Shown here: piece after piece, positions 1 to 64,000 of the stretch
Position numbering within the stretch: the stretch's first letter is position 1
How the letters are laid out: every line of letters starts with the position of its first letter
Source: Candidatus Omnitrophota bacterium
GTDB taxonomy: Bacteria > Omnitrophota > Gorgyraeia > Gygaellales > JAMWDD01
DNA: 64,000 nucleotides
Assembly: GCA_028717645.1 (NCBI GenBank)
Contig: JAQUNK010000002.1
Location: 12,897 to 76,896, forward strand
Direction: 5' to 3'
Notes under the pieces: model-generated
Databases searched by the model: none
The model's input: the letters and a program-made list of their open reading frames with translations, nothing else
What the model was told of the DNA's origin: nothing
Translations under genes and position numbers: made by a program

Positions 1-1
1 G

Positions 2-772
2 TTGCTCAAAGGATTCGACGCTGTTTGTCTGGCCGGTGGTTCGCGTGTACCCCGCGACCTGAATATCGCAGGAAGAGGATTATCCGGCATACATTTTGCC
101 ATGGATTATCTGGTTCAGGCAAATAAACGGGTGCAGGGTGGAAAAATCACCAGAGAAAAAATTATCGACGCGAAAAATAAACGCGTGGTAGTGATCGGTG
201 GAGGGGACACTGGCGCTGATTGCGTAGGCATTGCGCACCGGCAGGGCGCTGCTTGCGTGGTACAGATCGAATTGCTGCCTCAGCCTGCAGAATGCCGCAC
301 GCCTGGTATGCCCTGGCCGAAATACCCGATGCTTTTAAAAACCTCTACCAGCCACCAGGAAGGAGGAGAACGGATTTGGCAGGTGCTTACTAAAAAGTTC
401 TTCGGTGAAAACGGCCGCGTGAAAAAGATCTCTTGTATCAAGGTAAATTTTTCTAAAGATAAATCAGGCTGTATGGCACTGGAAGAAATTAGAGGTACGG
501 AATTTGAAATTGAAGCGGACCTGGTCATTCTTGCTTTGGGTTTTCTTTATCCTGAGAAAAAAGGATTACTCCAGGAATTCAGGTTAGAGCTGGATAACCG
601 CGGCAATATCAAGACCGACGCCAATTTTATGACCTCGGTAAAAAAGGTATTTACTGCAGGAGATATGCACCGCGGGCAATCATTGATCGTCTGGGCGATT
701 TCCGAAGGCAGGCGCGCGGCGCATTGCATTGATAAATTCTTGATGGGCGAGAGTAGCCTACCTAGAGCATAA
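2..772 (+). CDS. GltD-family (glutamate synthase small-subunit-like) FAD/NAD(P)-dependent oxidoreductase, C-terminal portion; the 5' end lies outside the window
   Basis: The ORF runs from the window edge to a TAA at 770-772. The translation has a GGGDTGADC dinucleotide-binding motif and a GltD-like C-terminus (FTAGDMHRGQSLIVWAI). It is paralogous to the complete GltD-like gene at 3082-4503. Confidence 0.55.
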   Translation: MLKGFDAVCLAGGSRVPRDLNIAGRGLSGIHFAMDYLVQANKRVQGGKITREKIIDAKNKRVVVIGGGDTGADCVGIAHRQGAACVVQIELLPQPAECRTPGMPWPKYPMLLKTSTSHQEGGERIWQVLTKKFFGENGRVKKISCIKVNFSKDKSGCMALEEIRGTEFEIEADLVILALGFLYPEKKGLLQEFRLELDNRGNIKTDANFMTSVKKVFTAGDMHRGQSLIVWAISEGRRAAHCIDKFLMGESSLPRA

Positions 773-869
773 ATCCGAATTTCCCAAATTCAAAACAATT
801 TAGTTTGGAAAATTTAGATTTTTAATTTCGAATTTGTTTCGAATTTCGGATTTTGTGCTTCGGATTTTT
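771..869. repeat. AT-rich imperfect palindromic intergenic element (~100 bp), copy A, immediately after a stop codon
   Basis: The left arm AAATCCGAA...CAAATTCAAAACAA is mirrored by TTGTTTCGAATTT...TTCGGATTT. A 36-nt core (AAATCCGAATTTCCCAAATTCAAAACAATTTAGTTT) is identical to 37076-37111. Confidence 0.6.
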
Positions 870-909
870 CAGAGATTGTTTTTTTATTATTTTTTAGTAT
901 AATATCCTC

Positions 910-1200
910 ATGTTTATCCACGCCGTACATTTTCGGGTCCAGCCCAAAGAAGTTGCAGATTACCGTAAGGATAGTCTGATGTGGGCGCGCCAGGCAAAAA
1001 AATATCCGGGATTTTTAGGATATTACACGCTTAGCCGCCATGGCCACAAGCATGAGTTTGTTTCAGTCTACCACTGGCAGAAAAAAGCGCAGTGCGACCG
1101 CTTTATGAAAGAACTGCACGAAGAACTCGTCTCTAAGTCCAAGGCCAAGGTTACGGTCTTCGGCTACTACAACCTCACCGCAATAGACAAAGCCAAATAA
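910..1200 (+). CDS. small ABM-like (antibiotic-biosynthesis-monooxygenase/Dabb-type) protein, 96 aa; candidate leaderless mRNA
   Basis: The ORF is intact and has the size and hydrophobic/His pattern of stress-responsive ABM domains. A TATAAT at 895-900 ends about 9 nt before the ATG with no SD. Confidence 0.35.
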   Translation: MFIHAVHFRVQPKEVADYRKDSLMWARQAKKYPGFLGYYTLSRHGHKHEFVSVYHWQKKAQCDRFMKELHEELVSKSKAKVTVFGYYNLTAIDKAK

Positions 1201-1226
1201 TTACTCGCTTGCAGGCATCCAGGACT

Positions 1227-1261
1227 ATAATTTACGTCGCACTGCGTGCTCCGTAAATTAT
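1227..1261. repeat. palindromic intergenic repeat ATAATTTACG-N15-CGTAAATTAT (TTACG/CGTAA hairpin family)
   Basis: It has perfect 10-bp inverted arms. The inner 25-mer TCGCACTGCGTGCTCCGTAAATTAT recurs at 1897-1921 with one mismatch. Confidence 0.5.
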
Positions 1262-1270
1262 CCACTCATT

Positions 1271-1304
1271 AAAAAACGAAGAAGGCCCGATTTTACGGGC
1301 CTTC
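1271..1304 (-). terminator. rho-independent terminator read on the minus strand (GAAGGCCCG-ATTTTAC-GGGCCTTC plus U-run), shared by the convergent genes
   Basis: A perfect 9-bp GC-rich stem. On the minus strand it is followed by TTCGTTTTTT. It lies about 300 nt downstream of the csp stop and about 80 nt downstream of the 910-1200 gene. Confidence 0.6.
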
Positions 1305-1612
1305 TCTGAAGGCGATAAACCTTAATGGCTTTCGCTATCCAATCCTCCTTTTATAATCCTTACTAAAAGCATGCCACAAAATTTATAGAATTCAAGACTG
1401 ATATCCTCATTTTTAGGAAGCGCTTTCTTTTGATGGCCAGCGTCGGGAGCGGGCAGGCTTCGCCCTTGGGGATATTTAAAAACAAAAATACCTTTCTTAC
1501 AGGTTAGAAACAAGAAACTTTGGGGAAATGATACTAGAAAGCTACGGCGAGATTTCTTGACCTTACCTTACTTTACGCTGTTGATTAAAGCAAAAACTTA
1601 CGCAACCACCAA

Positions 1613-1810
1613 TTATATCTTGGTTACGTTTACTGCTTGTTCGCCTTTGGCGCCTTTTTCAACATCAAACTCAACTTCTTGGTTTTCTTGTAAAGTTCTA
1701 TAGCCTTCGCTCTTGATGGCGGAATGATGTACGAATACATCTTTGCCGTCTTCAGTCGTGATAAAGCCATAGCCCTTTTGGTTCGAGAACCACTTTACTT
1801 TACCTTTCAC
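1613..1810 (-). CDS. cspA: cold-shock protein (CspA family, S1-like CSD)
   Basis: The 65-aa translation is [17 protein letters not shown]...DVFVHHSAI.., carrying the canonical RNP1/RNP2 motifs (KGFGFI, VFVHF-like). Confidence 0.9.
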
Positions 1811-1896
1811 CTGCTTTGCCCTCCTTTCTTAAATGAGCGCGCGACTTATAGAATGCTATTTTTTTCTCTGGCATAAGTCGCTGCGCAAATTCAACC

Positions 1897-1921
1897 TCGC
1901 ACTACGTGCTCCGTAAATTAT
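1897..1921. repeat. second copy of the 25-nt TCGCACT(A/G)CGTGCTCCGTAAATTAT motif, inside the predicted csp 5' UTR
   Basis: 24/25 identity with 1237-1261. It lies between the predicted csp promoter (about 2019-2048) and the csp start at 1810. Confidence 0.45.
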
Positions 1922-2018
1922 GGCCTCAAATAAAAAAAACCGCAAGGTTTCAACAATTCTTTACCTTACGGTTTTAAATTTTGATTCACCATTTACCACC
2001 TTAACTTAAACTATAAAC

Positions 2019-2048
2019 ACTATACACAATTTCTTCCCCGGTGTCAAC
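2019..2048 (-). promoter_or_regulatory. sigma70-type promoter for csp (minus strand): TTGACA-18-TATAGT, giving a ~200-nt 5' UTR
   Basis: The reverse complement of 2043-2048 is TTGACA and of 2019-2024 is TATAGT. A long 5' UTR is typical of csp genes. Confidence 0.5.
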
Positions 2049-2257
2049 TTAAATCTTATAATTTTTCTTGACAAGGCAATTCTTTGTGCTATCGTGATTA
2101 ACGAATCCGCAGGACAAAGGCGTCCTCTTTTTAATCGTCAGATTAAAGGGGGCGCTCTTTTTTTGCCCATTTTTATCCCGGTTTATCTCTAAACGGGAAG
2201 ATAGATCACCCAATCTGCCTGATTTTTGTGCTATAATTGCCTATAAATTAGAATAAA

Positions 2258-3085
2258 ATGAAAATAACCGCTAAAGAAGTATTGGTCCAGACGCATGATA
2301 CCCGTATTATCAAGTTAGAAGTTGCTGCCCCGGATATTTCCCGTAAAGCAAAGCCCGGCCAGTTTGTTATGCTTATGGCTTGTCCGGACGGAGAGCGTAT
2401 CCCGCTGACCATAGTAAATAAAGATCCGCAAAAGGGGACAGTTACTCTGATTTTTCAGGAATTAGGGTTGACCACCAAACTTTTAGGGCGTTTAAATAGC
2501 GGCGATCCGCTTTTTGCACTGGTCGGGCCGTTGGGCCACGCCACAGAAATTAAAAATTACGGCAAGGTGATTTTGGTCGGCGGAGGCGTGGGCATCGCCG
2601 AGATCTACCCCGTGGCCAAGGCGCTAGAAGAAGCGGGGAATCATTTAGAAATCATATTGGGCTCAAGGACAAAGGGGTTGCTTATTCTAGAAAAAGAATT
2701 AGAAGGCCCGGCCGATGGTTTCCACATTACCACAGACGATGGTTCCTGCGGCAGGAAGGGTTTCACCACCGACGTGGTGGCGGAATTGCTGAAAAAAGAT
2801 AAATTTGACCTGGTTTATGCCGTCGGGCCCGTGCCGATGATGAAACGCGTTTCTTTGGTGACCAAAGAATCAGGCGTAAAAACAATAGTTTCTTTAAATG
2901 CCATTATGGTAGACGGCACGGGTATGTGCGGATGTTGCCGTGTAGATGTTGCGGGTAAGACCCAATTCAGTTGTGTGGACGGCCCGGAATTCGACGGGCA
3001 TTTGGTTGACTGGGACGGCCTGGTTAAGAGAAACAGCGTTTATACGGACAAAGAGAAGCATATCTGCAAAACTGTTTTACAATGA
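2258..3085 (+). CDS. nfnA: ferredoxin-NADP+ reductase-like small subunit of NfnAB/sulfide dehydrogenase (SudB/PyrK-like, FAD/NAD-binding with C-terminal 2Fe-2S Cys cluster)
   Basis: 275 aa with a PyrK-like fold pattern, GGGVGIAEIYP NAD-binding loop and a C-terminal CGCCRV...C cluster. It overlaps the next gene by 4 bp (ATGA). Confidence 0.6.
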   Translation: MKITAKEVLVQTHDTRIIKLEVAAPDISRKAKPGQFVMLMACPDGERIPLTIVNKDPQKGTVTLIFQELGLTTKLLGRLNSGDPLFALVGPLGHATEIKNYGKVILVGGGVGIAEIYPVAKALEEAGNHLEIILGSRTKGLLILEKELEGPADGFHITTDDGSCGRKGFTTDVVAELLKKDKFDLVYAVGPVPMMKRVSLVTKESGVKTIVSLNAIMVDGTGMCGCCRVDVAGKTQFSCVDGPEFDGHLVDWDGLVKRNSVYTDKEKHICKTVLQ

Positions 3086-4503
3086 AAAAGAACCCGGTAA
3101 AAGCATTGGAAGTAGAAGCGGCCAAGCGCGTAGAAAATTTCGGCGAGGTGGTCAGCGGTTATAATGAACAAGATGCACTTAGCGAGGCGTCGCGCTGCCT
3201 GCAGTGCAAAAATCCGGCCTGCACCTCGGGTTGTCCCGTCGGAATAGACATCAAGAAATTCATTTATCAGATCACCCAGAAAGACTATGCCCAGGCGTAT
3301 TTTACTATCCGGGAGAAGAATAATTTCCCTTCTTTATGCGGCAGGATCTGCCCGGCAGAATATCAGTGCCGCAAGGCCTGTGTCCTGACTAAAAAAGGCC
3401 AGCCGTACGCATCCAGTGAAAGCATCAACATTAATTTTCTGGAACGCTTCGTCGGCGATTACGGGATGAAGAATAATTTGGAAGTTCCCGTTAACAAAGA
3501 TACCCGGCTCTCAAAATTCAAAGTGGCCGTGGTCGGTTCCGGCCCGGCGGGGTTATGCTGCGCCGGAGAATTGGCCAGGAACGGAATAGGAGTAGTTGTC
3601 CTTGAAGGCCTGCATAAAACAGGCGGGGTATTGCGTTACGGTATCCCGCCCTTTCGGCTGCCGCGCGATATCCTCGATTTCGAAATCAATTATCTGAAAA
3701 AATTAGGTGTTGAGTTCATTACTAATTTTATCGTCGGCAAGGCTAGGACGCTGGATGAACTTTTTAGCGAAAAATATTCTGCGGTATTCCTGGGGCTGGG
3801 CGCGGGCATCCCGTCGTTCCTCGGTATCCCGGGTGAAAATTTATGCAACATATATTCTGCCAATGAATTCCTTACCCGCGTTAACCTGATGTCCGCTTTT
3901 GAATTTCCCCACGCGCATACACCTGTAAGTATCGGAAAACACGTGGTGGTCATCGGAGGGGGTAATACCGCTATGGATGCGGCGCGGGTGGCGCTGAGGC
4001 TTCAGAAAATAAATAGTGTCCCCGCTGACACGACCGTTGTTTACCGGCGTACGGAAGTGGAAATGCCTGCGAGGAGGCTGGAGATCGAACATGCGCGGGA
4101 AGAAGGGATAAAATTCGAATTTTTAGTCAAGCCCGAAGGGTTCTGCGGGGATGAGGCAAGCCTGGTCCGCAGGCTTACGGCCTCAAGGTGCGAGCTGGGC
4201 GAACCGGACGCATCCGGCAGGAGAAGGCCGGTCGAGATACCGAATAGCGGTTTTGCAACTGACTGCGACCTGGCAGTAGTAGCCATAGGGTTAAAGGCGA
4301 ACAGCATTTTGACCAATGTTACCCCCGGGCTGAAAACAGATAAATACGGGGATGTGGTAGTGGATAAAGAGACAATGGAAACTTCCCTGAAGAATGTTTT
4401 TGCGGGTGGTGATATTGTCGGGGGCGAAGGAACGGTGATCGAGGCGATGGGCATGGCGAAGTCAGCCGCCCGCTCGATCGTAAACAGGCTTTTACAGCGA
4501 TGA
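3082..4503 (+). CDS. nfnB: GltD-like large subunit of NfnAB/sulfide dehydrogenase (NADPH-dependent, 2x[4Fe-4S] plus FAD)
   Basis: 473 aa. The N-terminus has Cys clusters (CLQCKNPACTSGCP, CGRICPAEYQCRKAC). It also has VAVVGSGPAGL and VVVIGGGNTAMD dinucleotide-binding motifs. Confidence 0.65.
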   Translation: MKKNPVKALEVEAAKRVENFGEVVSGYNEQDALSEASRCLQCKNPACTSGCPVGIDIKKFIYQITQKDYAQAYFTIREKNNFPSLCGRICPAEYQCRKACVLTKKGQPYASSESININFLERFVGDYGMKNNLEVPVNKDTRLSKFKVAVVGSGPAGLCCAGELARNGIGVVVLEGLHKTGGVLRYGIPPFRLPRDILDFEINYLKKLGVEFITNFIVGKARTLDELFSEKYSAVFLGLGAGIPSFLGIPGENLCNIYSANEFLTRVNLMSAFEFPHAHTPVSIGKHVVVIGGGNTAMDAARVALRLQKINSVPADTTVVYRRTEVEMPARRLEIEHAREEGIKFEFLVKPEGFCGDEASLVRRLTASRCELGEPDASGRRRPVEIPNSGFATDCDLAVVAIGLKANSILTNVTPGLKTDKYGDVVVDKETMETSLKNVFAGGDIVGGEGTVIEAMGMAKSAARSIVNRLLQR

Positions 4504-4549
4504 AATTGTAAAGGCGGGTGTTTGTTCAGCGTTTGAACAAGGAGGAGAG

Positions 4550-5887
4550 ATGTCAAAAAAAGCTGAAGAGTTCATATCGGCGGTAGTTGCAAAAAATCCC
4601 GGTGAACTCGAGTTTCATCAGGCAGTGCGTGAAGTAGTGGAATCGGTTATGCCGTTTATCGAGGGAAATCCTAAATATCAGGATGCCAAGATCCTGGAAC
4701 GGATGGTCGAGCCGGAAAGGACGATCATTTTTCGCGTCCCCTGGCTGGATGATAAGGGCAAGATCCAGATAAATCGCGGTTTCCGTATTGAAATGAACAG
4801 TGCCATCGGCCCGTATAAGGGCGGCCTGCGTTTTCATCCGAGCGTCGATTTAGGGATCTTGAAGTTCCTGGCTTTTGAACAGGTCTTTAAGAACAGTTTG
4901 ACCACATTACCGATGGGCGGTGGAAAGGGCGGTTCTGATTTTGACCCAAAAGGAAAATCGGATAACGAAGTAATGAGATTCTGCCAGAGTTTTATGACGG
5001 AATTGGCCAGGCATATCGGACCGGATACGGACGTGCCCGCTGGAGATATCGGCGTGGGCGGACGGGAGATCGGTTTTCTCTACGGCCAGTACAAAAGATT
5101 GCGTAATGAATTTACCGGCGTACTTACCGGCAAAGGCTTAAGCTGGGGCGGGAGCTTGATCCGGCCCGAGGCCACGGGCTACGGCTGTGTTTATTTCGTA
5201 CAGGAGATGCTTAAGACCAGGGGCGAGACCTTCAAGGGTAAGGTTTGCGCGGTTTCCGGCTCCGGTAACGTCGCTCAATATACCGTGGAAAAACTGCTGC
5301 AATTAGGTGCTAAGGTAGTGACCTTGTCGGATTCCAATGGTTTTATTTACGACAAGAACGGTATTGACGGAAAAGAGCTGGAATGTGTATTGAACCTGAA
5401 GAATGTCCGCCGCGGCCGCATCAAGGAATGCACCAAGGATTTCAAGTGCGAATATTTTGAAAACGAACGTCCTTGGGGTATCAAATGCGATATTGCTTTT
5501 CCTTCTGCCACGCAGAACGAAATTAACGAGGCCGATGCCAAAAAGCTCGTGAAGAACGGTTGCTTCTGTATCGGAGAAGGCGCCAATATGCCTTCAACGC
5601 CCGAGGCGATCAAGGTCTTTATGGACGCAAAAATACTCTATGCGCCCGGCAAGGCTTCGAATGCCGGAGGGGTGGCGACCAGCGGTTTGGAAATGTCCCA
5701 GAACAGCCAGCGCCTGTCATGGACGAGGGAAGAAGTGGATGAGAAGCTTCACCAGATAATGATCAACATACATGATTCCTGCGTCAAATACGGCAAAGAA
5801 GGCAAATATATCAATTATGTCAAGGGTGCCAACTTAGCCGGTTTTATCAAAGTGGCTGATGCCATGCTGGCCCAGGGTCTGGTCTGA
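4550..5887 (+). CDS. gdhA: NADP-specific glutamate dehydrogenase
   Basis: 445 aa with the hallmark KGGLRFHPSV and PMGGGKGGSDFDPKG motifs. An SD (GGAGG) precedes the ATG. Confidence 0.9.
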   Translation: MSKKAEEFISAVVAKNPGELEFHQAVREVVESVMPFIEGNPKYQDAKILERMVEPERTIIFRVPWLDDKGKIQINRGFRIEMNSAIGPYKGGLRFHPSVDLGILKFLAFEQVFKNSLTTLPMGGGKGGSDFDPKGKSDNEVMRFCQSFMTELARHIGPDTDVPAGDIGVGGREIGFLYGQYKRLRNEFTGVLTGKGLSWGGSLIRPEATGYGCVYFVQEMLKTRGETFKGKVCAVSGSGNVAQYTVEKLLQLGAKVVTLSDSNGFIYDKNGIDGKELECVLNLKNVRRGRIKECTKDFKCEYFENERPWGIKCDIAFPSATQNEINEADAKKLVKNGCFCIGEGANMPSTPEAIKVFMDAKILYAPGKASNAGGVATSGLEMSQNSQRLSWTREEVDEKLHQIMINIHDSCVKYGKEGKYINYVKGANLAGFIKVADAMLAQGLV

Positions 5888-5907
5888 TCTAGCGAAGAGC
5901 AATAACA

Positions 5908-5947
5908 AAAAGGCGCTTTTATCTTCTGGATAAAGGCGCCTTTTTTG
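5908..5947 (+). terminator. rho-independent terminator after gdhA (AAAGGCGC...GGCGCCTTTTTT)
   Basis: GC stem with a perfect inverted repeat, followed by T6. Confidence 0.7.
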
Positions 5948-6024
5948 TAAAATTTTAAATAATTGTTGCATTTTTCCCCCGTTATAATAAAATAAAATTG
6001 CTTTTAAACCAAATGGAGGCATAT

Positions 6025-6369
6025 ATGGCAGAAAATAAGCAGGATTTAGGTACGACAGATCTGGGTATGCAGCCGAATGTAGCCGCGCTTTTGTGCTACC
6101 TTTTGGGTGTGATCACCGGGGTAATTTTTTACGTCATAGAAAAGAAGAACAAATTTGTCAGGTTTCACGCGATGCAGTCGATAATTACTTTCGGCGGGAT
6201 CTTCGTCGCCATGATCGTGCTCGGTTTCCTGCCGTTTGTCGGTTGGATGTTGGGTATGTTGCTTTGGCTCTTCGGAGTGATCCTGTGGGTGATTTTAATG
6301 GTCAAAGGTTACCAGGGAGAATGGTTCAAATTACCGGTCATCGGTGACATTGCGGAAAAAAATTCATAA
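6025..6369 (+). CDS. small integral membrane protein (DUF4870-like; FHAxQS motif, 3 predicted TM helices)
   Basis: The ORF track starts at 5998, but GGAGG at 6015-6019 sits 5 nt before the ATG at 6025. The translation MAENKQDLG...RFHAMQSIITFGG is followed by hydrophobic helices. Confidence 0.45.
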   Translation: MAENKQDLGTTDLGMQPNVAALLCYLLGVITGVIFYVIEKKNKFVRFHAMQSIITFGGIFVAMIVLGFLPFVGWMLGMLLWLFGVILWVILMVKGYQGEWFKLPVIGDIAEKNS

Positions 6370-6401
6370 TCTTTTAATCCAGGTTTCCGTATCTTTTAAC
6401 T

Positions 6402-6429
6402 AAGGCCACTCTTTAGAGGTGGCCTTTTT
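6402..6429 (+). terminator. rho-independent terminator (AAGGCCAC...GTGGCCTTTTT)
   Basis: 8-bp stem plus T-run, directly after the 6025-6369 ORF. Confidence 0.6.
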
Positions 6430-6437
6430 GTCTTAAG

Positions 6438-7271
6438 ATGAGAATTATAAAAATATTTTCGGCCCTGTTGCTGGTTTTTTCTCTCGTGCTGAACACCTGT
6501 TGGGCACGGCAGGGTAATAGGAAGAACCCCTGGATCACCGCCCGTTCGTTTGTGGTCATGGATATAGATGACGGGCATGTGCTTTACGCAAAAGAGCCGT
6601 ATCTAAAATTGCCCGCCGCTTCCACAGTAAAAGTAATGACCGCCATAATCGTCCTGGAAAACTCTTCGCTAAAAAATTCCGTCGTAATCAGTAAAAATGC
6701 AGCAGGCACCGAGCCTTCCAAGGCGTATCTGGGCGCGGGCGCTACTTACTCTACCTACGATCTCTTGCAGGCGCTTTTGATCAGTTCTGCCAATGATGCC
6801 GCGGTCGCCCTGGCGGAAAGCATTTCCGGCACGGAAGACAAATTTGTGGTGCTGATGAACTGGAAGGCAAAAACGCTGGGTATGAAAAATACTAGATTTG
6901 TCAACGCCTCGGGCCTGCCCGGCAGGCGCGCACAGCATTACACTACGGCTTATGACTTGGCTGTACTCATGCGTTATGCCTCCCAAAACAGCGTATTCAA
7001 CCAGATACTCGGCATGCGTGCCTCGGCCATAAAAGGCAGCGACGGCAGGAGGATCTATTTAAGCAACCACAACAAATTATTAAGGACCCATCCTAAATTC
7101 GTGGTGGGTAAAACCGGTTATACCATGAAGGCAAAGCATTGTTTCCTGGGCGCTGACCATAAATGTCCCAAAAATATCGTCTTTTCCATTCTTTATTCGC
7201 GTAACCCCTGGCAGGATATCCGCAGGCTCGCTTCATATGGCTTACGCCTGGAGAATAATAGGAAAAAATAA
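6438..7271 (+). CDS. D-alanyl-D-alanine carboxypeptidase (peptidase S11, PBP5/6-like), secreted
   Basis: It has a signal peptide plus the three PBP motifs: SxxK (STVKVMT), SxN (SSAND) and KTG (KTGYT). Confidence 0.7.
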   Translation: MRIIKIFSALLLVFSLVLNTCWARQGNRKNPWITARSFVVMDIDDGHVLYAKEPYLKLPAASTVKVMTAIIVLENSSLKNSVVISKNAAGTEPSKAYLGAGATYSTYDLLQALLISSANDAAVALAESISGTEDKFVVLMNWKAKTLGMKNTRFVNASGLPGRRAQHYTTAYDLAVLMRYASQNSVFNQILGMRASAIKGSDGRRIYLSNHNKLLRTHPKFVVGKTGYTMKAKHCFLGADHKCPKNIVFSILYSRNPWQDIRRLASYGLRLENNRKK

Positions 7272-7348
7272 TATTTATGCTTGACGTAAATATAAATTAT
7301 GATAATATATTATAAAGTTTTATAATATTATAAAAAGGGGGAAAAAGA

Positions 7349-8719
7349 ATGAAAAAAGGCCTGATTTTCGCATTTATTTTATTTTTAAATTTAACGGCAG
7401 CCGCTTTTGCCGAAAAAAATTGTAGCTCTCCCGTAGCCGCGGCAATAAAAGACTACGCTATTACTCGCTATAAAGCCGGAGAATACGCCGACGCGCGGCA
7501 CGAATTCAGCAAGTGCCTGATGATCGAGCCGGAATGCTCGGTCTGTAGCGATTATCTCGATAAAATAAATAAAATACAGCGGGAATCGCCCGAAAAGGCG
7601 CTGGATTATTATGAAAAAACGCCGGTGGCCATTCTAGAGTCACAGAAACTCGATGAGTGCAAGACCTTTGTTTTCGACGGCACCAAATCTTATACCCCCG
7701 AAGGAAAAATCGTTACCTATGCCTGGGATTTTGGCGACGGAACAAAGGCCCAGGGCCCTTCAGTTGTCCATACCTACGCGAAAACGGGAAAATATAACGT
7801 TACCCTTACCGCAACCAATGATTCCGGGCTTGCCTGCAATAAAGCCATGGTCACCGAAGAATTGACCGTTGCGGCCGCGCCGAACATTTCTATCGAAGGG
7901 CCGGTTTCCAGCTGCCCGAATACCGAAGTAGCCTTCGAGGCCAAGGTTGACGCAGCGAACAAAGATAAATTTATGGTGAGCTGGGATTTCGGCGACGGAA
8001 CAACTGCCGAAGGCCTGGCTGTAAAGCACACTTATGCACAAGCCGGAAAATATACAGTAAAGGCCAAGGTTACGGATGATTCTCTTCAGGGTTGTAACAG
8101 CGCAGTAGCCGGATCGGCCATAAAAATAAATATGCCTCCTAAGGCTGTGGCAGGAAATGACATCATTACTTGTTTTCCCGCTGAGCAGCCGACCCTCGAG
8201 GTCAAGTTCGACGGTTCGGCTTCAGAGGGGGAATCTTTGACCTACCTCTGGGATTTCGGCGACGGTGTTACCTCGAATTTGGTCAGGCCGGTGCATGTTT
8301 ACCGTAAATCCGGAAAATATAAAGTAACATTGACTGTAACAAGCGACGCGCAATCTGCGTGCAATAAATCAGAAGACTCCATTAATGTTATTCTGAACCA
8401 TCCGCCTATCGCCGACGCCGGCGAGAACAAGGTATGCTGCCTGGGCGAGCCTGTGTTATTCGATGCTTCGCGCTCAAGCGACCCGGACGGTGACGTGCTC
8501 ACCTATGCCTGGGATTTCGGCGACGGGACATCTTTTGAAGGTAAAGAAGCGACGCATACCTACGCAAAGGCAGGAGAATACAAGGTGGTACTTAAGGTAA
8601 GCGACGGATTTATGCAAAGTAATTGTAATTCCAGCATCGCAGAATTCACCGCCAAAGTGGCCGAAGTGCCCGTGGCGATAATGACCATAAAACCTTATAC
8701 AGCAGAAGAAAATAAATAG
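7349..8719 (+). CDS. secreted PKD-domain repeat protein (about 4-5 PKD domains)
   Basis: Signal peptide present. The WDFGDGT...HTY signature recurs at roughly 85-aa spacing. The SD is AAGGGGG. Confidence 0.75.
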   Translation: MKKGLIFAFILFLNLTAAAFAEKNCSSPVAAAIKDYAITRYKAGEYADARHEFSKCLMIEPECSVCSDYLDKINKIQRESPEKALDYYEKTPVAILESQKLDECKTFVFDGTKSYTPEGKIVTYAWDFGDGTKAQGPSVVHTYAKTGKYNVTLTATNDSGLACNKAMVTEELTVAAAPNISIEGPVSSCPNTEVAFEAKVDAANKDKFMVSWDFGDGTTAEGLAVKHTYAQAGKYTVKAKVTDDSLQGCNSAVAGSAIKINMPPKAVAGNDIITCFPAEQPTLEVKFDGSASEGESLTYLWDFGDGVTSNLVRPVHVYRKSGKYKVTLTVTSDAQSACNKSEDSINVILNHPPIADAGENKVCCLGEPVLFDASRSSDPDGDVLTYAWDFGDGTSFEGKEATHTYAKAGEYKVVLKVSDGFMQSNCNSSIAEFTAKVAEVPVAIMTIKPYTAEENK

Positions 8720-8751
8720 TCTTTATATTTTAAACCAAAATGGAGGTTAGT

Positions 8752-11334
8752 ATGCGCGTGCAAAAAGTAATTTCTTTGCTGTTTCTATCCGTCTTTTTAT
8801 TTTGTGCCACTTCTTTCGCCGCTCGTATTCCCCCGGTTGAATCGGGAGCGGAATATTTCTATATCTTCGGGCCCGACGGTAATCCTTATTACGGCGCCTA
8901 TACCGGCGATGTTACGTTTTATGTCGATGTGGATAAGAACACGGACAAAGACGTGGTTATCGAGATCATCAATCCCGGCGTAAGCACAAAACTGGATGAT
9001 TGTTATAAAGAATGCGCCACGGAAACCGAATTCAGCATTTACGGCAGCGGCCTCCTGGACAGCAAATCTTTTATCCAGCAGGATCCCAATAAACTGGTGT
9101 ATCGATTCGGCCCGTACGCGGCGAATAAAGGGACAGCAGTAGGCACTAAATATAGATTCAAGGTAGTGGTCAAAACGCTTAAGGGTGATGACGCCAATCT
9201 TTTTGCCTTGAATGTCCTACCCGAAGACAGCGAAGTTTTCACTTACGGCCTTCCTTTTAGGCTAACTAAGGTTGAAGGCAAGGAAATGCATTTTTATCCC
9301 ACTGTCCCCGCGAATACAGAATACATCACTATGCGTACTTATGATATTGATCCCGACGGAGGGATGAGCTATCTTTACGCGGGAACGCGAAAATACAAGA
9401 TCACTGATTCTGCCAGCGGTGCCTGGTCGGAAACCAAAATTCCGCTTTCCAATGCCGAAGCAGTGAGCCTAAAATATGTTTTGATAAAAAAGACCCAGAA
9501 GCACGGAAACGCGGTGATCAGCGCCCTGGATAATAAAGGTAACCAGATACCGATTTATTTTAGGCCTCCGTTAAAGTTGGCTTTTGTATCCACACAAAAA
9601 GAGACTGTGCGTTCGGTCGCTCCTAAAAAGAGGCCGATACCGGAGTCAAAGAAAAATAAACCCGTAACCAGCGCCGCCAAAAAGGCCAATGTGCCGGTGG
9701 CAAAAAAGAGCATAAAATTCGTGCCGCAGGCAGAAACCAAGTTGGGCGGAAAATGCGATACATTTATTTTTGACGCAACAGAATCTTATGATCCCAACAA
9801 AAGGCCGCTGGCCTTCCGCTGGGATTTCGGCGACGGCTCAAGCTCCGACCAACAGGTCGTGACGCATACTTATAAGAAAGCGGGATCATATACGGCAACT
9901 TTGTCTGTTTCCAATAATACAGACTTGGCCTGCAATAAAGATACTAAGACCCAGTCGGTAAGAGTGAATTTCCCGCCCAAGCCGGTATTGAATGTGCCTG
10001 ATGTTTCCTGCGTTAACCAAGAAGTCGTTTTTGATGCCACAGATACCACCGGTAGCGAAGGTACAAAGCTTTCCTATGTGTGGGACTTTGGCGACGGCGC
10101 AACTTCACAGGAAGCCAAGGCCAAGCATACTTATAGCAAGAACGGTGTATACAAAGTTGCATTAGTGGTCAAGGATGATTCTGGTACGCCCTGCGATACC
10201 AGTTCTGCGATCCGGACCATCAAGATAAACGCCGCACCAATAGTCAAGATCGATGAGAAAATAATTTTATGCGAAGGCGACCCGGATAAAGCACTGGAAG
10301 TGACCTTTGACGGCTCGGCATGCTCTGATCCGGACAACGACAGCCTGACTTACCTCTGGGATTTCGGCGACGGGAAAAAAGGCGAGGGCCAAGTTATTAC
10401 GCATACCTATGAAAAAGGCGGTAATTATACCGTGCGCCTTACCCTTGCTGACGATTCCAATTCCGGCTGTAACAGTGCCACTGGTGTTATTCAGGTGAGC
10501 GTTAACCATTCTCCCAAGGCCGTGGCAGGTGAAGATAAGAATATCTGCTCCACCGAAGAGGTTTCCCTGGACGGTTCAAGATCGTACGATAGAGACAGAG
10601 ACGAACTTACGCACTCTTGGGACTTAGGCGACGGCACAAAGAAGGTCGGGCCGAAGATCACTCATCGTTATGCAAAGGGCGGCAGGTACAATGTTACTTT
10701 AACCGTAGATGACGGCCGCGGCACGAGCTGCTCTAAATCTATCAGCTCTTTGGTGGTGAATGCCAATACCGCGCCTTTCGCATCTCTAGAGGCTTCCAAG
10801 ATCGCCTGCGTAGGCGAACAGGTATCTTTTGACGCTACGGGTTCCCATGACTTAGACGGTGACACTCTTACCTACATCTGGAACTTCGGTGATGGAAAAG
10901 AAATGAAGGTCGGGCCGCTGGTCACGCATCGTTTTGATAAAGGCGGGAAATATAACGTGAGTGTAACGGTCGACGACGGAAGAAAATCTCCATGTTCCAA
11001 GGCGATCGCCCAGGCGGAAATTAAGATAAATACTCCGCCGGTGGCAGTAAGCGGGCCGAACCTGGTTTGCTGCGCAGGAGACATTGCCCGTTTTGACGGT
11101 TCGCGCTCCAGCGATGCCGACGGAGACGACCTTACTTATCTCTGGGATTTCGGCGACGGAGGTACGGGTAAGGGAAGCAAGGTGACCCATGAATATAAAA
11201 AATCCGGCACATACACAGTGGTCCTTACGGTAAAAGATAATTCCGGCTCAAAGTGCGATAGCGCGACGGCGAAATTTACCGCACAGGTAAGCGAGAGCCC
11301 TGTTTCCGTGATGAAAGTAAAACCGAAGCAGTAA
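8752..11334 (+). CDS. large secreted PKD-domain repeat protein (unique ~300-aa N-domain, Lys/Pro-rich linker, >=7 PKD domains)
   Basis: The ORF track starts at 8740; the ATG at 8752 is favoured because GGAGG lies 5 nt upstream. Eight W(D/N)FGDG repeats are present, and the C-terminus is paralogous to the preceding gene. Confidence 0.75.
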   Translation: MRVQKVISLLFLSVFLFCATSFAARIPPVESGAEYFYIFGPDGNPYYGAYTGDVTFYVDVDKNTDKDVVIEIINPGVSTKLDDCYKECATETEFSIYGSGLLDSKSFIQQDPNKLVYRFGPYAANKGTAVGTKYRFKVVVKTLKGDDANLFALNVLPEDSEVFTYGLPFRLTKVEGKEMHFYPTVPANTEYITMRTYDIDPDGGMSYLYAGTRKYKITDSASGAWSETKIPLSNAEAVSLKYVLIKKTQKHGNAVISALDNKGNQIPIYFRPPLKLAFVSTQKETVRSVAPKKRPIPESKKNKPVTSAAKKANVPVAKKSIKFVPQAETKLGGKCDTFIFDATESYDPNKRPLAFRWDFGDGSSSDQQVVTHTYKKAGSYTATLSVSNNTDLACNKDTKTQSVRVNFPPKPVLNVPDVSCVNQEVVFDATDTTGSEGTKLSYVWDFGDGATSQEAKAKHTYSKNGVYKVALVVKDDSGTPCDTSSAIRTIKINAAPIVKIDEKIILCEGDPDKALEVTFDGSACSDPDNDSLTYLWDFGDGKKGEGQVITHTYEKGGNYTVRLTLADDSNSGCNSATGVIQVSVNHSPKAVAGEDKNICSTEEVSLDGSRSYDRDRDELTHSWDLGDGTKKVGPKITHRYAKGGRYNVTLTVDDGRGTSCSKSISSLVVNANTAPFASLEASKIACVGEQVSFDATGSHDLDGDTLTYIWNFGDGKEMKVGPLVTHRFDKGGKYNVSVTVDDGRKSPCSKAIAQAEIKINTPPVAVSGPNLVCCAGDIARFDGSRSSDADGDDLTYLWDFGDGGTGKGSKVTHEYKKSGTYTVVLTVKDNSGSKCDSATAKFTAQVSESPVSVMKVKPKQ

Positions 11335-11343
11335 ACTAACTGC

Positions 11344-11373
11344 TTGACAAAGTTTGCTGAGATATTGTATTAT
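11344..11373 (+). promoter_or_regulatory. sigma70-like promoter TTGACA-18-TATTAT upstream of the OMP gene
   Basis: The hexamers are read directly from the sequence, and the ATG is 41 nt downstream with an SD (AAAGGGG). Confidence 0.5.
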
Positions 11374-11413
11374 CAGTGTACGTATATTTTAAAAATATAA
11401 AAAGGGGTTTAAG

Positions 11414-12004
11414 ATGATAAGGAAGTTTTTGGTCGTGGTTTTGTGTTTGTTGGCGCTCAATTTATTTTCCGGAGTGAGCAAGGCGTCTGACGGCAAGAAA
11501 TCCTGTATCAAAGAACTCGGTATCCTGACCGGTTATGCCACCGGCAACCTCAAAAATAAGGAACATTACGAACTAGTCCCGACGATATTGCGCATCGGTT
11601 TTGATCTGAAGCCGGTTTTGCATAAAATTAATAATTTTAACCCAAAGGGCCTAGTAGAATTTGAGCTGGAACCTTTTGCCAGCACCGTCATCAGCCCTAA
11701 CAATAACGCAGAAGTAGGGTTTGGCCTGCTCTTTAAATACGCTTATCCGGTTACGGAAAGATTATATCCTTATATCGAAGGCGGCGTGGGTTTTATTTAT
11801 ATTACCCAGCACACGCTGGAACAGTCGACGCAATACAATTTTACGCCCCAGGGCGGCGTGGGCCTGACTTATTTCCTGAAGAAGGACCGGCTGGCACTTA
11901 ATGTCGGTTATCGCTACCGCCATCTTTCCAATGCCTCTATCAAATCTCCCAATAGCGGCATTAATGTAGATATGGGCCTATTGGGCCTGTCGCTATTTTA
12001 TTGA
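11414..12004 (+). CDS. outer-membrane beta-barrel protein, PagL/acyloxyacyl-hydrolase-like (lipid A deacylase family candidate)
   Basis: Signal peptide, alternating amphipathic strands, C-terminal aromatic (…LSLFY) and an RHLSNAS His/Ser pair near the C-terminus. Confidence 0.4.
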   Translation: MIRKFLVVVLCLLALNLFSGVSKASDGKKSCIKELGILTGYATGNLKNKEHYELVPTILRIGFDLKPVLHKINNFNPKGLVEFELEPFASTVISPNNNAEVGFGLLFKYAYPVTERLYPYIEGGVGFIYITQHTLEQSTQYNFTPQGGVGLTYFLKKDRLALNVGYRYRHLSNASIKSPNSGINVDMGLLGLSLFY

Positions 12005-12029
12005 TCCCGGTTTCTAACTTTTCCAGCCG

Positions 12030-12581
12030 ATGAGCTATGCGTTAGCTTTAAATAAGGCCTGGACAGACCTGGAAAGAGGATCTCAAAGCAAGAAATATAC
12101 CGTAAAATTCTTAAGCGACGAATATTCCGTCGATATTGCCAAGAGACAGATCCTTTCCTTATCTTGTAACGCGCCGAGCAAAGAGTTCCTTTCCATCCTC
12201 ATTCTGCATTATCTGGAGAAGAAATTAAAGGGCCTGCCTGAATTGAGCCATGAGTGGATGTCCTTTAAGGAGATACCGGAAAGCCTGGGTTACTACCCTA
12301 CGTTTAAAAAACGCGTGTTTGAGCCCCTGCTAAGAAAATACGGCGCGCACCCTGAAGCAGTGCTGGAGAAGCTCGAGTCTCTGGCAGCTAAAAAGCTTGA
12401 GTACGGGGATGTGGGTATTCTGGTAGAGGCGTTAGAAAATGTCCCTATTTTAGTGACCTTTTGGCGCGCCGATACGGAATTCGGCCCCGAGGTAAACGTC
12501 CTTTTTGACCGCAGTATTTTACAAATATTCTGCACTGAAGATATCATCGTATTGGCAGAATTCATTGCCAGGACAATTTAA
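12030..12581 (+). CDS. hypothetical cytoplasmic protein (183 aa), immediately upstream of the B12-radical SAM gene
   Basis: The ORF is intact with no recognisable motif; it possibly belongs to a DUF family found next to radical SAM genes. Confidence 0.3.
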   Translation: MSYALALNKAWTDLERGSQSKKYTVKFLSDEYSVDIAKRQILSLSCNAPSKEFLSILILHYLEKKLKGLPELSHEWMSFKEIPESLGYYPTFKKRVFEPLLRKYGAHPEAVLEKLESLAAKKLEYGDVGILVEALENVPILVTFWRADTEFGPEVNVLFDRSILQIFCTEDIIVLAEFIARTI

Positions 12582-12586
12582 AAAAA

Positions 12587-14032
12587 ATGAAAGTTTTGTT
12601 GATCGATCCGCCTTGTGATTATTGGGGTTTTGCCGGGGGGGCCGACTCTTGCGCTCCGCCCATTGCCCTGGCCACTGTGGCGGCATACCTGGAAAAGAAC
12701 GGCATTGACGTTTCGATAATAGATTGCAACGTCGAGAAAATAGATTTCGCCCGCCTTAAAGAACTGATCGGCCAGCGCCGGCCAAAAGTAGTGGGCCTGC
12801 CCAGTTCGATGATGTGTTTTGTACCCGCTTCTTTTAAGGTGGCAGAACTGGCAAAAGAGGTCAGCCCGGACATCGTAACTGTAGGCGGCGGAGTGCAGTT
12901 TACGCTTACCCCCGATGAGGCCCTGAATCGCTGTAAGGCGCTGGATTATGTTGTCCGCGGCGACGGAGAGTATCCTTTTCTGGACCTTTTAAGAGAATTG
13001 GAAAAATCGGCGCCGAATATAGAAAAAGTACGCGGCATATCTTTCCGTAAAAATAACCGGATCACCCATAATCCTGATCACGATGTAGTAGCCAATTTAG
13101 ACGACCTGCCATATCCTGCTTGGCATCTCCTGCCTTTTGATAAATACAGCCTGCCGATCATTCCCAAAAAGTGGGGAGGGCTGGCGATGGTCACTACTTC
13201 GCGGGGCTGTCCGCATAAATGCACATTTTGTTCACCGCGTCTCTCACAATATCCCTACCGGCATATGAGCGCTAAAAAAAGCGTGGATATGATAGAAGAG
13301 CTTTATCGCCGCTACAATAAAAAAGTCATCTGGTTAAGCGACCTTACCTTTAACGCCGACAGGAAAATGACCGAAGAATTCCTGGATGAAATTATCAGCC
13401 GTAAGCTCGACGTAAAGATCGCCGCCGAAGGCCTGCGCGCGGAATTCATTATCCGCGACGAGGATCTGCTTCCCAAGATGAAAAAGGCGGGGTTATTTTT
13501 CGGTTTTGTGGGCGTAGAAAGCTGCTCAAAAAAGAAATTGGATAAATATAAAAAGGCCTTGGCGCCTGAGCAGGCCAAAAAAGCAATACGGCTCTTAAAA
13601 AAGCACGGGATACACACCTACTGCTTCTTTATTATCGGGGAGCGCGATGAGGACAGGGAAGATATCCTGGAGACCTTAAGGTTTGCTAAGGAGCTCGACC
13701 CGACCATTGCTATATTTTCCTGTGCCACACCTTTCCCGGGCACGGATTATTACCGCGCGCTCGAAGATTCCGGCGTCATCGAAATAAAGGACTGGTCAAA
13801 ATACGACTTAGCACATCCGATCGCGCCCACGAAATACTTAAGTATAAAAGAAGTGCAGGAACTGCAGGGTTATTGTTTCAGGAGTTTTTACGTGCGGCCG
13901 CTCAAGATCATCAAACACGTAGTGTTCGGCGACGCGTTAGAGCGTAATTGGTACCTTACCCAACGCATCAGAGGGAAAGATTTTGCCCAGGTGGGTATGG
14001 ATATGGAAAAAGCAAAAAAACACTGGGCCTAA
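12587..14032 (+). CDS. B12-binding-domain radical SAM protein (class B)
   Basis: The N-terminus has a Rossmann-like cobalamin-binding region (KVLLIDPP…IDCN). The TSRGCPHKCTFCS CxxxCxxC radical SAM motif is present. Confidence 0.75.
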   Translation: MKVLLIDPPCDYWGFAGGADSCAPPIALATVAAYLEKNGIDVSIIDCNVEKIDFARLKELIGQRRPKVVGLPSSMMCFVPASFKVAELAKEVSPDIVTVGGGVQFTLTPDEALNRCKALDYVVRGDGEYPFLDLLRELEKSAPNIEKVRGISFRKNNRITHNPDHDVVANLDDLPYPAWHLLPFDKYSLPIIPKKWGGLAMVTTSRGCPHKCTFCSPRLSQYPYRHMSAKKSVDMIEELYRRYNKKVIWLSDLTFNADRKMTEEFLDEIISRKLDVKIAAEGLRAEFIIRDEDLLPKMKKAGLFFGFVGVESCSKKKLDKYKKALAPEQAKKAIRLLKKHGIHTYCFFIIGERDEDREDILETLRFAKELDPTIAIFSCATPFPGTDYYRALEDSGVIEIKDWSKYDLAHPIAPTKYLSIKEVQELQGYCFRSFYVRPLKIIKHVVFGDALERNWYLTQRIRGKDFAQVGMDMEKAKKHWA

Positions 14033-15555
14033 ACAGGCAGGGTGATCTCTTTTTCCAGCGTTGCGGTAAATGTCCCCGACGGGTGGATATTTATCTCTTC
14101 GATCTTTTTGCGGATCTTGTCTAATGATGACCTGCGTATCTGTTTGACCACCGGTAAGGCAATGATATTGCTGATATATCTCCAATGCGGAGGCGGCAGG
14201 CGCATTACCTTTAGTACATGGGTATAGATCTGCATGGAAAGCCGGCTGAAACTTTCTTCGAGGGTAATGATAAAATTATTGCGCACGGCGCAGACTTCCT
14301 TGATGCGGTCGAAGGCTTTTTCTTTGTTTAAGCCCGGGTAAAGATAGAACAGGGGCTTAAGCATGTTGTAATCCTCAGCGATAAACCCGTCTCTACGGAT
14401 AATTTTTTCTAACTCCGTCCCCTTAAATAACCTCACTCCCAAAGTAAAGATCACCAGATTATTTTTCCCTGACAAATATTTTTTGGCGAATTCCAGCGAT
14501 TCTTCGACCGTTTTTTCCGTTTCTCCGGGCGAGCCGAATAAAAAGAACCAGGCTGCGAAAAGGCCGGATTTATTGGCGAGTTCGGCGGTCCTGATCACAT
14601 CTAGCTTGGTAAAGCCCTTTTGCATGGCCTCAAGCATTTTATCGGAGGCGCTTTCTGCGGTGATCTCTACGGAACTAAATCCCGCCTGTTTCATCAGGCT
14701 GAACAGTTCTTCGGAGGTTTCCTTCGGATTTATCCCCATGGTAGTGAAACGCGCTTTTATTTTCCTTCTGATTATTTCGCGGCAGATCTCCAGGGCATGC
14801 CTTAAGGGCATATTAAAAGTAGAATCGACAAAATCAAAATACCGGTAACCGGTTTTCTTGATCAACAATTCTATTTCATCCGCAATGTCACGGGCATCCC
14901 GCAGCCGGTAAGAATCCCCCTCGATATTGGCATAGACACAGTAGATGCAGCGGTTGATACAGCCGCGTTTTGTTTGTATGGGCAGGCCCGCCTGGGAACG
15001 GAAATATTCTTTGGGGTCTATCCAGTCAAGGATGCCGGATGAAGAAAATTCTTTGCAGCGGTTCGGCTGTGCAGGGATAAACTGGCCGTTTTTTAAACAA
15101 GAGAGCCCAGGCACGCCCTCGAGCGGCTTACCCGCAGCTACTCTTTGCGCGATCTGGCCAAAAGGCTCTTCTCCGTCGCCGATGACCGCATAATTGCAGC
15201 CCAGGTATTCCATGATCTCTTTGGGTAATATGGACACGGCCGGACCGCCCAGGATGATGGGCGAGGGCGAGAGGCTTTTACAGGTATTGACGATTTCTTT
15301 TACTTTTGCCAGCTGCCAGTTGGGATAGATAAAGCTTACCGTATCTATGTTCCTTAGCGATAGGCCGATAATATCCGGAGCAAAACGGGGGATCTCTTTT
15401 TTTAGCAAAGGCAGGAAATCTTTGATGAAACAAAGGTCAATGACCTTGACTTCATGGCCCAGGTGCTTAAGGCTTGATGCCACATAGGCTATGCCGATAG
15501 GCATGACCGGCGTATCGAATTTTTCCTGGTTAGTATTGATCAGGAGGATCTTCAT
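14029..15555 (-). CDS. B12-binding-domain radical SAM protein (class B), convergent paralogue
   Basis: KILLINTNQEKFD…VIDLCF B12-like N-terminus and TKRGCINRCIYCVY motif. Its 3' end overlaps the + strand paralogue by 4 bp. Confidence 0.75.
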   Translation of the reverse strand: MKILLINTNQEKFDTPVMPIGIAYVASSLKHLGHEVKVIDLCFIKDFLPLLKKEIPRFAPDIIGLSLRNIDTVSFIYPNWQLAKVKEIVNTCKSLSPSPIILGGPAVSILPKEIMEYLGCNYAVIGDGEEPFGQIAQRVAAGKPLEGVPGLSCLKNGQFIPAQPNRCKEFSSSGILDWIDPKEYFRSQAGLPIQTKRGCINRCIYCVYANIEGDSYRLRDARDIADEIELLIKKTGYRYFDFVDSTFNMPLRHALEICREIIRRKIKARFTTMGINPKETSEELFSLMKQAGFSSVEITAESASDKMLEAMQKGFTKLDVIRTAELANKSGLFAAWFFLFGSPGETEKTVEESLEFAKKYLSGKNNLVIFTLGVRLFKGTELEKIIRRDGFIAEDYNMLKPLFYLYPGLNKEKAFDRIKEVCAVRNNFIITLEESFSRLSMQIYTHVLKVMRLPPPHWRYISNIIALPVVKQIRRSSLDKIRKKIEEINIHPSGTFTATLEKEITLPV

Positions 15556-15644
15556 TTTAATTTTTATCCTTTTTAAAGCAGCTCAATTATATCTAAAAAT
15601 TAATGGAAATGCCAGCACAAAAATGATATTATCAAATGAGGCCC

Positions 15645-15786
15645 AAACTTACGGAACGAGCGTTAGAGAGTAAACGTAAGTTTGCTGGCCGAATTTGTCC
15701 CGCCTTTTTGGCGGTTTGATAAACAGTTATCCTGCCCAAAAGGGCGGGATTAATCCGCGCAAATAATCCCGAAGTTTCGGGATTAT
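15645..15786. repeat. composite structured intergenic region: TTACG hairpin (AAACTTACG-N21-CGTAAGTTT), a 14-bp-arm hairpin (TCCCGCCTTTTTGG…CCCAAAAGGGCGGGAT) and a 24-bp perfect palindrome ATAATCCCGAAGTTTCGGGATTAT overlapping the ORF ATG
   Basis: Inverted repeats are read directly. The CCCAAAAGGGCGGGAT core and the TTACG hairpin both recur at 52007-52099. Confidence 0.45.
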
Positions 15787-16567
15787 GCGCTCATTAAAAA
15801 TGTCAGAAGATAAACAAGCAGCTTTCAGGCGTTGGCAGGACTCTATGCAGTTCAAAAGTTCTCCGGAAGCCCTTTTTAAGTACCACCTGCCGGTATTGGC
15901 CGTCTTTATATCCATTGTTTGTTCAGCCTGCATCGTGATTTTCGCGAATAAGCAGTCTGTTTTATCTTGCGTGGTGGTGGATGTTTGTTTGTGGCTGGCT
16001 TCTTTTTTGTTCTTGAGGCTCGGTTTTGTTGGTAAAAGAGACGATTATCTGAAACAGCATGGGAGGGCAGCGTATAGGGTTGCCGCTTTCAAGTTTCTCT
16101 TGCCTTACGGCGCGTTATGGCTGGCCGCGGTAACTATGCCGTTGTGGGCGCCGGGAGAAAGGGCCATACGCTTATTCCCTTTTTCAATCATCGGCCTGGT
16201 TGTGTTGGTGGCGGGATTTTTCCTAATGCGTAAGATATTGAATGTATTTGGGATAGACCGCCTGATCTATCTGTATACCTATTTTCCGGAAGATGCAACC
16301 ATAGTAAAGCTAGAGATCTTTGAATTTATTCGCCATCCGGCTTACGCGGCTTGGATATATTTCGGCGCGGCGTTTTTTCTCATCCGCGGTTCCTGGGCGA
16401 GCCTGCTATGCTTAGCGATAAATTTTATCGCTATTTATATTGTAGCCAGGGCTGAAGAAGGAGATATCATCAAAGATTTCAAAGGAGATTACTACGCTTA
16501 TCAAAACAGCGTTCCCTGTTTTTTCCCAAAAAGGCCGCTGGCTTTTGTAAAGTTCATCTTTAAATAA
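15785..16567 (+). CDS. ICMT/PEMT-family integral-membrane carboxyl methyltransferase-like protein
   Basis: It is polytopic, and the C-terminus carries the family signature IRHPAYAAW…ARAEEGDIIKDFKGDYYAYQNSVP (RHPxY … EE…Y motif). The true start may be the ATG at 15800. Confidence 0.65.
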   Translation: MRSLKMSEDKQAAFRRWQDSMQFKSSPEALFKYHLPVLAVFISIVCSACIVIFANKQSVLSCVVVDVCLWLASFLFLRLGFVGKRDDYLKQHGRAAYRVAAFKFLLPYGALWLAAVTMPLWAPGERAIRLFPFSIIGLVVLVAGFFLMRKILNVFGIDRLIYLYTYFPEDATIVKLEIFEFIRHPAYAAWIYFGAAFFLIRGSWASLLCLAINFIAIYIVARAEEGDIIKDFKGDYYAYQNSVPCFFPKRPLAFVKFIFK

Positions 16568-16574
16568 GGATCCA

Positions 16575-16943
16575 ATGCCCACTGTCTTGATCGCTGAAGA
16601 CGACAATTTGATCGCGGATAATTTAAAGAAGGCACTTTCCCGAAAAGGCGTAGATGTTTCAATCGCGGACAATGGCATTGAAGCGCTGAAGCTCGCCAAA
16701 GAAACCAATCCCCAGGCCCTGCTTTTGGATATAAATTTACCCGGGATGTCGGGCATAAAAGTCCTGGAAGAACTGAATAAGCAGCCTCACTCAACAAAAG
16801 TAATTGTGATTACCGGCACCTTTGACAGCGATACCGAGACGACGGTAAAAAATATGGGCGTCTACGCCTTCTTAAAAAAACCTTTTATGATAGAGGTTTT
16901 GTTTAAACTTCTGGCAGACTTAAAAATAATCAATGAAAGGTAA
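16575..16943 (+). CDS. stand-alone response-regulator receiver (CheY-like REC) protein
   Basis: It has LIAEDD, the phospho-acceptor region LLLDINLPGMSG and a K in the β5 region. Its stop overlaps the start region of the next gene. Confidence 0.8.
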   Translation: MPTVLIAEDDNLIADNLKKALSRKGVDVSIADNGIEALKLAKETNPQALLLDINLPGMSGIKVLEELNKQPHSTKVIVITGTFDSDTETTVKNMGVYAFLKKPFMIEVLFKLLADLKIINER

Positions 16944-16944
16944 A

Positions 16945-18033
16945 ATGAAAGATAATAAGATAGTCTCAAAATTTGCCAGTTCGCCTTCCATAAAAATCAC
17001 TCCCCCTGCTCTAAGCAATATTAATGATCCAGATTCAAAGAAAAGGATTGATGGCTTCTGGAACAAAGACTTTAAAGGGTATTTAGATAAATTAATAAAA
17101 ATATCAGATGCTTTAGATAGAGGAGAACTCGATAAAGAAGAAGCCGTAGCTTCGGTTACAGATATCAGCGAAGCGATTTTCCACGCAGGAGACGAATTAG
17201 AAGCTTTTCTTAATAATAAGGTCATTATTAAAAAGATTAAAAAAGCCTTCAGAGAACTATGCGGGCCATGGGTTTACAGAAGCAAGATCGTTAAACATGC
17301 TTTTGATAAGCCAAGGGGATATCCCGGGGATTCTAAATTAATAGAAATCATCTATGATAATAAGCCTATTTCAGAAAACATAGGTTATTGTTGCGATAAG
17401 TATTTTCTAAACAATGCTTATGCGATTGCTGTTAGGAATCGTAAAGATAGGATGAGGCAGTTGTTGGCCGATTTCATAAATAATTTTCCAACTGATGAGA
17501 TAAAAATTCTTAATATTGCTTGTGGTTCTTGTAGGGAAATTAAAGAATTATACAGCGATAGAAATTTTAGCACAAATAAACGAGTCGATTTTGCTTTAGT
17601 TGATCAAGATAGCGAGGCCTTAGATTTTTGTAGAAATTCCCTTAAGAATTACGCCAAGGTTTCATTCAATTTTTTACAGCATAATATTCTTGAGTATATA
17701 AAAGATAATAACAAGTATTCTAAAATTTTAGGCAAACAAGATATGATTTATAGTATTGGTTTAGCAGATTATCTGCCTGACAGGGTATTAGTAAGTCTGT
17801 TTTCATTTTGTTATAGTTTATTAAAACCTAAAGGCCAATTAATTATCGCGCATAAAGATATCAGCAGGTATAAACCTTTACCACCAGATTGGGCATGCGA
17901 TTGGGCTTTTTATCCGCGTAATCAAAATTATTTGATAAAGATGATAACTGAAAACAGCATCAAGGGTTTCGATCTAAAAGTAGAACGAGAACTCAGCGGC
18001 AGTATTCTATTTTTGATACTAACAAAGGTATAG
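16945..18033 (+). CDS. class I SAM-dependent methyltransferase with ~190-aa N-terminal extension (first gene of the low-GC segment)
   Basis: Motif I is LNIACGSCREI, followed by an acidic residue (VDQD) and motif IV. The ORF track starts at 16933; the ATG at 16945 lies just past the REC stop. Confidence 0.6.
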   Translation: MKDNKIVSKFASSPSIKITPPALSNINDPDSKKRIDGFWNKDFKGYLDKLIKISDALDRGELDKEEAVASVTDISEAIFHAGDELEAFLNNKVIIKKIKKAFRELCGPWVYRSKIVKHAFDKPRGYPGDSKLIEIIYDNKPISENIGYCCDKYFLNNAYAIAVRNRKDRMRQLLADFINNFPTDEIKILNIACGSCREIKELYSDRNFSTNKRVDFALVDQDSEALDFCRNSLKNYAKVSFNFLQHNILEYIKDNNKYSKILGKQDMIYSIGLADYLPDRVLVSLFSFCYSLLKPKGQLIIAHKDISRYKPLPPDWACDWAFYPRNQNYLIKMITENSIKGFDLKVERELSGSILFLILTKV

Positions 18034-18181
18034 CATGACTTTTTTAGATTTTTTAGGTTTAGGAGGCGTTCTTTTTCATGAAGAACAAATATTGAGCGGC
18101 GATGATAAGGGCGCTCGTTGTCTTAATCCTTTAAGTGTCCTTAGAATTAGACCTCATCGAATATATTAGCCAAAATTAAAG

Positions 18182-19099
18182 ATGCAAAAAGAAGATTATA
18201 TTTATACTGATAAAACTGGCTATAAAGTTCATATCGTTTCTCTAGTACCGGATGCACCGAAGAGATTACTTTTAATCCCTCCTTTAGTTGGAGCGACGGG
18301 TACATTAGCTATAAAGACCTTCAGATATTTCTTCCGCGAAGGGTGCATTCTTATGTCTTTCGATTATTGTGGTCATTATAAAGAAATTGATAATAAATTT
18401 ACGCTTAGAGGTACATTTAGTGATACTAAAATAGTTTTGGCTCATGCATTTGAATACGCTAAAAAAATAAATATTCCTTTCCATGTAGTCGGTGCTTGTT
18501 ATGGATTAATCCCTTTAATTTATGTACTAAATGAGTTAAGCTGGCCAATAGAAATAAAATCGATGTTTAGCGTCAGCGGCTTATTAAATATTGATGAAAT
18601 TCTAAATTTCAATGATTACAAAATTTATTTAGAAAAAAAGAACTTATTTTTCAAGAATAAAGAAGATTTCATTAATTTTATATTCACTAATAAAAAAGAT
18701 TTCATCATTGATAAGCAAAAATACATGGATGCGTTAACGGAATACCTTTTAAAGGTATTCGCTGAATTAGCCGATACTATATCTTATAAAAGCTTTGGAG
18801 TATTGGAATATGCAAAAACGCAGTTTTATGAAACTTTCTATGAATTTACGACCATTAATTTACCAGAAATTAAAATTCCGAGACAACTTCCTTGTCTATT
18901 TTTTCTTGGAAAACAAGACACAATTCTTAACCTTCAGTTAAAAGAAAGTAACGCCGAATATTTGAGAAAAATAAACAGGATTGCTCCGCATGCAAAACTT
19001 TGCAATATTAAAATAGATCATTTTGGGAGAGGAGAGGATCATTATATTATAGGCAAAGAGGGGATGAAGTTCTTGATTGCTAACGATGGGAGAGCATGA
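18182..19099 (+). CDS. alpha/beta-hydrolase-fold-like protein with Cys in the nucleophile elbow (GxCxG)
   Basis: It has an HVVGACYG elbow, an upstream IPPLVGATG oxyanion-type loop, and downstream GKQD (acid) and IDHFG (His) candidates in the canonical order. Confidence 0.4.
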   Translation: MQKEDYIYTDKTGYKVHIVSLVPDAPKRLLLIPPLVGATGTLAIKTFRYFFREGCILMSFDYCGHYKEIDNKFTLRGTFSDTKIVLAHAFEYAKKINIPFHVVGACYGLIPLIYVLNELSWPIEIKSMFSVSGLLNIDEILNFNDYKIYLEKKNLFFKNKEDFINFIFTNKKDFIIDKQKYMDALTEYLLKVFAELADTISYKSFGVLEYAKTQFYETFYEFTTINLPEIKIPRQLPCLFFLGKQDTILNLQLKESNAEYLRKINRIAPHAKLCNIKIDHFGRGEDHYIIGKEGMKFLIANDGRA

Positions 19100-20007
19100 T
19101 TAAAACCATAGTCTGCCAAAAAAATAGAGTTTTATTAGATAGTTTAGAAGTAAAACGATGGCCATATTATTTGATTCTGCCTTTATCATGGTTAGTAGCT
19201 TTATGGATGTTCATTAAAAAGACCGTTAACGCTGCGTTTAATAGAAAACAGGAAACCGAGCTACTGATATTCGATGGAATAGGGAAATACGGTAAAATCA
19301 TAAAGAAACATGTAGCAGGATGGAAGGCCGTAGACCTTATTTATAATCATTGTTTTGGCGAAGATCGAAGCCTAGGCGGTCTATTGGATGACTTTTGGTT
19401 TGGTTGTTTGAATTGTCAAGCTGCCCGCAATCGATTTAAATTAGCGAAAAGAGAACTAGAACACACAATCCTTGGATTAAGAAACCAGAAAGAAGTGAGA
19501 ATTATTTCATTAGCTTCTGGTACTGGGCAGATTGAAAGCGAAACAATAGCGAAAATCAAAAAGCTGGGCATTAATACTAAAATTATTTTAATCGATAAAG
19601 AAAATGAGGCGCTAAAGCGTGCTATAGAGTTTATTTCCGCCAATGGTGTACAAAAAGAAACGGAAATTATGCATTGTGATGCTACTCGCGCGCTAGAGGC
19701 GACAAAAGATTTTAAGCCACATATAATCACGGCAATTGCTTTGTTAGATTACTTTACTGAAAAAGAGATAATTGGATTTATTTCTAAAATATACCATGTT
19801 CTTTCTCCGGGCGGATTTTTTATTGCTTCAAATACTATGCCGAATGTGGAAATGCCATTTGTAAAGTGGGTTGTCGGCTGGCCACTGGTTTATAGGAAAT
19901 CAAAAGATTTAGCAGATATATTCGAGAAAAGCGGTTTCAGCCAGTACGAAATAATTAGTGAACCATTACATATCCAAAATATCATAGTTGCTAAAAGGTT
20001 TAACTAA
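19096..20007 (+). CDS. class I SAM-dependent methyltransferase with an N-terminal hydrophobic helix
   Basis: Motif I is ISLASGTGQ, with an acidic ILIDKEN and a post-I CDATRALE. It overlaps the previous gene by 4 bp. Confidence 0.6.
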   Translation: MIKTIVCQKNRVLLDSLEVKRWPYYLILPLSWLVALWMFIKKTVNAAFNRKQETELLIFDGIGKYGKIIKKHVAGWKAVDLIYNHCFGEDRSLGGLLDDFWFGCLNCQAARNRFKLAKRELEHTILGLRNQKEVRIISLASGTGQIESETIAKIKKLGINTKIILIDKENEALKRAIEFISANGVQKETEIMHCDATRALEATKDFKPHIITAIALLDYFTEKEIIGFISKIYHVLSPGGFFIASNTMPNVEMPFVKWVVGWPLVYRKSKDLADIFEKSGFSQYEIISEPLHIQNIIVAKRFN

Positions 20008-22165
20008 AATGGGATTTCTCTATATCAATTTTGTTGTTGTTTTATGGGTTACTGCAATAACTACTTTGTTACTTGGGGCGTTTGTTTTGATAAGGAATTA
20101 CCAGCATATCGTTAACAAGACATTCGCCTTTTATTCTTTTAGCATTTCTTGGTGGAGTTTTTGCGAGATTTGGGGAATAGCTTGTGATAAGAAATCGACT
20201 GCACTTACTTGGACGCGCATAGAGCAAATTGGCGTATTTTTTATTCCCACTTTTTGTATCCATTTTGTAATTTCATTATTGAATATCAAAAATAAAAAAT
20301 GGCTGCTTCAAATTGCTTATTTTTTTAGTACTATATTCGCGATTCTATCTTTTACCCCCCTTATGATGGCTGATTCTGTTAAAACTGTGCCATATGTAAA
20401 GTACTTTGGCACGCCAGGGTTGGCTTACCATTTTGCTATTTTGTTTTTTATTATTTTATGCGGTTACGTTCTAATTAAATTATACAGTGCTTATAAGTCA
20501 TCTAGCGGAGCTAGAAGAAATCAACTTAAATATCTTTTTTGGAGTTCATTGTTTGGCTATTTCGGTGGGGGCGCCAACTTTCTTTTAGTTTATGGCATAA
20601 GCTTGCCTTTCATTAATCCTTTTGGCACCTATGCGTTACCAATCTATATTGCTGTTATGGCCTACGCTATTCTCAAACATCATCTCATGGATATTGAGGC
20701 TGCCCTTACTCGTGCATTTATTCTGACAGCAGTATATGTTTGTGTAATTGGGGCTACTTTAATTGTCGCTTCCGCTCTGCAGGTTCCCCTACAAAATGTC
20801 GTCAACAATTTATCAATGTTTATTACTTTAAGTATTTTTGTAATTTTATCACTTTCCGCTCCATACACATATCTTTACTTCCAGCAACGCTATGATGAAA
20901 AACGCCTGACTGCACAGCGCGAACAATTCAGCGCTCTGAAACAGATTACTCAAGGAAGCTTGGAAATAGAAGACTTGAGCCATCTTTTGAAAGTCATTCC
21001 GCACTTTCTGATGCAAATGTATCAGGCAAAACTCAAGACCAAAATCTCTCAGACAGCAGTATATTTCTATGACGCTACCACCAAACTATATATTATGGTG
21101 GCGCATAGGGGCAGTCAAAAACCTTCTAAGGCCTATCTTACGACAGACGATGCCTTAATTTTTTGGTTTACCAAAAAAGTGCCCTACTTGGTCCAGAAGG
21201 GATATTATAAAGAAAAAGAACTCCAGGCGCTACGTAATGAAGATATAGATTTCTTGCTGTCGCAATCTTCCTTACTGAGTCACGAGCAGGGCCTAAAAAA
21301 TCTGCTGGAATCCATTAGACTGGAGTTAGCCCAGTTAAAAGCGCATATTTGTGTTCCTTGTTTTTACCAGAAAGAATGCACCGGGATTTTAATTCTAGGC
21401 GAGAAAACTAAAGGTTCTTACAATCAGGAGGAAATTGATGCTCTGAGCACGGTTTCTAACCATATTGCGATGAGTATTCGTAGCGCTCAATTGCGTCAAG
21501 ATTTGACGGCAAGTTATCTTGAAGCCATTACCAGTATTGCCAAATCCTTGGAAGCCAGAGATCCCTATACCAAGGGTCATTCAGAAAGGGTAGCCTTATA
21601 CAGCTTAGCTATCGCCGCAGAGCTTCAAGGTAAACCTCCGTATAATCAGATAGTTGATTTTCAGGTAAAGATTCAGCAGGCTGCGCTTTTACATGATGTG
21701 GGTAAGATCGGTATCCGTGACGATATACTTTTAAAACCAGGCGGTTTGAATCCGGAAGAAGTTGAAGTTATTAGGCAACATCCGCAGATAGGCGAGCATA
21801 TCTTAAGCGGATTAAAAGGGATTTCGCGCGACGTACTTTTGGGTATTAGATATCATCATGAAAAATATGACGGAAGCGGTACTACAGAAATAAAAGGTGA
21901 GCAGATTCCGCCGATTGCTCGTATACTTGCCGTTGCTGATACTTATGATGCGATGACTACTGACCGGCCTTATCGCAAGGGTCTTTCCGACCGAGAAGCG
22001 TTAAAAGAAATCATCAAAAATACCTATTACCAGGGCCCGCAATGGGACCCCAAGGTGGTCGAGGCAATGCTTGAGGCATTTAAAAAAGGCATATTCAAGC
22101 AAGGTGTCTCCATTACGCAGGAAGAAATAGAGCAAATAAAAAGAGAAATAGAAGTTCGCCCATAA
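19988..22165 (+). CDS. polytopic membrane (8-9 TM) GAF-domain HD-GYP-like phosphohydrolase signalling protein (GYP degenerated to GTT)
   Basis: The first ~290 aa are hydrophobic helices and the central region is GAF-like. The C-terminus has LLHDVGKIG…IRYHHEKYDGSGTT…DTYDAMTTDRPYRKG. Confidence 0.7.
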   Translation: MLKGLTKMGFLYINFVVVLWVTAITTLLLGAFVLIRNYQHIVNKTFAFYSFSISWWSFCEIWGIACDKKSTALTWTRIEQIGVFFIPTFCIHFVISLLNIKNKKWLLQIAYFFSTIFAILSFTPLMMADSVKTVPYVKYFGTPGLAYHFAILFFIILCGYVLIKLYSAYKSSSGARRNQLKYLFWSSLFGYFGGGANFLLVYGISLPFINPFGTYALPIYIAVMAYAILKHHLMDIEAALTRAFILTAVYVCVIGATLIVASALQVPLQNVVNNLSMFITLSIFVILSLSAPYTYLYFQQRYDEKRLTAQREQFSALKQITQGSLEIEDLSHLLKVIPHFLMQMYQAKLKTKISQTAVYFYDATTKLYIMVAHRGSQKPSKAYLTTDDALIFWFTKKVPYLVQKGYYKEKELQALRNEDIDFLLSQSSLLSHEQGLKNLLESIRLELAQLKAHICVPCFYQKECTGILILGEKTKGSYNQEEIDALSTVSNHIAMSIRSAQLRQDLTASYLEAITSIAKSLEARDPYTKGHSERVALYSLAIAAELQGKPPYNQIVDFQVKIQQAALLHDVGKIGIRDDILLKPGGLNPEEVEVIRQHPQIGEHILSGLKGISRDVLLGIRYHHEKYDGSGTTEIKGEQIPPIARILAVADTYDAMTTDRPYRKGLSDREALKEIIKNTYYQGPQWDPKVVEAMLEAFKKGIFKQGVSITQEEIEQIKREIEVRP

Positions 22166-22223
22166 ACCCTTTTAACGCACATCCTATATAGTTTGTATCC
22201 CCTTAAATAAAGCATAGAATATA

Positions 22224-23453
22224 ATGGAAATTTACGATGCAGTAATTATAGGCGCAGGGCCAAGTGGGATAATTTGCGCGGGTCGTGCCGCAGAACGCGG
22301 ACGAAAAGTTCTCTTATTGGAAAAAAAATCTTCGCTGGCTAAGAAATTGCTTATTTCTGGCAAAGGGCGTTGTAATTTGACTAACGCAGGCAATATAGAC
22401 AAATTCTTAACAGAGTTTTCCCCAAGTGGGATCTTTTTACGCAATGTCTTTAACAGGTTTTTTAATAAAGAATTGTGCAATCTTTTTGAAAAATTAGGGG
22501 TAGTCTTAAAAACAGAACGCGGCGGCCGTATTTTCCCGCGTTCGGACAAGGCGGGAGATATTTTAGGTGCCTTAGAAAAATACCTCAAGATTAATCACGT
22601 TTCGGTTAAGACAGGCGAAGAGGTAGAGAATATAGTTACCAGCGGTGCATCCATTGAGGTTTTAACTTCACGCGCAAAATATTACGCCAAAAAAATGGTT
22701 ATCGCCACCGGCGGGTTATCTTATCCAGAAACAGGTTGTACCGGATTTGGCTTTAAGTTGGCAGAGAAATTAGGGCATAAGATTATAGAGCCACGGCCCG
22801 GGTTGGTAGGTTTAGTTGTTAAAGAAGATGCTGCTAAGAAATTACAAGGTTTGTCTTTGGAAAATGTAGAAGTAACGCTACTTGCCCAAGGGAAAATTTA
22901 TGAAAAAATATTCGGAGATATGCTCTTCACGCATTACGGTATAAGCGGCCCGATTGTTTTGGATTTAAGTAATAAGGTATGTGACCTCATTAAAGAAGGA
23001 AAAGAAACTTGTGTTTCCATTAATCTCAAGCCGGCGTTGAATTTCCAAAAACTGGACAGCCGGCTTTTAAGGGAGTTTAGCGCCAGCCCTAATAAAACCG
23101 TAAAAAATATATTCGTGACACTCCTGCCGCAGAGGCTTATAATAGAATTCTTAAAACGCTCTGGCGTAGACGCTAATTTAAAGGCCAATCAGGTAAGTAA
23201 AGAAACGCGCAGGGAACTGGTTAAAAATCTTTTTGATTTTAGGTTCCATATCAGTAAGGTCCGGCCTATTGAAGAAGCTATTGTTACCCGCGGCGGCGTG
23301 AATACAAAGGAAATTAATCCCAAAACTATGGAATCGCGCCTAGTAAAGAACCTTTATTTTTGCGGCGAGGTAATTGATGTAGATGCCAAGACTGGTGGAT
23401 ACAATATGCAGGCGGCATTTTCGACAGGGTATGTGTGTGGAGAAAACCTATGA
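22224..23453 (+). CDS. HI0933/BaiN-family FAD-dependent flavoprotein (aminoacetone-oxidase-like)
   Basis: DAVIIGAGPSGI Rossmann motif and the GKGRCNLTN family signature. Confidence 0.7.
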   Translation: MEIYDAVIIGAGPSGIICAGRAAERGRKVLLLEKKSSLAKKLLISGKGRCNLTNAGNIDKFLTEFSPSGIFLRNVFNRFFNKELCNLFEKLGVVLKTERGGRIFPRSDKAGDILGALEKYLKINHVSVKTGEEVENIVTSGASIEVLTSRAKYYAKKMVIATGGLSYPETGCTGFGFKLAEKLGHKIIEPRPGLVGLVVKEDAAKKLQGLSLENVEVTLLAQGKIYEKIFGDMLFTHYGISGPIVLDLSNKVCDLIKEGKETCVSINLKPALNFQKLDSRLLREFSASPNKTVKNIFVTLLPQRLIIEFLKRSGVDANLKANQVSKETRRELVKNLFDFRFHISKVRPIEEAIVTRGGVNTKEINPKTMESRLVKNLYFCGEVIDVDAKTGGYNMQAAFSTGYVCGENL

Positions 23454-24040
23454 AATTGATCCTCGCTTCAGCATCTAAAAGGCGTGCCGAAATACTTAGA
23501 TCCTGCGGCATAAAATTTGAAGCTATGCCCAGCCGGATAAAAGAAAAATTCCATCACCGCTTGCATCCTAAAGAGCTGGTCCTGCATAATGCGAGAATCA
23601 AAGCGAAGGCAATCGCCCAAAAATCAAAACGCGGAATAATTTTAGGATGTGATACGCTGGTGCTATTTAAATCACGGCCTATAGGTAAACCAAAGAATAA
23701 AGAAGAAGCAGCAAAAATCTTAAAAAATTTTAGTGGCAATAAATTATTTGTTTATACCGGGATGTATTTATTGGATCTGGGAAGAAAGAAACAAAGCAGC
23801 GCGGTAGCCAAGACAGAATTAAAAGTAAAAAAGATCGTCGGGGATGAATTAAACAGGTACTTGTCTTTATTGGGGCCGTATGATAAGGCAGGAGGTTTTT
23901 CCATCGAAGGTGTCGGTTCTATGCTTTTTGACGAATTGAAAGGTTCTTATTTTAATGTCCTGGGCCTACCAATGAATACGCTGGCTGAACTTTTTAAAAA
24001 GTTAGACCTGAATATATTGGATTTCATTAATAAAAAATGA
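23450..24040 (+). CDS. maf: Maf-like nucleoside-triphosphate pyrophosphatase
   Basis: MKLILASASKRRAEIL… is the Maf N-terminus. The ORF track starts at 23435, but the ATG at 23450 matches the family start and an SD (GGAG). Confidence 0.75.
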   Translation: MKLILASASKRRAEILRSCGIKFEAMPSRIKEKFHHRLHPKELVLHNARIKAKAIAQKSKRGIILGCDTLVLFKSRPIGKPKNKEEAAKILKNFSGNKLFVYTGMYLLDLGRKKQSSAVAKTELKVKKIVGDELNRYLSLLGPYDKAGGFSIEGVGSMLFDELKGSYFNVLGLPMNTLAELFKKLDLNILDFINKK

Positions 24041-25068
24041 AAAAAAGATATTTTCTGATACCGGCGATAATCGTAATCCTGGTTTTGTTTATACTTTATA
24101 AAGAGAAACTTGTTTTTAAGATTGCCCGCGCCAACCTTAAAAAAACCCTGCCAATCAGTAAACTGGAGATAAAACGCATAGAATTCAACCCTTTTACTCA
24201 TCTTTTATTGGAAGGCGTGAGCATCAAGTCGCCGTTACAGAAATATTCTATATACTTAGCCAGTGTCAGGGCGGACTATACCCTATTTTCAATATTAAGG
24301 AGCACTGTAAATAAAGTAGAATTAATTGGTATAAATGTGTCTATTGAAGATAATGTCAAAGTTAATCCCGCAAAGCCTATTTTAAACGTAAAAGAAATCC
24401 GCGCTTCAGGCTTTGTAAAATTTAGAGACGTGGAGATTAAAAATTTTAAGGCCCAAATTTTTCAGCAGGAATTCAGCCGACCGCATTTAAAGGGAAGCTT
24501 GAGCGCCGAGGCGGTAAATATGAAAAAAGTAAAATTGGCTAATCTTAACGCAGCGATAGATGTCACGCCAGAGTCTCTTAGTGTCCCGGAATTTGATTTA
24601 ACCGCATTTAAAGGAGAGATTAAGGGTAAGGCGCTGGCAAAAATTTCAAAACCAGCGATAAATTTTTCGGTTGACCTAAAGGGTAAGAATGTAGACTTAG
24701 CACAGATGGATGAGGATTTAGAACTAAAGGAAAAAGTCGAAATCAGCGGCTTATGCGATTTTTCTCTACTGGTCAAGGGTAATGAGGGCGGGTTGACCGA
24801 TCTTAGCGGCGGCCTGGATACGCATGAAGGAGGCGGTAAATTTATCATTACCGATAAGCAGGCTCTAAGTAACCTTAATTATGCGCAGGGAGTATCTTTT
24901 GATGCGGCCCTTGAAAGTTTAAAAAATTACCGGTATGATGAAGGTAACGCCAAAGTGTATATTGAAGACGGAAACATTGTTTTGCATATGCTTATGGACG
25001 GCGAACTCGGTAAAAGAGACCTGATGGTGGTTTATCATGGCAGCCTGAAATTTAACCAAAAATTCTAA
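24037..25068 (+). CDS. membrane-anchored hypothetical protein (N-terminal TM; possibly AsmA-like/DUF748-type beta-rich domain)
   Basis: Single N-terminal helix followed by a long beta-strand-rich periplasmic-type sequence; the assignment is weak. Confidence 0.3.
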   Translation: MKKRYFLIPAIIVILVLFILYKEKLVFKIARANLKKTLPISKLEIKRIEFNPFTHLLLEGVSIKSPLQKYSIYLASVRADYTLFSILRSTVNKVELIGINVSIEDNVKVNPAKPILNVKEIRASGFVKFRDVEIKNFKAQIFQQEFSRPHLKGSLSAEAVNMKKVKLANLNAAIDVTPESLSVPEFDLTAFKGEIKGKALAKISKPAINFSVDLKGKNVDLAQMDEDLELKEKVEISGLCDFSLLVKGNEGGLTDLSGGLDTHEGGGKFIITDKQALSNLNYAQGVSFDAALESLKNYRYDEGNAKVYIEDGNIVLHMLMDGELGKRDLMVVYHGSLKFNQKF

Positions 25069-26081
25069 TGGAAAAATTAAAAGAGGCGATTCTTTGGGAT
25101 AAACAAGAGGGCGGGGAGGTATCTTGTCATTTATGTTGCCATCGTTGTAAAATCAGCGAGGGCCAATATGGTATCTGTGGCGTGCGCCAGAATATCAACG
25201 GCACGCTTTTTACCCGCGTCTATGGCAAGGTTATTGCCACTAATATCGACCCCATAGAAAAAAAACCGATCTTTCATATGTTGCCTGGTTCTGCGTCTTA
25301 TTCTATTGCTACTATCGGCTGCAATTTCCGTTGTGATTTTTGCCAGAATTGGCAGATTTCGCAAGTAAAAGAGGCGATAGAACTTACGAGCGTGGAAATG
25401 ACGCCCGAAGATATAGTGGGAAAGGCCAAGTTAAACGACTGCCCGAGCATTTCTTATACTTACACAGAGCCGACAATTTATTTTGAATTCGCACTAGATG
25501 TAATGAAGCTGGCTAAAAAAGAAAATATATATAATATATTTGTGACCAACGGCTTTATGACACCCGAATGCCTTGAGGTAGCTAAGCCGTATTTAAATGC
25601 GGCCAATGTGGACCTAAAATCTTTTAGCGACGAATTCTACCACAAGGTCTGCGGTGGCCGTCTAGATTCGGTGCTGGAATCGATTATGTTGATGCGTAAA
25701 CTAAACATTTGGGTTGAGATCACTACTTTGGTTATACCCGGGCTCAATGATTCTAGATCTGAACTTGAAAAAATCGCATTCTTTATCGCCGGAGTGGATA
25801 AGAATATGCCATGGCACATTTCCCGTTTCCATCCGGATTATAAAATGGCCGGCCGCAATGCCACGGGAAAGACAAAATTGGATGAGGCGTTTAAAATAGG
25901 TAAAGACGCAGGGTTACGCTATGTTTATCTTGGAAATGTGCCTGAAGAAGAAAATACCTATTGTTATAATTGCAATGAGCTCTTGATCCGCAGGGCTGGT
26001 TTTAGGGTGCTGGAAAATAAATTAAAAAATGCCGCGTGCCCGAAATGCAGTAGTGCTATCGATGGGCTGTGGATTAATTAA
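25068..26081 (+). CDS. amrS: AmmeMemoRadiSam-system radical SAM enzyme (AmrS-like; PFL-activase-related)
   Basis: N-terminal CHLCCHRCKISEGQYGICGVRQN, the hallmark IGCNFRCDFCQNWQIS and a C-terminal CxxC pair. Confidence 0.8.
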   Translation: MEKLKEAILWDKQEGGEVSCHLCCHRCKISEGQYGICGVRQNINGTLFTRVYGKVIATNIDPIEKKPIFHMLPGSASYSIATIGCNFRCDFCQNWQISQVKEAIELTSVEMTPEDIVGKAKLNDCPSISYTYTEPTIYFEFALDVMKLAKKENIYNIFVTNGFMTPECLEVAKPYLNAANVDLKSFSDEFYHKVCGGRLDSVLESIMLMRKLNIWVEITTLVIPGLNDSRSELEKIAFFIAGVDKNMPWHISRFHPDYKMAGRNATGKTKLDEAFKIGKDAGLRYVYLGNVPEEENTYCYNCNELLIRRAGFRVLENKLKNAACPKCSSAIDGLWIN

Positions 26082-26093
26082 AAGGAGGAAGGG

Positions 26094-26681
26094 ATGAAGA
26101 GGAATAAAATTTTCGCCATTGCCTTTTTGGCAGTGTTTACTATGGGGTGTTCGCCTAAGGTAAGGTTTGAATCGACGAAACCTATCAAAATAGACGTTTC
26201 CATGCGTATAGATGTTTATCAGCATGTAGCCAAGCAGGCAGATTTTATCGAAAATCAGATAGAGTCAACTGAACCTGCCCAGAATCCGCAAGCAAAACCG
26301 CAGAGTTTTTTGAATTTAACAAGTATTGCTTACGCCCAGGAAGAGCTCTCACCGAAAATCAAGGGCGCGGTTGATTCACGTAAGGCGCGGGTTTCTTATT
26401 TAAGAGACTGGGAAAGCAAAGGCGTGATCGGCGAGAACCATAGGGGTTTTGTAGAAGTAAGAAACAGCGCCGCGGCAGGATCGAATATGTCCAATGTACA
26501 ACAAATTATTGCCGATGAAAATAAAGACAGACAGGTAATTTATAAAGATATCAGTGAGAATAACGGTATTTCAGTGGAAGAAGCCGGTATTGCCTATGCC
26601 CCGCGTATCCAGCAGGGCGCACCTGGCGGCACGCCTATCGAAATAGAGGCGAATGGCAAATATCAGTGGACAACTAAGTAA
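26094..26681 (+). CDS. lipoprotein with C-terminal YdbL-like (DUF1318) domain
   Basis: Signal peptide with FTMGCS lipobox. The C-terminus shows the RGFVEVRNS…DRQVIYKDISENNGISVEEAGIAYA pattern. Confidence 0.5.
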   Translation: MKRNKIFAIAFLAVFTMGCSPKVRFESTKPIKIDVSMRIDVYQHVAKQADFIENQIESTEPAQNPQAKPQSFLNLTSIAYAQEELSPKIKGAVDSRKARVSYLRDWESKGVIGENHRGFVEVRNSAAAGSNMSNVQQIIADENKDRQVIYKDISENNGISVEEAGIAYAPRIQQGAPGGTPIEIEANGKYQWTTK

Positions 26682-26683
26682 TA

Positions 26684-27433
26684 GTGGGCAAGACCAAACA
26701 TAAAATAATATTTTTCAGCATTATTTTAGCAGTATTCTTATGCGCCTACATTTCTATTTTTGTGGATGAGGCGTTTATTATCCGTCAGAATACGCTTTTT
26801 CGCCTGGATACTCCTCATAAAGTAATTGCCCTTACTTTTGACGATGGGCCTTCGCCTAAATGGACTCCGCGGATCTTGGATGAATTGAAGAGTTCAGGGG
26901 CCAAGGCCACATTTTTTATGATCGGAGAGCATGTAGAAAAATATCCCGATATCGCCAGGAGGGTCGCGGGAGAGGGCCATGATATCGGTATACATACCTT
27001 TCATCATAGTATAACTATTTTTCATACTGAGGCGACGCTGGAAAAAGAAATTAAAGATACGGCAAAAATTATTCGGGATATAACCGGTAAAACGACCAAG
27101 TTATTCAGGCCGCCAAAGGCCTGGATGACGAGAAGCCAAAAAACGAAGATCAAAAATTTAGGATACGAAATAGTACTCTGGTCGTTAAATTCCAAGGATT
27201 GGGTTACTTTTGATGCTAGGCATATAAGAAGATATATTCTCAGGCATGTACAGCCGGGAGACATCATTCTTTTTCACGATAGTGGCGGAGTTTTCAGCAC
27301 GGAAGGGGGCAATCGCAAAGAGACCGTCAAGACCCTGCCCAGGTTGATCGAACAATTGAAACAAATGGGTTATAGTTTCGTCACAGTAAGCGAATTATTA
27401 CAATTGGGGAATAAAAATGCAATTGTCCGCTAA
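26684..27433 (+). CDS. polysaccharide deacetylase (NodB-homology/CE4; ArnD-like)
   Basis: It has a TFDDGP motif, an HTFHH metal-binding motif and an N-terminal TM anchor. Confidence 0.7.
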   Translation: MGKTKHKIIFFSIILAVFLCAYISIFVDEAFIIRQNTLFRLDTPHKVIALTFDDGPSPKWTPRILDELKSSGAKATFFMIGEHVEKYPDIARRVAGEGHDIGIHTFHHSITIFHTEATLEKEIKDTAKIIRDITGKTTKLFRPPKAWMTRSQKTKIKNLGYEIVLWSLNSKDWVTFDARHIRRYILRHVQPGDIILFHDSGGVFSTEGGNRKETVKTLPRLIEQLKQMGYSFVTVSELLQLGNKNAIVR

Positions 27434-29060
27434 ACACCTTACCGTATTAATTATCCTATCCTTTATTTTTTTGATGCTTGGTAATAATATCATCAATCTT
27501 AGCCACCCCGATGAAGTATTTTATGCTGGTACTGCCAAAGAAATGGCGCTAAATAATAGCTGGTCTATTCCGTATCTTTTCGGCCAGCCGCAATTCGAAA
27601 AGCCTATTCTTACGTATTGGTTGTTACGTGTGGGATATATTATGTTTGGAGTGGATGGTTTTGGCGCACGGTTTTTCCCCGCGCTCTTTGCTATGCTAGG
27701 GGTTATCGCGGTTTATCTTCTTGGCTTATTGGGGTATAAGGATGAGAAAAAAGCATTTATTTCAGCACTTATCCTTATGTCTGCAGGGCTTTATGTCGGC
27801 CTGGCACGGCTAGTTTTCACCGATATGATCTTTTCGGTGCTTATTTTATGGGCTTTATTAGCATTTTTCTGGGGGTATACCGTTGGAAAACACAAAGGTA
27901 CAGGGACTATTTTATTTTTTATTTTTTCAGGCTTGGCGGTATTAACTAAGGGTCCTCTGGGCTTTTTACTGCCGCTTTTAATCGTTATATTATTTTTGTT
28001 TGTTAAAAAAGAATTGAGGTTCTTTTTCTCTAAATATTCTTTGCTGGGATTTACATTGTTTTTGATAGTTACTTTGCCTTGGTACATTCTTTTAGCCAAG
28101 AAATTTGGCTCAAATTTTGCTCAGGAGTTTTTCTATAACGACCATGTGAGAAGGTTGCTACAAGCAGAGCATAAGGAAAACGACACCTGGTATTTCTATC
28201 CGGCATCTATGATAATAGGGATGTTCCCTTTTAGCATCTTTGTGGTTTTAGCATTTTTCTCGTTCCTAAAACGGATAAAAGAGAAAATGATGCTATCCAT
28301 AAATCTTCTTTTAGGCTGTTGGGTTACGGTAATATTCGCCATATTTACTCCCGCGCATTCAAAATTGGTGAGTTATACTTTTCCTGTTTTACCGGCGCTG
28401 GCGCTTTTGACCGGCGATTTTATTTATGAAGCGCTGGCTTCCAACAAGCGCAGGGTTATTTTTATTTCTTCACTAGTTTGTTGGTTTATACTTTTGATGA
28501 TACCTGTAGCCTTGTTCGTCAGCACAAAGAAATTCTCTGTGTATGTGCCCGTAAAGGAGCCGGTCTATAATTTTATCTTCCTTTATCTGGCAGTATTGGC
28601 GATTATGTTATTTTTCACTCTGAAGAAGAAATTTCTACTTAATTTTTATTTCCTAGTTCTTCAGGCGTTACTTATTCTGTTATTTGTTTTTTCTTCACAG
28701 AAAAACTTCCAGGTTTATGTGTCCGCCAAGACCAGCAGCGAGTATTTATTGAACAACTACACGGTGAATAATGCCATTCTTTGTTCAAAGCTGTACGTGC
28801 GCGGAGTAAGATTTTTTACTGAAAAACCCGTAGCCGTAATTAATGTCAGAGGAGCAAATTTCTTCTCGCCGCATCCTATCCCCTATCTGGATACTGATGA
28901 AAAAGTTGCGAGTTTCTTAAGAAACCAATCAGTAACCTATTGTATCCTTTCCAAATCCTCTTTGATCGACGCCAAGCGCGTCGCAGCAAGCAATTCTTTC
29001 AAGCTCGACATCTTAAAGCCCATAGGCGATGAGTATGTCGTGAAGATCCAAACCGAATAA
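27417..29060 (+). CDS. ArnT/PMT-family GT-C glycosyltransferase (GT39/GT83-like, undecaprenyl-phosphate-sugar dependent)
   Basis: About 12 TM helices. The N-terminal LSHPDEVFYAGTAKEM…PYLFGQPQFEKPILTYW matches the ArnT/PMT loop-1 DE motif region. It overlaps the upstream deacetylase gene. Confidence 0.7.
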   Translation: MQLSAKHLTVLIILSFIFLMLGNNIINLSHPDEVFYAGTAKEMALNNSWSIPYLFGQPQFEKPILTYWLLRVGYIMFGVDGFGARFFPALFAMLGVIAVYLLGLLGYKDEKKAFISALILMSAGLYVGLARLVFTDMIFSVLILWALLAFFWGYTVGKHKGTGTILFFIFSGLAVLTKGPLGFLLPLLIVILFLFVKKELRFFFSKYSLLGFTLFLIVTLPWYILLAKKFGSNFAQEFFYNDHVRRLLQAEHKENDTWYFYPASMIIGMFPFSIFVVLAFFSFLKRIKEKMMLSINLLLGCWVTVIFAIFTPAHSKLVSYTFPVLPALALLTGDFIYEALASNKRRVIFISSLVCWFILLMIPVALFVSTKKFSVYVPVKEPVYNFIFLYLAVLAIMLFFTLKKKFLLNFYFLVLQALLILLFVFSSQKNFQVYVSAKTSSEYLLNNYTVNNAILCSKLYVRGVRFFTEKPVAVINVRGANFFSPHPIPYLDTDEKVASFLRNQSVTYCILSKSSLIDAKRVAASNSFKLDILKPIGDEYVVKIQTE

Positions 29061-29239
29061 ATAAACAACTGTTTTTAAAAGATAAGGCGCTCGATTATTT
29101 TACTAAGGCGCAGGGCATTTACCGAAGCATAGAAACTCCCGATTATAAACGAGTAAGCGAAGAGCTAAAGAAGCTATCCGGAAAATAGCCGCATGAAAAT
29201 ATTTTCTCTTGTGTGTAATTTAAGGTATAATAATTAATA

Positions 29240-29761
29240 ATGAAAATAAAAGTATTTATAATCACTTTTTTATCGGGCATAGTGTTTTTGTCTTATTGTG
29301 GCATTGTTCTGGCTCAGGCATACTCCAAGCAGGATATTCGCGACGTAATCGATTATTTTAAAGAATATGACGTTAAGGCCAAGCCGTTTGTAGCTACGCA
29401 AGGCGGCAGGATAGACGAATTAATCGATCAGACCTACGAAGATTTAAAACTTTATAAAGATAAAGAAGGACTAAAAAAATTCATCCAAAGTTTATACGAT
29501 AGCCTTCTTGATAGTTGCGATAGGCTGGTTAAATTATCGGATAGGCCGGACGTAAAAAGCGGTTTCTATAATCCGAATGACGCTTCTCCTGAATTCAATA
29601 AACTTAACCTTGATTCTGCCTATACTTTGTTACGCATAAAAATACTGGGTTACCTTTATCAATATAGGTATAACGAGCTTCCCTTAAAAAAAGATATCTG
29701 CTGCCCGCTTTTTTATATTTATTCTACCGGCAACAAGGTAAAAAGTTGCAGTGGGCAATAG
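29240..29761 (+). CDS. hypothetical secreted protein (173 aa); candidate leaderless or SD-less start
   Basis: Signal peptide present. A TATAAT at 29225-29230 ends 9 nt before the ATG. Confidence 0.3.
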   Translation: MKIKVFIITFLSGIVFLSYCGIVLAQAYSKQDIRDVIDYFKEYDVKAKPFVATQGGRIDELIDQTYEDLKLYKDKEGLKKFIQSLYDSLLDSCDRLVKLSDRPDVKSGFYNPNDASPEFNKLNLDSAYTLLRIKILGYLYQYRYNELPLKKDICCPLFYIYSTGNKVKSCSGQ

Positions 29762-29812
29762 GTTCCTAAATTATCTTGCCAAAGTGTGATTTAATCGTAT
29801 AATAATCCCGTT

Positions 29813-32800
29813 ATGGAAACTAAAGAGAAAAACTATTATCTGGATGCGGAAAACAAAGAATTTGTCATAGAAAATTATAATCTCGCCAAGCCGTTTTCCA
29901 ATTTTCTTCCTGGTATTGCTGGATTGCAGGGTATTCCGATGTGGGTTTTCTATGTTAACCGCGGCCAGGGTATTATCAGCTGCGGCACCCAGGACAAGGA
30001 CCACTCCATTATGGAGTTTCAGCCGGCGAACAAGGCCTACCAATTGTGCTCTACTCAGGGTTTTCGTACCTTTATAAAGATCAAAGAAGGCAAAAACTGG
30101 AAATTCTACGAGCCATTCCAGGTAAATCATTTTAACTCTTGTTACAAAACTGCTCAAAAGATGTTTATTAGTTCTGCTGAATTAAGGATCGAAGAGACGA
30201 ACTTTTCTCTCGGGCTGAAGAGCACTGTAGAATATTTTACCGTTCCCAGCGCCGCCTTTGCCGCTTTAGCCAGAAAATTAACCATAGAGAATCTGGATAA
30301 AGAGAGAAAAGAAATGGAGATCCTGGACGGTGTTCCGGCGATCATCCCTTATGGCACGGCGAATTTATTTTTGAAAAAACTAAGCCGCACTGTAGAAGCT
30401 TGGATGCAGGTGGAAAACCTCGATAAAAAGGCGCCTTTTTATCGCTTGAGTGTTGATCCTACGGACCGCCCGGAAGTTATCTTCATAGAAAAAGGGAACT
30501 TCTACCTGAATTTTTGCCTGGAAAACAACCGGCCCAGGATAAATGCGCCTATTGTTGATCCCGACGTTATCTTTAATGGTATCTCGGATTTTTGCGAACC
30601 GAGAAATTTTTTCGTGAACAAGGCATTTAAGATCCCCGCCTGGCAGATGAAAAGCAGCAAAACTCCCTCTGCCTTTGCTTTTGCTAATCTCGTCCTTTCC
30701 GGGCATGGCGAAAGTGCCATGTATAGTTTTCTCGGCAGGGCGGATAATTTAGCCTCATTTAATTCACTCATCGCCCAGGTGACCAGGCCGGGCTACTTCG
30801 CTAAAAAATCAAAGGAAAATAAAGAGATCATCGGCCGCATACAGAACCATGTTTTTCTCGGTTCAGGGTCTGAAGAATTGAATCTTTATGCGCAACAGAC
30901 TTATTTAGATAATGTAATGAGAGGGGGCCTGCCGATAGTTTTAGAAACTGAAAACCAGCCCTTGGTTTTCCATGTTTATTCCCGTAAACACGGCGACCTG
31001 GAAAGAGACTACAACAAGTTCCTGCTTTCTCCTTCTTATTTTTCGCAAGGTAACGGCAACTACCGCGATATGTGCCAGAACCGCCGTCTGGATATCTGGT
31101 TCAACTCTGAGGTAAAAGATTCCACCTTGATCGAATTTTTTAATCTTATCCAGGCAGATGGTTATAATCCCCTGGTCATCCAGGAAGACCTTTTCTATGC
31201 CCCTAAGTTCGGGGAAAATGACCTAAAGACATTCGTCGGGCAGAAAGATATCCAAAGGGTGCTGAATTTTCTCAGCCATCCCTATAAGCTGGGCGGCTTG
31301 CTTATGTTTTTAGAAGAAGAAAAGATCAGCCTAAAAGGTGCACCGGGGTCTTTCCTGAAATTTCTTCTGGCCAAGTCATTCCGGGACAAAGAAGCACAGC
31401 ATGGTGAAGGTTTCTGGACCGACCATTGGGCCTATAATCTGGATAACCTGGAAACTTATCTTGCCGTATACCCGGAAAACCTAAAAGAAATATTACTAGA
31501 GAGAAAAGATTTTACTTTCTTCGATAATACACATATGGTCAAGCCTCGGGCCGAGCGCTACATGCTGTTAAAAGGCGGCTTGGTGAGGCAGCTGCATTCG
31601 GTCTATTCAAGCCACGCGAAATTCGAAGCGATAAAACAGCGTAGGGCAACGCCCTATCTGGTGCGGGATAGAGAAGGCAAGATCTACCGGACCACGCTTA
31701 TCGCGAAGATGCTCTGCATCATTGCTAATAAGCTTGCCAGCCTCGATCCGTTCGGCACGGGTATCGATATGGAGGCGGATAAACCAAATTGGTTTGATTC
31801 ACTTAACGGTCTGCCGGGGTTGTCCGGCTCATCAGCCTGCGAAACCATAGAATTAAAACGCTGGGTCAAATTCTTGTCAGAGCAACTGGAGGCCCTGCGT
31901 TTAGGCGATTATGAAATAAAGCTTCCGGTGGAGGCCTTCGATTTTCTTATCGCGCTGGATAAGCTTGTCCAGGGGTCACTTGGTAAGAAATTTAAAGATT
32001 TTGCGTATTGGGATAAGAGCAATGCGTTAAAAGAAGAGTATCGTAGCCGCATACATCTGGGGTTTAGCGGCGAGGAAAAGGCATTGCCCCTGGAAACGCT
32101 AAGATCCATCTTAAAAAGAGCAGAGAAAAAATTAGCCGAAGCGCTGAATAAGGCCCGTGATAAAAAAAGCGGTATAGTCTATTCTTATTTTATCAACCAG
32201 GTCATAAAATATGATTTTATTTTCGAAAAAGAGAGAAAAAAACTAGATCACGAAGGCAGGCCCTTGATCAGGCCCCTGGAATTCAAGCAAGTGAAACTGC
32301 CATTATTCTTGGAAGGGCCGATGCATGTTTTAAGGCTGGAGGATGATCAGAAAGCCGCCAGCCGCCTTTACCGGGCGATAAAAAAGAGCAGGATCTTTGA
32401 CCGCGGACTCAAAATGTATAAAGTAACCGCGCCCTTAGCGCCCGCGCCTTTGGATATTGGCCGCTGCCGCGTATTCACGCCCGGGTGGCTGGAAAATGAG
32501 TCGGTGTGGCTGCACATGGAATATAAGTATCTCCTGGAAGTGCTGAAAAAAGGCCTCTATAAAGAGTTCTACCAGGATTTCTATAACTGCGTGGTCGCTT
32601 TCCAGGACCCTGCCCGCTATGGCCGCAGTATCCTGGAAAATTCTTCTTTTCTGGCGAGTTCTGCCTTTCCCGATAAAGAGCTGCAGGGTAATGGTTTTGT
32701 CGCGCGCCTAAGCGGCTCGACCATCGAATTCCTGAATATCCTTTTGCTGATGAGTGTGGGCCAGAGGCCGTTTTACCTGAATAAGGCCGGCGAATTAAAT

Positions 32801-33124
32801 TTAAAATTTTCTCCGATACTGAAAAATTCGCTTTTTAGCAAAGAGCAAAAAGATCACGTATATTATGTGCAGTCCGGAAAAAAAATCAATCTCAGCCTTC
32901 CTAAGAATACCTATGCCTTTAATTTCTTAAAAGACACCCTGGTAGTTTATCACAATCCGTCCGGGAAGGACACTTTTGGCCCAGCTAAAACGCGGATATC
33001 CGGTATGCGCCTTGAATCTTTGGATAATAAGGTGATCAACTTAGACGGTGATGTCATTATGCATCCTTTGGCTGACCAGGTCAGGGGCGGTGAATTCAAA
33101 CGCATAGATATTTTCCTAAAATAA
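29813..33124 (+). CDS. GH94-superfamily glycoside phosphorylase-like protein (cellobiose/cellodextrin/beta-glucan phosphorylase-like), 1103 aa
   Basis: The N-terminus KEFVIENYNLAKPFSNFLPG…GQGIISC resembles the conserved CBP/ChBP N-terminus (KEYVIT..P.PW.NYLG…GGY.F). The size fits CDP/beta-1,2- or beta-1,3-glucan phosphorylases. Catalytic residues were not verified. Confidence 0.45.
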   Translation: METKEKNYYLDAENKEFVIENYNLAKPFSNFLPGIAGLQGIPMWVFYVNRGQGIISCGTQDKDHSIMEFQPANKAYQLCSTQGFRTFIKIKEGKNWKFYEPFQVNHFNSCYKTAQKMFISSAELRIEETNFSLGLKSTVEYFTVPSAAFAALARKLTIENLDKERKEMEILDGVPAIIPYGTANLFLKKLSRTVEAWMQVENLDKKAPFYRLSVDPTDRPEVIFIEKGNFYLNFCLENNRPRINAPIVDPDVIFNGISDFCEPRNFFVNKAFKIPAWQMKSSKTPSAFAFANLVLSGHGESAMYSFLGRADNLASFNSLIAQVTRPGYFAKKSKENKEIIGRIQNHVFLGSGSEELNLYAQQTYLDNVMRGGLPIVLETENQPLVFHVYSRKHGDLERDYNKFLLSPSYFSQGNGNYRDMCQNRRLDIWFNSEVKDSTLIEFFNLIQADGYNPLVIQEDLFYAPKFGENDLKTFVGQKDIQRVLNFLSHPYKLGGLLMFLEEEKISLKGAPGSFLKFLLAKSFRDKEAQHGEGFWTDHWAYNLDNLETYLAVYPENLKEILLERKDFTFFDNTHMVKPRAERYMLLKGGLVRQLHSVYSSHAKFEAIKQRRATPYLVRDREGKIYRTTLIAKMLCIIANKLASLDPFGTGIDMEADKPNWFDSLNGLPGLSGSSACETIELKRWVKFLSEQLEALRLGDYEIKLPVEAFDFLIALDKLVQGSLGKKFKDFAYWDKSNALKEEYRSRIHLGFSGEEKALPLETLRSILKRAEKKLAEALNKARDKKSGIVYSYFINQVIKYDFIFEKERKKLDHEGRPLIRPLEFKQVKLPLFLEGPMHVLRLEDDQKAASRLYRAIKKSRIFDRGLKMYKVTAPLAPAPLDIGRCRVFTPGWLENESVWLHMEYKYLLEVLKKGLYKEFYQDFYNCVVAFQDPARYGRSILENSSFLASSAFPDKELQGNGFVARLSGSTIEFLNILLLMSVGQRPFYLNKAGELNLKFSPILKNSLFSKEQKDHVYYVQSGKKINLSLPKNTYAFNFLKDTLVVYHNPSGKDTFGPAKTRISGMRLESLDNKVINLDGDVIMHPLADQVRGGEFKRIDIFLK

Positions 33125-33134
33125 GAGCTTTTTC

Positions 33135-33163
33135 TTTACAAATCCAGGGAATAAAAGTATAAT
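33135..33163 (+). promoter_or_regulatory. sigma70-like promoter TTTACA-17-TATAAT for hisG
   Basis: Hexamers read directly from the sequence, with optimal spacing. Confidence 0.5.
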
Positions 33164-33195
33164 AAAACCTTGTGCCGAAAAAGGGGCCGAAAATA

Positions 33196-34098
33196 ATGCC
33201 AAAAGGATCATCCAAAATGAGCTCTAAAATTTTAAAACTGGGTTTACCCAAAGGCAGCCTCCAGGAAGCAACTATCCGGATGCTGCACAAGGCGGGTTTT
33301 AATATCTCCGTCTCAGAACGTTCATATTTTCCTTCCATAGACGACCCGCAAATCGAATGCGTAATGCTGCGCGCCCAGGAAATGTCGCGTTACGTCGAGC
33401 AGGGTGCGTTGGATTGTGGTATTACCGGCAACGACTGGATACTGGAAAACAGGTCCAGCGTAGTAAGGGTCGCGGACCTTATGTATGCCAAACAGAGCAT
33501 GAACAAGGTAAGATGGGTCATCGCCGTGCCGGAAAATTCCGGCATAAAATCCGTAAAGGACCTGGAAGGTAAGCACATTGCTACAGAGTTGGTAAGCGCC
33601 ACGCGCGATTACTTAAAGAAAAATAAAGTTAACGCGACGGTGGAATTCAGTTGGGGTGCCACCGAGGCAAAAGTTGGCACGGGATTAAGCGATGCTATCG
33701 TGGAATTGACCGAGACCGGAAGAAGCCTGAGGGCACACAAATTACGTGAACTGGCTACGGTCTGTGAATCTACCACGCAGTTCATCGCTAATAACAAAGC
33801 CTGGAAAGACGCTTTTAAGCGCGCCAAGATGGAACAGATCGTGCTCCTTTTAAAAGGCGCGCTGCTGGCCGAAGAAAAAGTAGGTATCAAGATGAATGTA
33901 CGTAAGCGCGACTTGAATAAACTGACCAAGAGGCTTCCGGCGCTTAAAAAACCCACCATATCCATGCTTTCCGAAGCAGGTTGGGTGGCCGTGGAAATAA
34001 TTTGCGACGAACGTACCATCCGTACGCTTATACCAGAATTAAAAAAAGCCGGTGCACAGGGGATCATCGAGTATCCTCTGAATAAGGTAATATATTAA
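33196..34098 (+). CDS. hisG: ATP phosphoribosyltransferase, long form with C-terminal regulatory domain
   Basis: [14 protein letters not shown]…; the ORF track starts at a GTG at 33172. AAGGGG lies 9 nt before the ATG at 33196; the ATG at 33217 is also possible. Confidence 0.8.
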
Positions 34099-34126
34099 CC
34101 GGGTAGTTTAAAGAAACGAGGTAAAC

Positions 34127-34228
34127 ATGCCTTGCGGCAAGAAACGTAAAAGAAAAAAGATCCGCACGCATAAAAGAAAAAAGATGCGTCGCCGCCTCAG
34201 ACATTTGAAGAAGAGAGCCTGGGGTTAA
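34127..34228 (+). CDS. unannotated 33-aa ORF encoding an extremely basic peptide MPCGKKRKRKKIRTHKRKKMRRRLRHLKKRAWG (bS22-like small ribosomal protein candidate)
   Basis: It is not in the ORF track because it is under 60 aa. GAGGT lies 6 nt before the ATG and it fits the hisG-TPR gap. 21 of 33 residues are K/R/H, resembling actinobacterial/Bacteroidetes bS22. Confidence 0.45.
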   Translation: MPCGKKRKRKKIRTHKRKKMRRRLRHLKKRAWG

Positions 34229-34247
34229 AAAGCACTCTTAAAATTTA

Positions 34248-35243
34248 ATGCGTCTTAAGTTTGGCGAGAATTCAAAGCAAAGGATTTTTTCCTTTGTGCT
34301 TATGGGTCTGCTTGTTGCTGGGGCTCCTTCTCTAGACAGAAGCAAAGAAGAAAAAAGCTCAGCCGCTGCCTTGCATCACTATATCATGGCTTCTTTGTAC
34401 AGCCGCCAGGACAAGACGGATGAGGCGATAGAGGAATACAAAAAAGCGATCAGCCTAGATGATAGCGCAGCGATAGTCCATACGCGCCTGGCTGTAGAAT
34501 ATATCAAAAAGTCCAACAACCTGGATAAAGCGGTTGAAGAACTTAAGCAGGCGGCCCAGCTTGATCCGGAAGCAGTAGATGCCCACCTTTTCCTGGCCCT
34601 GATTTATGCCTCGACGGGGCAGGATGATCTTTCCAATAAGGAATATGAGAAGGCCCTTACTTTAGCGCAAAAGAAAGACCCTAAAAATATAGATATTTAT
34701 AAGGGCCTGGGCGAAGTTTACCTGTCTCAGAAAAAGATCGAGGACGCGATCAGCGTCTACAAGGCTATTTTGAATATTTCATCGCAGGACCCCGAGGCGC
34801 ATTATTATTTGGGCTCGATCTATTCCGAACAGAAAAAGATCAAAGAGGCAATAGTAGAGTTTAAAGCGGCGATAAAAATCAAGCCCGATTATGCGGATGC
34901 CCTGAATTCCCTGGCGTATATATACTCCGAAGAAGGGATAAATCTGAACGAAGCAGAGACTATGGTCAAAAAGGCGTTGGCCGTAGATCCGGATAATGCC
35001 TATTATGTCGATACTTTAGGCTGGATATATTTAAAGCGGCGCAGGGTCGATGAGGCAATAAAACAGTTGGAAAGGGCGCTTACGCTTATGTCCGACCCGG
35101 TGATCGCCGAACATTTAGGAGACGCTTATTTAAAAAAAGGCCAGGTCAAACAGGCAAAACAAAAATGGGAAGAGTCCCTGAGGCTTAACCCTAACCAGCC
35201 CGCGGTAAAAAAGAAATTAGAAAAATATTCTCGTCAGAAATAA
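34248..35243 (+). CDS. secreted TPR-repeat protein
   Basis: Signal peptide and about seven 34-aa repeats carrying the A/Y/L TPR consensus. Confidence 0.6.
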   Translation: MRLKFGENSKQRIFSFVLMGLLVAGAPSLDRSKEEKSSAAALHHYIMASLYSRQDKTDEAIEEYKKAISLDDSAAIVHTRLAVEYIKKSNNLDKAVEELKQAAQLDPEAVDAHLFLALIYASTGQDDLSNKEYEKALTLAQKKDPKNIDIYKGLGEVYLSQKKIEDAISVYKAILNISSQDPEAHYYLGSIYSEQKKIKEAIVEFKAAIKIKPDYADALNSLAYIYSEEGINLNEAETMVKKALAVDPDNAYYVDTLGWIYLKRRRVDEAIKQLERALTLMSDPVIAEHLGDAYLKKGQVKQAKQKWEESLRLNPNQPAVKKKLEKYSRQK

Positions 35244-35246
35244 ATT

Positions 35247-36065
35247 ATGTATAACCAGGCAAAGATAAAAGAATTAGAAGAGAAGGCCAAGCGGATCAGG
35301 CGCCTGATCGTCCAGATGCTTTTTAAGGCCGGTAGCGGACATCCCGGCGGAAGCCTTTCTTCGACGGATGTCGTCACCTGCCTTTATAATGCCGTCATGC
35401 GCCATAACCCGAAGGACCCACATTGGCCCGACCGCGACAGGTTCCATATGTCCAAGGGCCATTGTTGCCCGTTGTGGTATGCGGCTTTGGCAGACCAGGG
35501 ATATTTCAAAGAAGAGGAACTTTGGACGCTAAGAAAATTAGGCTCAATGCTCCAGGGCCATCCGGATAAACGCACTCCCGGAGTAGAAGTGGCCTCAGGC
35601 TCACTCGGCCAGGGGCTTTCAGTGGCCTTGGGTATGAGTTTGGCGGCCAAGGTGGACCATAAAGATTACCGCGTCTATTGCCTGATGGGAGATGGTGAAA
35701 TACAGGAAGGCAATATCTGGGAAGCGGCCATGGCCTGCGCCCATTTTAAATGCGACAACCTCTGCGCGATCCTGGATTACAACGGTTTCCAGATCGACGG
35801 AAAAACCCAGGATATCATGGGCCTGGAGCCGATCATAGAAAAATGGAAGGCCTTTGGCTGGTACACTGTTGAGATAGACGGGCACAATATAAAACAGATA
35901 CTCGATGCCTTTCTAACGGCCCAAAAAATAAAGGAAAAACCCACGATCATTATCGCCCATACCGTAAAAGGCAAGGGCGTTTCTTTTATGGAGAACGTCG
36001 TGGATTTTCACGGCCGCGCACCGACCAAAGAAGAAACGGAAAAGGCATTAAAAGAACTGGCATAA
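35247..36065 (+). CDS. tktA: transketolase, N-terminal (TPP-binding) subunit of a split transketolase
   Basis: GHPGGSLSSTDV and GDGE…EG thiamine-diphosphate motifs; 272 aa. Confidence 0.85.
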   Translation: MYNQAKIKELEEKAKRIRRLIVQMLFKAGSGHPGGSLSSTDVVTCLYNAVMRHNPKDPHWPDRDRFHMSKGHCCPLWYAALADQGYFKEEELWTLRKLGSMLQGHPDKRTPGVEVASGSLGQGLSVALGMSLAAKVDHKDYRVYCLMGDGEIQEGNIWEAAMACAHFKCDNLCAILDYNGFQIDGKTQDIMGLEPIIEKWKAFGWYTVEIDGHNIKQILDAFLTAQKIKEKPTIIIAHTVKGKGVSFMENVVDFHGRAPTKEETEKALKELA

Positions 36066-36081
36066 ATTTTTAAGGATAAAA

Positions 36082-37023
36082 ATGGCAGAGCAGATCGAAA
36101 TGTTATATCAGAGGGATGTTTACGGAAAGACCCTGGTCGAGCTGGGCAAGGCCCATAAAGACATTGTGGTCCTGGATGCGGACCTTTCCAGTTCCACGCG
36201 TACGGCGTTATTCGCTAAAAATTTCCCCGAACGATTTTTTAACTTTGGTGTGGCAGAACAAAATATGATGGCCACTTCCGCAGGCCTGGCCAGTTGCGGA
36301 AAAACGGTTTTTGCCTCTACCTTCGCTATCTTTGCCAGCGGCCGGGCATGGGACCAGGTAAGGAACACGATCTGCTACAGCAATTCCAACGTAAAAATAG
36401 TGGCCACCCACGCCGGTATCACCGTCGGGCCGGACGGCGCCACGCACCAGGCCCTGGAAGATATCACGCTTATGCGTGCAATTACCAATATGAACGTGAT
36501 CGTGCCTTGTGACGGCCCGGAGACCGCGGAGGCTATTAAAGCAGCTTACGGAACAAAAGGGCCGTTTTATATCCGTTTAGGCAGGCCTAAGGTCCCGACA
36601 CTGGCGAACAAAAAACCTTTTCATTTTGGTAAAGCCTACAACCTTACCGAAGGCAATGACATAACCATTATTGCTTGCGGCATTATGGTTAATGAGGCCC
36701 TCCTGGCGGCAAAAGCACTTTGTGAAAAATGTATCGGTGTGCGTGTGATCAATATGCATACGATCAAGCCATTGGATCAGGAAATAATCATCAAAGCGGC
36801 CCAAGAAACCAAAGGCATCGTAGTCTGCGAAGAACATTCGGTGATCGGCGGCCTGGCCTCGGCAGTGGATGAGGTGGTTGCGGAAAATCATCCGACCACG
36901 GTAATTTGCGTTGGAGTCAAACACAGGTTCGGCCAATCCGGCGAATCGCTTGAGTTGATGCAGGAATATAACCTTACGGCAAAGGACATAGAAAAAGCGG
37001 CGTTGCGCATTGTTAAAAAATAA
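36082..37023 (+). CDS. tktB: transketolase, C-terminal (pyrimidine-binding/C-terminal domain) subunit
   Basis: 313 aa with typical FNFGVAEQNMM and ATHAGITVGPDGATHQ motifs. Confidence 0.85.
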   Translation: MAEQIEMLYQRDVYGKTLVELGKAHKDIVVLDADLSSSTRTALFAKNFPERFFNFGVAEQNMMATSAGLASCGKTVFASTFAIFASGRAWDQVRNTICYSNSNVKIVATHAGITVGPDGATHQALEDITLMRAITNMNVIVPCDGPETAEAIKAAYGTKGPFYIRLGRPKVPTLANKKPFHFGKAYNLTEGNDITIIACGIMVNEALLAAKALCEKCIGVRVINMHTIKPLDQEIIIKAAQETKGIVVCEEHSVIGGLASAVDEVVAENHPTTVICVGVKHRFGQSGESLELMQEYNLTAKDIEKAALRIVKK

Positions 37024-37033
37024 AGTTACATTA

Positions 37034-37173
37034 ATTCAAATCCGAAATCCGAATATCGAAATCCTAAACAAATCCCAAATCCGAATTTCCCAAATTCAAA
37101 ACAATTTAGTTTAAAACATTCGAATTTAGAATTTCGAATTTGTTTAGAATTTAGGATTTAGTGTTTCGGATTT
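37034..37173. repeat. AT-rich imperfect palindromic intergenic element, copy B (~140 bp, with extra AAATCCGAA direct repeats)
   Basis: It shares the 36-nt core and the ATTTCGAATTTGTTT…TTCGGATTT right arm with copy A (771-869). It sits between the tkt stop and the ispE start. Confidence 0.6.
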
Positions 37174-37189
37174 AACATTCCTTACCGAC

Positions 37190-38062
37190 ATGAAACAACT
37201 TACCCTAAAATCCCCGGCAAAACTCAATCTTTACCTAAAAATCCTCTCAAAACGTAGCGACGGCTTCCATAATATAGAAACTGTTCTGGAAAAAATAGAC
37301 CTTTGCGACAAGATCACTTTGACCGGAACCAAAGACGGGCGGATAAGCGTTGTTTGCCGCCAGCCGGCAGTCCCTACGGGCCGGTTGAACCTGGCTTTTC
37401 AAGCGGCTGAACTCTTAAAAAAAGACTTTCAGGTAAAACAAGGCGTAAAAATAACGCTTATTAAGAAGATACCTGCGGCCTGCGGCTTAGGCGGCGGTTC
37501 AAGCAATGCGGCAGCCGTATTACTGGGACTAAATCGCCTCTGGCACTTGGGGTTAAGTAAAAAACAATTGCTCAATTACGCAAAAAAACTTGGTTGTGAT
37601 GTGCCTTTTTTCCTTTCTGATGCTTCTTTTGCCCTTGCCAAGGGAAGAGGCGATGAGGTTAGGCCCTTACCTAATATTAAGCGTAAGTTTTGGCATTTAT
37701 TGGTGGTCTCAGGGGTAAAGATCCCCACCAGATCAGCCTATTGTTTATGGGATAAAAATAGAAATCTCGAGTTGACAAGGAAAAAAACTGATGTTAGAAT
37801 ACAACTCCTGGCTTTGCGGCAAAATAGCCTCTTATTTTTTGCTAAAGGCTTGTACAATAGTTTTACGGCGATTTCCCAGCGTCTTTGTCCGGATATATCG
37901 AGGATAATGCAGAGATTGGAAAAAATGGGCATCCAGGCGGTTTCGATGTCCGGGAAGGGCCCAGCAGTGTTCGGCATTGTTTCGTCGAGAAAGGAGGCTA
38001 TCGAGTACAAGAGACAGCTAGAGGGTAAAGGTTGGTCCGTATTTGCGGTAAAAACATTCTGA
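37190..38062 (+). CDS. ispE: 4-diphosphocytidyl-2-C-methyl-D-erythritol kinase
   Basis: The N-terminus is KLNLYLKIL.KR.DGFH and the GHMP-kinase motif is PAACGLGGGSSNAAA. Confidence 0.8.
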   Translation: MKQLTLKSPAKLNLYLKILSKRSDGFHNIETVLEKIDLCDKITLTGTKDGRISVVCRQPAVPTGRLNLAFQAAELLKKDFQVKQGVKITLIKKIPAACGLGGGSSNAAAVLLGLNRLWHLGLSKKQLLNYAKKLGCDVPFFLSDASFALAKGRGDEVRPLPNIKRKFWHLLVVSGVKIPTRSAYCLWDKNRNLELTRKKTDVRIQLLALRQNSLLFFAKGLYNSFTAISQRLCPDISRIMQRLEKMGIQAVSMSGKGPAVFGIVSSRKEAIEYKRQLEGKGWSVFAVKTF

Positions 38063-38096
38063 CATTACAACTGTTTTAAAGAGGAGAAAAGGACTT

Positions 38097-38567
38097 ATGG
38101 AAATCACAGAAGTTAGGATTTTTCCCAAGGATTCCCCGGACAAGAAATTAAGGGCCTATGCCACCGTGACGTTCGACAATGTTTTTGTGGTCAGGAATAT
38201 AAAGGTTATCGAAGGCTCAACGGGCTTGTTTATCGCCATGCCTTCACGCAAGGTCAAGCATCCCTGCCCGAAGTGTAATTTTAAGAACGAATCAAAAAGC
38301 AAATACTGCAATATGTGCGCCGCACAATTGCCTTTGATACAGAGGCCGGTAACTCCCTCTGATGTGAACAATTTGCAGTCGGAACATAAAGATATTGCAC
38401 ATCCCATAACTCAAACCTTCAGGGAATACCTGCAGAAGACGGTTCTGGAAGCATACGAGAAGCAGAAGACAGGCACGGGCATGAGCGCAAGCTCAAGTCC
38501 GAGCGCGAGCCCAAGTCCGAGCACGAACAGCGGTTTTTCGGGTTTAGCCCCTGAAACCAAATTTTAA
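38097..38567 (+). CDS. spoVG: SpoVG-family protein with an internal C4 zinc-ribbon insertion and a Ser/Pro-rich C-terminal tail
   Basis: MEITEVRIFP…LRAYATVTFDNVFVVRNIKVIEGSTGLFIAMPSRK and …DIAHPITQ match SpoVG. Between them lies CPKCNFKNESKSKYCNMCAAQL, then the tail SASSSPSASPSPS. Confidence 0.75.
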   Translation: MEITEVRIFPKDSPDKKLRAYATVTFDNVFVVRNIKVIEGSTGLFIAMPSRKVKHPCPKCNFKNESKSKYCNMCAAQLPLIQRPVTPSDVNNLQSEHKDIAHPITQTFREYLQKTVLEAYEKQKTGTGMSASSSPSASPSPSTNSGFSGLAPETKF

Positions 38568-38585
38568 TAAAAATTTAGAAGAGCA

Positions 38586-38620
38586 GCTGTCCTATTGAGT
38601 AGGACAGGCGTATGATTTTG
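38586..38620 (+). terminator. rho-independent terminator after spoVG (CTGTCCTA-TTGAG-TAGGACAG plus U-tract)
   Basis: Perfect 8-bp stem followed by GATTTTG. Confidence 0.65.
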
Positions 38621-38728
38621 GGACGTCGTCTCCCGACAGGCGCTTACGTGAGGCGGGATCCCGACGGGAAGTCCCGATAAATCTGGACGACACCATCGGG
38701 ACAATGGTAGGACATTCGAACCTAGATT

Positions 38729-38799
38729 TGCCCGGTTGTGTAACGGTAGCACATCAGAATTTGGGTCTGACTGTTGAGGTTCGAATCCTCACCGGGCAA
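38729..38799 (+). tRNA. tRNA-Gln (anticodon UUG), U1:A72 acceptor pair
   Basis: Manual fold: acceptor TGCCCGG/CCGGGCA, D-loop with GG, anticodon stem TCAGA/TCTGA with loop ATTTGGG, T-arm TGAGG-TTCGAAT-CCTCA; no CCA encoded. Confidence 0.65.
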
Positions 38800-38816
38800 T
38801 TTTAACGATAGAAATC

Positions 38817-40076
38817 ATGAAAAAATCCATTGCTTGCATAATTTTGGCGGCGGGTGAAGGAACGCGGATGAAATCGAGCGTCCCTAAGGTGCTGCATACT
38901 ATCTGCGGCCGGCCGATGATCAGTTATGTCCTGGATCTAGTAAAGAGATCAGGCATAAAAAATACGGTGATCGTCGTAGGGCATAAACAAAATTACGTAA
39001 AGAACTATTTGCCTAAAGGCATAAAGATAGCCGTCCAGAATAAATTACTGGGCACTGCCGACGCGGTCAAAAGGGCCATGCCGGCCTTAAAGAGTTTTAA
39101 GGGTACGGTGCTGGTCTTATATGCAGATAATCCTTTATTGAAGGCAGAGACAGTAAAAAAACTACTCAAGCACCATAATGAGAACAATTTTGCCGCTACA
39201 CTGCTTACCGCTAAACTAGAGGATCCTTCCGGCTACGGCAGGATCGTCCGCGATAAATGCAATTGTATTACAAAGATCATCGAACAGAAGGAAGCGAACG
39301 ACTTTGAAAAGGAAATAAAAGAGATAAATACCGGGATCATCTGTTTTGACAAGAATAAATTAACCGCTGCTTTAAAGCTGATCAGGGCGCATAATAAAAA
39401 GAAGGAATATTACCTTACCGACGCCGTGGAGATCTTTTACCAAAAAGGCGATATCGTCGGGGCGCTAAAGATAAAAGGAATAAATGAGGCCCTGGGAGTT
39501 AATTCGCAAGGCGAATTGGCCAGGGCGAACAAGGTCATGCAAAGAAGGATCTTAAGAAAGCACCTGGAAAACGGCATCAGGATAAAAGACCCTCAGTCCA
39601 CCTTCATTGACTGGGACGTAGAGATCGGCCAAGATACGGAAATTTATCCCTTTACAGTGATAGAAAGAGGTGCTAAAATTGGTAAACGCTGCCACATAGG
39701 GCCTTTCTGCCATTTACGCGAAAATGTAAAGTTAGGCAACGATGTTACCGCAGGCAATTTCTTAGAAATTGTACGTTCTCAAATTGGTGACGGGACTTTT
39801 ATCAAACATTTTTCTTATGTCGGGGATACCTTTGTCGGTAAATCGGTAAATATCGGCGCCGGCACGGTCACTGCTAATTTTGACGGCAAAAAGAAAAACC
39901 GGTCTATTATCAAAGATGGCTCTTTCATCGGCTCGGATACGGTCCTTGTGTCTCCGGTAAAAGTCGGCAGGAATGCCAGGACAGGCGCAGGCAGTATAGT
40001 TACGAAAAATAGTGTGATCAGCGACGGTACGACGGTAGCCGGCGTTCCGGCAAAAATTTTAAAGCGGGGAAAATAA
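38817..40076 (+). CDS. glmU: bifunctional UDP-GlcNAc pyrophosphorylase / GlcN-1-P N-acetyltransferase
   Basis: The N-terminus LAAGEGTRMKS…KVLH is the nucleotidyltransferase motif. The C-terminus has left-handed beta-helix hexapeptide repeats. Confidence 0.8.
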   Translation: MKKSIACIILAAGEGTRMKSSVPKVLHTICGRPMISYVLDLVKRSGIKNTVIVVGHKQNYVKNYLPKGIKIAVQNKLLGTADAVKRAMPALKSFKGTVLVLYADNPLLKAETVKKLLKHHNENNFAATLLTAKLEDPSGYGRIVRDKCNCITKIIEQKEANDFEKEIKEINTGIICFDKNKLTAALKLIRAHNKKKEYYLTDAVEIFYQKGDIVGALKIKGINEALGVNSQGELARANKVMQRRILRKHLENGIRIKDPQSTFIDWDVEIGQDTEIYPFTVIERGAKIGKRCHIGPFCHLRENVKLGNDVTAGNFLEIVRSQIGDGTFIKHFSYVGDTFVGKSVNIGAGTVTANFDGKKKNRSIIKDGSFIGSDTVLVSPVKVGRNARTGAGSIVTKNSVISDGTTVAGVPAKILKRGK

Positions 40077-40077
40077 T

Positions 40078-41016
40078 ATGAATAAATTAGCTATTTTTAG
40101 CGGCAATGCCCATCCGGAATTGGCTAAAAATATCTGCAGCTATTTGAAAGTAAATCTGAGCGACGCGATGGTCACGCGTTTTAGCGAAGGCGAAATACGC
40201 GTGAAGATCAATGAAAATATCAGGGGAAAGGACGTATTTATCGTCCAGCCCACCTGTCCGCCGCCCAATGATAATTTGATGGAACTATTGATCCTGATCG
40301 ATGCGGCCATGCGCGCCTCGGCCGACAGGATCACCGCGGTAATGCCGTATTTTGGCTATGCCCGGCAGGACAGAAAAGACCAACCGCGTGTTCCGATCAC
40401 CGCAAAATTAGTAGCAAATCTCCTGACCGTGGCCGGTGCAAACAGGATTTTGACCGTGGACCTGCATGCCGGACAGATCCAGGGTTTTTTTGATATACCC
40501 ATGGACCATCTTTTTGCCGTAGGTGTTTTTATCGAATATTTCAACAAGATGGGCCTGAAAGATCTGGTAGTGGTTTCGCCGGATGTAGGCGGTATTAAAA
40601 TGGCGCGCGCCTATGCCAAGAGGATGTCGGCGGGCCTGGCTATCATTGATAAAAGAAGAGTGAGCCCGGATGAAACCGAGGCCATGCATATTTTGGGTGA
40701 AGTAAAAGGAAAAAACGCAATTATCGTCGATGACCTGATCGCAACGGGTAGTTCGCTGATCGAGGCGGTAGAGGCCCTGAAAAGAGAAGGTGCCAAAGGC
40801 GTCTGGGCAGCGATAACGCACGGGGTATTATCCGGCCCGGCTGTTGAGCGCGTGGATAAAGCCAAGGCTCTCAATGAGCTGGTGATCACCGACAGCATAC
40901 CTTCGGAGAACCATAAGAAACATCCGAGGATCAAGGTATTAAGCATCGCGGAATTACTAGGGGAGGCAATAAAGCGTATTCATCACGAAGAATCTGTGAG
41001 CGCGCTTTTTGATTGA
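40078..41016 (+). CDS. prs: ribose-phosphate pyrophosphokinase
   Basis: PRPP-binding DLHAGQIQGFF and VVSPDVGG motifs; 312 aa. Confidence 0.9.
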   Translation: MNKLAIFSGNAHPELAKNICSYLKVNLSDAMVTRFSEGEIRVKINENIRGKDVFIVQPTCPPPNDNLMELLILIDAAMRASADRITAVMPYFGYARQDRKDQPRVPITAKLVANLLTVAGANRILTVDLHAGQIQGFFDIPMDHLFAVGVFIEYFNKMGLKDLVVVSPDVGGIKMARAYAKRMSAGLAIIDKRRVSPDETEAMHILGEVKGKNAIIVDDLIATGSSLIEAVEALKREGAKGVWAAITHGVLSGPAVERVDKAKALNELVITDSIPSENHKKHPRIKVLSIAELLGEAIKRIHHEESVSALFD

Positions 41017-41023
41017 GGAAAAT

Positions 41024-41737
41024 ATGGAAGAAATAATTCTGGAAGCACAAGCAAGGAAAGATACGGGCAGCCGCGTGGCAAAACATCTTAGGCACGAGGG
41101 CTTTATTCCGGCGGTGGTCTATAGCGCGGGCAAAAAGTCTCAGGCCATCCAGGTTGAAAGAAGCAAGATGCTGCATTTTCTGCATACGTACAGGGCCGAA
41201 GGCGTAGTCATCAATCTTAATGTCAAAGATGAAACCAAGCACAAAAATTACAACGTCATGATCAAAGAGATACAGCATGACCCGGTAAAAGAAGATATCA
41301 TGCACGTGGATTTTAACGAAATTTCCCTGACCAAGGCGATCAAAGCCGCGGTTCCCATAGTGACCAAGGGTGAAGCGCCGGGCGTCAAGCAAGACGGTGG
41401 TTCTTTGGACCATATCTTGTGGGAAGTAGAAGTAGAATGTTTGCCTACGGCCATACCCAAAGAGATAGTGGTAGATATCAGCAGCCTCAAAATCGGGGAT
41501 GCCATTGCCATAAAAGATATCAAGTTTCCCGAGGGTGTCAAAGTCCTGCATGACCCGAACGCCTCAGTGCTTTCCGTGGCTGCTCCGATAAAGGTCGAAG
41601 AAGTAGTCGCCGCGGCTGAAGCGGGAGCCGGTCCACAGGAACCCGAAGTAATCAAGGAAAAGAAAGAAGTCCCCGAAGCGGAAGCTGAAGGCGGGGCTGG
41701 CAAAGAAAAGGCCAAGGAAAAAGAAGAAAAGAAGTGA
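41024..41737 (+). CDS. rplY: 50S ribosomal protein L25 / general stress protein Ctc, with Glu/Lys-rich C-terminal extension
   Basis: L25 N-domain (…GFIPAVVY…). The ORF track starts at a TTG at 41009; GAGGAA lies 4 nt before the ATG at 41024, which is just after the prs stop. Confidence 0.8.
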   Translation: MEEIILEAQARKDTGSRVAKHLRHEGFIPAVVYSAGKKSQAIQVERSKMLHFLHTYRAEGVVINLNVKDETKHKNYNVMIKEIQHDPVKEDIMHVDFNEISLTKAIKAAVPIVTKGEAPGVKQDGGSLDHILWEVEVECLPTAIPKEIVVDISSLKIGDAIAIKDIKFPEGVKVLHDPNASVLSVAAPIKVEEVVAAAEAGAGPQEPEVIKEKKEVPEAEAEGGAGKEKAKEKEEKK

Positions 41738-42309
41738 AGTTAATCGTCGGCCTGGGTAATCCCGGCAGCGCCTATGTGAACACGCGGCACAATATCGGTT
41801 CTAGCGTGGTCTTGAGCCTGTCAAAAGAACACCGGATCGCCTTAAAGCGCGACCGCATCTCTAGTTGTTTCGCGGGCCGCGGGCTGATAGAAAATAAAGA
41901 AACAGTATTGGCCATTCCGCTTACCTATATGAACCTTTCGGGCAAAGCGGTAAGTTCTTTAATAAAAAAATATAAAATTAAGCCGCAGGATATCCTCATT
42001 ATTGCGGATGACCTGGACCTTGAATTCGGCAGAATAAAGGTAAAGCCAAGAGGTTCTTCCGCCGGACACCGCGGGATCGCTTCCGTAATCGAGTCTTTGG
42101 GCAGCGATGAATTCTGCCGCCTGCGCTTAGGGATAGGCAGGCCTTCGGCAAAAGAAGACGCGGCAGATTTTGTCTTAAGTAAATTTAACCGCAGCGAAGC
42201 AAAATTAATGGATGAGTTCATCTCTCAAGCCATGGATTCTAGCAGGATGTGGCTGGCAGATGGAATTACGAAGTGTATGGAAAAATATAATAGTCGGGAG
42301 CAAAAATAA
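41734..42309 (+). CDS. pth: peptidyl-tRNA hydrolase
   Basis: LIVGLGNPG…TRHNIG signature; 4-bp overlap with rplY. Confidence 0.85.
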   Translation: MKLIVGLGNPGSAYVNTRHNIGSSVVLSLSKEHRIALKRDRISSCFAGRGLIENKETVLAIPLTYMNLSGKAVSSLIKKYKIKPQDILIIADDLDLEFGRIKVKPRGSSAGHRGIASVIESLGSDEFCRLRLGIGRPSAKEDAADFVLSKFNRSEAKLMDEFISQAMDSSRMWLADGITKCMEKYNSREQK

Positions 42310-42596
42310 TGAAAAAATACGAAGCAATGTTTATGGTAAAACCGGATTTGGGCGAGGCTGAAACAAAAAACGTGTTCCAGCAGATCAATGACGCCATTAC
42401 CAAGAATAGCGGAGAGATAGTTACTTCCGGGCTCTGGTCGGAAAAAAAGCCGCTTTATTTTACGATAAAGAAATACAGAGAAGCGATATATTATCTGGTA
42501 GAATTCAACCTTGACCCTCTTGTCATTACCAAGATCAAATCACAGTACCGCATGAATGAAGATATTCTGCGTTCGTTAATCTTAAAAAAAGAATAA
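42309..42596 (+). CDS. rpsF: 30S ribosomal protein S6
   Basis: YEAMFMVKPDL… S6 N-terminus; 95 aa. Confidence 0.85.
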   Translation: MKKYEAMFMVKPDLGEAETKNVFQQINDAITKNSGEIVTSGLWSEKKPLYFTIKKYREAIYYLVEFNLDPLVITKIKSQYRMNEDILRSLILKKE

Positions 42597-42610
42597 TTTG
42601 AGGAGGCCCC

Positions 42611-43072
42611 ATGGCCAGTTTCAATAAAGTACTTTTGATCGGTAACCTTACCAAGGACCCGGAATTGCGCTATACTCCGCAAGGTACGGCCGTGGCCAAT
42701 TTAAGGTTAGCGGTGAACCGGCGCTTTAAAACCCAAAGCGGCGAGCAGAAAGATGAAGTCTGTTATATTACTTGTGTCGTCTGGGACAAGCAGGCAGAGA
42801 CCTGCAATCAATACCTGCGCAAGGGCCAGCCGATTTTGGTCGAGGGAAGGCTGCAGTCGCGCTCCTGGGAAGATAACGCCGGCCAGAAGCGCAATGTAGT
42901 AGAGGTAAGGGCGGAACGCGTGCAATTCCTGGGCGCTCCGCAACAACAAAAGAGCTCAGGCGCTGGCGTCGAAGAAATACAGGTCGAGCAGAAGCCGAGT
43001 GAAGAGACATATTCATCCAATTCGTGGTTAGAAGAAGGCGAGGAAAAAGCAAATGATAATATCAAAGAGTAG
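42611..43072 (+). CDS. ssb: single-stranded DNA-binding protein
   Basis: FNKVLLIGNLTKDPELRYTPQG…; OB fold; acidic C-terminal tail. Confidence 0.85.
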   Translation: MASFNKVLLIGNLTKDPELRYTPQGTAVANLRLAVNRRFKTQSGEQKDEVCYITCVVWDKQAETCNQYLRKGQPILVEGRLQSRSWEDNAGQKRNVVEVRAERVQFLGAPQQQKSSGAGVEEIQVEQKPSEETYSSNSWLEEGEEKANDNIKE

Positions 43073-43340
43073 AGGAACGGACAAAAGAGGCAAGAAGAGA
43101 GAATTTTCCAAAAGGCCCGAGGGCGGGTTCATCTTTCGTAAGAAAGTATGCAGATTTTGTAAAGACAATACAGAATCATTGGATTACAAGGATATGAAAA
43201 GGTTGGAGAGGTTTCTTACTGATAGAGGCAAGATTTTTTCCAGCCGTCTTTCCGGGAACTGCGCCAGACATCAAAGGATGCTCTCCGAGGCGATCAAAAG
43301 GGCGAGGTTTATGTCACTCTTGCCGTATGTAAAGGTATAA
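43053..43340 (+). CDS. rpsR: 30S ribosomal protein S18
   Basis: …CRFCKD…IDYKD…LERF S18 signature. Confidence 0.8.
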   Translation: MIISKSRGTDKRGKKREFSKRPEGGFIFRKKVCRFCKDNTESLDYKDMKRLERFLTDRGKIFSSRLSGNCARHQRMLSEAIKRARFMSLLPYVKV

Positions 43341-43342
43341 AA

Positions 43343-43789
43343 ATGCAAGAATTAATCTTAAAACAGGATGTACCGAAATTAGGCAAGGTCGGAGATGTGA
43401 TCAAGGCAAAGGATGGTTTTGCCAGGAATTTTCTTATCCCCAATGGCCTGGCTGCGCCTGCGACGAAAGAAAATCTTAAAAAGTTAGAGCAGGAAAAGTT
43501 GATCAGGCAGAAGGCATTGGAAGAAACCAGAAAAGACGCCCTGGAAGTGGCAAAAAAGCTTTCCGGCAAGTCTTTCACTATTTCTAGCGAAGTTCACGAA
43601 GAAGATAAATTATACGGCAGCATAACTTCCGTGGAAATTCACCGCGTTCTGGAAGATGAAGGGTTCAAGATCGATAAGAAGGCGATCCTTTTGGATGAGC
43701 CGATAAAATCTACCGGCATATTCGAAGTGCCGGTGAAATTGCATCCCGAAGTAACTACAAATATAAAGATCTGGATAGTAAAAAAGTAA
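43343..43789 (+). CDS. rplI: 50S ribosomal protein L9
   Basis: MQELILKQDVPKLGKVGDVIKAKDGFARNFLIP matches the L9 N-terminus. Confidence 0.85.
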   Translation: MQELILKQDVPKLGKVGDVIKAKDGFARNFLIPNGLAAPATKENLKKLEQEKLIRQKALEETRKDALEVAKKLSGKSFTISSEVHEEDKLYGSITSVEIHRVLEDEGFKIDKKAILLDEPIKSTGIFEVPVKLHPEVTTNIKIWIVKK

Positions 43790-43793
43790 GATT

Positions 43794-45137
43794 ATGCCTT
43801 CAGAAGCAATCTTAGAAAAGATTCCGCCGCAGAATCTGGAAGCTGAAATGGCCGTTTTGGGCGCTATGCTGCTTGATGAAGAAGCAGTGGCCTGCGGCAT
43901 CGAGCTTTTAGACCGCGACTGTTTTTACAAGGACGCCCACAAAAAGATCTTCGAAGCGGCCATTGATATTTATAATAATAACAAAGCCGTAGACCTGATC
44001 ACTATTTCTGATGAGCTGAAGAAAAGAGGCGAGCTGGAAGAAATAGGCGGAGTAAGTTTCCTCACCCAATTGGTCAATACTGTCCCCACCACGGCCAATA
44101 CCCAGCATTATGCAAAAATAATCAAAGAAAAAAGTATCCTCAGGTCCCTGATCAACAATGCTACGCAGATCGTTTCTTTAGGATATGAGTCGGAAGCGGA
44201 TATCCAGCAGGTGCTTGACCGCGCGGAACAGATGATCTTTGATATTGCCGACCGTAAGCCTAAGGCCGCGATCACCTCACTAAAAGAAGTCGTCAAAGCA
44301 AGTATCGAAACAATAGATAAATTATACCAGAAAAAAACGCACGTTACCGGCATACCCTCCGGATATGTAGAGTTTGACATTAAGACCGCGGGGCTGCATC
44401 CTTCAGACCTGACTATTGTGGCGGGAAGGCCTTCCATGGGGAAGAGTGCTTTGGCCTTGGGCATAGCGGAACATGTTTCCATAAATGAAAAAATGCCCGT
44501 AGCCTTTTTTAGCTTGGAAATGTCTAAAGAACAGCTGGTGCAGAGGCTGCTTTGTACGCATGCCCGCGTGGACGCACAGCGCGTACGCACAGGATATTTT
44601 TCCCAGTCAGATTGGCCGAAGCTCACCGCTGCGGCGGGGAAATTATCCGAGGCGCCTTTATTCATAGACGATACACCCGGCCTTTCCGTGCTTGAATTGC
44701 GCGCCAAGGCCCGCAGGCTAAAATCCAAGCACGATATCCAGCTGATCATTTTAGACTATATGCAGTTGATGCGCGGCAGCATTTCCAGGATCGACAGCCG
44801 CCAGGAAGAGATCTCAGAAATCTCCCGTTCACTTAAGGCACTGGCAAGAGAATTGAATTTACCCTTGATCGCAGTGAGCCAGCTTTCCCGCGCCGTAGAA
44901 TCCCGCAATGACCACCGGCCGCAGCTATCAGACTTAAGGGAATCCGGCGCCATCGAGCAGGATGCCGATGTGGTGGCGCTGCTCTTGAGAGAAGAATATT
45001 ATAATCCTACACCGGAGAACCAGGGTATTGCGGAAGTGAATATTGCCAAGCAAAGGAACGGCCCGGTGGGTTCTGTAAAGCTTACCTTTATCAAGGAATA
45101 TACCCGTTTTGAGAACCTGAGCAGGGTAGAAGAATAA
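43794..45137 (+). CDS. dnaB: replicative DNA helicase
   Basis: N-terminal PPQNLEAEMAVLGAML, Walker A GRPSMGKSA and RecA-like motifs. Confidence 0.9.
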   Translation: MPSEAILEKIPPQNLEAEMAVLGAMLLDEEAVACGIELLDRDCFYKDAHKKIFEAAIDIYNNNKAVDLITISDELKKRGELEEIGGVSFLTQLVNTVPTTANTQHYAKIIKEKSILRSLINNATQIVSLGYESEADIQQVLDRAEQMIFDIADRKPKAAITSLKEVVKASIETIDKLYQKKTHVTGIPSGYVEFDIKTAGLHPSDLTIVAGRPSMGKSALALGIAEHVSINEKMPVAFFSLEMSKEQLVQRLLCTHARVDAQRVRTGYFSQSDWPKLTAAAGKLSEAPLFIDDTPGLSVLELRAKARRLKSKHDIQLIILDYMQLMRGSISRIDSRQEEISEISRSLKALARELNLPLIAVSQLSRAVESRNDHRPQLSDLRESGAIEQDADVVALLLREEYYNPTPENQGIAEVNIAKQRNGPVGSVKLTFIKEYTRFENLSRVEE

Positions 45138-45148
45138 GAATAATTAAA

Positions 45149-45176
45149 TTGATTTTTTTCATTAATCCGATATAAT
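45149..45176 (+). promoter_or_regulatory. sigma70-like promoter TTGATT-16-TATAAT upstream of bamA (short SD-less leader)
   Basis: Hexamers read directly; the ATG is at 45188. Confidence 0.45.
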
Positions 45177-45187
45177 ATATTCCAATT

Positions 45188-47530
45188 ATGTCAAACACTT
45201 CCAAGCGTATAACTTTAAGCCTCGCCCTGTTTTTTGTCCTCGCTTCTTTTACTTGTGTTTTAGCCAAGGATGAATCTTCCGCTGCCTCTGAACAAGAAAC
45301 CGCACAGAAGATGGTCACGGCTATCGAAGTAAAAGGCAGCAAATCCATCAGCCCTAATACCGTTACTTCAAAGATCAAAACCAGGATCGGCAGCCCGTAT
45401 CTGGAAAACATTGTCAGCGATGACCTGAAAAGGCTGTATCTTTTGGGCTATTTCAGCGACATCAAAATTGATACCGAAGATTATAAAGGCGGGGTCAAGG
45501 TCATTATCAGCGTGGTCGAGAAGCCGATAATAGGTAAGATAACCTTTGAGGGCATGAAAAAGCTTTATTACCTTAAGCCGGAAAAACTAAAAGAACAGAT
45601 CAAGGCCAAAGAGGGCCAATACTTAGATTACAATACCTTAAAGGACGATGTCGCCACTTTAAAAGGCATATACGAGAAAAAAGGTTTTGCCGACGCTAAG
45701 ATCGATTACCGCATAGACCAAAGCACGGAAACGAACAAGGTCAATGTTGCTTTTGTCGTGGCTGAGGGCGCAAAGGCAAAGGTAAAAAAGATCTACGTCG
45801 AGGGCAACAAGGCATTTTCGGACAGAAGGATACTGAAGTTGATCAAGACCAAGACCGCCTGGCTCTTTAACGCGGGTGTTTTAAAGGATGAGGTGTTCCA
45901 GGAAGACATCGAAAGAGTAAAATCGTTTTACCGCCACGAAGGTTTCAGCGACGTGAAAGTAGATTATACCATCCGCCGCCATCCCACTAAGCCATTTATC
46001 TACATCACCCTTAATATCGAAGAAGGCAAAAGATATTACGTCGGAAATGTTTCCATAGAAGGTAACCGCGACCTGACCGAAAAACAGATAAGAGATAAAC
46101 TGGCGGTGGTTATTCCCGGCAAGGTGTTCAGCAACGACGGCCTGCAGGAAGATGAGAATAATATCCTTTCTCTTTACTTCGATAAAGGCTATATTATGGC
46201 GCGGGTTTCTAGTACTTCTGCATTGAACCCTGAGACGAATAAAATAGATATCGCCTATAATATTACAGAGAATGAAATTTCTTATGTGGACAAAATAAAG
46301 ATCAGGGGCAATATAAAGACCAAAGACGTCGTCATCCGGCGCGAATTGAAGATACTTCCCGGCGAGAGATTCGATGGAGATAAGTTAAGGCGCAGTAAAG
46401 AGCGGCTTACCAACCTTGGTTTCTTCGAAGATGTCGGCTATGAGACCGAGGCCACATCTGTGCCCAATAAAAGGAATTTGATCGTCGATGTAAAAGAAAC
46501 AAAAACCGGTTCTTTTTCCTTCGGCGGCGGTTATAGCACCGTGGATAAGATCTTGGGGTTCGTGGAAGTGGAGCAGAAGAATTTTGACTGGAAGAATTTT
46601 CCGTATTTTACCGGCGCGGGCCAGGACCTGAAACTACGCGCGCAGTTGGGTAGTATCAGCAGTGATTACAGCCTGAGCTTTACCGAACCCTGGTTGTTCG
46701 ATTACCCGGTTTCTTTCGGTTTTGATGCTTATAAAGAGACGCATGACCGTGACGAAGGTGTAGGTTATGGTTATAAGCAGGATGTTTCCGGAGGGGATCT
46801 TCGCCTCGGCAGGGCCCTTACCGACCATGTCAGGGCCGATATAATGTACAAATATGATGTGATCAAGATCAGTGACATCGATGTGAATGCTACGCAGGAC
46901 CTGCAGAAAGAACAGGGCCAGAATACCATTAGTAGTATTACTTTTGGCATGGGCTTTGATAGCCGGAACAATATTTTTGCCCCGACCAGAGGAAATCTCT
47001 TAACCGGTTCTGTTCAGGGCGCAGGCTTGGGCGGAGACAAGGATTTCTATAAATTTTTTGGTATGGCCAGCCACTTTTTCCCCCTGGTGAATAATTCAGC
47101 CTTGGAATTAAGGCTAAGGGCGGGCTTATCCGCTGCCTACGGCAAGAGCGACGATGTGCCTATTTATGAAAGGTTCTTTGCCGGCGGCGGTACTACGATC
47201 AGAGGTTATGATGAACGCAGCATCGGCCCTATGGATCCGATAACACAGGATAGGCTCGGAGGCGACGCGATGCTTATCGGTAACGTAGAATATATTTATC
47301 CCATATTTGATTTCTTAAAAGGCGTGGTTTTCTATGATACAGGTAATGTTTGGGCCAAGAAAAATGATTTTGGCAAAGGTAGGCTATTTTCCAGCGCCGG
47401 CTTCGGCGTACGCCTGAAGACCCCTATCGGCCCCATAGCCCTGGATTACGGTATTCCTTTCGATAAACAGCCCGGTGAAGAGAAAAGGTCCGGCGGTAAA
47501 ATGCATTTTAGCATGAGCCGTAGTTTCTAA
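45188..47530 (+). CDS. bamA: outer membrane protein assembly factor BamA (POTRA repeats plus Omp85 barrel)
   Basis: Signal peptide, five POTRA-like modules, a C-terminal barrel and terminal …HFSMSRSF. Confidence 0.85.
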   Translation: MSNTSKRITLSLALFFVLASFTCVLAKDESSAASEQETAQKMVTAIEVKGSKSISPNTVTSKIKTRIGSPYLENIVSDDLKRLYLLGYFSDIKIDTEDYKGGVKVIISVVEKPIIGKITFEGMKKLYYLKPEKLKEQIKAKEGQYLDYNTLKDDVATLKGIYEKKGFADAKIDYRIDQSTETNKVNVAFVVAEGAKAKVKKIYVEGNKAFSDRRILKLIKTKTAWLFNAGVLKDEVFQEDIERVKSFYRHEGFSDVKVDYTIRRHPTKPFIYITLNIEEGKRYYVGNVSIEGNRDLTEKQIRDKLAVVIPGKVFSNDGLQEDENNILSLYFDKGYIMARVSSTSALNPETNKIDIAYNITENEISYVDKIKIRGNIKTKDVVIRRELKILPGERFDGDKLRRSKERLTNLGFFEDVGYETEATSVPNKRNLIVDVKETKTGSFSFGGGYSTVDKILGFVEVEQKNFDWKNFPYFTGAGQDLKLRAQLGSISSDYSLSFTEPWLFDYPVSFGFDAYKETHDRDEGVGYGYKQDVSGGDLRLGRALTDHVRADIMYKYDVIKISDIDVNATQDLQKEQGQNTISSITFGMGFDSRNNIFAPTRGNLLTGSVQGAGLGGDKDFYKFFGMASHFFPLVNNSALELRLRAGLSAAYGKSDDVPIYERFFAGGGTTIRGYDERSIGPMDPITQDRLGGDAMLIGNVEYIYPIFDFLKGVVFYDTGNVWAKKNDFGKGRLFSSAGFGVRLKTPIGPIALDYGIPFDKQPGEEKRSGGKMHFSMSRSF

Positions 47531-47558
47531 ACTTTAAGTAAAACAAGGAGGAGGTTTT

Positions 47559-48065
47559 ATGAAAAGAGTATTATTGGTATTGGCTATCGCGTTACTTTTG
47601 GCGTTGCCGGCGAAGATGTGTATGGCGGCAGATAAGGTCGGCCATGTGAATTTAACCAAATTGTTCGATGAATATGGCAAGACCAAAGAGTACGATGCGA
47701 TATTGACCGGTAAAGAAAAGGCTTATGAATCTGAAAGAGAAAAGAAGGTAAACGATATTAAGCAGATCCAGGAAAAATACAATCTTTTAAGCGATAAAGA
47801 AAAGGCCGCGAAAAAGACCGAATTAGAAAATAAGGTAAAGGCCCTTCAGGAATTCGACAATCAAAAGCAAACAGAGTTGCTTAAGGATAGAGATGAAAGG
47901 GTCAAGGAAATATTAAAAGATATTGAAAACGCCGTGAAGCAGTATTCTCTTTCACAAGGGTATACCCTGATCCTTAATGACCGTATCCTGGTTTATCAAA
48001 CAGCTGATTCGGATATCACCGAGCAGGTCTTGAAGATACTCAGGGGTGGTTATAAAGGTAAATAA
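47559..48065 (+). CDS. skp: OmpH/Skp periplasmic chaperone
   Basis: Signal peptide; KVGHVNLTKLFDEY…; coiled-coil Lys/Glu-rich body. Confidence 0.75.
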   Translation: MKRVLLVLAIALLLALPAKMCMAADKVGHVNLTKLFDEYGKTKEYDAILTGKEKAYESEREKKVNDIKQIQEKYNLLSDKEKAAKKTELENKVKALQEFDNQKQTELLKDRDERVKEILKDIENAVKQYSLSQGYTLILNDRILVYQTADSDITEQVLKILRGGYKGK

Positions 48066-48069
48066 AGCA

Positions 48070-49107
48070 ATGCGCATGACCTTAAAAGAAATAGCCGAGT
48101 TGGTTGGTGGCGAGGTCGTGGGCGATGCAGGTACGGAAATTAACGGTGTAAGCGGAATAAAAGAGGCCAAGAAAGGTGATATTACTTTCTTGGCCAATTC
48201 TAAATATTCCCCTCTTCTGGACGAGACCCAGGCATCTGCGGTCATCGTTTCTAAAGAAGTTCGATCCTGCCCCCGGCCATTGGTCCGCACGGACAATCCG
48301 TCTTTGTCTTTTGCCAAGGTGGTCGCCTTATTCTCACCATCCCAGGTCAAGCATCCCCAGGGTATACATCCCAGCGTTGTATTAGGTAAGGATGTTAAGC
48401 TGGGTAAGGGTGTTTCCTTGGGTGCCTATACGGTGGTAGAAGAAGGGGTATCCGTCGGTGACAACACGACCATTTACCCAAGTTGTTATATCGGCCATAA
48501 TGCAAAGATCGGTAAGGATACGCTGATTTATCCGCATGTCAGCGTCAGGGAAGCGGTAGATATCGGCAGCCGTGTTGTGATACACAGCGGCTCGGTGATC
48601 GGCTCCGACGGATTTGGTTTTGCGAGTGTTCAGGGCCTGCATCAGCGCATTCCGCAGATAGGCATCGTCGTTATCGAAGATGATGTAGAGATAGGCGCAA
48701 ATGTAACCATTGACCGGGCGAGATTCGAAAAAACGGTCATCGGCAAAGGTACAAAAATAGATAACCTGGTGCAAATAGCGCACAATGTTGTGGTCGGTGA
48801 AAACTCTATTATCGTGGCCCAGGCAGGTATTTCCGGCAGTACCGTAATCGGTAAAAATGTCATCCTTGCCGGGCAATCGGGACTGGTTGGGCACATTACG
48901 CTGGGAGATAACGTCGTAGTCATGGCGCAGTCGGGAGTGAGCAAATCCATCCCGGCCAATACCTACGTTTGGGGTTATCCGGCGAAAGAACAAAGCCAGG
49001 CCAAAAAAGTCAATGCCTGCGTACAGAGGCTACCGCACCTTTATGAGATAGTCGAGGGATTGAAGAAGAAAATCCAGGCCCTCGAGGAACAGCTGAAGAA
49101 AAAATAA
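48070..49107 (+). CDS. lpxD: UDP-3-O-acylglucosamine N-acyltransferase
   Basis: N-terminal LKEIAELVGGEV…, a His in a hexapeptide-repeat LbH domain, and a C-terminal helix. The ORF track starts at 48046 inside skp, so the ATG at 48070 is preferred. Confidence 0.8.
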   Translation: MRMTLKEIAELVGGEVVGDAGTEINGVSGIKEAKKGDITFLANSKYSPLLDETQASAVIVSKEVRSCPRPLVRTDNPSLSFAKVVALFSPSQVKHPQGIHPSVVLGKDVKLGKGVSLGAYTVVEEGVSVGDNTTIYPSCYIGHNAKIGKDTLIYPHVSVREAVDIGSRVVIHSGSVIGSDGFGFASVQGLHQRIPQIGIVVIEDDVEIGANVTIDRARFEKTVIGKGTKIDNLVQIAHNVVVGENSIIVAQAGISGSTVIGKNVILAGQSGLVGHITLGDNVVVMAQSGVSKSIPANTYVWGYPAKEQSQAKKVNACVQRLPHLYEIVEGLKKKIQALEEQLKKK

Positions 49108-50423
49108 TGGATAATCAAAAAACAATCGCGAAGTCTGTAAAATTAAGCGGGGTAGGCTTGCATACCGCGAATAAGGTAAGCATTACCTTTAAGCCTGCAG
49201 GCGTCGATGAGGGTATAAATTTTATCCGCATAGACCTGCCTGGTAAACCCGTGATCAAGGCGGACGCCGAGCATTTAGTTTCGCTTCTGCACGGCTATCG
49301 GCGTACTTCCATAGGAAAAGACAATGCCGAGATCCATACCATCGAGCATCTTATGTCGGCGCTGGCTGGGGTGGGGATAGATAATTTAAATATCGAAATA
49401 GACAATAACGAGATCCCCGGCATGGATGGTTCGGCGCGGGACTTCGTAAAGGCGATAAAAGAGGCGGGCATAGTTGAACAAACTAAGCCTAAGAACTATT
49501 TTCTCGTCAGAGAATCGGCCGTCATAGAAGATAACGGCGCCTGTATCATGGTTACGCCTGCGCCGGAGTTACGTATTTCCTATACCTTAAGTTATGACCA
49601 CCCTCTCTTAAAGGCACAATACTTGGATATTTTTCCCGACCGCGAGCGTTTCGAACAGGAGTTGGGCCCCGCTCGCACATTCTGCCTGGAGGATGAAGCA
49701 AAGAATTTACAAAATAAAGGCCTTGGCCTGGGGGCCAATTATGAAAATACCCTGGTCATGGGCAAAGACGGCGTAGTTAATAACAAACTGCGTTTTGGCG
49801 ATGAATTCGTCCGGCATAAGGTTTTGGACCTGATGGGCGACCTTTATCTTTTGGGTATGCCTATTAAGGGCCACATCATCGCCGTAAAAAGCGGGCACGC
49901 GCTCAATCTTAAACTTTTATCTAAACTGAAGCAGCAAAAAGACAAACAGTCCCTGGGCGGGATAAAATTGAATTATAATTCTGAATTCGGCCAAGAGTTC
50001 GGCGCCTCGACGATTATGAAGATACTGCCGCATCGGCCGCCGTTTCTTTTTGTGGACAGGGTCTTATCTTTGGAGCAGGGCAAACGTATTACCGCCGTAA
50101 AAAACGTGACCATCAATGATTATTTCTTCGTCGGGCATTTTCCGGGAAAGCCGATCATGCCCGGGGTGATCATGATCGAGGCCATGGCGCAGGCAGGCGG
50201 CATCATGATGCTTTCCGGCCCGGAGAACCGCGGTAAATTAGCCTATTTTCTGGCGGCAAATAACGTAAAATTCAGGAAAACAGTTGTTCCCGGAGACCAG
50301 CTTGTTTTAGAAGTAGAGGTATTGAAATTCAAATCCAAGACCGGGCTTGTTTCTGGCCGCGCATTGGTAGACGGTAAAGTAGCAGTAGAGGCAGAATTAA
50401 TGTTCGCGTTAGTCGAGGAATAA
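49107..50423 (+). CDS. lpxC-fabZ: bifunctional UDP-3-O-acyl-GlcNAc deacetylase / 3-hydroxyacyl-ACP dehydratase (fused LpxC-FabZ)
   Basis: The first ~280 aa are LpxC (…HTIEHLMSAL…HKVLDLMGDL). The C-terminus is a FabZ hotdog (LPHRPPFLFVDRV…GHFPGKPIMPGV). Confidence 0.8.
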   Translation: MDNQKTIAKSVKLSGVGLHTANKVSITFKPAGVDEGINFIRIDLPGKPVIKADAEHLVSLLHGYRRTSIGKDNAEIHTIEHLMSALAGVGIDNLNIEIDNNEIPGMDGSARDFVKAIKEAGIVEQTKPKNYFLVRESAVIEDNGACIMVTPAPELRISYTLSYDHPLLKAQYLDIFPDRERFEQELGPARTFCLEDEAKNLQNKGLGLGANYENTLVMGKDGVVNNKLRFGDEFVRHKVLDLMGDLYLLGMPIKGHIIAVKSGHALNLKLLSKLKQQKDKQSLGGIKLNYNSEFGQEFGASTIMKILPHRPPFLFVDRVLSLEQGKRITAVKNVTINDYFFVGHFPGKPIMPGVIMIEAMAQAGGIMMLSGPENRGKLAYFLAANNVKFRKTVVPGDQLVLEVEVLKFKSKTGLVSGRALVDGKVAVEAELMFALVEE

Positions 50424-51194
50424 ATGGCGCATATACACTCGCAGGCGATCTGTTCGAAGTCGGCCCGTCTGGCAGACGATGTAGAAGTCGGCCCGTATAC
50501 CGTGATTGGCGATAATGTGAGTATCGCCGGGGGCACACAGATCGGGGCTTTTTGTGTTATCGACGGCCATACCGCTATCGGCAAGAATTGCCGGATATTC
50601 ACCGGCGCGGTAGTGGGCAGCGTCCCGCAGGACTTAAAATACAAGGGCGAGATTTCTTATTTAGAAGTAGGCGACGGAAATATTATCCGCGAATACTGCA
50701 CCTTGAATGTCGGCACGGGTGAGGGCGGGAAGACAACAGTCGGAAACAATAATCTGATCATGGCTTATTCGCATGTGGCCCATGATTGTGTAGTCGGTAA
50801 CGACTGTATTATCGCCAATGGCGGCACACTCGCCGGGCACGTAACCATAGAAGATAAGGCGGTAGTCGGCGGCCTCGTCGCTATCCACCAATTTACCCGC
50901 ATAGGAAAACTTTCTATTATCGGAGGTTGTTCCAAGGTTGTGCAGGATGTCCCGCCGTTTTCTACTTCCGACGGGCATCCCACGAGAACCTACGGCCTGA
51001 ATCTGGTAGGCCTGCGGCGCGCGGGCCTTGGCGCAGAAACAATTTCCAACCTGAAACACGCCTTTAAACTGCTGTTCAATTCGGAATTGGCTATTTCTCA
51101 CGCCGTTGAAAAAATTCTCGCTGAAGTTCCTGCGGGCGATGAGATTTCTTACTTGATAAATTTTATTAAAAATTCAAAAAGAGGCATTTGTTAG
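50424..51194 (+). CDS. lpxA: acyl-ACP--UDP-GlcNAc O-acyltransferase
   Basis: IHSQAI…; LbH repeats; the conserved H in …YSHVAHDC. Confidence 0.85.
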   Translation: MAHIHSQAICSKSARLADDVEVGPYTVIGDNVSIAGGTQIGAFCVIDGHTAIGKNCRIFTGAVVGSVPQDLKYKGEISYLEVGDGNIIREYCTLNVGTGEGGKTTVGNNNLIMAYSHVAHDCVVGNDCIIANGGTLAGHVTIEDKAVVGGLVAIHQFTRIGKLSIIGGCSKVVQDVPPFSTSDGHPTRTYGLNLVGLRRAGLGAETISNLKHAFKLLFNSELAISHAVEKILAEVPAGDEISYLINFIKNSKRGIC

Positions 51195-51203
51195 CCAAAG
51201 ATT

Positions 51204-52007
51204 ATGCAGAAAATTGGTTTGATTGCCGGTAGGGGGAGTTTTCCTTTGCTTTTTAGCCGAGAGGCCAAAAAGCAGGGCCATGTGGTTATCGCTGTGGCGG
51301 TAAGGGGCGAGACTAGCTTCAGGTTAAGCAGTATAGTAGATAAAATATTCTGGATAAAGGTCTGGGAATTTAAAAAGATATTCGAGATATTTAAAAAAGA
51401 GGGCCTGGAAGAGATCGCCATGGCCGGCCAGATACATCCTAAGCATTTGTTTAATAAGCGGGTTATTGAGAACGAAAATTTCGCGCGCATTTTAAGTAAG
51501 ATAAAAGATAAAAAAGCGGATACCATTTTTGGTGCGGTGGCGCAGGAATTAGAATCAGCGGGACTTAAACTTGTGGACTCTACCAAGTTCCTGAAAGAAT
51601 ATTTGCCCAAAAAGGGCGTTTTGACCAGGCACCAGCCTACTTTTAAACAATGGGAAGATATCTATTTCGGCATGGAGGCAGCAAAATATATTGCCGCTTT
51701 TGACATCGGGCAGACCGTAGTGGTAAAAGATAAGGCAGTGGTGGCTGTAGAAGCCCTAGAAGGCACCGATGCAACTATTCGCCGGGGTGGCATGATTAGC
51801 CGGGGCGGGGCAGTGGTGGTCAAGGTCAGTAAGCCCAAACAGGATATGCGCTTCGATATCCCGGTAGTAGGGCTAAGGACGATCAAGACGCTTATTCGCT
51901 CAAAAGCCTTTTGTTTGGCTATCGAGGCCGAAAAAACCCTGTTTTTAGACAGAGATATAACTTTAAGATTTGCAAATAGTAACGATATTTGTATCGTCAG
52001 CGTATAA
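51204..52007 (+). CDS. lpxI: UDP-2,3-diacylglucosamine hydrolase, LpxI (DUF1009) family
   Basis: KIGLIAGRGSFPL…EIAMAGQIH matches the LpxI N-terminal pattern. It sits in the lpxA-downstream position where lpxH would otherwise be. Confidence 0.65.
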   Translation: MQKIGLIAGRGSFPLLFSREAKKQGHVVIAVAVRGETSFRLSSIVDKIFWIKVWEFKKIFEIFKKEGLEEIAMAGQIHPKHLFNKRVIENENFARILSKIKDKKADTIFGAVAQELESAGLKLVDSTKFLKEYLPKKGVLTRHQPTFKQWEDIYFGMEAAKYIAAFDIGQTVVVKDKAVVAVEALEGTDATIRRGGMISRGGAVVVKVSKPKQDMRFDIPVVGLRTIKTLIRSKAFCLAIEAEKTLFLDRDITLRFANSNDICIVSV

Positions 52008-52099
52008 TCCCGCCCTTTTGATCGACAATTGCAGTATAAATAACCCAAAAGGGCGGGATAAATTCGGACAAATGACTTACGTTCGCTTCGCTCCGTAAG
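52007..52099. repeat. composite intergenic hairpins: ATCCCGCCCTTTTG-N24-CAAAAGGGCGGGAT (14-bp arms) followed by CTTACG-N12-CGTAAG
   Basis: It shares the CCCAAAAGGGCGGGAT core and the TTACG/CGTAA hairpin architecture with 15645-15760. It also acts as a terminator-like structure after lpxI. Confidence 0.5.
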
Positions 52100-52120
52100 C
52101 CATGTCCTCATTTATTTTCC

Positions 52121-52149
52121 TTGACAGCCCTTTGTTTTTTGTGTAAACT
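52121..52149 (+). promoter_or_regulatory. sigma70-like promoter TTGACA-17-TAAACT for the CBM48 gene
   Basis: Hexamers read directly. An SD (AAAGGAGG) precedes the ATG at 52182. Confidence 0.5.
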
Positions 52150-52181
52150 TAACTTTACCAAAGCAAAAAGGAGGCGGGAAA

Positions 52182-52445
52182 ATGGCCAATAAAAAAAGTA
52201 TGGAATTTAAGCTTTTTGCGCCAAATGCCAAGACCGTTTATTTGGCTGGGGACTTCAATAACTGGAATACCAGTAATATGAAGATGAAGAAAGATGGCAA
52301 GGGCCTGTGGAAGATAAAGACAGACCTGACCATGGGAAATCACGAATACAAATTTATCGTTGACGGCAATTGGTGGAATGACCCTGCTTGCAAGAATTGG
52401 GTAGCCAATTCGGTCGGATCTCAGAATTGCTTGGTAAAGGTGTAA
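52182..52445 (+). CDS. stand-alone CBM48 / glycogen-binding (AMPK-beta-like, E-set) domain protein, 87 aa
   Basis: FKLFAPNAKTVYLAGDFNNWN…GNHEYKFIVDGNWWNDP is the CBM48 signature. Confidence 0.65.
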   Translation: MANKKSMEFKLFAPNAKTVYLAGDFNNWNTSNMKMKKDGKGLWKIKTDLTMGNHEYKFIVDGNWWNDPACKNWVANSVGSQNCLVKV

Positions 52446-52477
52446 TCAGCCGTTTTTACGTTTCAGGTTAATGATTC

Positions 52478-52510
52478 AAAAAGGGATAGTTAAGCTATCC
52501 CTTTTTCTTT
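52478..52510 (+). terminator. rho-independent terminator (AAAGGGATAG-TTAAG-CTATCCCTTT plus T-run)
   Basis: Perfect 10-bp stem. Confidence 0.65.
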
Positions 52511-52589
52511 ATCCCGCGCCTTTTTAATCCCAGGTTTTTAAAAACAATACATTTGAATAGATAAAAGGTGCGGGATTTGTGGGAGTATT

Positions 52590-53303
52590 ATGAAGTATCT
52601 TTATGGGCCTTTGACCTCACGGCGAATGGGCGTATCTTTAGGCGTGAGCCTCGTCCCGCACAAAACCTGCGATTTTGATTGCGTGTATTGCCAGTTGGGC
52701 GAGACGCGCGTTAAAACCAAGCTGCGCAAAGAATATTTTGATCAAGAGGAATTACTGTCTGAAATAAAGACCTGGTTTAAAAATAATCCGGAAGTAAAGA
52801 TCGACTACATTACTCTTTCCGGGTCTGGGGAACCTACGTTGGATCTGAAGATCGGCGAGGTCATCCAGGAAATAAAAAATATCGTTTCCGTACCGGTCGC
52901 GGTAATTACCAACAGTTCGTTCCTCACCGAACCCGAGGTGCGTAAGGGCCTTGAGTCCGCTGATCTGGTCGTGCCGTCGCTGGATGCTGCGAGCCAGGAT
53001 ATATTCAACAAAATAGACCGGCCTGAAGAGGGGCTCAGGGTTGATCAGATCATTGAAGCACTTGTTGAATTCCGCAAAGCTTATCGGGGTAAGATCTGGC
53101 TGGAAGTAATGCTGGTCAAGGGGATAAACGATGACTTAGACCACATCCGGAAACTGAATGAAGCTATCGCGCGGATCGACCCGGATAAGATCCAATTGAA
53201 TACGCCGGTGCGCCACACCGCGTTAGCGGGTATAAAGCCTCCGGACAAGCGGAAATTAAATAAGGTAAAAGAAATTTTAGGGCCGAAGTGCGAGATTCTT
53301 TAG
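52590..53303 (+). CDS. small radical SAM domain protein (COG0731-like)
   Basis: YGPLTSRRMGVSLGVSLVPHKTCDFDCVYCQ contains the CxxxCxxC cluster motif; 237 aa. Confidence 0.65.
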   Translation: MKYLYGPLTSRRMGVSLGVSLVPHKTCDFDCVYCQLGETRVKTKLRKEYFDQEELLSEIKTWFKNNPEVKIDYITLSGSGEPTLDLKIGEVIQEIKNIVSVPVAVITNSSFLTEPEVRKGLESADLVVPSLDAASQDIFNKIDRPEEGLRVDQIIEALVEFRKAYRGKIWLEVMLVKGINDDLDHIRKLNEAIARIDPDKIQLNTPVRHTALAGIKPPDKRKLNKVKEILGPKCEIL

Positions 53304-53307
53304 GCTT

Positions 53308-53378
53308 ACGCCTGTAGCTCAATTTCAGCCATAGGCTGATCCGCCTTCGGCGGAGGATAAAGCGCTAATTTTAGCGGT
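53308..53378 (+). pseudogene. decayed partial duplicate of the 5' half of tRNA-Arg (tRNA remnant)
   Basis: CGCCTGTAGCTCAATT (53309-53324) is identical to tRNA-Arg positions 2-17, and GCCTTCGG of the anticodon arm is retained. No T-arm is present. Three small hairpins follow. Confidence 0.3.
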
Positions 53379-53380
53379 GT

Positions 53381-53454
53381 GCGCCTGTAGCTCAATTGGA
53401 TAGAGCGCTAGCCTTCGGAGCTAGGCGTTGCAGGTTCAAGTCCTGCCAGGCGCG
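53381..53454 (+). tRNA. tRNA-Arg (anticodon UCG)
   Basis: Manual fold: acceptor GCGCCTG/CAGGCGC, D-arm GCTC-AATTGGATA-GAGC, anticodon stem CTAGC/GCTAG with loop CTTCGGA, T-arm GCAGG-TTCAAGT-CCTGC; 74 nt. Confidence 0.8.
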
Positions 53455-53469
53455 TTAAAAGGAGATACG

Positions 53470-53793
53470 ATGGTAACCTTTGAGGAATTTAAGAAGCTGG
53501 AGATAAAAGTTGCTAAAATTAAAGACGTGCAGGAACATCCCAACGCCGATAAGCTTTATGTGCTGACCATTGACTTGGGCGAGGCCACCAAGCAGATCGT
53601 CGCCGGCATCCGGTTAAGTTACCCGGATAAGTCAACGCTCATCGGTAAACAGATCGCCGTGGTAAATAATTTAGAGCCGGCGATACTGCGGGGCATCGAA
53701 AGCCAGGCCATGCTTCTGGCGGCCAGCGACGAGAACGGGATCTCACTGCTCATACCGGAAAAAGAAGTCAAAACAGGGAGCGTCATAAAATAG
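53470..53793 (+). CDS. csaA: tRNA-binding domain protein (CsaA/Trbp111/EMAP-II-like OB fold)
   Basis: …EIKVAKIKDVQEHPNADKLYVLTIDLGE…QIVAGIR matches the CsaA/MetRS-C pattern. The ORF track start (53428) overlaps the tRNA, so the ATG at 53470 with AGGAG 6 nt upstream is preferred. Confidence 0.65.
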   Translation: MVTFEEFKKLEIKVAKIKDVQEHPNADKLYVLTIDLGEATKQIVAGIRLSYPDKSTLIGKQIAVVNNLEPAILRGIESQAMLLAASDENGISLLIPEKEVKTGSVIK

Positions 53794-53827
53794 CGCCTAA
53801 CCATAAAAACTTACCCGATTTTTAGTC

Positions 53828-53856
53828 TTGCTAAATCCCCCCAAAAATGATATTAT
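53828..53856 (+). promoter_or_regulatory. sigma70-like promoter TTGCTA-17-TATTAT for tRNA-Lys
   Basis: Hexamers read directly; the tRNA 5' end is about 18 nt downstream. Confidence 0.45.
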
Positions 53857-53873
53857 AATTTAACTTTAGATTC

Positions 53874-53949
53874 GGGCCATTAGCTCAATTGGCAGAGCAG
53901 GACACTCTTAATGTCAAGGTCGTAGGTTCGACTCCTACATGGCCCACCA
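53874..53949 (+). tRNA. tRNA-Lys (anticodon CUU), CCA encoded
   Basis: Manual fold: acceptor GGGCCAT/ATGGCCC, D-arm GCTC-AATTGGCA-GAGC, anticodon loop CTCTTAA, T-arm GTAGG-TTCGACT-CCTAC, then ACCA. A hairpin ACTTTTG-CTTTA-ACAAAAGT follows. Confidence 0.8.
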
Positions 53950-53977
53950 CTTTTGCTTTAACAAAAGTGAGCATTGG

Positions 53978-54394
53978 GTGAAAAAATACGAACTTATCGA
54001 ACATACCGCGGATCTGGGCATCAGGGTAAAGGGCCGAGACCTCAAGGGCCTATTCCAGAATGTCGCCTCCAGCCTGTTCGAAATTATCGCCCGCAGAGAA
54101 GAGAAAAAACCCTGTAAGAAAAAAGAAATAAAAATAAAACAGAGCGCACAAACCCGGGAAGAACTTCTTGTCAATTGGCTCAACGAATTAATTTCCCTTT
54201 CCGCCACAAAAAACCTGATTTTTTGCGATTTTAAGATAGGACGGATGGACGACAGCAGTTTAGAAGCGGTTGTCCTGGGTGAGCCTGCCCAAGGCTATAG
54301 GCTGAAGACCGAGGTCAAAGCCGCTACTTACCATGAGTTGAAACTCATGCAAAGTAAATCCGGTTGGCAGGCAGAGGTAATATTCGATGTCTGA
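53978..54394 (+). CDS. archease (RtcB activator)
   Basis: YELIEHTADLGIRVKG is the archease N-terminal signature. The ORF track start (53939) overlaps the tRNA, so the start is probably the GTG at 53978. It overlaps rtcB by 8 nt. Confidence 0.7.
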   Translation: MKKYELIEHTADLGIRVKGRDLKGLFQNVASSLFEIIARREEKKPCKKKEIKIKQSAQTREELLVNWLNELISLSATKNLIFCDFKIGRMDDSSLEAVVLGEPAQGYRLKTEVKAATYHELKLMQSKSGWQAEVIFDV

Positions 54395-55847
54395 TCTTTG
54401 GCAGGGTGTTTTAGAAAAAATCGACGATTATCGCTGGCGTATCCCCAAGAATTACAAGGCGGGGATGCGTGTCCCGGGGATTATTTATGCGGATGAAAAA
54501 TTATTAAAAGACATCCGCCACGATAAGGCCGCCGAACAGGTGGCCAATGTTGCTTTTTTACCTGGTATTGTTAGGGCATCTTTGGCCATGCCGGATATCC
54601 ACTGGGGATATGGTTTTCCCATCGGTGGAGTAGCGGCAACCGACGCAGACAACGGCGGTGTAGTCTCGCCCGGCGGAGTAGGTTACGATATCAACTGCGG
54701 TGTGCGGCTCTTAAAAACGAATTTTCAGTTTGAAGAAATAAAAGATAAGATCAAGGACCTTACTTACGTTTTGTTCTCTGATATTCCGGCCGGCCTCGGC
54801 TCAACTGGCGCGATAAAAGTAAGTGCTAAAGAAGAAAAAGAAATTTTGATCCAGGGCGCCGGCTGGGCGGTAAAAAGAGGTTATGGCACTACAGATGACC
54901 TAGAATGTACCGAAGAGCGCGGTGCCATTGCCGGGGCAGACCCGTCGGCAGTTTCCGACCGAGCCTATGATCGCGGCAAGGCCCAGTCAGGAACATTGGG
55001 TTCGGGGAATCACTTCCTGGAAGTACAGATGATCGACCAGCTTTATGACCGCGATGCCTGTGATGCCTTTGGTTTGAGCGAGGGTCAGATCACGTTGATG
55101 ATCCATTCCGGTTCGCGCGGCCTGGGTTACCAGATCTGCGACGATTACGTCAAGAATATGGTGCATTGCCTGTCCAAATACCAGATCAATGTGCCGGATC
55201 GCCAGTTGGCTTGTGCGCCGCTTGATTCCGAAGAAGGGAAAAGTTATTTAAGGGCGATGAAATGTGCGGCAAATTACGCCTGGGCCAACCGGCAGTGCCT
55301 GATGCACTTGGCGCGCCTGGCCTTTGAAAGGTTTTTTAAACGCAGCTGGCAGGATATGGGGATGTCCCTGATCTATGACGTTGCGCATAATATTGCAAAG
55401 ATAGAAAAATATAATATCGACGGCAAGGAAAAAACACTTTGCGTGCACAGAAAAGGCGCTACGCGCGCCTTCGGCCCGGGCAACCCGGCGCTGCCTGAAA
55501 GGTACAAAAAAACCGGGCAGCCGGTGATCATTCCCGGGGATATGGGCAGGAATTCTTATTTGCTCGTCGGAACGAAAAAAGCGGAAGAAGAGACTTTTGG
55601 GAGTACCTGCCACGGTGCGGGCAGGCTGAAATCGCGCGCCGAAGCAACGCGGACGATAAATTTTACTGAACTATTAAAGGAACTAGAGGCAAAAGGGATA
55701 ACCGTAAAAGGCTCGGGCCGCGGGACGATCGTCGAAGAGGCACCCCAGGCCTATAAAGACGTGAATGATGTGGTGAAAGTGGTGCATGATGCCGGAATAT
55801 CGAAACGCGTCTGCCGGATGAGACCCCTCGGTGTTATTAAGGGGTAA
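54387..55847 (+). CDS. rtcB: RNA-splicing ligase RtcB (3'-phosphate/5'-OH RNA ligase)
   Basis: …MPDIHWGYGFPIGG…, DINCGVR and the NHAGRE-like GSGNHF motifs; 486 aa. Confidence 0.9.
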   Translation: MSDLWQGVLEKIDDYRWRIPKNYKAGMRVPGIIYADEKLLKDIRHDKAAEQVANVAFLPGIVRASLAMPDIHWGYGFPIGGVAATDADNGGVVSPGGVGYDINCGVRLLKTNFQFEEIKDKIKDLTYVLFSDIPAGLGSTGAIKVSAKEEKEILIQGAGWAVKRGYGTTDDLECTEERGAIAGADPSAVSDRAYDRGKAQSGTLGSGNHFLEVQMIDQLYDRDACDAFGLSEGQITLMIHSGSRGLGYQICDDYVKNMVHCLSKYQINVPDRQLACAPLDSEEGKSYLRAMKCAANYAWANRQCLMHLARLAFERFFKRSWQDMGMSLIYDVAHNIAKIEKYNIDGKEKTLCVHRKGATRAFGPGNPALPERYKKTGQPVIIPGDMGRNSYLLVGTKKAEEETFGSTCHGAGRLKSRAEATRTINFTELLKELEAKGITVKGSGRGTIVEEAPQAYKDVNDVVKVVHDAGISKRVCRMRPLGVIKG

Positions 55848-55863
55848 GTGATAAGGGGTAAAA

Positions 55864-57132
55864 ATGCTAGACATAAAATTCATCAGGGAAAATCCGCAAC
55901 AGGTAAAAGATGCGCTTAAAAAGCGTAATTTAAATTTGAACCTCGATCAGCTGATCGAGATAGATAATTCCCGTCGGAAGATCTTATTAGAGGTCGAAGA
56001 ACTGCGGGCAAAGCAGAACAAAGCCAATGACGAGATCGCCGCTCTTTTAAAAGGGAAGAAAGACGCCAAAGAAAAAATCGCTTCTATGAAGAGTATCTCA
56101 GCTGAAATCGACAAACGCGAAAAAGAACTGAAGAAATTCGACCCGGAAATAGACAAGATACTGTTGACCATACCCAATATCCCGCATTCAAGTGTACCCG
56201 TGGGCGAGCCGGATAAGGCTGAGATCGTGCGCGAGTGGGGTAAACAGCGCGCATTCGATTTTAAACCGCTTACGCATATCGAACTAGCCCAGCATTTAGA
56301 CATCGTAGATTTCGCCCGCGGTGCTAAAATAGCCGCTTCTAATTTTATCCTCTACAAGGGTTGGGGCGCGAAATTGGAAAGGGCGTTGATCAATTTTATG
56401 CTTGATCTGCACACAAAGAAACACGGATTTACCGAGATCTTCCCGCCGTTTTTGGTGAACCGCCGTTCCATGACCGGCACCGGGCAGTTACCTAAATTGG
56501 AAGAAGATATGTACCGGCTTAAAGATGATGACCTGTTCCTGATCCCTACGGCCGAGGTCCCGGTAACCAATATTTTTAACGATGAGATCTTGAATGAAGA
56601 GCAATTACCCGTTTATTATACGGCTTATTCGGCCTGTTTCCGTCGGGAAGCGGGCTCTTACGGTAAAGATACCAAAGGCCTGACCCGCGTGCACCAGTTT
56701 GATAAAGTGGAGTTGGTAAAGTTCGTGCGGCCGGAAACTTCTTATGATGAATTGGAAAAATTACTCAATAATGCAGAGACCGTGCTGCAGCTTTTAGGCC
56801 TGCCTTACCGGATAAAACTTCTTTCTACGCAGGATATCAGTTTTTCAGCAGCAAAATGCTACGATATCGAGGCTTATGCTCCCGGCATGGACCAGTGGCT
56901 GGAGGTTTCTAGTTGTTCCAATTTCGAAAGCTTCCAGGCGCGCCGTGCAAACATCCGTTTCCGGGAAAAAACGAGCAAAAAAGTGAATTTTGTGCATACC
57001 TTGAACGGCTCAGGTGTAGCCATGCCGCGGACATTCATCGCTATCCTGGAAAATTACCAGCAGAAAGACGGTTCTATCCTTATCCCCGACGCGCTCAGGC
57101 CATACATGGACAACCAAGAGCGTATTTCTTAA
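55864..57132 (+). CDS. serS: seryl-tRNA synthetase
   Basis: N-terminal coiled-coil and class II motifs (…FRRE…GLTRVHQF…, TLNGSGVAMPR). Confidence 0.9.
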   Translation: MLDIKFIRENPQQVKDALKKRNLNLNLDQLIEIDNSRRKILLEVEELRAKQNKANDEIAALLKGKKDAKEKIASMKSISAEIDKREKELKKFDPEIDKILLTIPNIPHSSVPVGEPDKAEIVREWGKQRAFDFKPLTHIELAQHLDIVDFARGAKIAASNFILYKGWGAKLERALINFMLDLHTKKHGFTEIFPPFLVNRRSMTGTGQLPKLEEDMYRLKDDDLFLIPTAEVPVTNIFNDEILNEEQLPVYYTAYSACFRREAGSYGKDTKGLTRVHQFDKVELVKFVRPETSYDELEKLLNNAETVLQLLGLPYRIKLLSTQDISFSAAKCYDIEAYAPGMDQWLEVSSCSNFESFQARRANIRFREKTSKKVNFVHTLNGSGVAMPRTFIAILENYQQKDGSILIPDALRPYMDNQERIS

Positions 57133-57155
57133 GTAATTTTCCGCCTCTCTTTTGA

Positions 57156-57184
57156 TTGACATCCCCCTAATTTTTCAGTATAAT
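57156..57184 (+). promoter_or_regulatory. consensus sigma70 promoter TTGACA-17-TATAAT for lysS
   Basis: Both hexamers are perfect with optimal spacing; the ATG is 59 nt downstream. Confidence 0.55.
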
Positions 57185-57242
57185 AAATTACCTTATCTTA
57201 TGCCAAATCATAGGGTTCGGTGTCTTTAAAGGACTATAAATT

Positions 57243-58679
57243 ATGGAATTAAGCGAGATAATTAAACAGAGAAAAGAGAAGGTTTCTGCCTTAAAGCAAA
57301 AGGGCATTGAACCTTTTGGCCGGGGTTTGTCCGGACGCATTCCTATCCAGGAGGCAAGGGAAAATTTCCAGGAAGGTAAGGCCGTTCTTTTAGCCGGAAG
57401 GCTGATGGCCAAGCGCCAGCACGGAAAGGCCTGTTTCGCCGACCTCAAAGATTCTACCGCTAAGATCCAGGTTTACGTAAAGGAAGACCTGATCGGCAAA
57501 GAAAAATTCGATTTTTTCCAGGACCTGGATATCGGAGACATCGTCGCTATGCAGGGAGAATTATTCAAGACGCACACCCAGGAACTGACCATCAAATTGA
57601 CCGATCTCGCCCTGCTTTCCAAGTCCCTGCGGCCATTACCGGAGAAGTGGCACGGCTTAAAGGACGTTGAGATCCGTTACCGGCAGAGATACCTGGATAT
57701 AATTTCCAGCGACGAAGTAAAGACGATCTTCCAGCGCCGCAGCCAGATCATTTCCGGCATCAGAAGATTCTTCGATGAGCGGGATTATTTGGAAGTAGAA
57801 ACGCCGATGATGCATACCGTCGCGGGCGGCGCAGCCGGCAGGCCGTTCAAGACGTTCCACAACGAATATAATATGGACCTTTACCTGCGCATCGCGCCGG
57901 AGCTTTATCTAAAAGAACTTTTGGTCGCCGGGCTTGACCGGGTCTATGAAATTAACCGCAGTTTCCGTAACGAAGGGGTTTCTACAAAGCATAACCCGGA
58001 ATTTACCATGCTGGAAGTTTACACGGCTTACGCGGATTATGAAGATATGATGCGCCTGTGCGAAGAGCTGATCCCGAAGTTAGCAGAGGATATTTTAGGC
58101 ACTACCAGCATCCAGTATCAGGGGAAAGAAATCGAGCTTAAGGGCCCCTGGCCGAGGATATCCTTTGCCGGCGTGATCAAGGAAAAATTCGATATCAATC
58201 CCGATGATTCTTCAGAGGTGATGTTGGCAAAGCTTAAAAAAGCAGGGCGCGACGTCCCTGAGGGAAAGCTTACTCGTTCTCAGGTGGTCAAGATCGTGGA
58301 AGATGTCCTGGAAGAAGGGATGAATTTCAACCCGGTATTTTTCACGGATTATTTTACGCACCTTTGCCCTTTAGCCAAGACTAAGAAAGATAATCCGCTT
58401 ATCTCAGAAAGATTCGAATTATTTATTGCCGGGTTTGAGATCGCCAATGCCTACTCGGAGTTGAACGATCCCATAGAACAGAAGCGGCGTTTTATCGAAG
58501 AGTTGGAAGATCTGCCCACAGAGGAACAAAAATCAGTGGATGAAGATTACGTATTGGCCCTGGAACACGCTATGCCTCCGGCGGGAGGCCTGGGCATAGG
58601 TATAGATAGATTAGTGATGCTCCTGACGAACCAGGCTTCGATCAGAGACGTGATCCTCTTCCCATTATTAAGAAAATAA
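57243..58679 (+). CDS. lysS: lysyl-tRNA synthetase, class II
   Basis: N-terminal OB anticodon-binding domain and class II motifs (RYRQRYLD, FRNEG, GGLGIGIDRL). Confidence 0.9.
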   Translation: MELSEIIKQRKEKVSALKQKGIEPFGRGLSGRIPIQEARENFQEGKAVLLAGRLMAKRQHGKACFADLKDSTAKIQVYVKEDLIGKEKFDFFQDLDIGDIVAMQGELFKTHTQELTIKLTDLALLSKSLRPLPEKWHGLKDVEIRYRQRYLDIISSDEVKTIFQRRSQIISGIRRFFDERDYLEVETPMMHTVAGGAAGRPFKTFHNEYNMDLYLRIAPELYLKELLVAGLDRVYEINRSFRNEGVSTKHNPEFTMLEVYTAYADYEDMMRLCEELIPKLAEDILGTTSIQYQGKEIELKGPWPRISFAGVIKEKFDINPDDSSEVMLAKLKKAGRDVPEGKLTRSQVVKIVEDVLEEGMNFNPVFFTDYFTHLCPLAKTKKDNPLISERFELFIAGFEIANAYSELNDPIEQKRRFIEELEDLPTEEQKSVDEDYVLALEHAMPPAGGLGIGIDRLVMLLTNQASIRDVILFPLLRK

Positions 58680-59867
58680 ATGCTGCCTATTGAGTTGGTG
58701 ATCAGCTGGAGATACCTGGTTTCTAAGCGTAAAGAAAAATTTATTTCTATTATCAGTTTGATCTCTATCCTGGGCATTGCCATCGGTGTCGCGGCGCTGA
58801 TCATCGTTTTGGCGGTAATGACCGGTTTTGATAAGGATTTAAAAGAAAAGATCGTGGGTAATTATTCCCACATCGTTATTTCTAAGGATAACGGGATAAG
58901 CGACTACACGGCTTTAAGGAATGTGCTTTTAAAAATGCCGCATATCCGGGCGGTGAGCCCGGTGATGCACGGCCAGGTCCTGGTGATGAGCGGCGGAAAG
59001 GTTTTCGCGCTGGGGCTAAAGGGTATAGATATTGCCACTGAGCCGACAGTGACCAAGGTGAACGATTACCTGGTGCGCGGCCAATTGAAGGACCTGACGG
59101 GCGACAGCGTGATCATCGGCAGGGAACTGGCTTTGTACCTGGGCGTATCACGGGGAGATACTTTAAAAGTTTTTTCTCCGCTGGGTAAAAGCTATAATCT
59201 GAAAGTGGTCGGGGTATTCAATTCCGGGATGTATGAATACGACCTGAACCTTGTTTACGTAAACCTTAAGCAGGCGCAGGCCATGCTCGGTACTGCTGAT
59301 GTGGCAGGAGAGATGGCTGTAAAATTGGATAATCTTTATCTGGCGGATAGCGTGAGGAGCCAGTTACAAAAAACTTTGGGTTATGATTATTTGGTCAAGA
59401 CCTGGATGCAGAAGAACCCTAATTTTTTCGCCGCTTTGAAATTAGAGAAATTGACCATGTTCATCATTTTGACCCTGATCATCCTTGTGGCCTCTTTTAA
59501 CATCATCAGCACGCTCATCGTGATGGTCACCGATAAGATCAAGGATATCGGGATACTCAAGGCCGTGGGTATGCCTGCGGATAGAGTGAGGAAGATCTTT
59601 ACGCTCGAGGGCCTCTTGATCGGGTCCCTGGGAGTGGTCCTTGGAGCAGGCATCGGAGTAACGGCGTGCCTGCTGCTAAAAAAATATCAATTTATCAAGC
59701 TGCCGTCGGATATTTATTATATCGACCACCTGCCCGTATCTTTGGAATGGTGGCCGGACATAGCACTGATAGTTTTGGCAGCGTTGGTAATTACACTGGT
59801 TTCGACCATATACCCGGCGTATAAGGCGTCCAGGCTCAATACCGTCGAGGCCTTAAGGTATGAATAA
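58680..59867 (+). CDS. lolE: lipoprotein-releasing system transmembrane permease (LolC/LolE, FtsX/MacB-type)
   Basis: N-terminal TM, a periplasmic domain and a C-terminal FtsX three-helix bundle. It is adjacent to the lolD-like ATPase. Confidence 0.75.
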   Translation: MLPIELVISWRYLVSKRKEKFISIISLISILGIAIGVAALIIVLAVMTGFDKDLKEKIVGNYSHIVISKDNGISDYTALRNVLLKMPHIRAVSPVMHGQVLVMSGGKVFALGLKGIDIATEPTVTKVNDYLVRGQLKDLTGDSVIIGRELALYLGVSRGDTLKVFSPLGKSYNLKVVGVFNSGMYEYDLNLVYVNLKQAQAMLGTADVAGEMAVKLDNLYLADSVRSQLQKTLGYDYLVKTWMQKNPNFFAALKLEKLTMFIILTLIILVASFNIISTLIVMVTDKIKDIGILKAVGMPADRVRKIFTLEGLLIGSLGVVLGAGIGVTACLLLKKYQFIKLPSDIYYIDHLPVSLEWWPDIALIVLAALVITLVSTIYPAYKASRLNTVEALRYE

Positions 59868-60539
59868 ATGTTAGAAGCAAAAGACCTGCGCAAGGTTTAT
59901 AAGAATGGGGCAAAAGAGCTGCCCGTGCTTAAAGGTATAAGTTTTAAGGTCCGGCATGGCGAGATCGTCAGCATCGTCGGGCCTTCGGGTGCGGGAAAGT
60001 CGACGTTGCTGCATATCTTAGGCGGCCTGGATAAACCCACGCAGGGCGCGGTATCTTTAGGCGGCAGCGATATTTACCGGTTGGCCGATAAAGAACTGGC
60101 TTTGATCAGGAACGAAAAGATTGGTTTTGTTTTCCAGTTCTATCATTTGTTCTCAGAGTTCAATGTATTGGAAAATATATTACTACCGGCCATGTGTTCC
60201 CGCGCTAAAATTAAAGGTACGGGGCTGGAAGAAAAAGCAGAGACCCTGCTTAAGCATGTGGGGCTAGAAAAAAGAAAAACCCATCTGCCGAGTGAATTAT
60301 CCGGGGGAGAACAACAGAGGGTGGCGATCGCCCGCGCCCTGATCAATTCGCCCGAGATCCTTTTCTGCGATGAGCCGACGGGTAACCTTGATTCGAAGAC
60401 CGGCAACGAAGTGGTAGAAATGCTGAAGAAGCTGAATAAAGAAAATAATATGACCATAGTCTTGGTGACCCATAACGAAGAAGTGGCCAAGATCGCGGGA
60501 ACAAGGTTATATTTAAAAGACGGTTTATTGGTAAACTAA
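59868..60539 (+). CDS. lolD: lipoprotein-releasing system ATP-binding protein (ABC ATPase)
   Basis: Walker A GPSGAGKST, signature LSGGEQQR and Walker B ILFCDEPT. Confidence 0.8.
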   Translation: MLEAKDLRKVYKNGAKELPVLKGISFKVRHGEIVSIVGPSGAGKSTLLHILGGLDKPTQGAVSLGGSDIYRLADKELALIRNEKIGFVFQFYHLFSEFNVLENILLPAMCSRAKIKGTGLEEKAETLLKHVGLEKRKTHLPSELSGGEQQRVAIARALINSPEILFCDEPTGNLDSKTGNEVVEMLKKLNKENNMTIVLVTHNEEVAKIAGTRLYLKDGLLVN

Positions 60540-60548
60540 GGGGGCCTT

Positions 60549-61418
60549 ATGAAAATTTACATTAACGGGGAACTGGTAAATAAAGAACACGCGAAGATTT
60601 CTGTTTTTGACCACGGCCTTTTATACGGAGACGGAGTTTTCGAGGGTATCCGCTCATACAATAACCGCGTCTTCAAACTTCAAGAACATATCGACCGGCT
60701 TTTTGAGTCCGCGAAATCGCTGATGTTGCATATTCCGCTTTCTAAGGAAGAACTTATCGCTGCGGTGATCAAAACTTTAAGGGCCAACGCATTAAAAGAC
60801 GCCTATATCCGCCTGATCGTTACCCGCGGGGAAGGGGACCTGGGGCTTGATCCGCGCAAGTGTTACGGCCGCTCGGCGATCATTATCATTACCGACAAGA
60901 TCGCCCTTTATCCGCAGGAATTATATAAAAGAGGAATGGCGATCATTACCGTGCCTACGGTGAGGAACCTGCCGGAAGCGGTCAATCCGCAGATCAAATC
61001 CCTGAATTACCTGAATAATATCCTGGCCAAGATCGAAGCGGTGAATTGCGGCTATGAAGAAGCGATTATGCTTGATTCTTTGGGTTACGTGGCTGAATGT
61101 ACCGGCGATAATATTTTTACTGTGCGTAAAAACCATCTTTATACTCCGCCCCAGTGCATGGGTACGCTGCGCGGTATCACCCGGGATGCGGTTTTGGAGC
61201 TGGCCAAAAAAATGAAGATCGGCGCGCATGAGCACGTGATCACGCGCCATGAGGTCTATATCAGCGATGAATGTTTTCTTACCGGCACTGCTGCCGAGAT
61301 TATCCCGGTAGTGAAAGTAGACGGCAGGGTGATCGGCGACGGAAAACCCGGCGTGGTAACCCGTAAACTATTGAACGAATTCAGAAAATTGACGCAAAAA
61401 GACGGAGTGAAGTATTAA
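60549..61418 (+). CDS. ilvE: class IV (fold-type IV) aminotransferase: branched-chain amino acid or D-amino-acid aminotransferase
   Basis: …HGLLYGDGVFEGIR…; a K in …NPQIKSLNYL…; 289 aa, short-form like. Confidence 0.7.
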   Translation: MKIYINGELVNKEHAKISVFDHGLLYGDGVFEGIRSYNNRVFKLQEHIDRLFESAKSLMLHIPLSKEELIAAVIKTLRANALKDAYIRLIVTRGEGDLGLDPRKCYGRSAIIIITDKIALYPQELYKRGMAIITVPTVRNLPEAVNPQIKSLNYLNNILAKIEAVNCGYEEAIMLDSLGYVAECTGDNIFTVRKNHLYTPPQCMGTLRGITRDAVLELAKKMKIGAHEHVITRHEVYISDECFLTGTAAEIIPVVKVDGRVIGDGKPGVVTRKLLNEFRKLTQKDGVKY

Positions 61419-61447
61419 ATTCGATTTGTCAGGGAGGATACACTGAT

Positions 61448-61990
61448 ATGGTATGCGATATTTGCGGCAAAAATCAGGCTACCGTGCATCTGACGGAAAT
61501 CATCGATGATCAAATGTCGGAACTGCATCTTTGCGAAGAATGCGCCCGGAAAAAATCTCAGCAAATGGAAAGCCAGTTCGGCCTGGCGGACCTCTTGGCC
61601 GGGTTGGCTGAATTCGGCAAGCCGCAGGAAGAAAAGGGAGAATCGGTAAAGCTTAAGTGCCCCAATTGCGGGATGACCTATGAAAATTTTATCAAAATGG
61701 GCAGGCTCGGCTGTAGCGAATGTTATTACGCCTTTAAAAAATACCTGGTACCGCTTTTGAAGAAAATTCACGGCACCAGCCAGCACGTCGGCAAGGCACC
61801 GCATAAATTGACCCGGGTGGTAAAGGCGGCACCCCAGGACGAAATGCAGGTTCTCCGCGACAAATTGCAGAAAGCAGTAGAAGCGGAAGAATTCGAAGAG
61901 GCAGCGCGCATACGGGATCAGATCAAAGAAGCACAGAAAAGTAAGGCCGGTGTTTCCTCCGGTAAAGAGACCAAAGGAGATGCCCGATGA
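61448..61990 (+). CDS. mcsA: protein-arginine kinase activator McsA-like (CxxC zinc fingers plus UVR domain)
   Basis: CDICG…CEEC and CPNCG…CSEC zinc-finger pairs and a C-terminal UVR-like LQKAVEAEEFEEAARIRDQI. It overlaps mcsB by 4 bp. Confidence 0.65.
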   Translation: MVCDICGKNQATVHLTEIIDDQMSELHLCEECARKKSQQMESQFGLADLLAGLAEFGKPQEEKGESVKLKCPNCGMTYENFIKMGRLGCSECYYAFKKYLVPLLKKIHGTSQHVGKAPHKLTRVVKAAPQDEMQVLRDKLQKAVEAEEFEEAARIRDQIKEAQKSKAGVSSGKETKGDAR

Positions 61991-63042
61991 ACCTGAATGA
62001 TCTATTAAAGCATACCAGCGAGTGGTTGAAAAGCACGGGCCCTAACTCTGATATCGTGATGTCGTCCCGCGTACGTTTGGCCAGGAACATAGATAAGCTG
62101 GCTTTTCCCAGCTGGGCGAACGAGAAACAATCGCAAAAAGTCCTGGAGTTGGTCACTGAGGCCGTGGCCAAGATAGATTATTTTAAGAATGCCAGTTTAT
62201 TCAAATTGGCTGAGGTGGACAGCCTGGATAAGCAGTTCCTTATCGAAAGGCACTTGATGTCCCATGAGCACGCGCAGAAGACGGATAGCAAAGCGCTGGT
62301 CCTGGAGCCGGAAGAGATCATGTCGATCATGGTGAATGAAGAGGACCACCTGCGTATGCAGATCATGCAGTCGGGCCTGAACCTTTTTGAGGCCTGGAAC
62401 ATCATGTCCAAAATAGACGACCAGCTTTCGGATACGCTCACCTTTGCTTTTTCACAGAATTGGGGTTACCTTACCGCCTGCCCCACCAACACCGGCACCG
62501 GTATGCGTGGTTCGGTGATGCTGCATTTACCGGCGCTGGTCGCGACGCGCCAGATCAACCGCGTGCTTCAGGCCGTGGCAAAATTAAGTTTTACCACCCG
62601 CGGGCTCTATGGCGAAGGGACACAGGCCTCGGGGAATTTCTTTCAGATCTCCAATCAGATCTCGCTCGGCCACAGCGAAGAAATGATCATCGAAAATATC
62701 AACGGCCTCATCCGGCAGATCATCGACCAGGAAACGCAGTCGCGTAATGCGCTGCTTACGAATAACCGCGCATTCCTGGAGGATAAAGTTTGGCGTAGTT
62801 ACGGCACGTTAGAAAACGCCTATATCATAAACAGCGAAGAGACCATCGAATTACTTTCTATGGTCAGGCTTGGCGTAGACACGGGGATCATCAAAAATAT
62901 CGACCGCTGCGCGGTGAATGAACTTTTTATTTTGACACAGCCGGCGCACCTGCAGAAGATGGTCGGAAAAAAGATCTCTTCCGAAGAACGCGACGTAAAA
63001 AGGGCTGAGATCATCAGGGAAAAATTAAAAATCAAACAGTAA
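61987..63042 (+). CDS. mcsB: protein arginine kinase McsB (ATP:guanido phosphotransferase)
   Basis: …VMSSRVRLARN…, CPTNTGTGMR and EEDHLR phosphagen-kinase motifs. Confidence 0.85.
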   Translation: MNLNDLLKHTSEWLKSTGPNSDIVMSSRVRLARNIDKLAFPSWANEKQSQKVLELVTEAVAKIDYFKNASLFKLAEVDSLDKQFLIERHLMSHEHAQKTDSKALVLEPEEIMSIMVNEEDHLRMQIMQSGLNLFEAWNIMSKIDDQLSDTLTFAFSQNWGYLTACPTNTGTGMRGSVMLHLPALVATRQINRVLQAVAKLSFTTRGLYGEGTQASGNFFQISNQISLGHSEEMIIENINGLIRQIIDQETQSRNALLTNNRAFLEDKVWRSYGTLENAYIINSEETIELLSMVRLGVDTGIIKNIDRCAVNELFILTQPAHLQKMVGKKISSEERDVKRAEIIREKLKIKQ

Positions 63043-63078
63043 GTAAAAAGGACAGAAAAGATGGCAAGAGGAGAAAAT

Positions 63079-64000
63079 ATGTTTAATCGTTTCACTGAAA
63101 GGGCGAGAAAGGTCATTATCCTGGCAAAAGAAGAAGCGCGCAGGTTCAATCACGATTATATCGGCACGGAGCATATCCTTCTGGGCTTGATCCGCGAAGG
63201 CGAAGGCGTGGCCGCGGCGGTGCTGCAGAAAATGGGGATGAGCCTGGAAAATATCCGGCTGGAAGTCGAAAAATTAGTGCAGCCCGGGCCGACGACACAG
63301 ATCATCGGGGACATTCCTTTTACGCCGCGCGCGAAGAAGGCGTTGGAACTGGCTGCGGAAGAAGCGCGCTCGCTCGGGCACAACTATATCGGCACAGAAC
63401 ATTTATTGCTTGGCCTGATCCGCGAGGGCGAAGGCGTGGCCAGCCAGGTATTATTGAATTTGGGCCTTGATCTGAACGGTGTGCGTAATGAAGTAATGAA
63501 CCTCTTGGGTTCAGCGCTCCCCGGTTTTGACCAGCCGCAAGCGAAAACAAAGACGCCGGCACTGGATGCGTTCGGCAGGGATGTTACTACATTGGCTAAG
63601 GAAAATAAACTTGATCCGGTTATCGGCAGGCGTAATGAAATAGAAAGGGTTATCCAGATCTTAAGCCGCCGCACCAAAAATAATCCCGTGTTGATCGGCG
63701 AGGCGGGTGTCGGTAAAACTGCAATTGTCGAGGGCCTGGCCCAGGCGATCATCGCAGGTAGCGTCCCGGAAGTCCTAAAGAATAAGCGTATCGTTACTTT
63801 GGACCTGGCGCTGATGGTCGCTGGCACAAAATACCGCGGCCAGTTCGAAGAGCGGATCAAAGCAGTGATGGAAGAGATAAAACGTTCTCAAGACGTCATC
63901 ATCTTTATCGATGAGTTGCATACTCTGGTGGGTGCGGGTGCTGCAGAGGGCGCGATCGATGCTTCCAATATCCTGAAGCCGTCGTTATCCCGCGGCGAGA
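63079..64000 (+). CDS. clpC: Clp ATPase ClpC (N-terminal Clp-R repeats plus first AAA+ module); 3' end beyond the window
   Basis: [13 protein letters not shown]…GTEHILLGL is repeated twice; Walker [10 protein letters not shown]. The ORF is open to the window end. Confidence 0.85.

Follow-up and report, generated by a model that had tools for sequence, protein, structure and literature searches.

Two genes for radical SAM enzymes with a cobalamin-binding domain face each other in a Candidatus Omnitrophota genome, between a small gene and one for a membrane methyltransferase. The arrangement raises the question of what the enzymes act upon and whether the neighbouring genes share in that function. 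Oxygen-free chemistry on inert lipid carbons is known mainly from class-B radical SAM enzymes, and whenever such an enzyme has been newly assigned (Grs, Gmm, Cgm/Pgm, Ted, HpnP/R), a lipid biomarker has found its explanation. The stretch of DNA analysed, referred to here as the window, comprises 64,000 nt of assembly GCA_028717645.1 (contig JAQUNK010000002.1, 12,897-76,896 of the forward strand).

Organisation of the locus

An earlier note on this DNA had described two convergent class-B radical SAM genes with overlapping stops at 14029-14032, and this was confirmed. The gene for rSAM481, a BchE-like protein of 481 aa, occupies 12587..14032 (+) and ends with TAA at 14030-14032, while that for rSAM508, a TIGR04072-like protein of 508 aa, is monocistronic at 14029..15555 (-) and its TAG is the complement of 14029-14031. 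The other two genes were also found as described: a gene of 183 aa (12030..12581, +) precedes rSAM481 with a gap of 5 nt, and a PEMT/ICMT-family membrane methyltransferase gene (15785..16567, +; 260 aa) lies across a spacer of 229 nt. Public gene calls start the latter at 15800, yielding 255 aa. Identical gene order was present in an NCBI MAG, two Logan assemblies and contigs from JGI and ENA, and the arrangement is therefore not an assembly artefact. Conservation of the full order was confined to relatives with 70-84% identity, in which descent alone may account for the synteny. The GC content of the locus genes, 0.45-0.49, was unremarkable.

The radical SAM genes had been called paralogous, which holds at the level of the superfamily but not in the sense of a recent pair. 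The proteins share 26% identity over 431 aa (E 4e-28), belong to different subfamilies and each have closer counterparts in other phyla than in one another.

The conserved + strand run opens with a gene (11414..12004, +) for a PagL-like outer-membrane beta-barrel of the lipid A 3-O-deacylase family (Pfam PagL, 68.4 bits, cutoff 23). Its HLSN motif (HxSN) at residue 170 contains the predicted catalytic His and Ser, presumably as in PagL of P. aeruginosa. This gene adjoins the 183-aa gene in three relatives as well (L004-L006), an adjacency confined to the clade of the window. Other envelope genes in the window are ArnD/ArnT-like genes and a BamA-Skp-LpxD-LpxC/FabZ-LpxA-LpxI series.

Downstream, a stand-alone response-regulator receiver (16575..16943, +; Response_reg E 4e-26) begins 7 nt after the methyltransferase gene, followed by a 7TM HD-GYP protein with HisKA_7TM and HD_5 domains (19988..22165, +). 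The order ICMT-RR-(HD-GYP), for methyltransferase, response regulator and HD-GYP genes, was kept in L004, L005 and L099. In relatives the HD-GYP gene, with orthologues at 61-63% identity in L004 and L005, comes immediately after the response-regulator gene, whereas in the window a low-GC insert separates the two. The methyltransferase gene is in an apparent operon with these regulators and not with a radical SAM gene.

The spacer ahead of the methyltransferase gene had been singled out as highly structured. Its fold is strong (z -4.5 against shuffles, on both strands) but not specific to the locus, being explained by a two-hairpin repeat of dispersed occurrence, one copy of which lies at 15634..15752 (+) and a second at 52005-52113 (-), 36 kb away. 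L097 carries two copies in tandem and L010 a single one; of the 22 pairs in the consensus fold, 10 show compensatory changes. An Rfam search (evalue mode) of 11000-17500 yielded a chance match only (IsrM, 14.8 bits against 376), and a riboswitch or known RNA was ruled out, the hairpins being the repeat. The spacer also holds a promoter-like site for rSAM508 (15586..15615, -; CTGGCA-N18-TATAAT, 10 of 12 consensus positions), and this block was kept in the spacers of L097, L099, L005 and L004.

Identity of the two radical SAM enzymes

Both proteins matched the Pfam models for B12-binding (PF02310; E 9.5e-21 for rSAM481 and 2.8e-17 for rSAM508) and Radical_SAM (PF04055; E 9.8e-23 and 3.9e-22) above the cutoffs. 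The CxxxCxxC motif reads CPHKCTFC at residue 208 of rSAM481 (C208-x3-C212-x2-C215) and CINRCIYC at residue 199 of rSAM508 (C199-x3-C203-x2-C206), with cysteines that were invariant in both alignments (A1 and A4). On sequence grounds these are two different predicted class-B (cobalamin plus [4Fe-4S]/SAM) radical SAM enzymes. Cluster representatives matching at E ≤1e-30 numbered 6,492. Neither protein reached the cutoff of any NCBIfam family; both lie outside every characterised family, and the chemistry of either can therefore only be extrapolated.

The best curated match of rSAM481 was the BchE model (TIGR02026), with 245.8 bits against a cutoff of 481 over residues 3-456. The protein is BchE-like by sequence and falls in an isolated clade: among 1.84e9 representatives, one full-length cluster was found at 51% identity and the next at 39%. 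Its nearest outgroup, sister in a neighbour-joining tree, is a clade of Anaerolineae at 49-50% identity, and the nearest large family is archaeal (Bathyarchaeia, Asgard, Thermoplasmatota, ANME-2d). The AF2 model of rSAM481 (pLDDT 89.7) resembled the solved class-B structures TsrM, OxsB, QCMT/MgmA, CysS and TokK, and also AprD4, with TMq 0.66-0.74 and E 1e-21 to 1e-23, at a sequence identity of just 14-19%. Since all of them score alike, the fold indicates neither substrate nor reaction type, and the choice of a single closest solved enzyme was dropped. PDB entry 9CCB, the MCR glutamine methylase, was likewise uninformative as a guide.

rSAM508 scored 334.8 bits (E 6.5e-100) against TIGR04072, the 'lipid biosynthesis B12-binding/radical SAM protein' model, aligning end to end but falling just under the cutoff of 360. 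All 12 relatives tested were also below it (300-352 bits). The model represents the radical SAM protein of 'ladderane-type' acyl-lipid clusters, of the Kuste2803 type (Rattray 2009, PMC2649909), a family without a demonstrated reaction (PMC13459092). The best PDB match of rSAM508 by sequence was TsrM (E 4.9e-38).

Partners suggested by gene context

The 183-aa protein, taken in the earlier note for a small partner, belongs to DUF3786 (PF12654, E 3.3e-36). Homologues at 52-60% identity, almost all of them likewise 183 aa long, occur across Omnitrophota in unrelated contexts. The DUF3786 model had no match in about 150 loci of rSAM481 and rSAM508 relatives outside the clade of the window, and the other Omnitrophota DUF3786 genes examined had no radical SAM neighbour. 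No PDB neighbour was found for its AF2 model (pLDDT 92.7). Being widespread in unrelated contexts and never beside radical SAM relatives elsewhere, DUF3786 is not a dedicated partner of these enzymes, and despite the gap of 5 nt it is probably a bystander.

The recurring partner of rSAM481 is a predicted membrane protein instead. In the 47 closest loci (≥260 bits), membrane proteins, defined by at least two predicted TM segments, were encoded at position +1 in 34 of 46 cases (74%) and at position -1 in 11 of 43 (26%), against a background of 23% (Fisher p 6e-6, for loci that are phylogenetically non-independent). On three Anaerolineae contigs this is a PEMT/ICMT gene directly downstream, overlapping the radical SAM stop codon in L012 and L014 and lying 14 nt past it in L015. 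Three archaeal relatives (L035, L044, L052) have PEMT genes within two genes. The methyltransferase of the window is homologous to the downstream PEMT proteins of Anaerolineae (hhalign probability 97%, E 9e-11), at only 22% identity. The archaeal relatives have as their consistent neighbour an unnamed 6-TM Cys/His protein (Family B), which matched no Pfam or NCBIfam model; its identification as a diverged PEMT or DUF3786 protein was rejected at hhalign probabilities below 1%.

The 260-aa product of the window gene scored 33 bits against Pfam PEMT (cutoff 25) and 23.2 against the ICMT model (cutoff 24). It has at least four predicted TM segments, with RHPAY at residue 183 and EEGDIIKDF at residue 224, motifs that we take to form the SAM site from the structure of Ma-ICMT. 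The product is a predicted integral-membrane SAM methyltransferase of PEMT/ICMT type and a likely functional partner of rSAM481. No report of such a pairing with a B12-binding radical SAM enzyme was found in the searchable literature.

Genes like rSAM481 and rSAM508 are adjacent in two deltaproteobacterial loci. One of these, L061, is an acyl-lipid cluster encoding an ACP, a FabD-like protein, a 4HBT thioesterase, FabG and an LpxL-like acyltransferase, together with a 2-hydroxyacyl-CoA-dehydratase-like pair and its activase. Other relatives of rSAM508 (38-41% identity) adjoin genes for a DUF92 membrane protein, an FAD reductase, a methyltransferase, an SRPBCC lipid-binding protein and FabF, and P0006 (48%) comes after GT2 and polysaccharide-deacetylase genes. 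More distant relatives of rSAM481 (about 31-33%) also turned up in multi-radical-SAM clusters of natural-product character (L085), as well as in a setting unrelated to lipids (L082).

Within the window, no ACP, KS or other lipid-synthesis gene adjoins the radical SAM genes, an observation that counts against a lipid module. No FAS-type cluster (ACP, KS, FabG/FabZ-like, acyltransferase) was found within about 10 kb of rSAM508, and none could be completed from the rest of the window, where only core lipid A genes are present, 30 kb off.

Proposed function and relation to known systems

The PEMT pairing, the membrane neighbours and the lipid cluster of L061 strengthen the membrane-lipid role put forward earlier, which is the best-supported reading. 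The TIGR04072 likeness of rSAM508, the envelope genes of the window and the precedent of other B12-dependent radical SAM enzymes acting on membrane lipids also favour it. Points against it, besides the missing lipid-synthesis neighbours, are the restriction of the full gene order to close relatives, the 22% identity between the methyltransferases, the operon of the methyltransferase gene with the regulators, the settings of L085 and L082 and the non-independence of the loci in the membrane-neighbour statistic. It is about an even call whether the locus constitutes an accessory module that tailors a membrane or envelope lipid without oxygen in one narrow lineage of Omnitrophota. rSAM481 and the PEMT/ICMT enzyme would work side by side at the membrane, the latter methylating a carboxylate, phosphate, amine or thiol as the polar group of a substrate embedded there. 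The 5'-deoxyadenosyl radical of rSAM481 would abstract hydrogen from an unactivated carbon in the hydrocarbon part of that substrate, most likely with transfer of a methyl group from methyl-cobalamin (C-methylation) or, alternatively, with desaturation or ring formation. rSAM508, as a relative of the 'ladderane-type' enzymes, may carry out a second radical modification, on the lipid that rSAM481 alters or on an acyl lipid akin to it. A target in the cell envelope, and regulation of the module, are hinted at by the PagL-like deacylase and by the pair of response regulator and HD-GYP protein.

The locus might instead be no functional unit, with both radical SAM genes, DUF3786, the PagL-like gene and the methyltransferase gene belonging to unrelated pathways and kept together by descent in one lineage. 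The confinement of the full order to relatives at 70-84% identity is in keeping with this, as are the monocistronic rSAM508 on the opposite strand, the operon of the methyltransferase with the regulators, the unlinked DUF3786 genes elsewhere and the ordinary GC content. We nevertheless consider it improbable, as the pairing of rSAM481-type and PEMT genes recurs independently in Anaerolineae and some archaea, and rSAM481-type and rSAM508-type genes are adjacent in two Deltaproteobacteria.

Somewhat more doubtful is a locus for lipid A remodelling, where the PagL-like protein would deacylate, the methyltransferase would act on a lipid A phosphate like LmtA of Leptospira, and the radical SAM enzymes would modify acyl chains. 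The PagL family match with its HLSN motif, the Lpx and ArnD/ArnT-like genes of the window, the LpxL-like acyltransferase of L061, the GT2 and deacetylase neighbours of P0006 and weak LmtA matches of the methyltransferase and of the PEMT partners in L015 and L044 are consistent with it. However, the window protein scored 20.7 bits against the LmtA cutoff of 325 (TIGR04571, lipid A 1-phosphate O-methyltransferase), its matches to isoprenylcysteine methyltransferase and MddA being equal or better, and the PagL-like gene is a neighbour in the clade of the window only. To our knowledge, most of the relatives with the radical SAM-PEMT pair, in Anaerolineae and archaea, are also without lipid A.

Tailoring of a RiPP or secondary metabolite by B12-dependent radical C-methyltransferases is very unlikely. 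The likeness to RiPP C-methyltransferases is slight (ApyD, 120 bits against a cutoff of 750; rSAM_ocin_1, 114 against 282) and it is distant relatives that occur in multi-radical-SAM clusters with SPASM proteins (L085), whereas the gaps at the locus (79, 25 and 5 nt) leave no space for a precursor and no protease, transporter, cyclodehydratase or RRE-type gene is nearby. The earlier statement that no precursor lies nearby was upheld by a small-ORF search, in which the only gap ORFs, of 16-35 aa, fell inside the repeat element. A part in cofactor or pigment synthesis, as a BchE-like tetrapyrrole cyclase and a BzaD-like B12 lower-ligand methylase, scarcely merits consideration: BchE ranks first among the curated matches of rSAM481 and BzaD second among those of rSAM508 (196 bits), but the scores are about half of the cutoffs (481 and 450), all relatives show the same sub-threshold pattern, and the annotated genes include none of the bch, bza, cob or tetrapyrrole kind, as the earlier note had also remarked of cofactor genes.

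The locus offers a compact gene set, two radical SAM enzymes and a membrane methyltransferase, in a phylum of uncultured anaerobes. A broader form of the lipid-tailoring reading is rather unlikely: that rSAM481 and the PEMT/ICMT enzyme are a new two-enzyme system, joined in this lineage by the TIGR04072-like protein, which would carry out radical reactions without oxygen (C-methylation, desaturation or ring formation) on bacterial fatty-acyl or envelope lipids and would be evolutionarily tied to a large, unnamed archaeal module of a B12-binding radical SAM enzyme, a 6-TM Cys/His protein and a zinc-ribbon membrane protein. Were this broader form true, radical-SAM lipid tailoring would extend from isoprenoid to bacterial acyl lipids, and the genes would become candidates for the origin of orphan lipid biomarkers, methylated or unsaturated, in anoxic settings. 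Should the lipid link be wrong, these are just two more orphan B12-binding radical SAM enzymes among thousands. The comparative rule that a membrane protein is mostly encoded next downstream of the rSAM481 family points to candidate co-acting genes, and the 'ladderane-type' family is linked to a second radical SAM family in at least three lineages.

Several B12-dependent radical SAM enzymes modify membrane lipids, namely Grs, Gmm, Cgm/Pgm, Ted and HpnP/R (PMC11214058; 10.1101/2025.10.20.683597; PMC13459092), and such tailoring has so far been shown almost only for isoprenoid lipids (PMC13459092). Grs, Gmm, Cgm/Pgm and Ted are class-B enzymes acting on the hydrocarbon tails of membrane lipids, to which rSAM481 is likened by description and not by sequence, and the reported spread of Ted resembles that of the archaeal family nearest rSAM481 (PMC11214058; 10.1101/2025.10.20.683597). 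Those archaeal relatives are about 474 aa long, whereas the published searches used at least 495-500 aa (PMC11214058; 10.1101/2025.10.20.683597), and their partner is the 6-TM Cys/His protein rather than Grs, Gms or AttH. Among the hopanoid enzymes, HpnJ scored 167.8 bits with rSAM481 and 92.5 with rSAM508 (cutoff 578), HpnR 139.7 and 68.4 (cutoff 650), and no hpn genes were found near the locus. BchE shares the class-B architecture of rSAM481, and many relatives are named 'BchE' by JGI auto-annotation, but these are mostly from non-phototrophic archaea. The methyltransferase is polytopic like other members of the ICMT/PEMT family, with the C-terminal RHPxY...EE motif region, but reached none of the curated cutoffs for isoprenylcysteine carboxyl methyltransferase (29.5 bits against 160), MddA (28.1 against 270) or LmtA. 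FAS-type genes, expected around a TIGR04072 enzyme, are absent from the surroundings of rSAM508; its relative in L061 (352.5 bits), in contrast, adjoins an rSAM481-like gene in just such a setting, with ACP, FabD, FabG and LpxL-like genes.

Organisation of the locus and its two radical SAM enzymes

The locus comprises genes for a PagL-like protein (11414-12004, + strand), the 183-aa protein DUF3786 (12030-12581, +), a 481-aa BchE-like, class-B (B12-binding) radical SAM protein, rSAM481 (12587-14032, +), its 508-aa TIGR04072-like counterpart, rSAM508 (14029-15555, - strand), a PEMT/ICMT-family membrane protein, ICMT (15785-16567, +), and a receiver-domain protein (16575-16943, +). On the + strand, 25 nt separate the PagL-like gene from DUF3786, 5 nt DUF3786 from rSAM481, and 7 nt ICMT from the receiver gene. 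The gene layout and overlapping stops described in an earlier note, made from the sequence alone, were confirmed by ORF coordinates and stop-codon positions, the TAA of rSAM481 (14030-14032) overlapping the complement of CTA at 14029-14031 that terminates rSAM508. Both proteins were 100% identical to NCBI entries named Candidatus Omnitrophica, and the same locus was present on contig JAQTNT010000063 of GCA_028713695.1, as well as in a pair of independent Logan assemblies. The order PagL, DUF3786, rSAM481 convergent with rSAM508, ICMT, receiver domain and HD-GYP was conserved in the loci of five close relatives (L004, L005, L006, L097 and L099) at 70-84% identity. Synteny at this level of identity cannot alone show function and independent recurrences were therefore sought.

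A stretch of low G+C content at 16933-20007 (0.31-0.36, against 0.45 for the window) lies between the receiver and HD-GYP genes and encodes, besides a 305-aa protein without a family, two class-I SAM methyltransferases (PF12147/PF13847-like). L097 shares the first of these methyltransferases, and L004, L005 and L099 lack the stretch, which is likely to be a recent insertion.

In each radical SAM protein the Pfam domains B12-binding and Radical_SAM are present, and the CxxxCxxC motif is invariant. The earlier description of the two as paralogous class-B enzymes thus holds as to class but not as to close paralogy, as they share 26% identity and belong to separate subfamilies. The top curated match of rSAM481 was BchE (245.8 bits against a cutoff of 481), followed by HpnJ and HpnR, and that of rSAM508 was TIGR04072, 'lipid biosynthesis B12-binding/radical SAM protein' (334.8 against 360), followed by BzaD and TsrM-type models. 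Neither protein reached any curated family cutoff and so neither belongs firmly to a characterised family, the placement which the earlier note had set against its own reading. The confident AF2 model of rSAM481 (pLDDT 89.7) superposed at a TM of approximately 0.7 on all class-B enzymes of solved structure (TsrM, OxsB, QCMT, CysS and TokK) and on AprD4, with none preferred; the best PDB match of rSAM508 by sequence was TsrM (E 4.9e-38).

Relatives of rSAM481 comprised five at 70-84% identity, three at approximately 50% and a remainder at or below 41%, the named members of which were archaeal. When 1.84 billion cluster representatives were scanned in full with HMMER, one full-length cluster emerged at 51%, the next being at 39%. 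Among 185,579 species genomes scanned, Omnitrophota were absent from the best 80 matches; an Anaerolineae MAG ranked first (49%), ahead of Bathyarchaeia, Thor-/Promethearchaeota, Thermoplasmatota, Methanomethylicales and Methanoperedens. Six giant proteins of 1800-2600 aa (P0365, P0376, P0421, P0430, P0460 and P0468) each contain two to seven rSAM481-related stretches resembling B12-dependent radical SAM enzymes, and resemble multi-radical SAM fusion proteins. Relatives of rSAM508 comprised four at 71-81%, two at 46-48% and a large group at approximately 38-41% (Gemmatimonadaceae, Verrucomicrobia and others). The 12 relatives tested against TIGR04072 all scored 300-352, placing them in a broad group sister to that family.

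DUF3786 and the structured spacer

The earlier note had regarded the 183-aa protein as a partner of the radical SAM enzymes, a proposal that did not stand. A search with DUF3786 returned 711 matches, far more than for either radical SAM protein; the 120 listed were nearly all of 183 aa at 52-75% identity, and those among them with a named source were all from Omnitrophota. Its neighbours in three other Omnitrophota genomes were unrelated (SNase, VIT1-like and FAD-binding reductase genes), with no radical SAM gene within 8 kb, and its HMM found no match in any of approximately 150 rSAM481-like or rSAM508-like loci outside the clade of the window. The confident AF2 model (pLDDT 92.7) had no solved structural neighbour in a Foldseek search (best E 0.09). 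DUF3786 is most reasonably regarded as a gene conserved in Omnitrophota which the radical SAM genes adjoin by chance.

The 229-nt spacer between rSAM508 and ICMT, previously described as highly structured, does fold strongly (z -4.5, on both strands) but is not specific to this locus. The corresponding spacers of L004, L005 and L099 measure just 54-99 nt and share with it only a promoter-like block for rSAM508, CTGGCA-N18-TATAAT. The additional DNA is a two-hairpin module of approximately 110-120 nt, with a core TCAAATGAGG-stem-loop-stem-TTGGCCGAATTTG, also written TCAAATGAGG-[stem-loop]-TTG(G/T)CCGAATTTG, followed by a GC-rich hairpin. Besides the spacer copy (15634-15752, +), the module occurs after lpxI (52005-52113, -), as two tandem copies in L097 (5103-5313) and in an unrelated Omnitrophota MAG (L010, 13505-13655). 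RNAalifold analysis of five copies gave 22 pairs, 10 with compensatory changes, and no Rfam family matched the spacer or the repeat. Since it recurs at other sites, the module is a dispersed repeat (either REP/MITE-like or a family of small RNAs) rather than a locus-specific regulator, and apparently represents an Omnitrophota family of intergenic repeats or small RNAs.

Membrane-protein neighbours and lipid clusters

The 260-aa ICMT protein, which scores above the Pfam PEMT cutoff, is a polytopic protein that retains RHPAY and EE..I...F motifs, and it reached no curated subfamily (isoprenylcysteine methyltransferase, MddA and LmtA models each gave 20-30 bits). In three Anaerolineae contigs (L012, L014 and L015) a PEMT/ICMT gene lies directly 3' of a 49-50% relative of rSAM481, overlapping the radical SAM stop in the first two and following it by 14 nt in the third. 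The Anaerolineae proteins share 22% pairwise identity with the ICMT of the window; profile comparison gave homology across the catalytic half (97% probability, E 9e-11), and all share one trio of weak NCBIfam matches. A neighbour-joining tree, without bootstrap, placed the Omnitrophota and Anaerolineae rSAM481 clades as sisters, in agreement with the identity gap (49-50% against 43% or less). We infer that an ancestral rSAM-PEMT pair was split by rSAM508 in the lineage of the window.

Three archaeal rSAM481 relatives (L035, L044 and L052) also have a PEMT gene no more than two genes away. Among the 47 closest rSAM481 loci, a predicted membrane protein occupied position +1 in 34 of 46 and position -1 in 11 of 43, against a background of 23% (Fisher p 6e-6, with loci counted without correction for shared ancestry). 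This enrichment suggests that rSAM481-family enzymes act with a membrane-embedded partner and, by extension, on a membrane-resident substrate. In most archaeal relatives the gene directly 3' encodes a 6-TM protein of approximately 240 aa with conserved GHHPxC...CxxC and WDHxxIC motifs (26 loci), and a small zinc-ribbon/2-TM protein (36 proteins) is also present; neither matched Pfam or NCBIfam. The B12-dependent radical SAM gene and these two form a conserved three-gene module, which recurs in loci L021-L059 and others (for example L021 6989-9552 and L024 897-3398) of Bathyarchaeia, Asgard, Thermoplasmatota, Methanomethylicales, Methanoperedens and Methanobacterium, and which is a candidate for a lipid-modifying system of archaea not yet described.

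The two radical SAM types also adjoin each other elsewhere, in two loci of Deltaproteobacteria where the rSAM481-like genes score 236-254 bits and the rSAM508-like genes 247-264 bits (TIGR04072 350-352 bits). The deltaproteobacterial L061 is a textbook 'ladderane-type' acyl-lipid cluster, with a SPASM radical SAM protein, two 2-hydroxyacyl-CoA-dehydratase-like subunits with a BcrAD-type activase, LpxL-like and FabD-like acyltransferases, ACP, a 4HBT thioesterase, FabG and three B12-dependent radical SAM proteins. Such clusters also occur in non-anammox phyla, including Omnitrophota, and their radical SAM enzymes are uncharacterised (PMC2649909, PMC9902471, PMC13459092). Neighbours of the 38-41% rSAM508 relatives encode a DUF92 membrane protein, an FAD-dependent reductase, a methyltransferase, an SRPBCC lipid-binding protein, a flavin reductase and FabF, and a 48% relative follows GT2 and polysaccharide-deacetylase genes. 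In metagenome loci L124, L148, L154 and L171, TIGR04072-like proteins of Gemmatimonadaceae/soil type lie in a conserved cluster of uncharacterised function (DUF92 membrane protein, radical SAM, FAD_binding_3 reductase, flavin reductase, class-I methyltransferase, SRPBCC protein, FabF and aquaporin). The context of one of the more distant rSAM481 relatives (L082) is non-lipid and that of another (L085) is a multi-radical SAM cluster; function is clearly not fixed at approximately 30% identity.

Proposed role and alternatives

With chances that we judge about even, the locus represents an accessory module for the anaerobic tailoring of membrane lipids: rSAM481 would work together with the PEMT/ICMT methyltransferase on a membrane lipid, the probable substrate, and rSAM508 would add a second radical step. 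The chemistry would most likely be C-methylation. The observations of the earlier note stood and its interpretation did so in part, shorn of the DUF3786 partnership, close paralogy and a locus-specific spacer.

The envelope genes of the window fit an envelope target without proving one. The PagL-like gene has an HLSN motif, the genes at 45188-52007 (BamA, Skp/OmpH, LpxD, a 438-aa LpxC-FabZ fusion, LpxA and LpxI) form a lipid A/outer-membrane core cluster, and 26684-29060 encodes a deacetylase and a PMT_2 transferase which we take to be analogous to ArnD and ArnT. This deacetylase and transferase, together with a 337-aa radical SAM protein lacking a B12 domain and a DUF1318 protein (25068-29060 in all), may form a lipid-linked sugar modification set. 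DnaB (43794-45137) lies just 5' of the core cluster, two large PKD-repeat proteins (456 and 864 aa; 7349-11334) with many near-identical 'WDFGDG' units precede PagL, as also in L004, and a 1103-aa ORF (29813-33124) had no Pfam match at E <=0.001. A module directed specifically at lipid A is possible but not favoured, its basis being an LmtA match of 20.7 bits and a PagL adjacency that is limited to the clade of the window. That the genes are mere neighbours is a serious alternative, though one we consider improbable. A RiPP role is unlikely: as the earlier note had observed, no precursor lies nearby, a small-ORF search of the intergenic gaps having yielded no plausible candidate; accessory genes were absent and methylase models scored far below their cutoffs. 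A cofactor role of the BchE or BzaD kind is likewise unlikely, both models falling below cutoff and no bch, bza or cob genes being seen.
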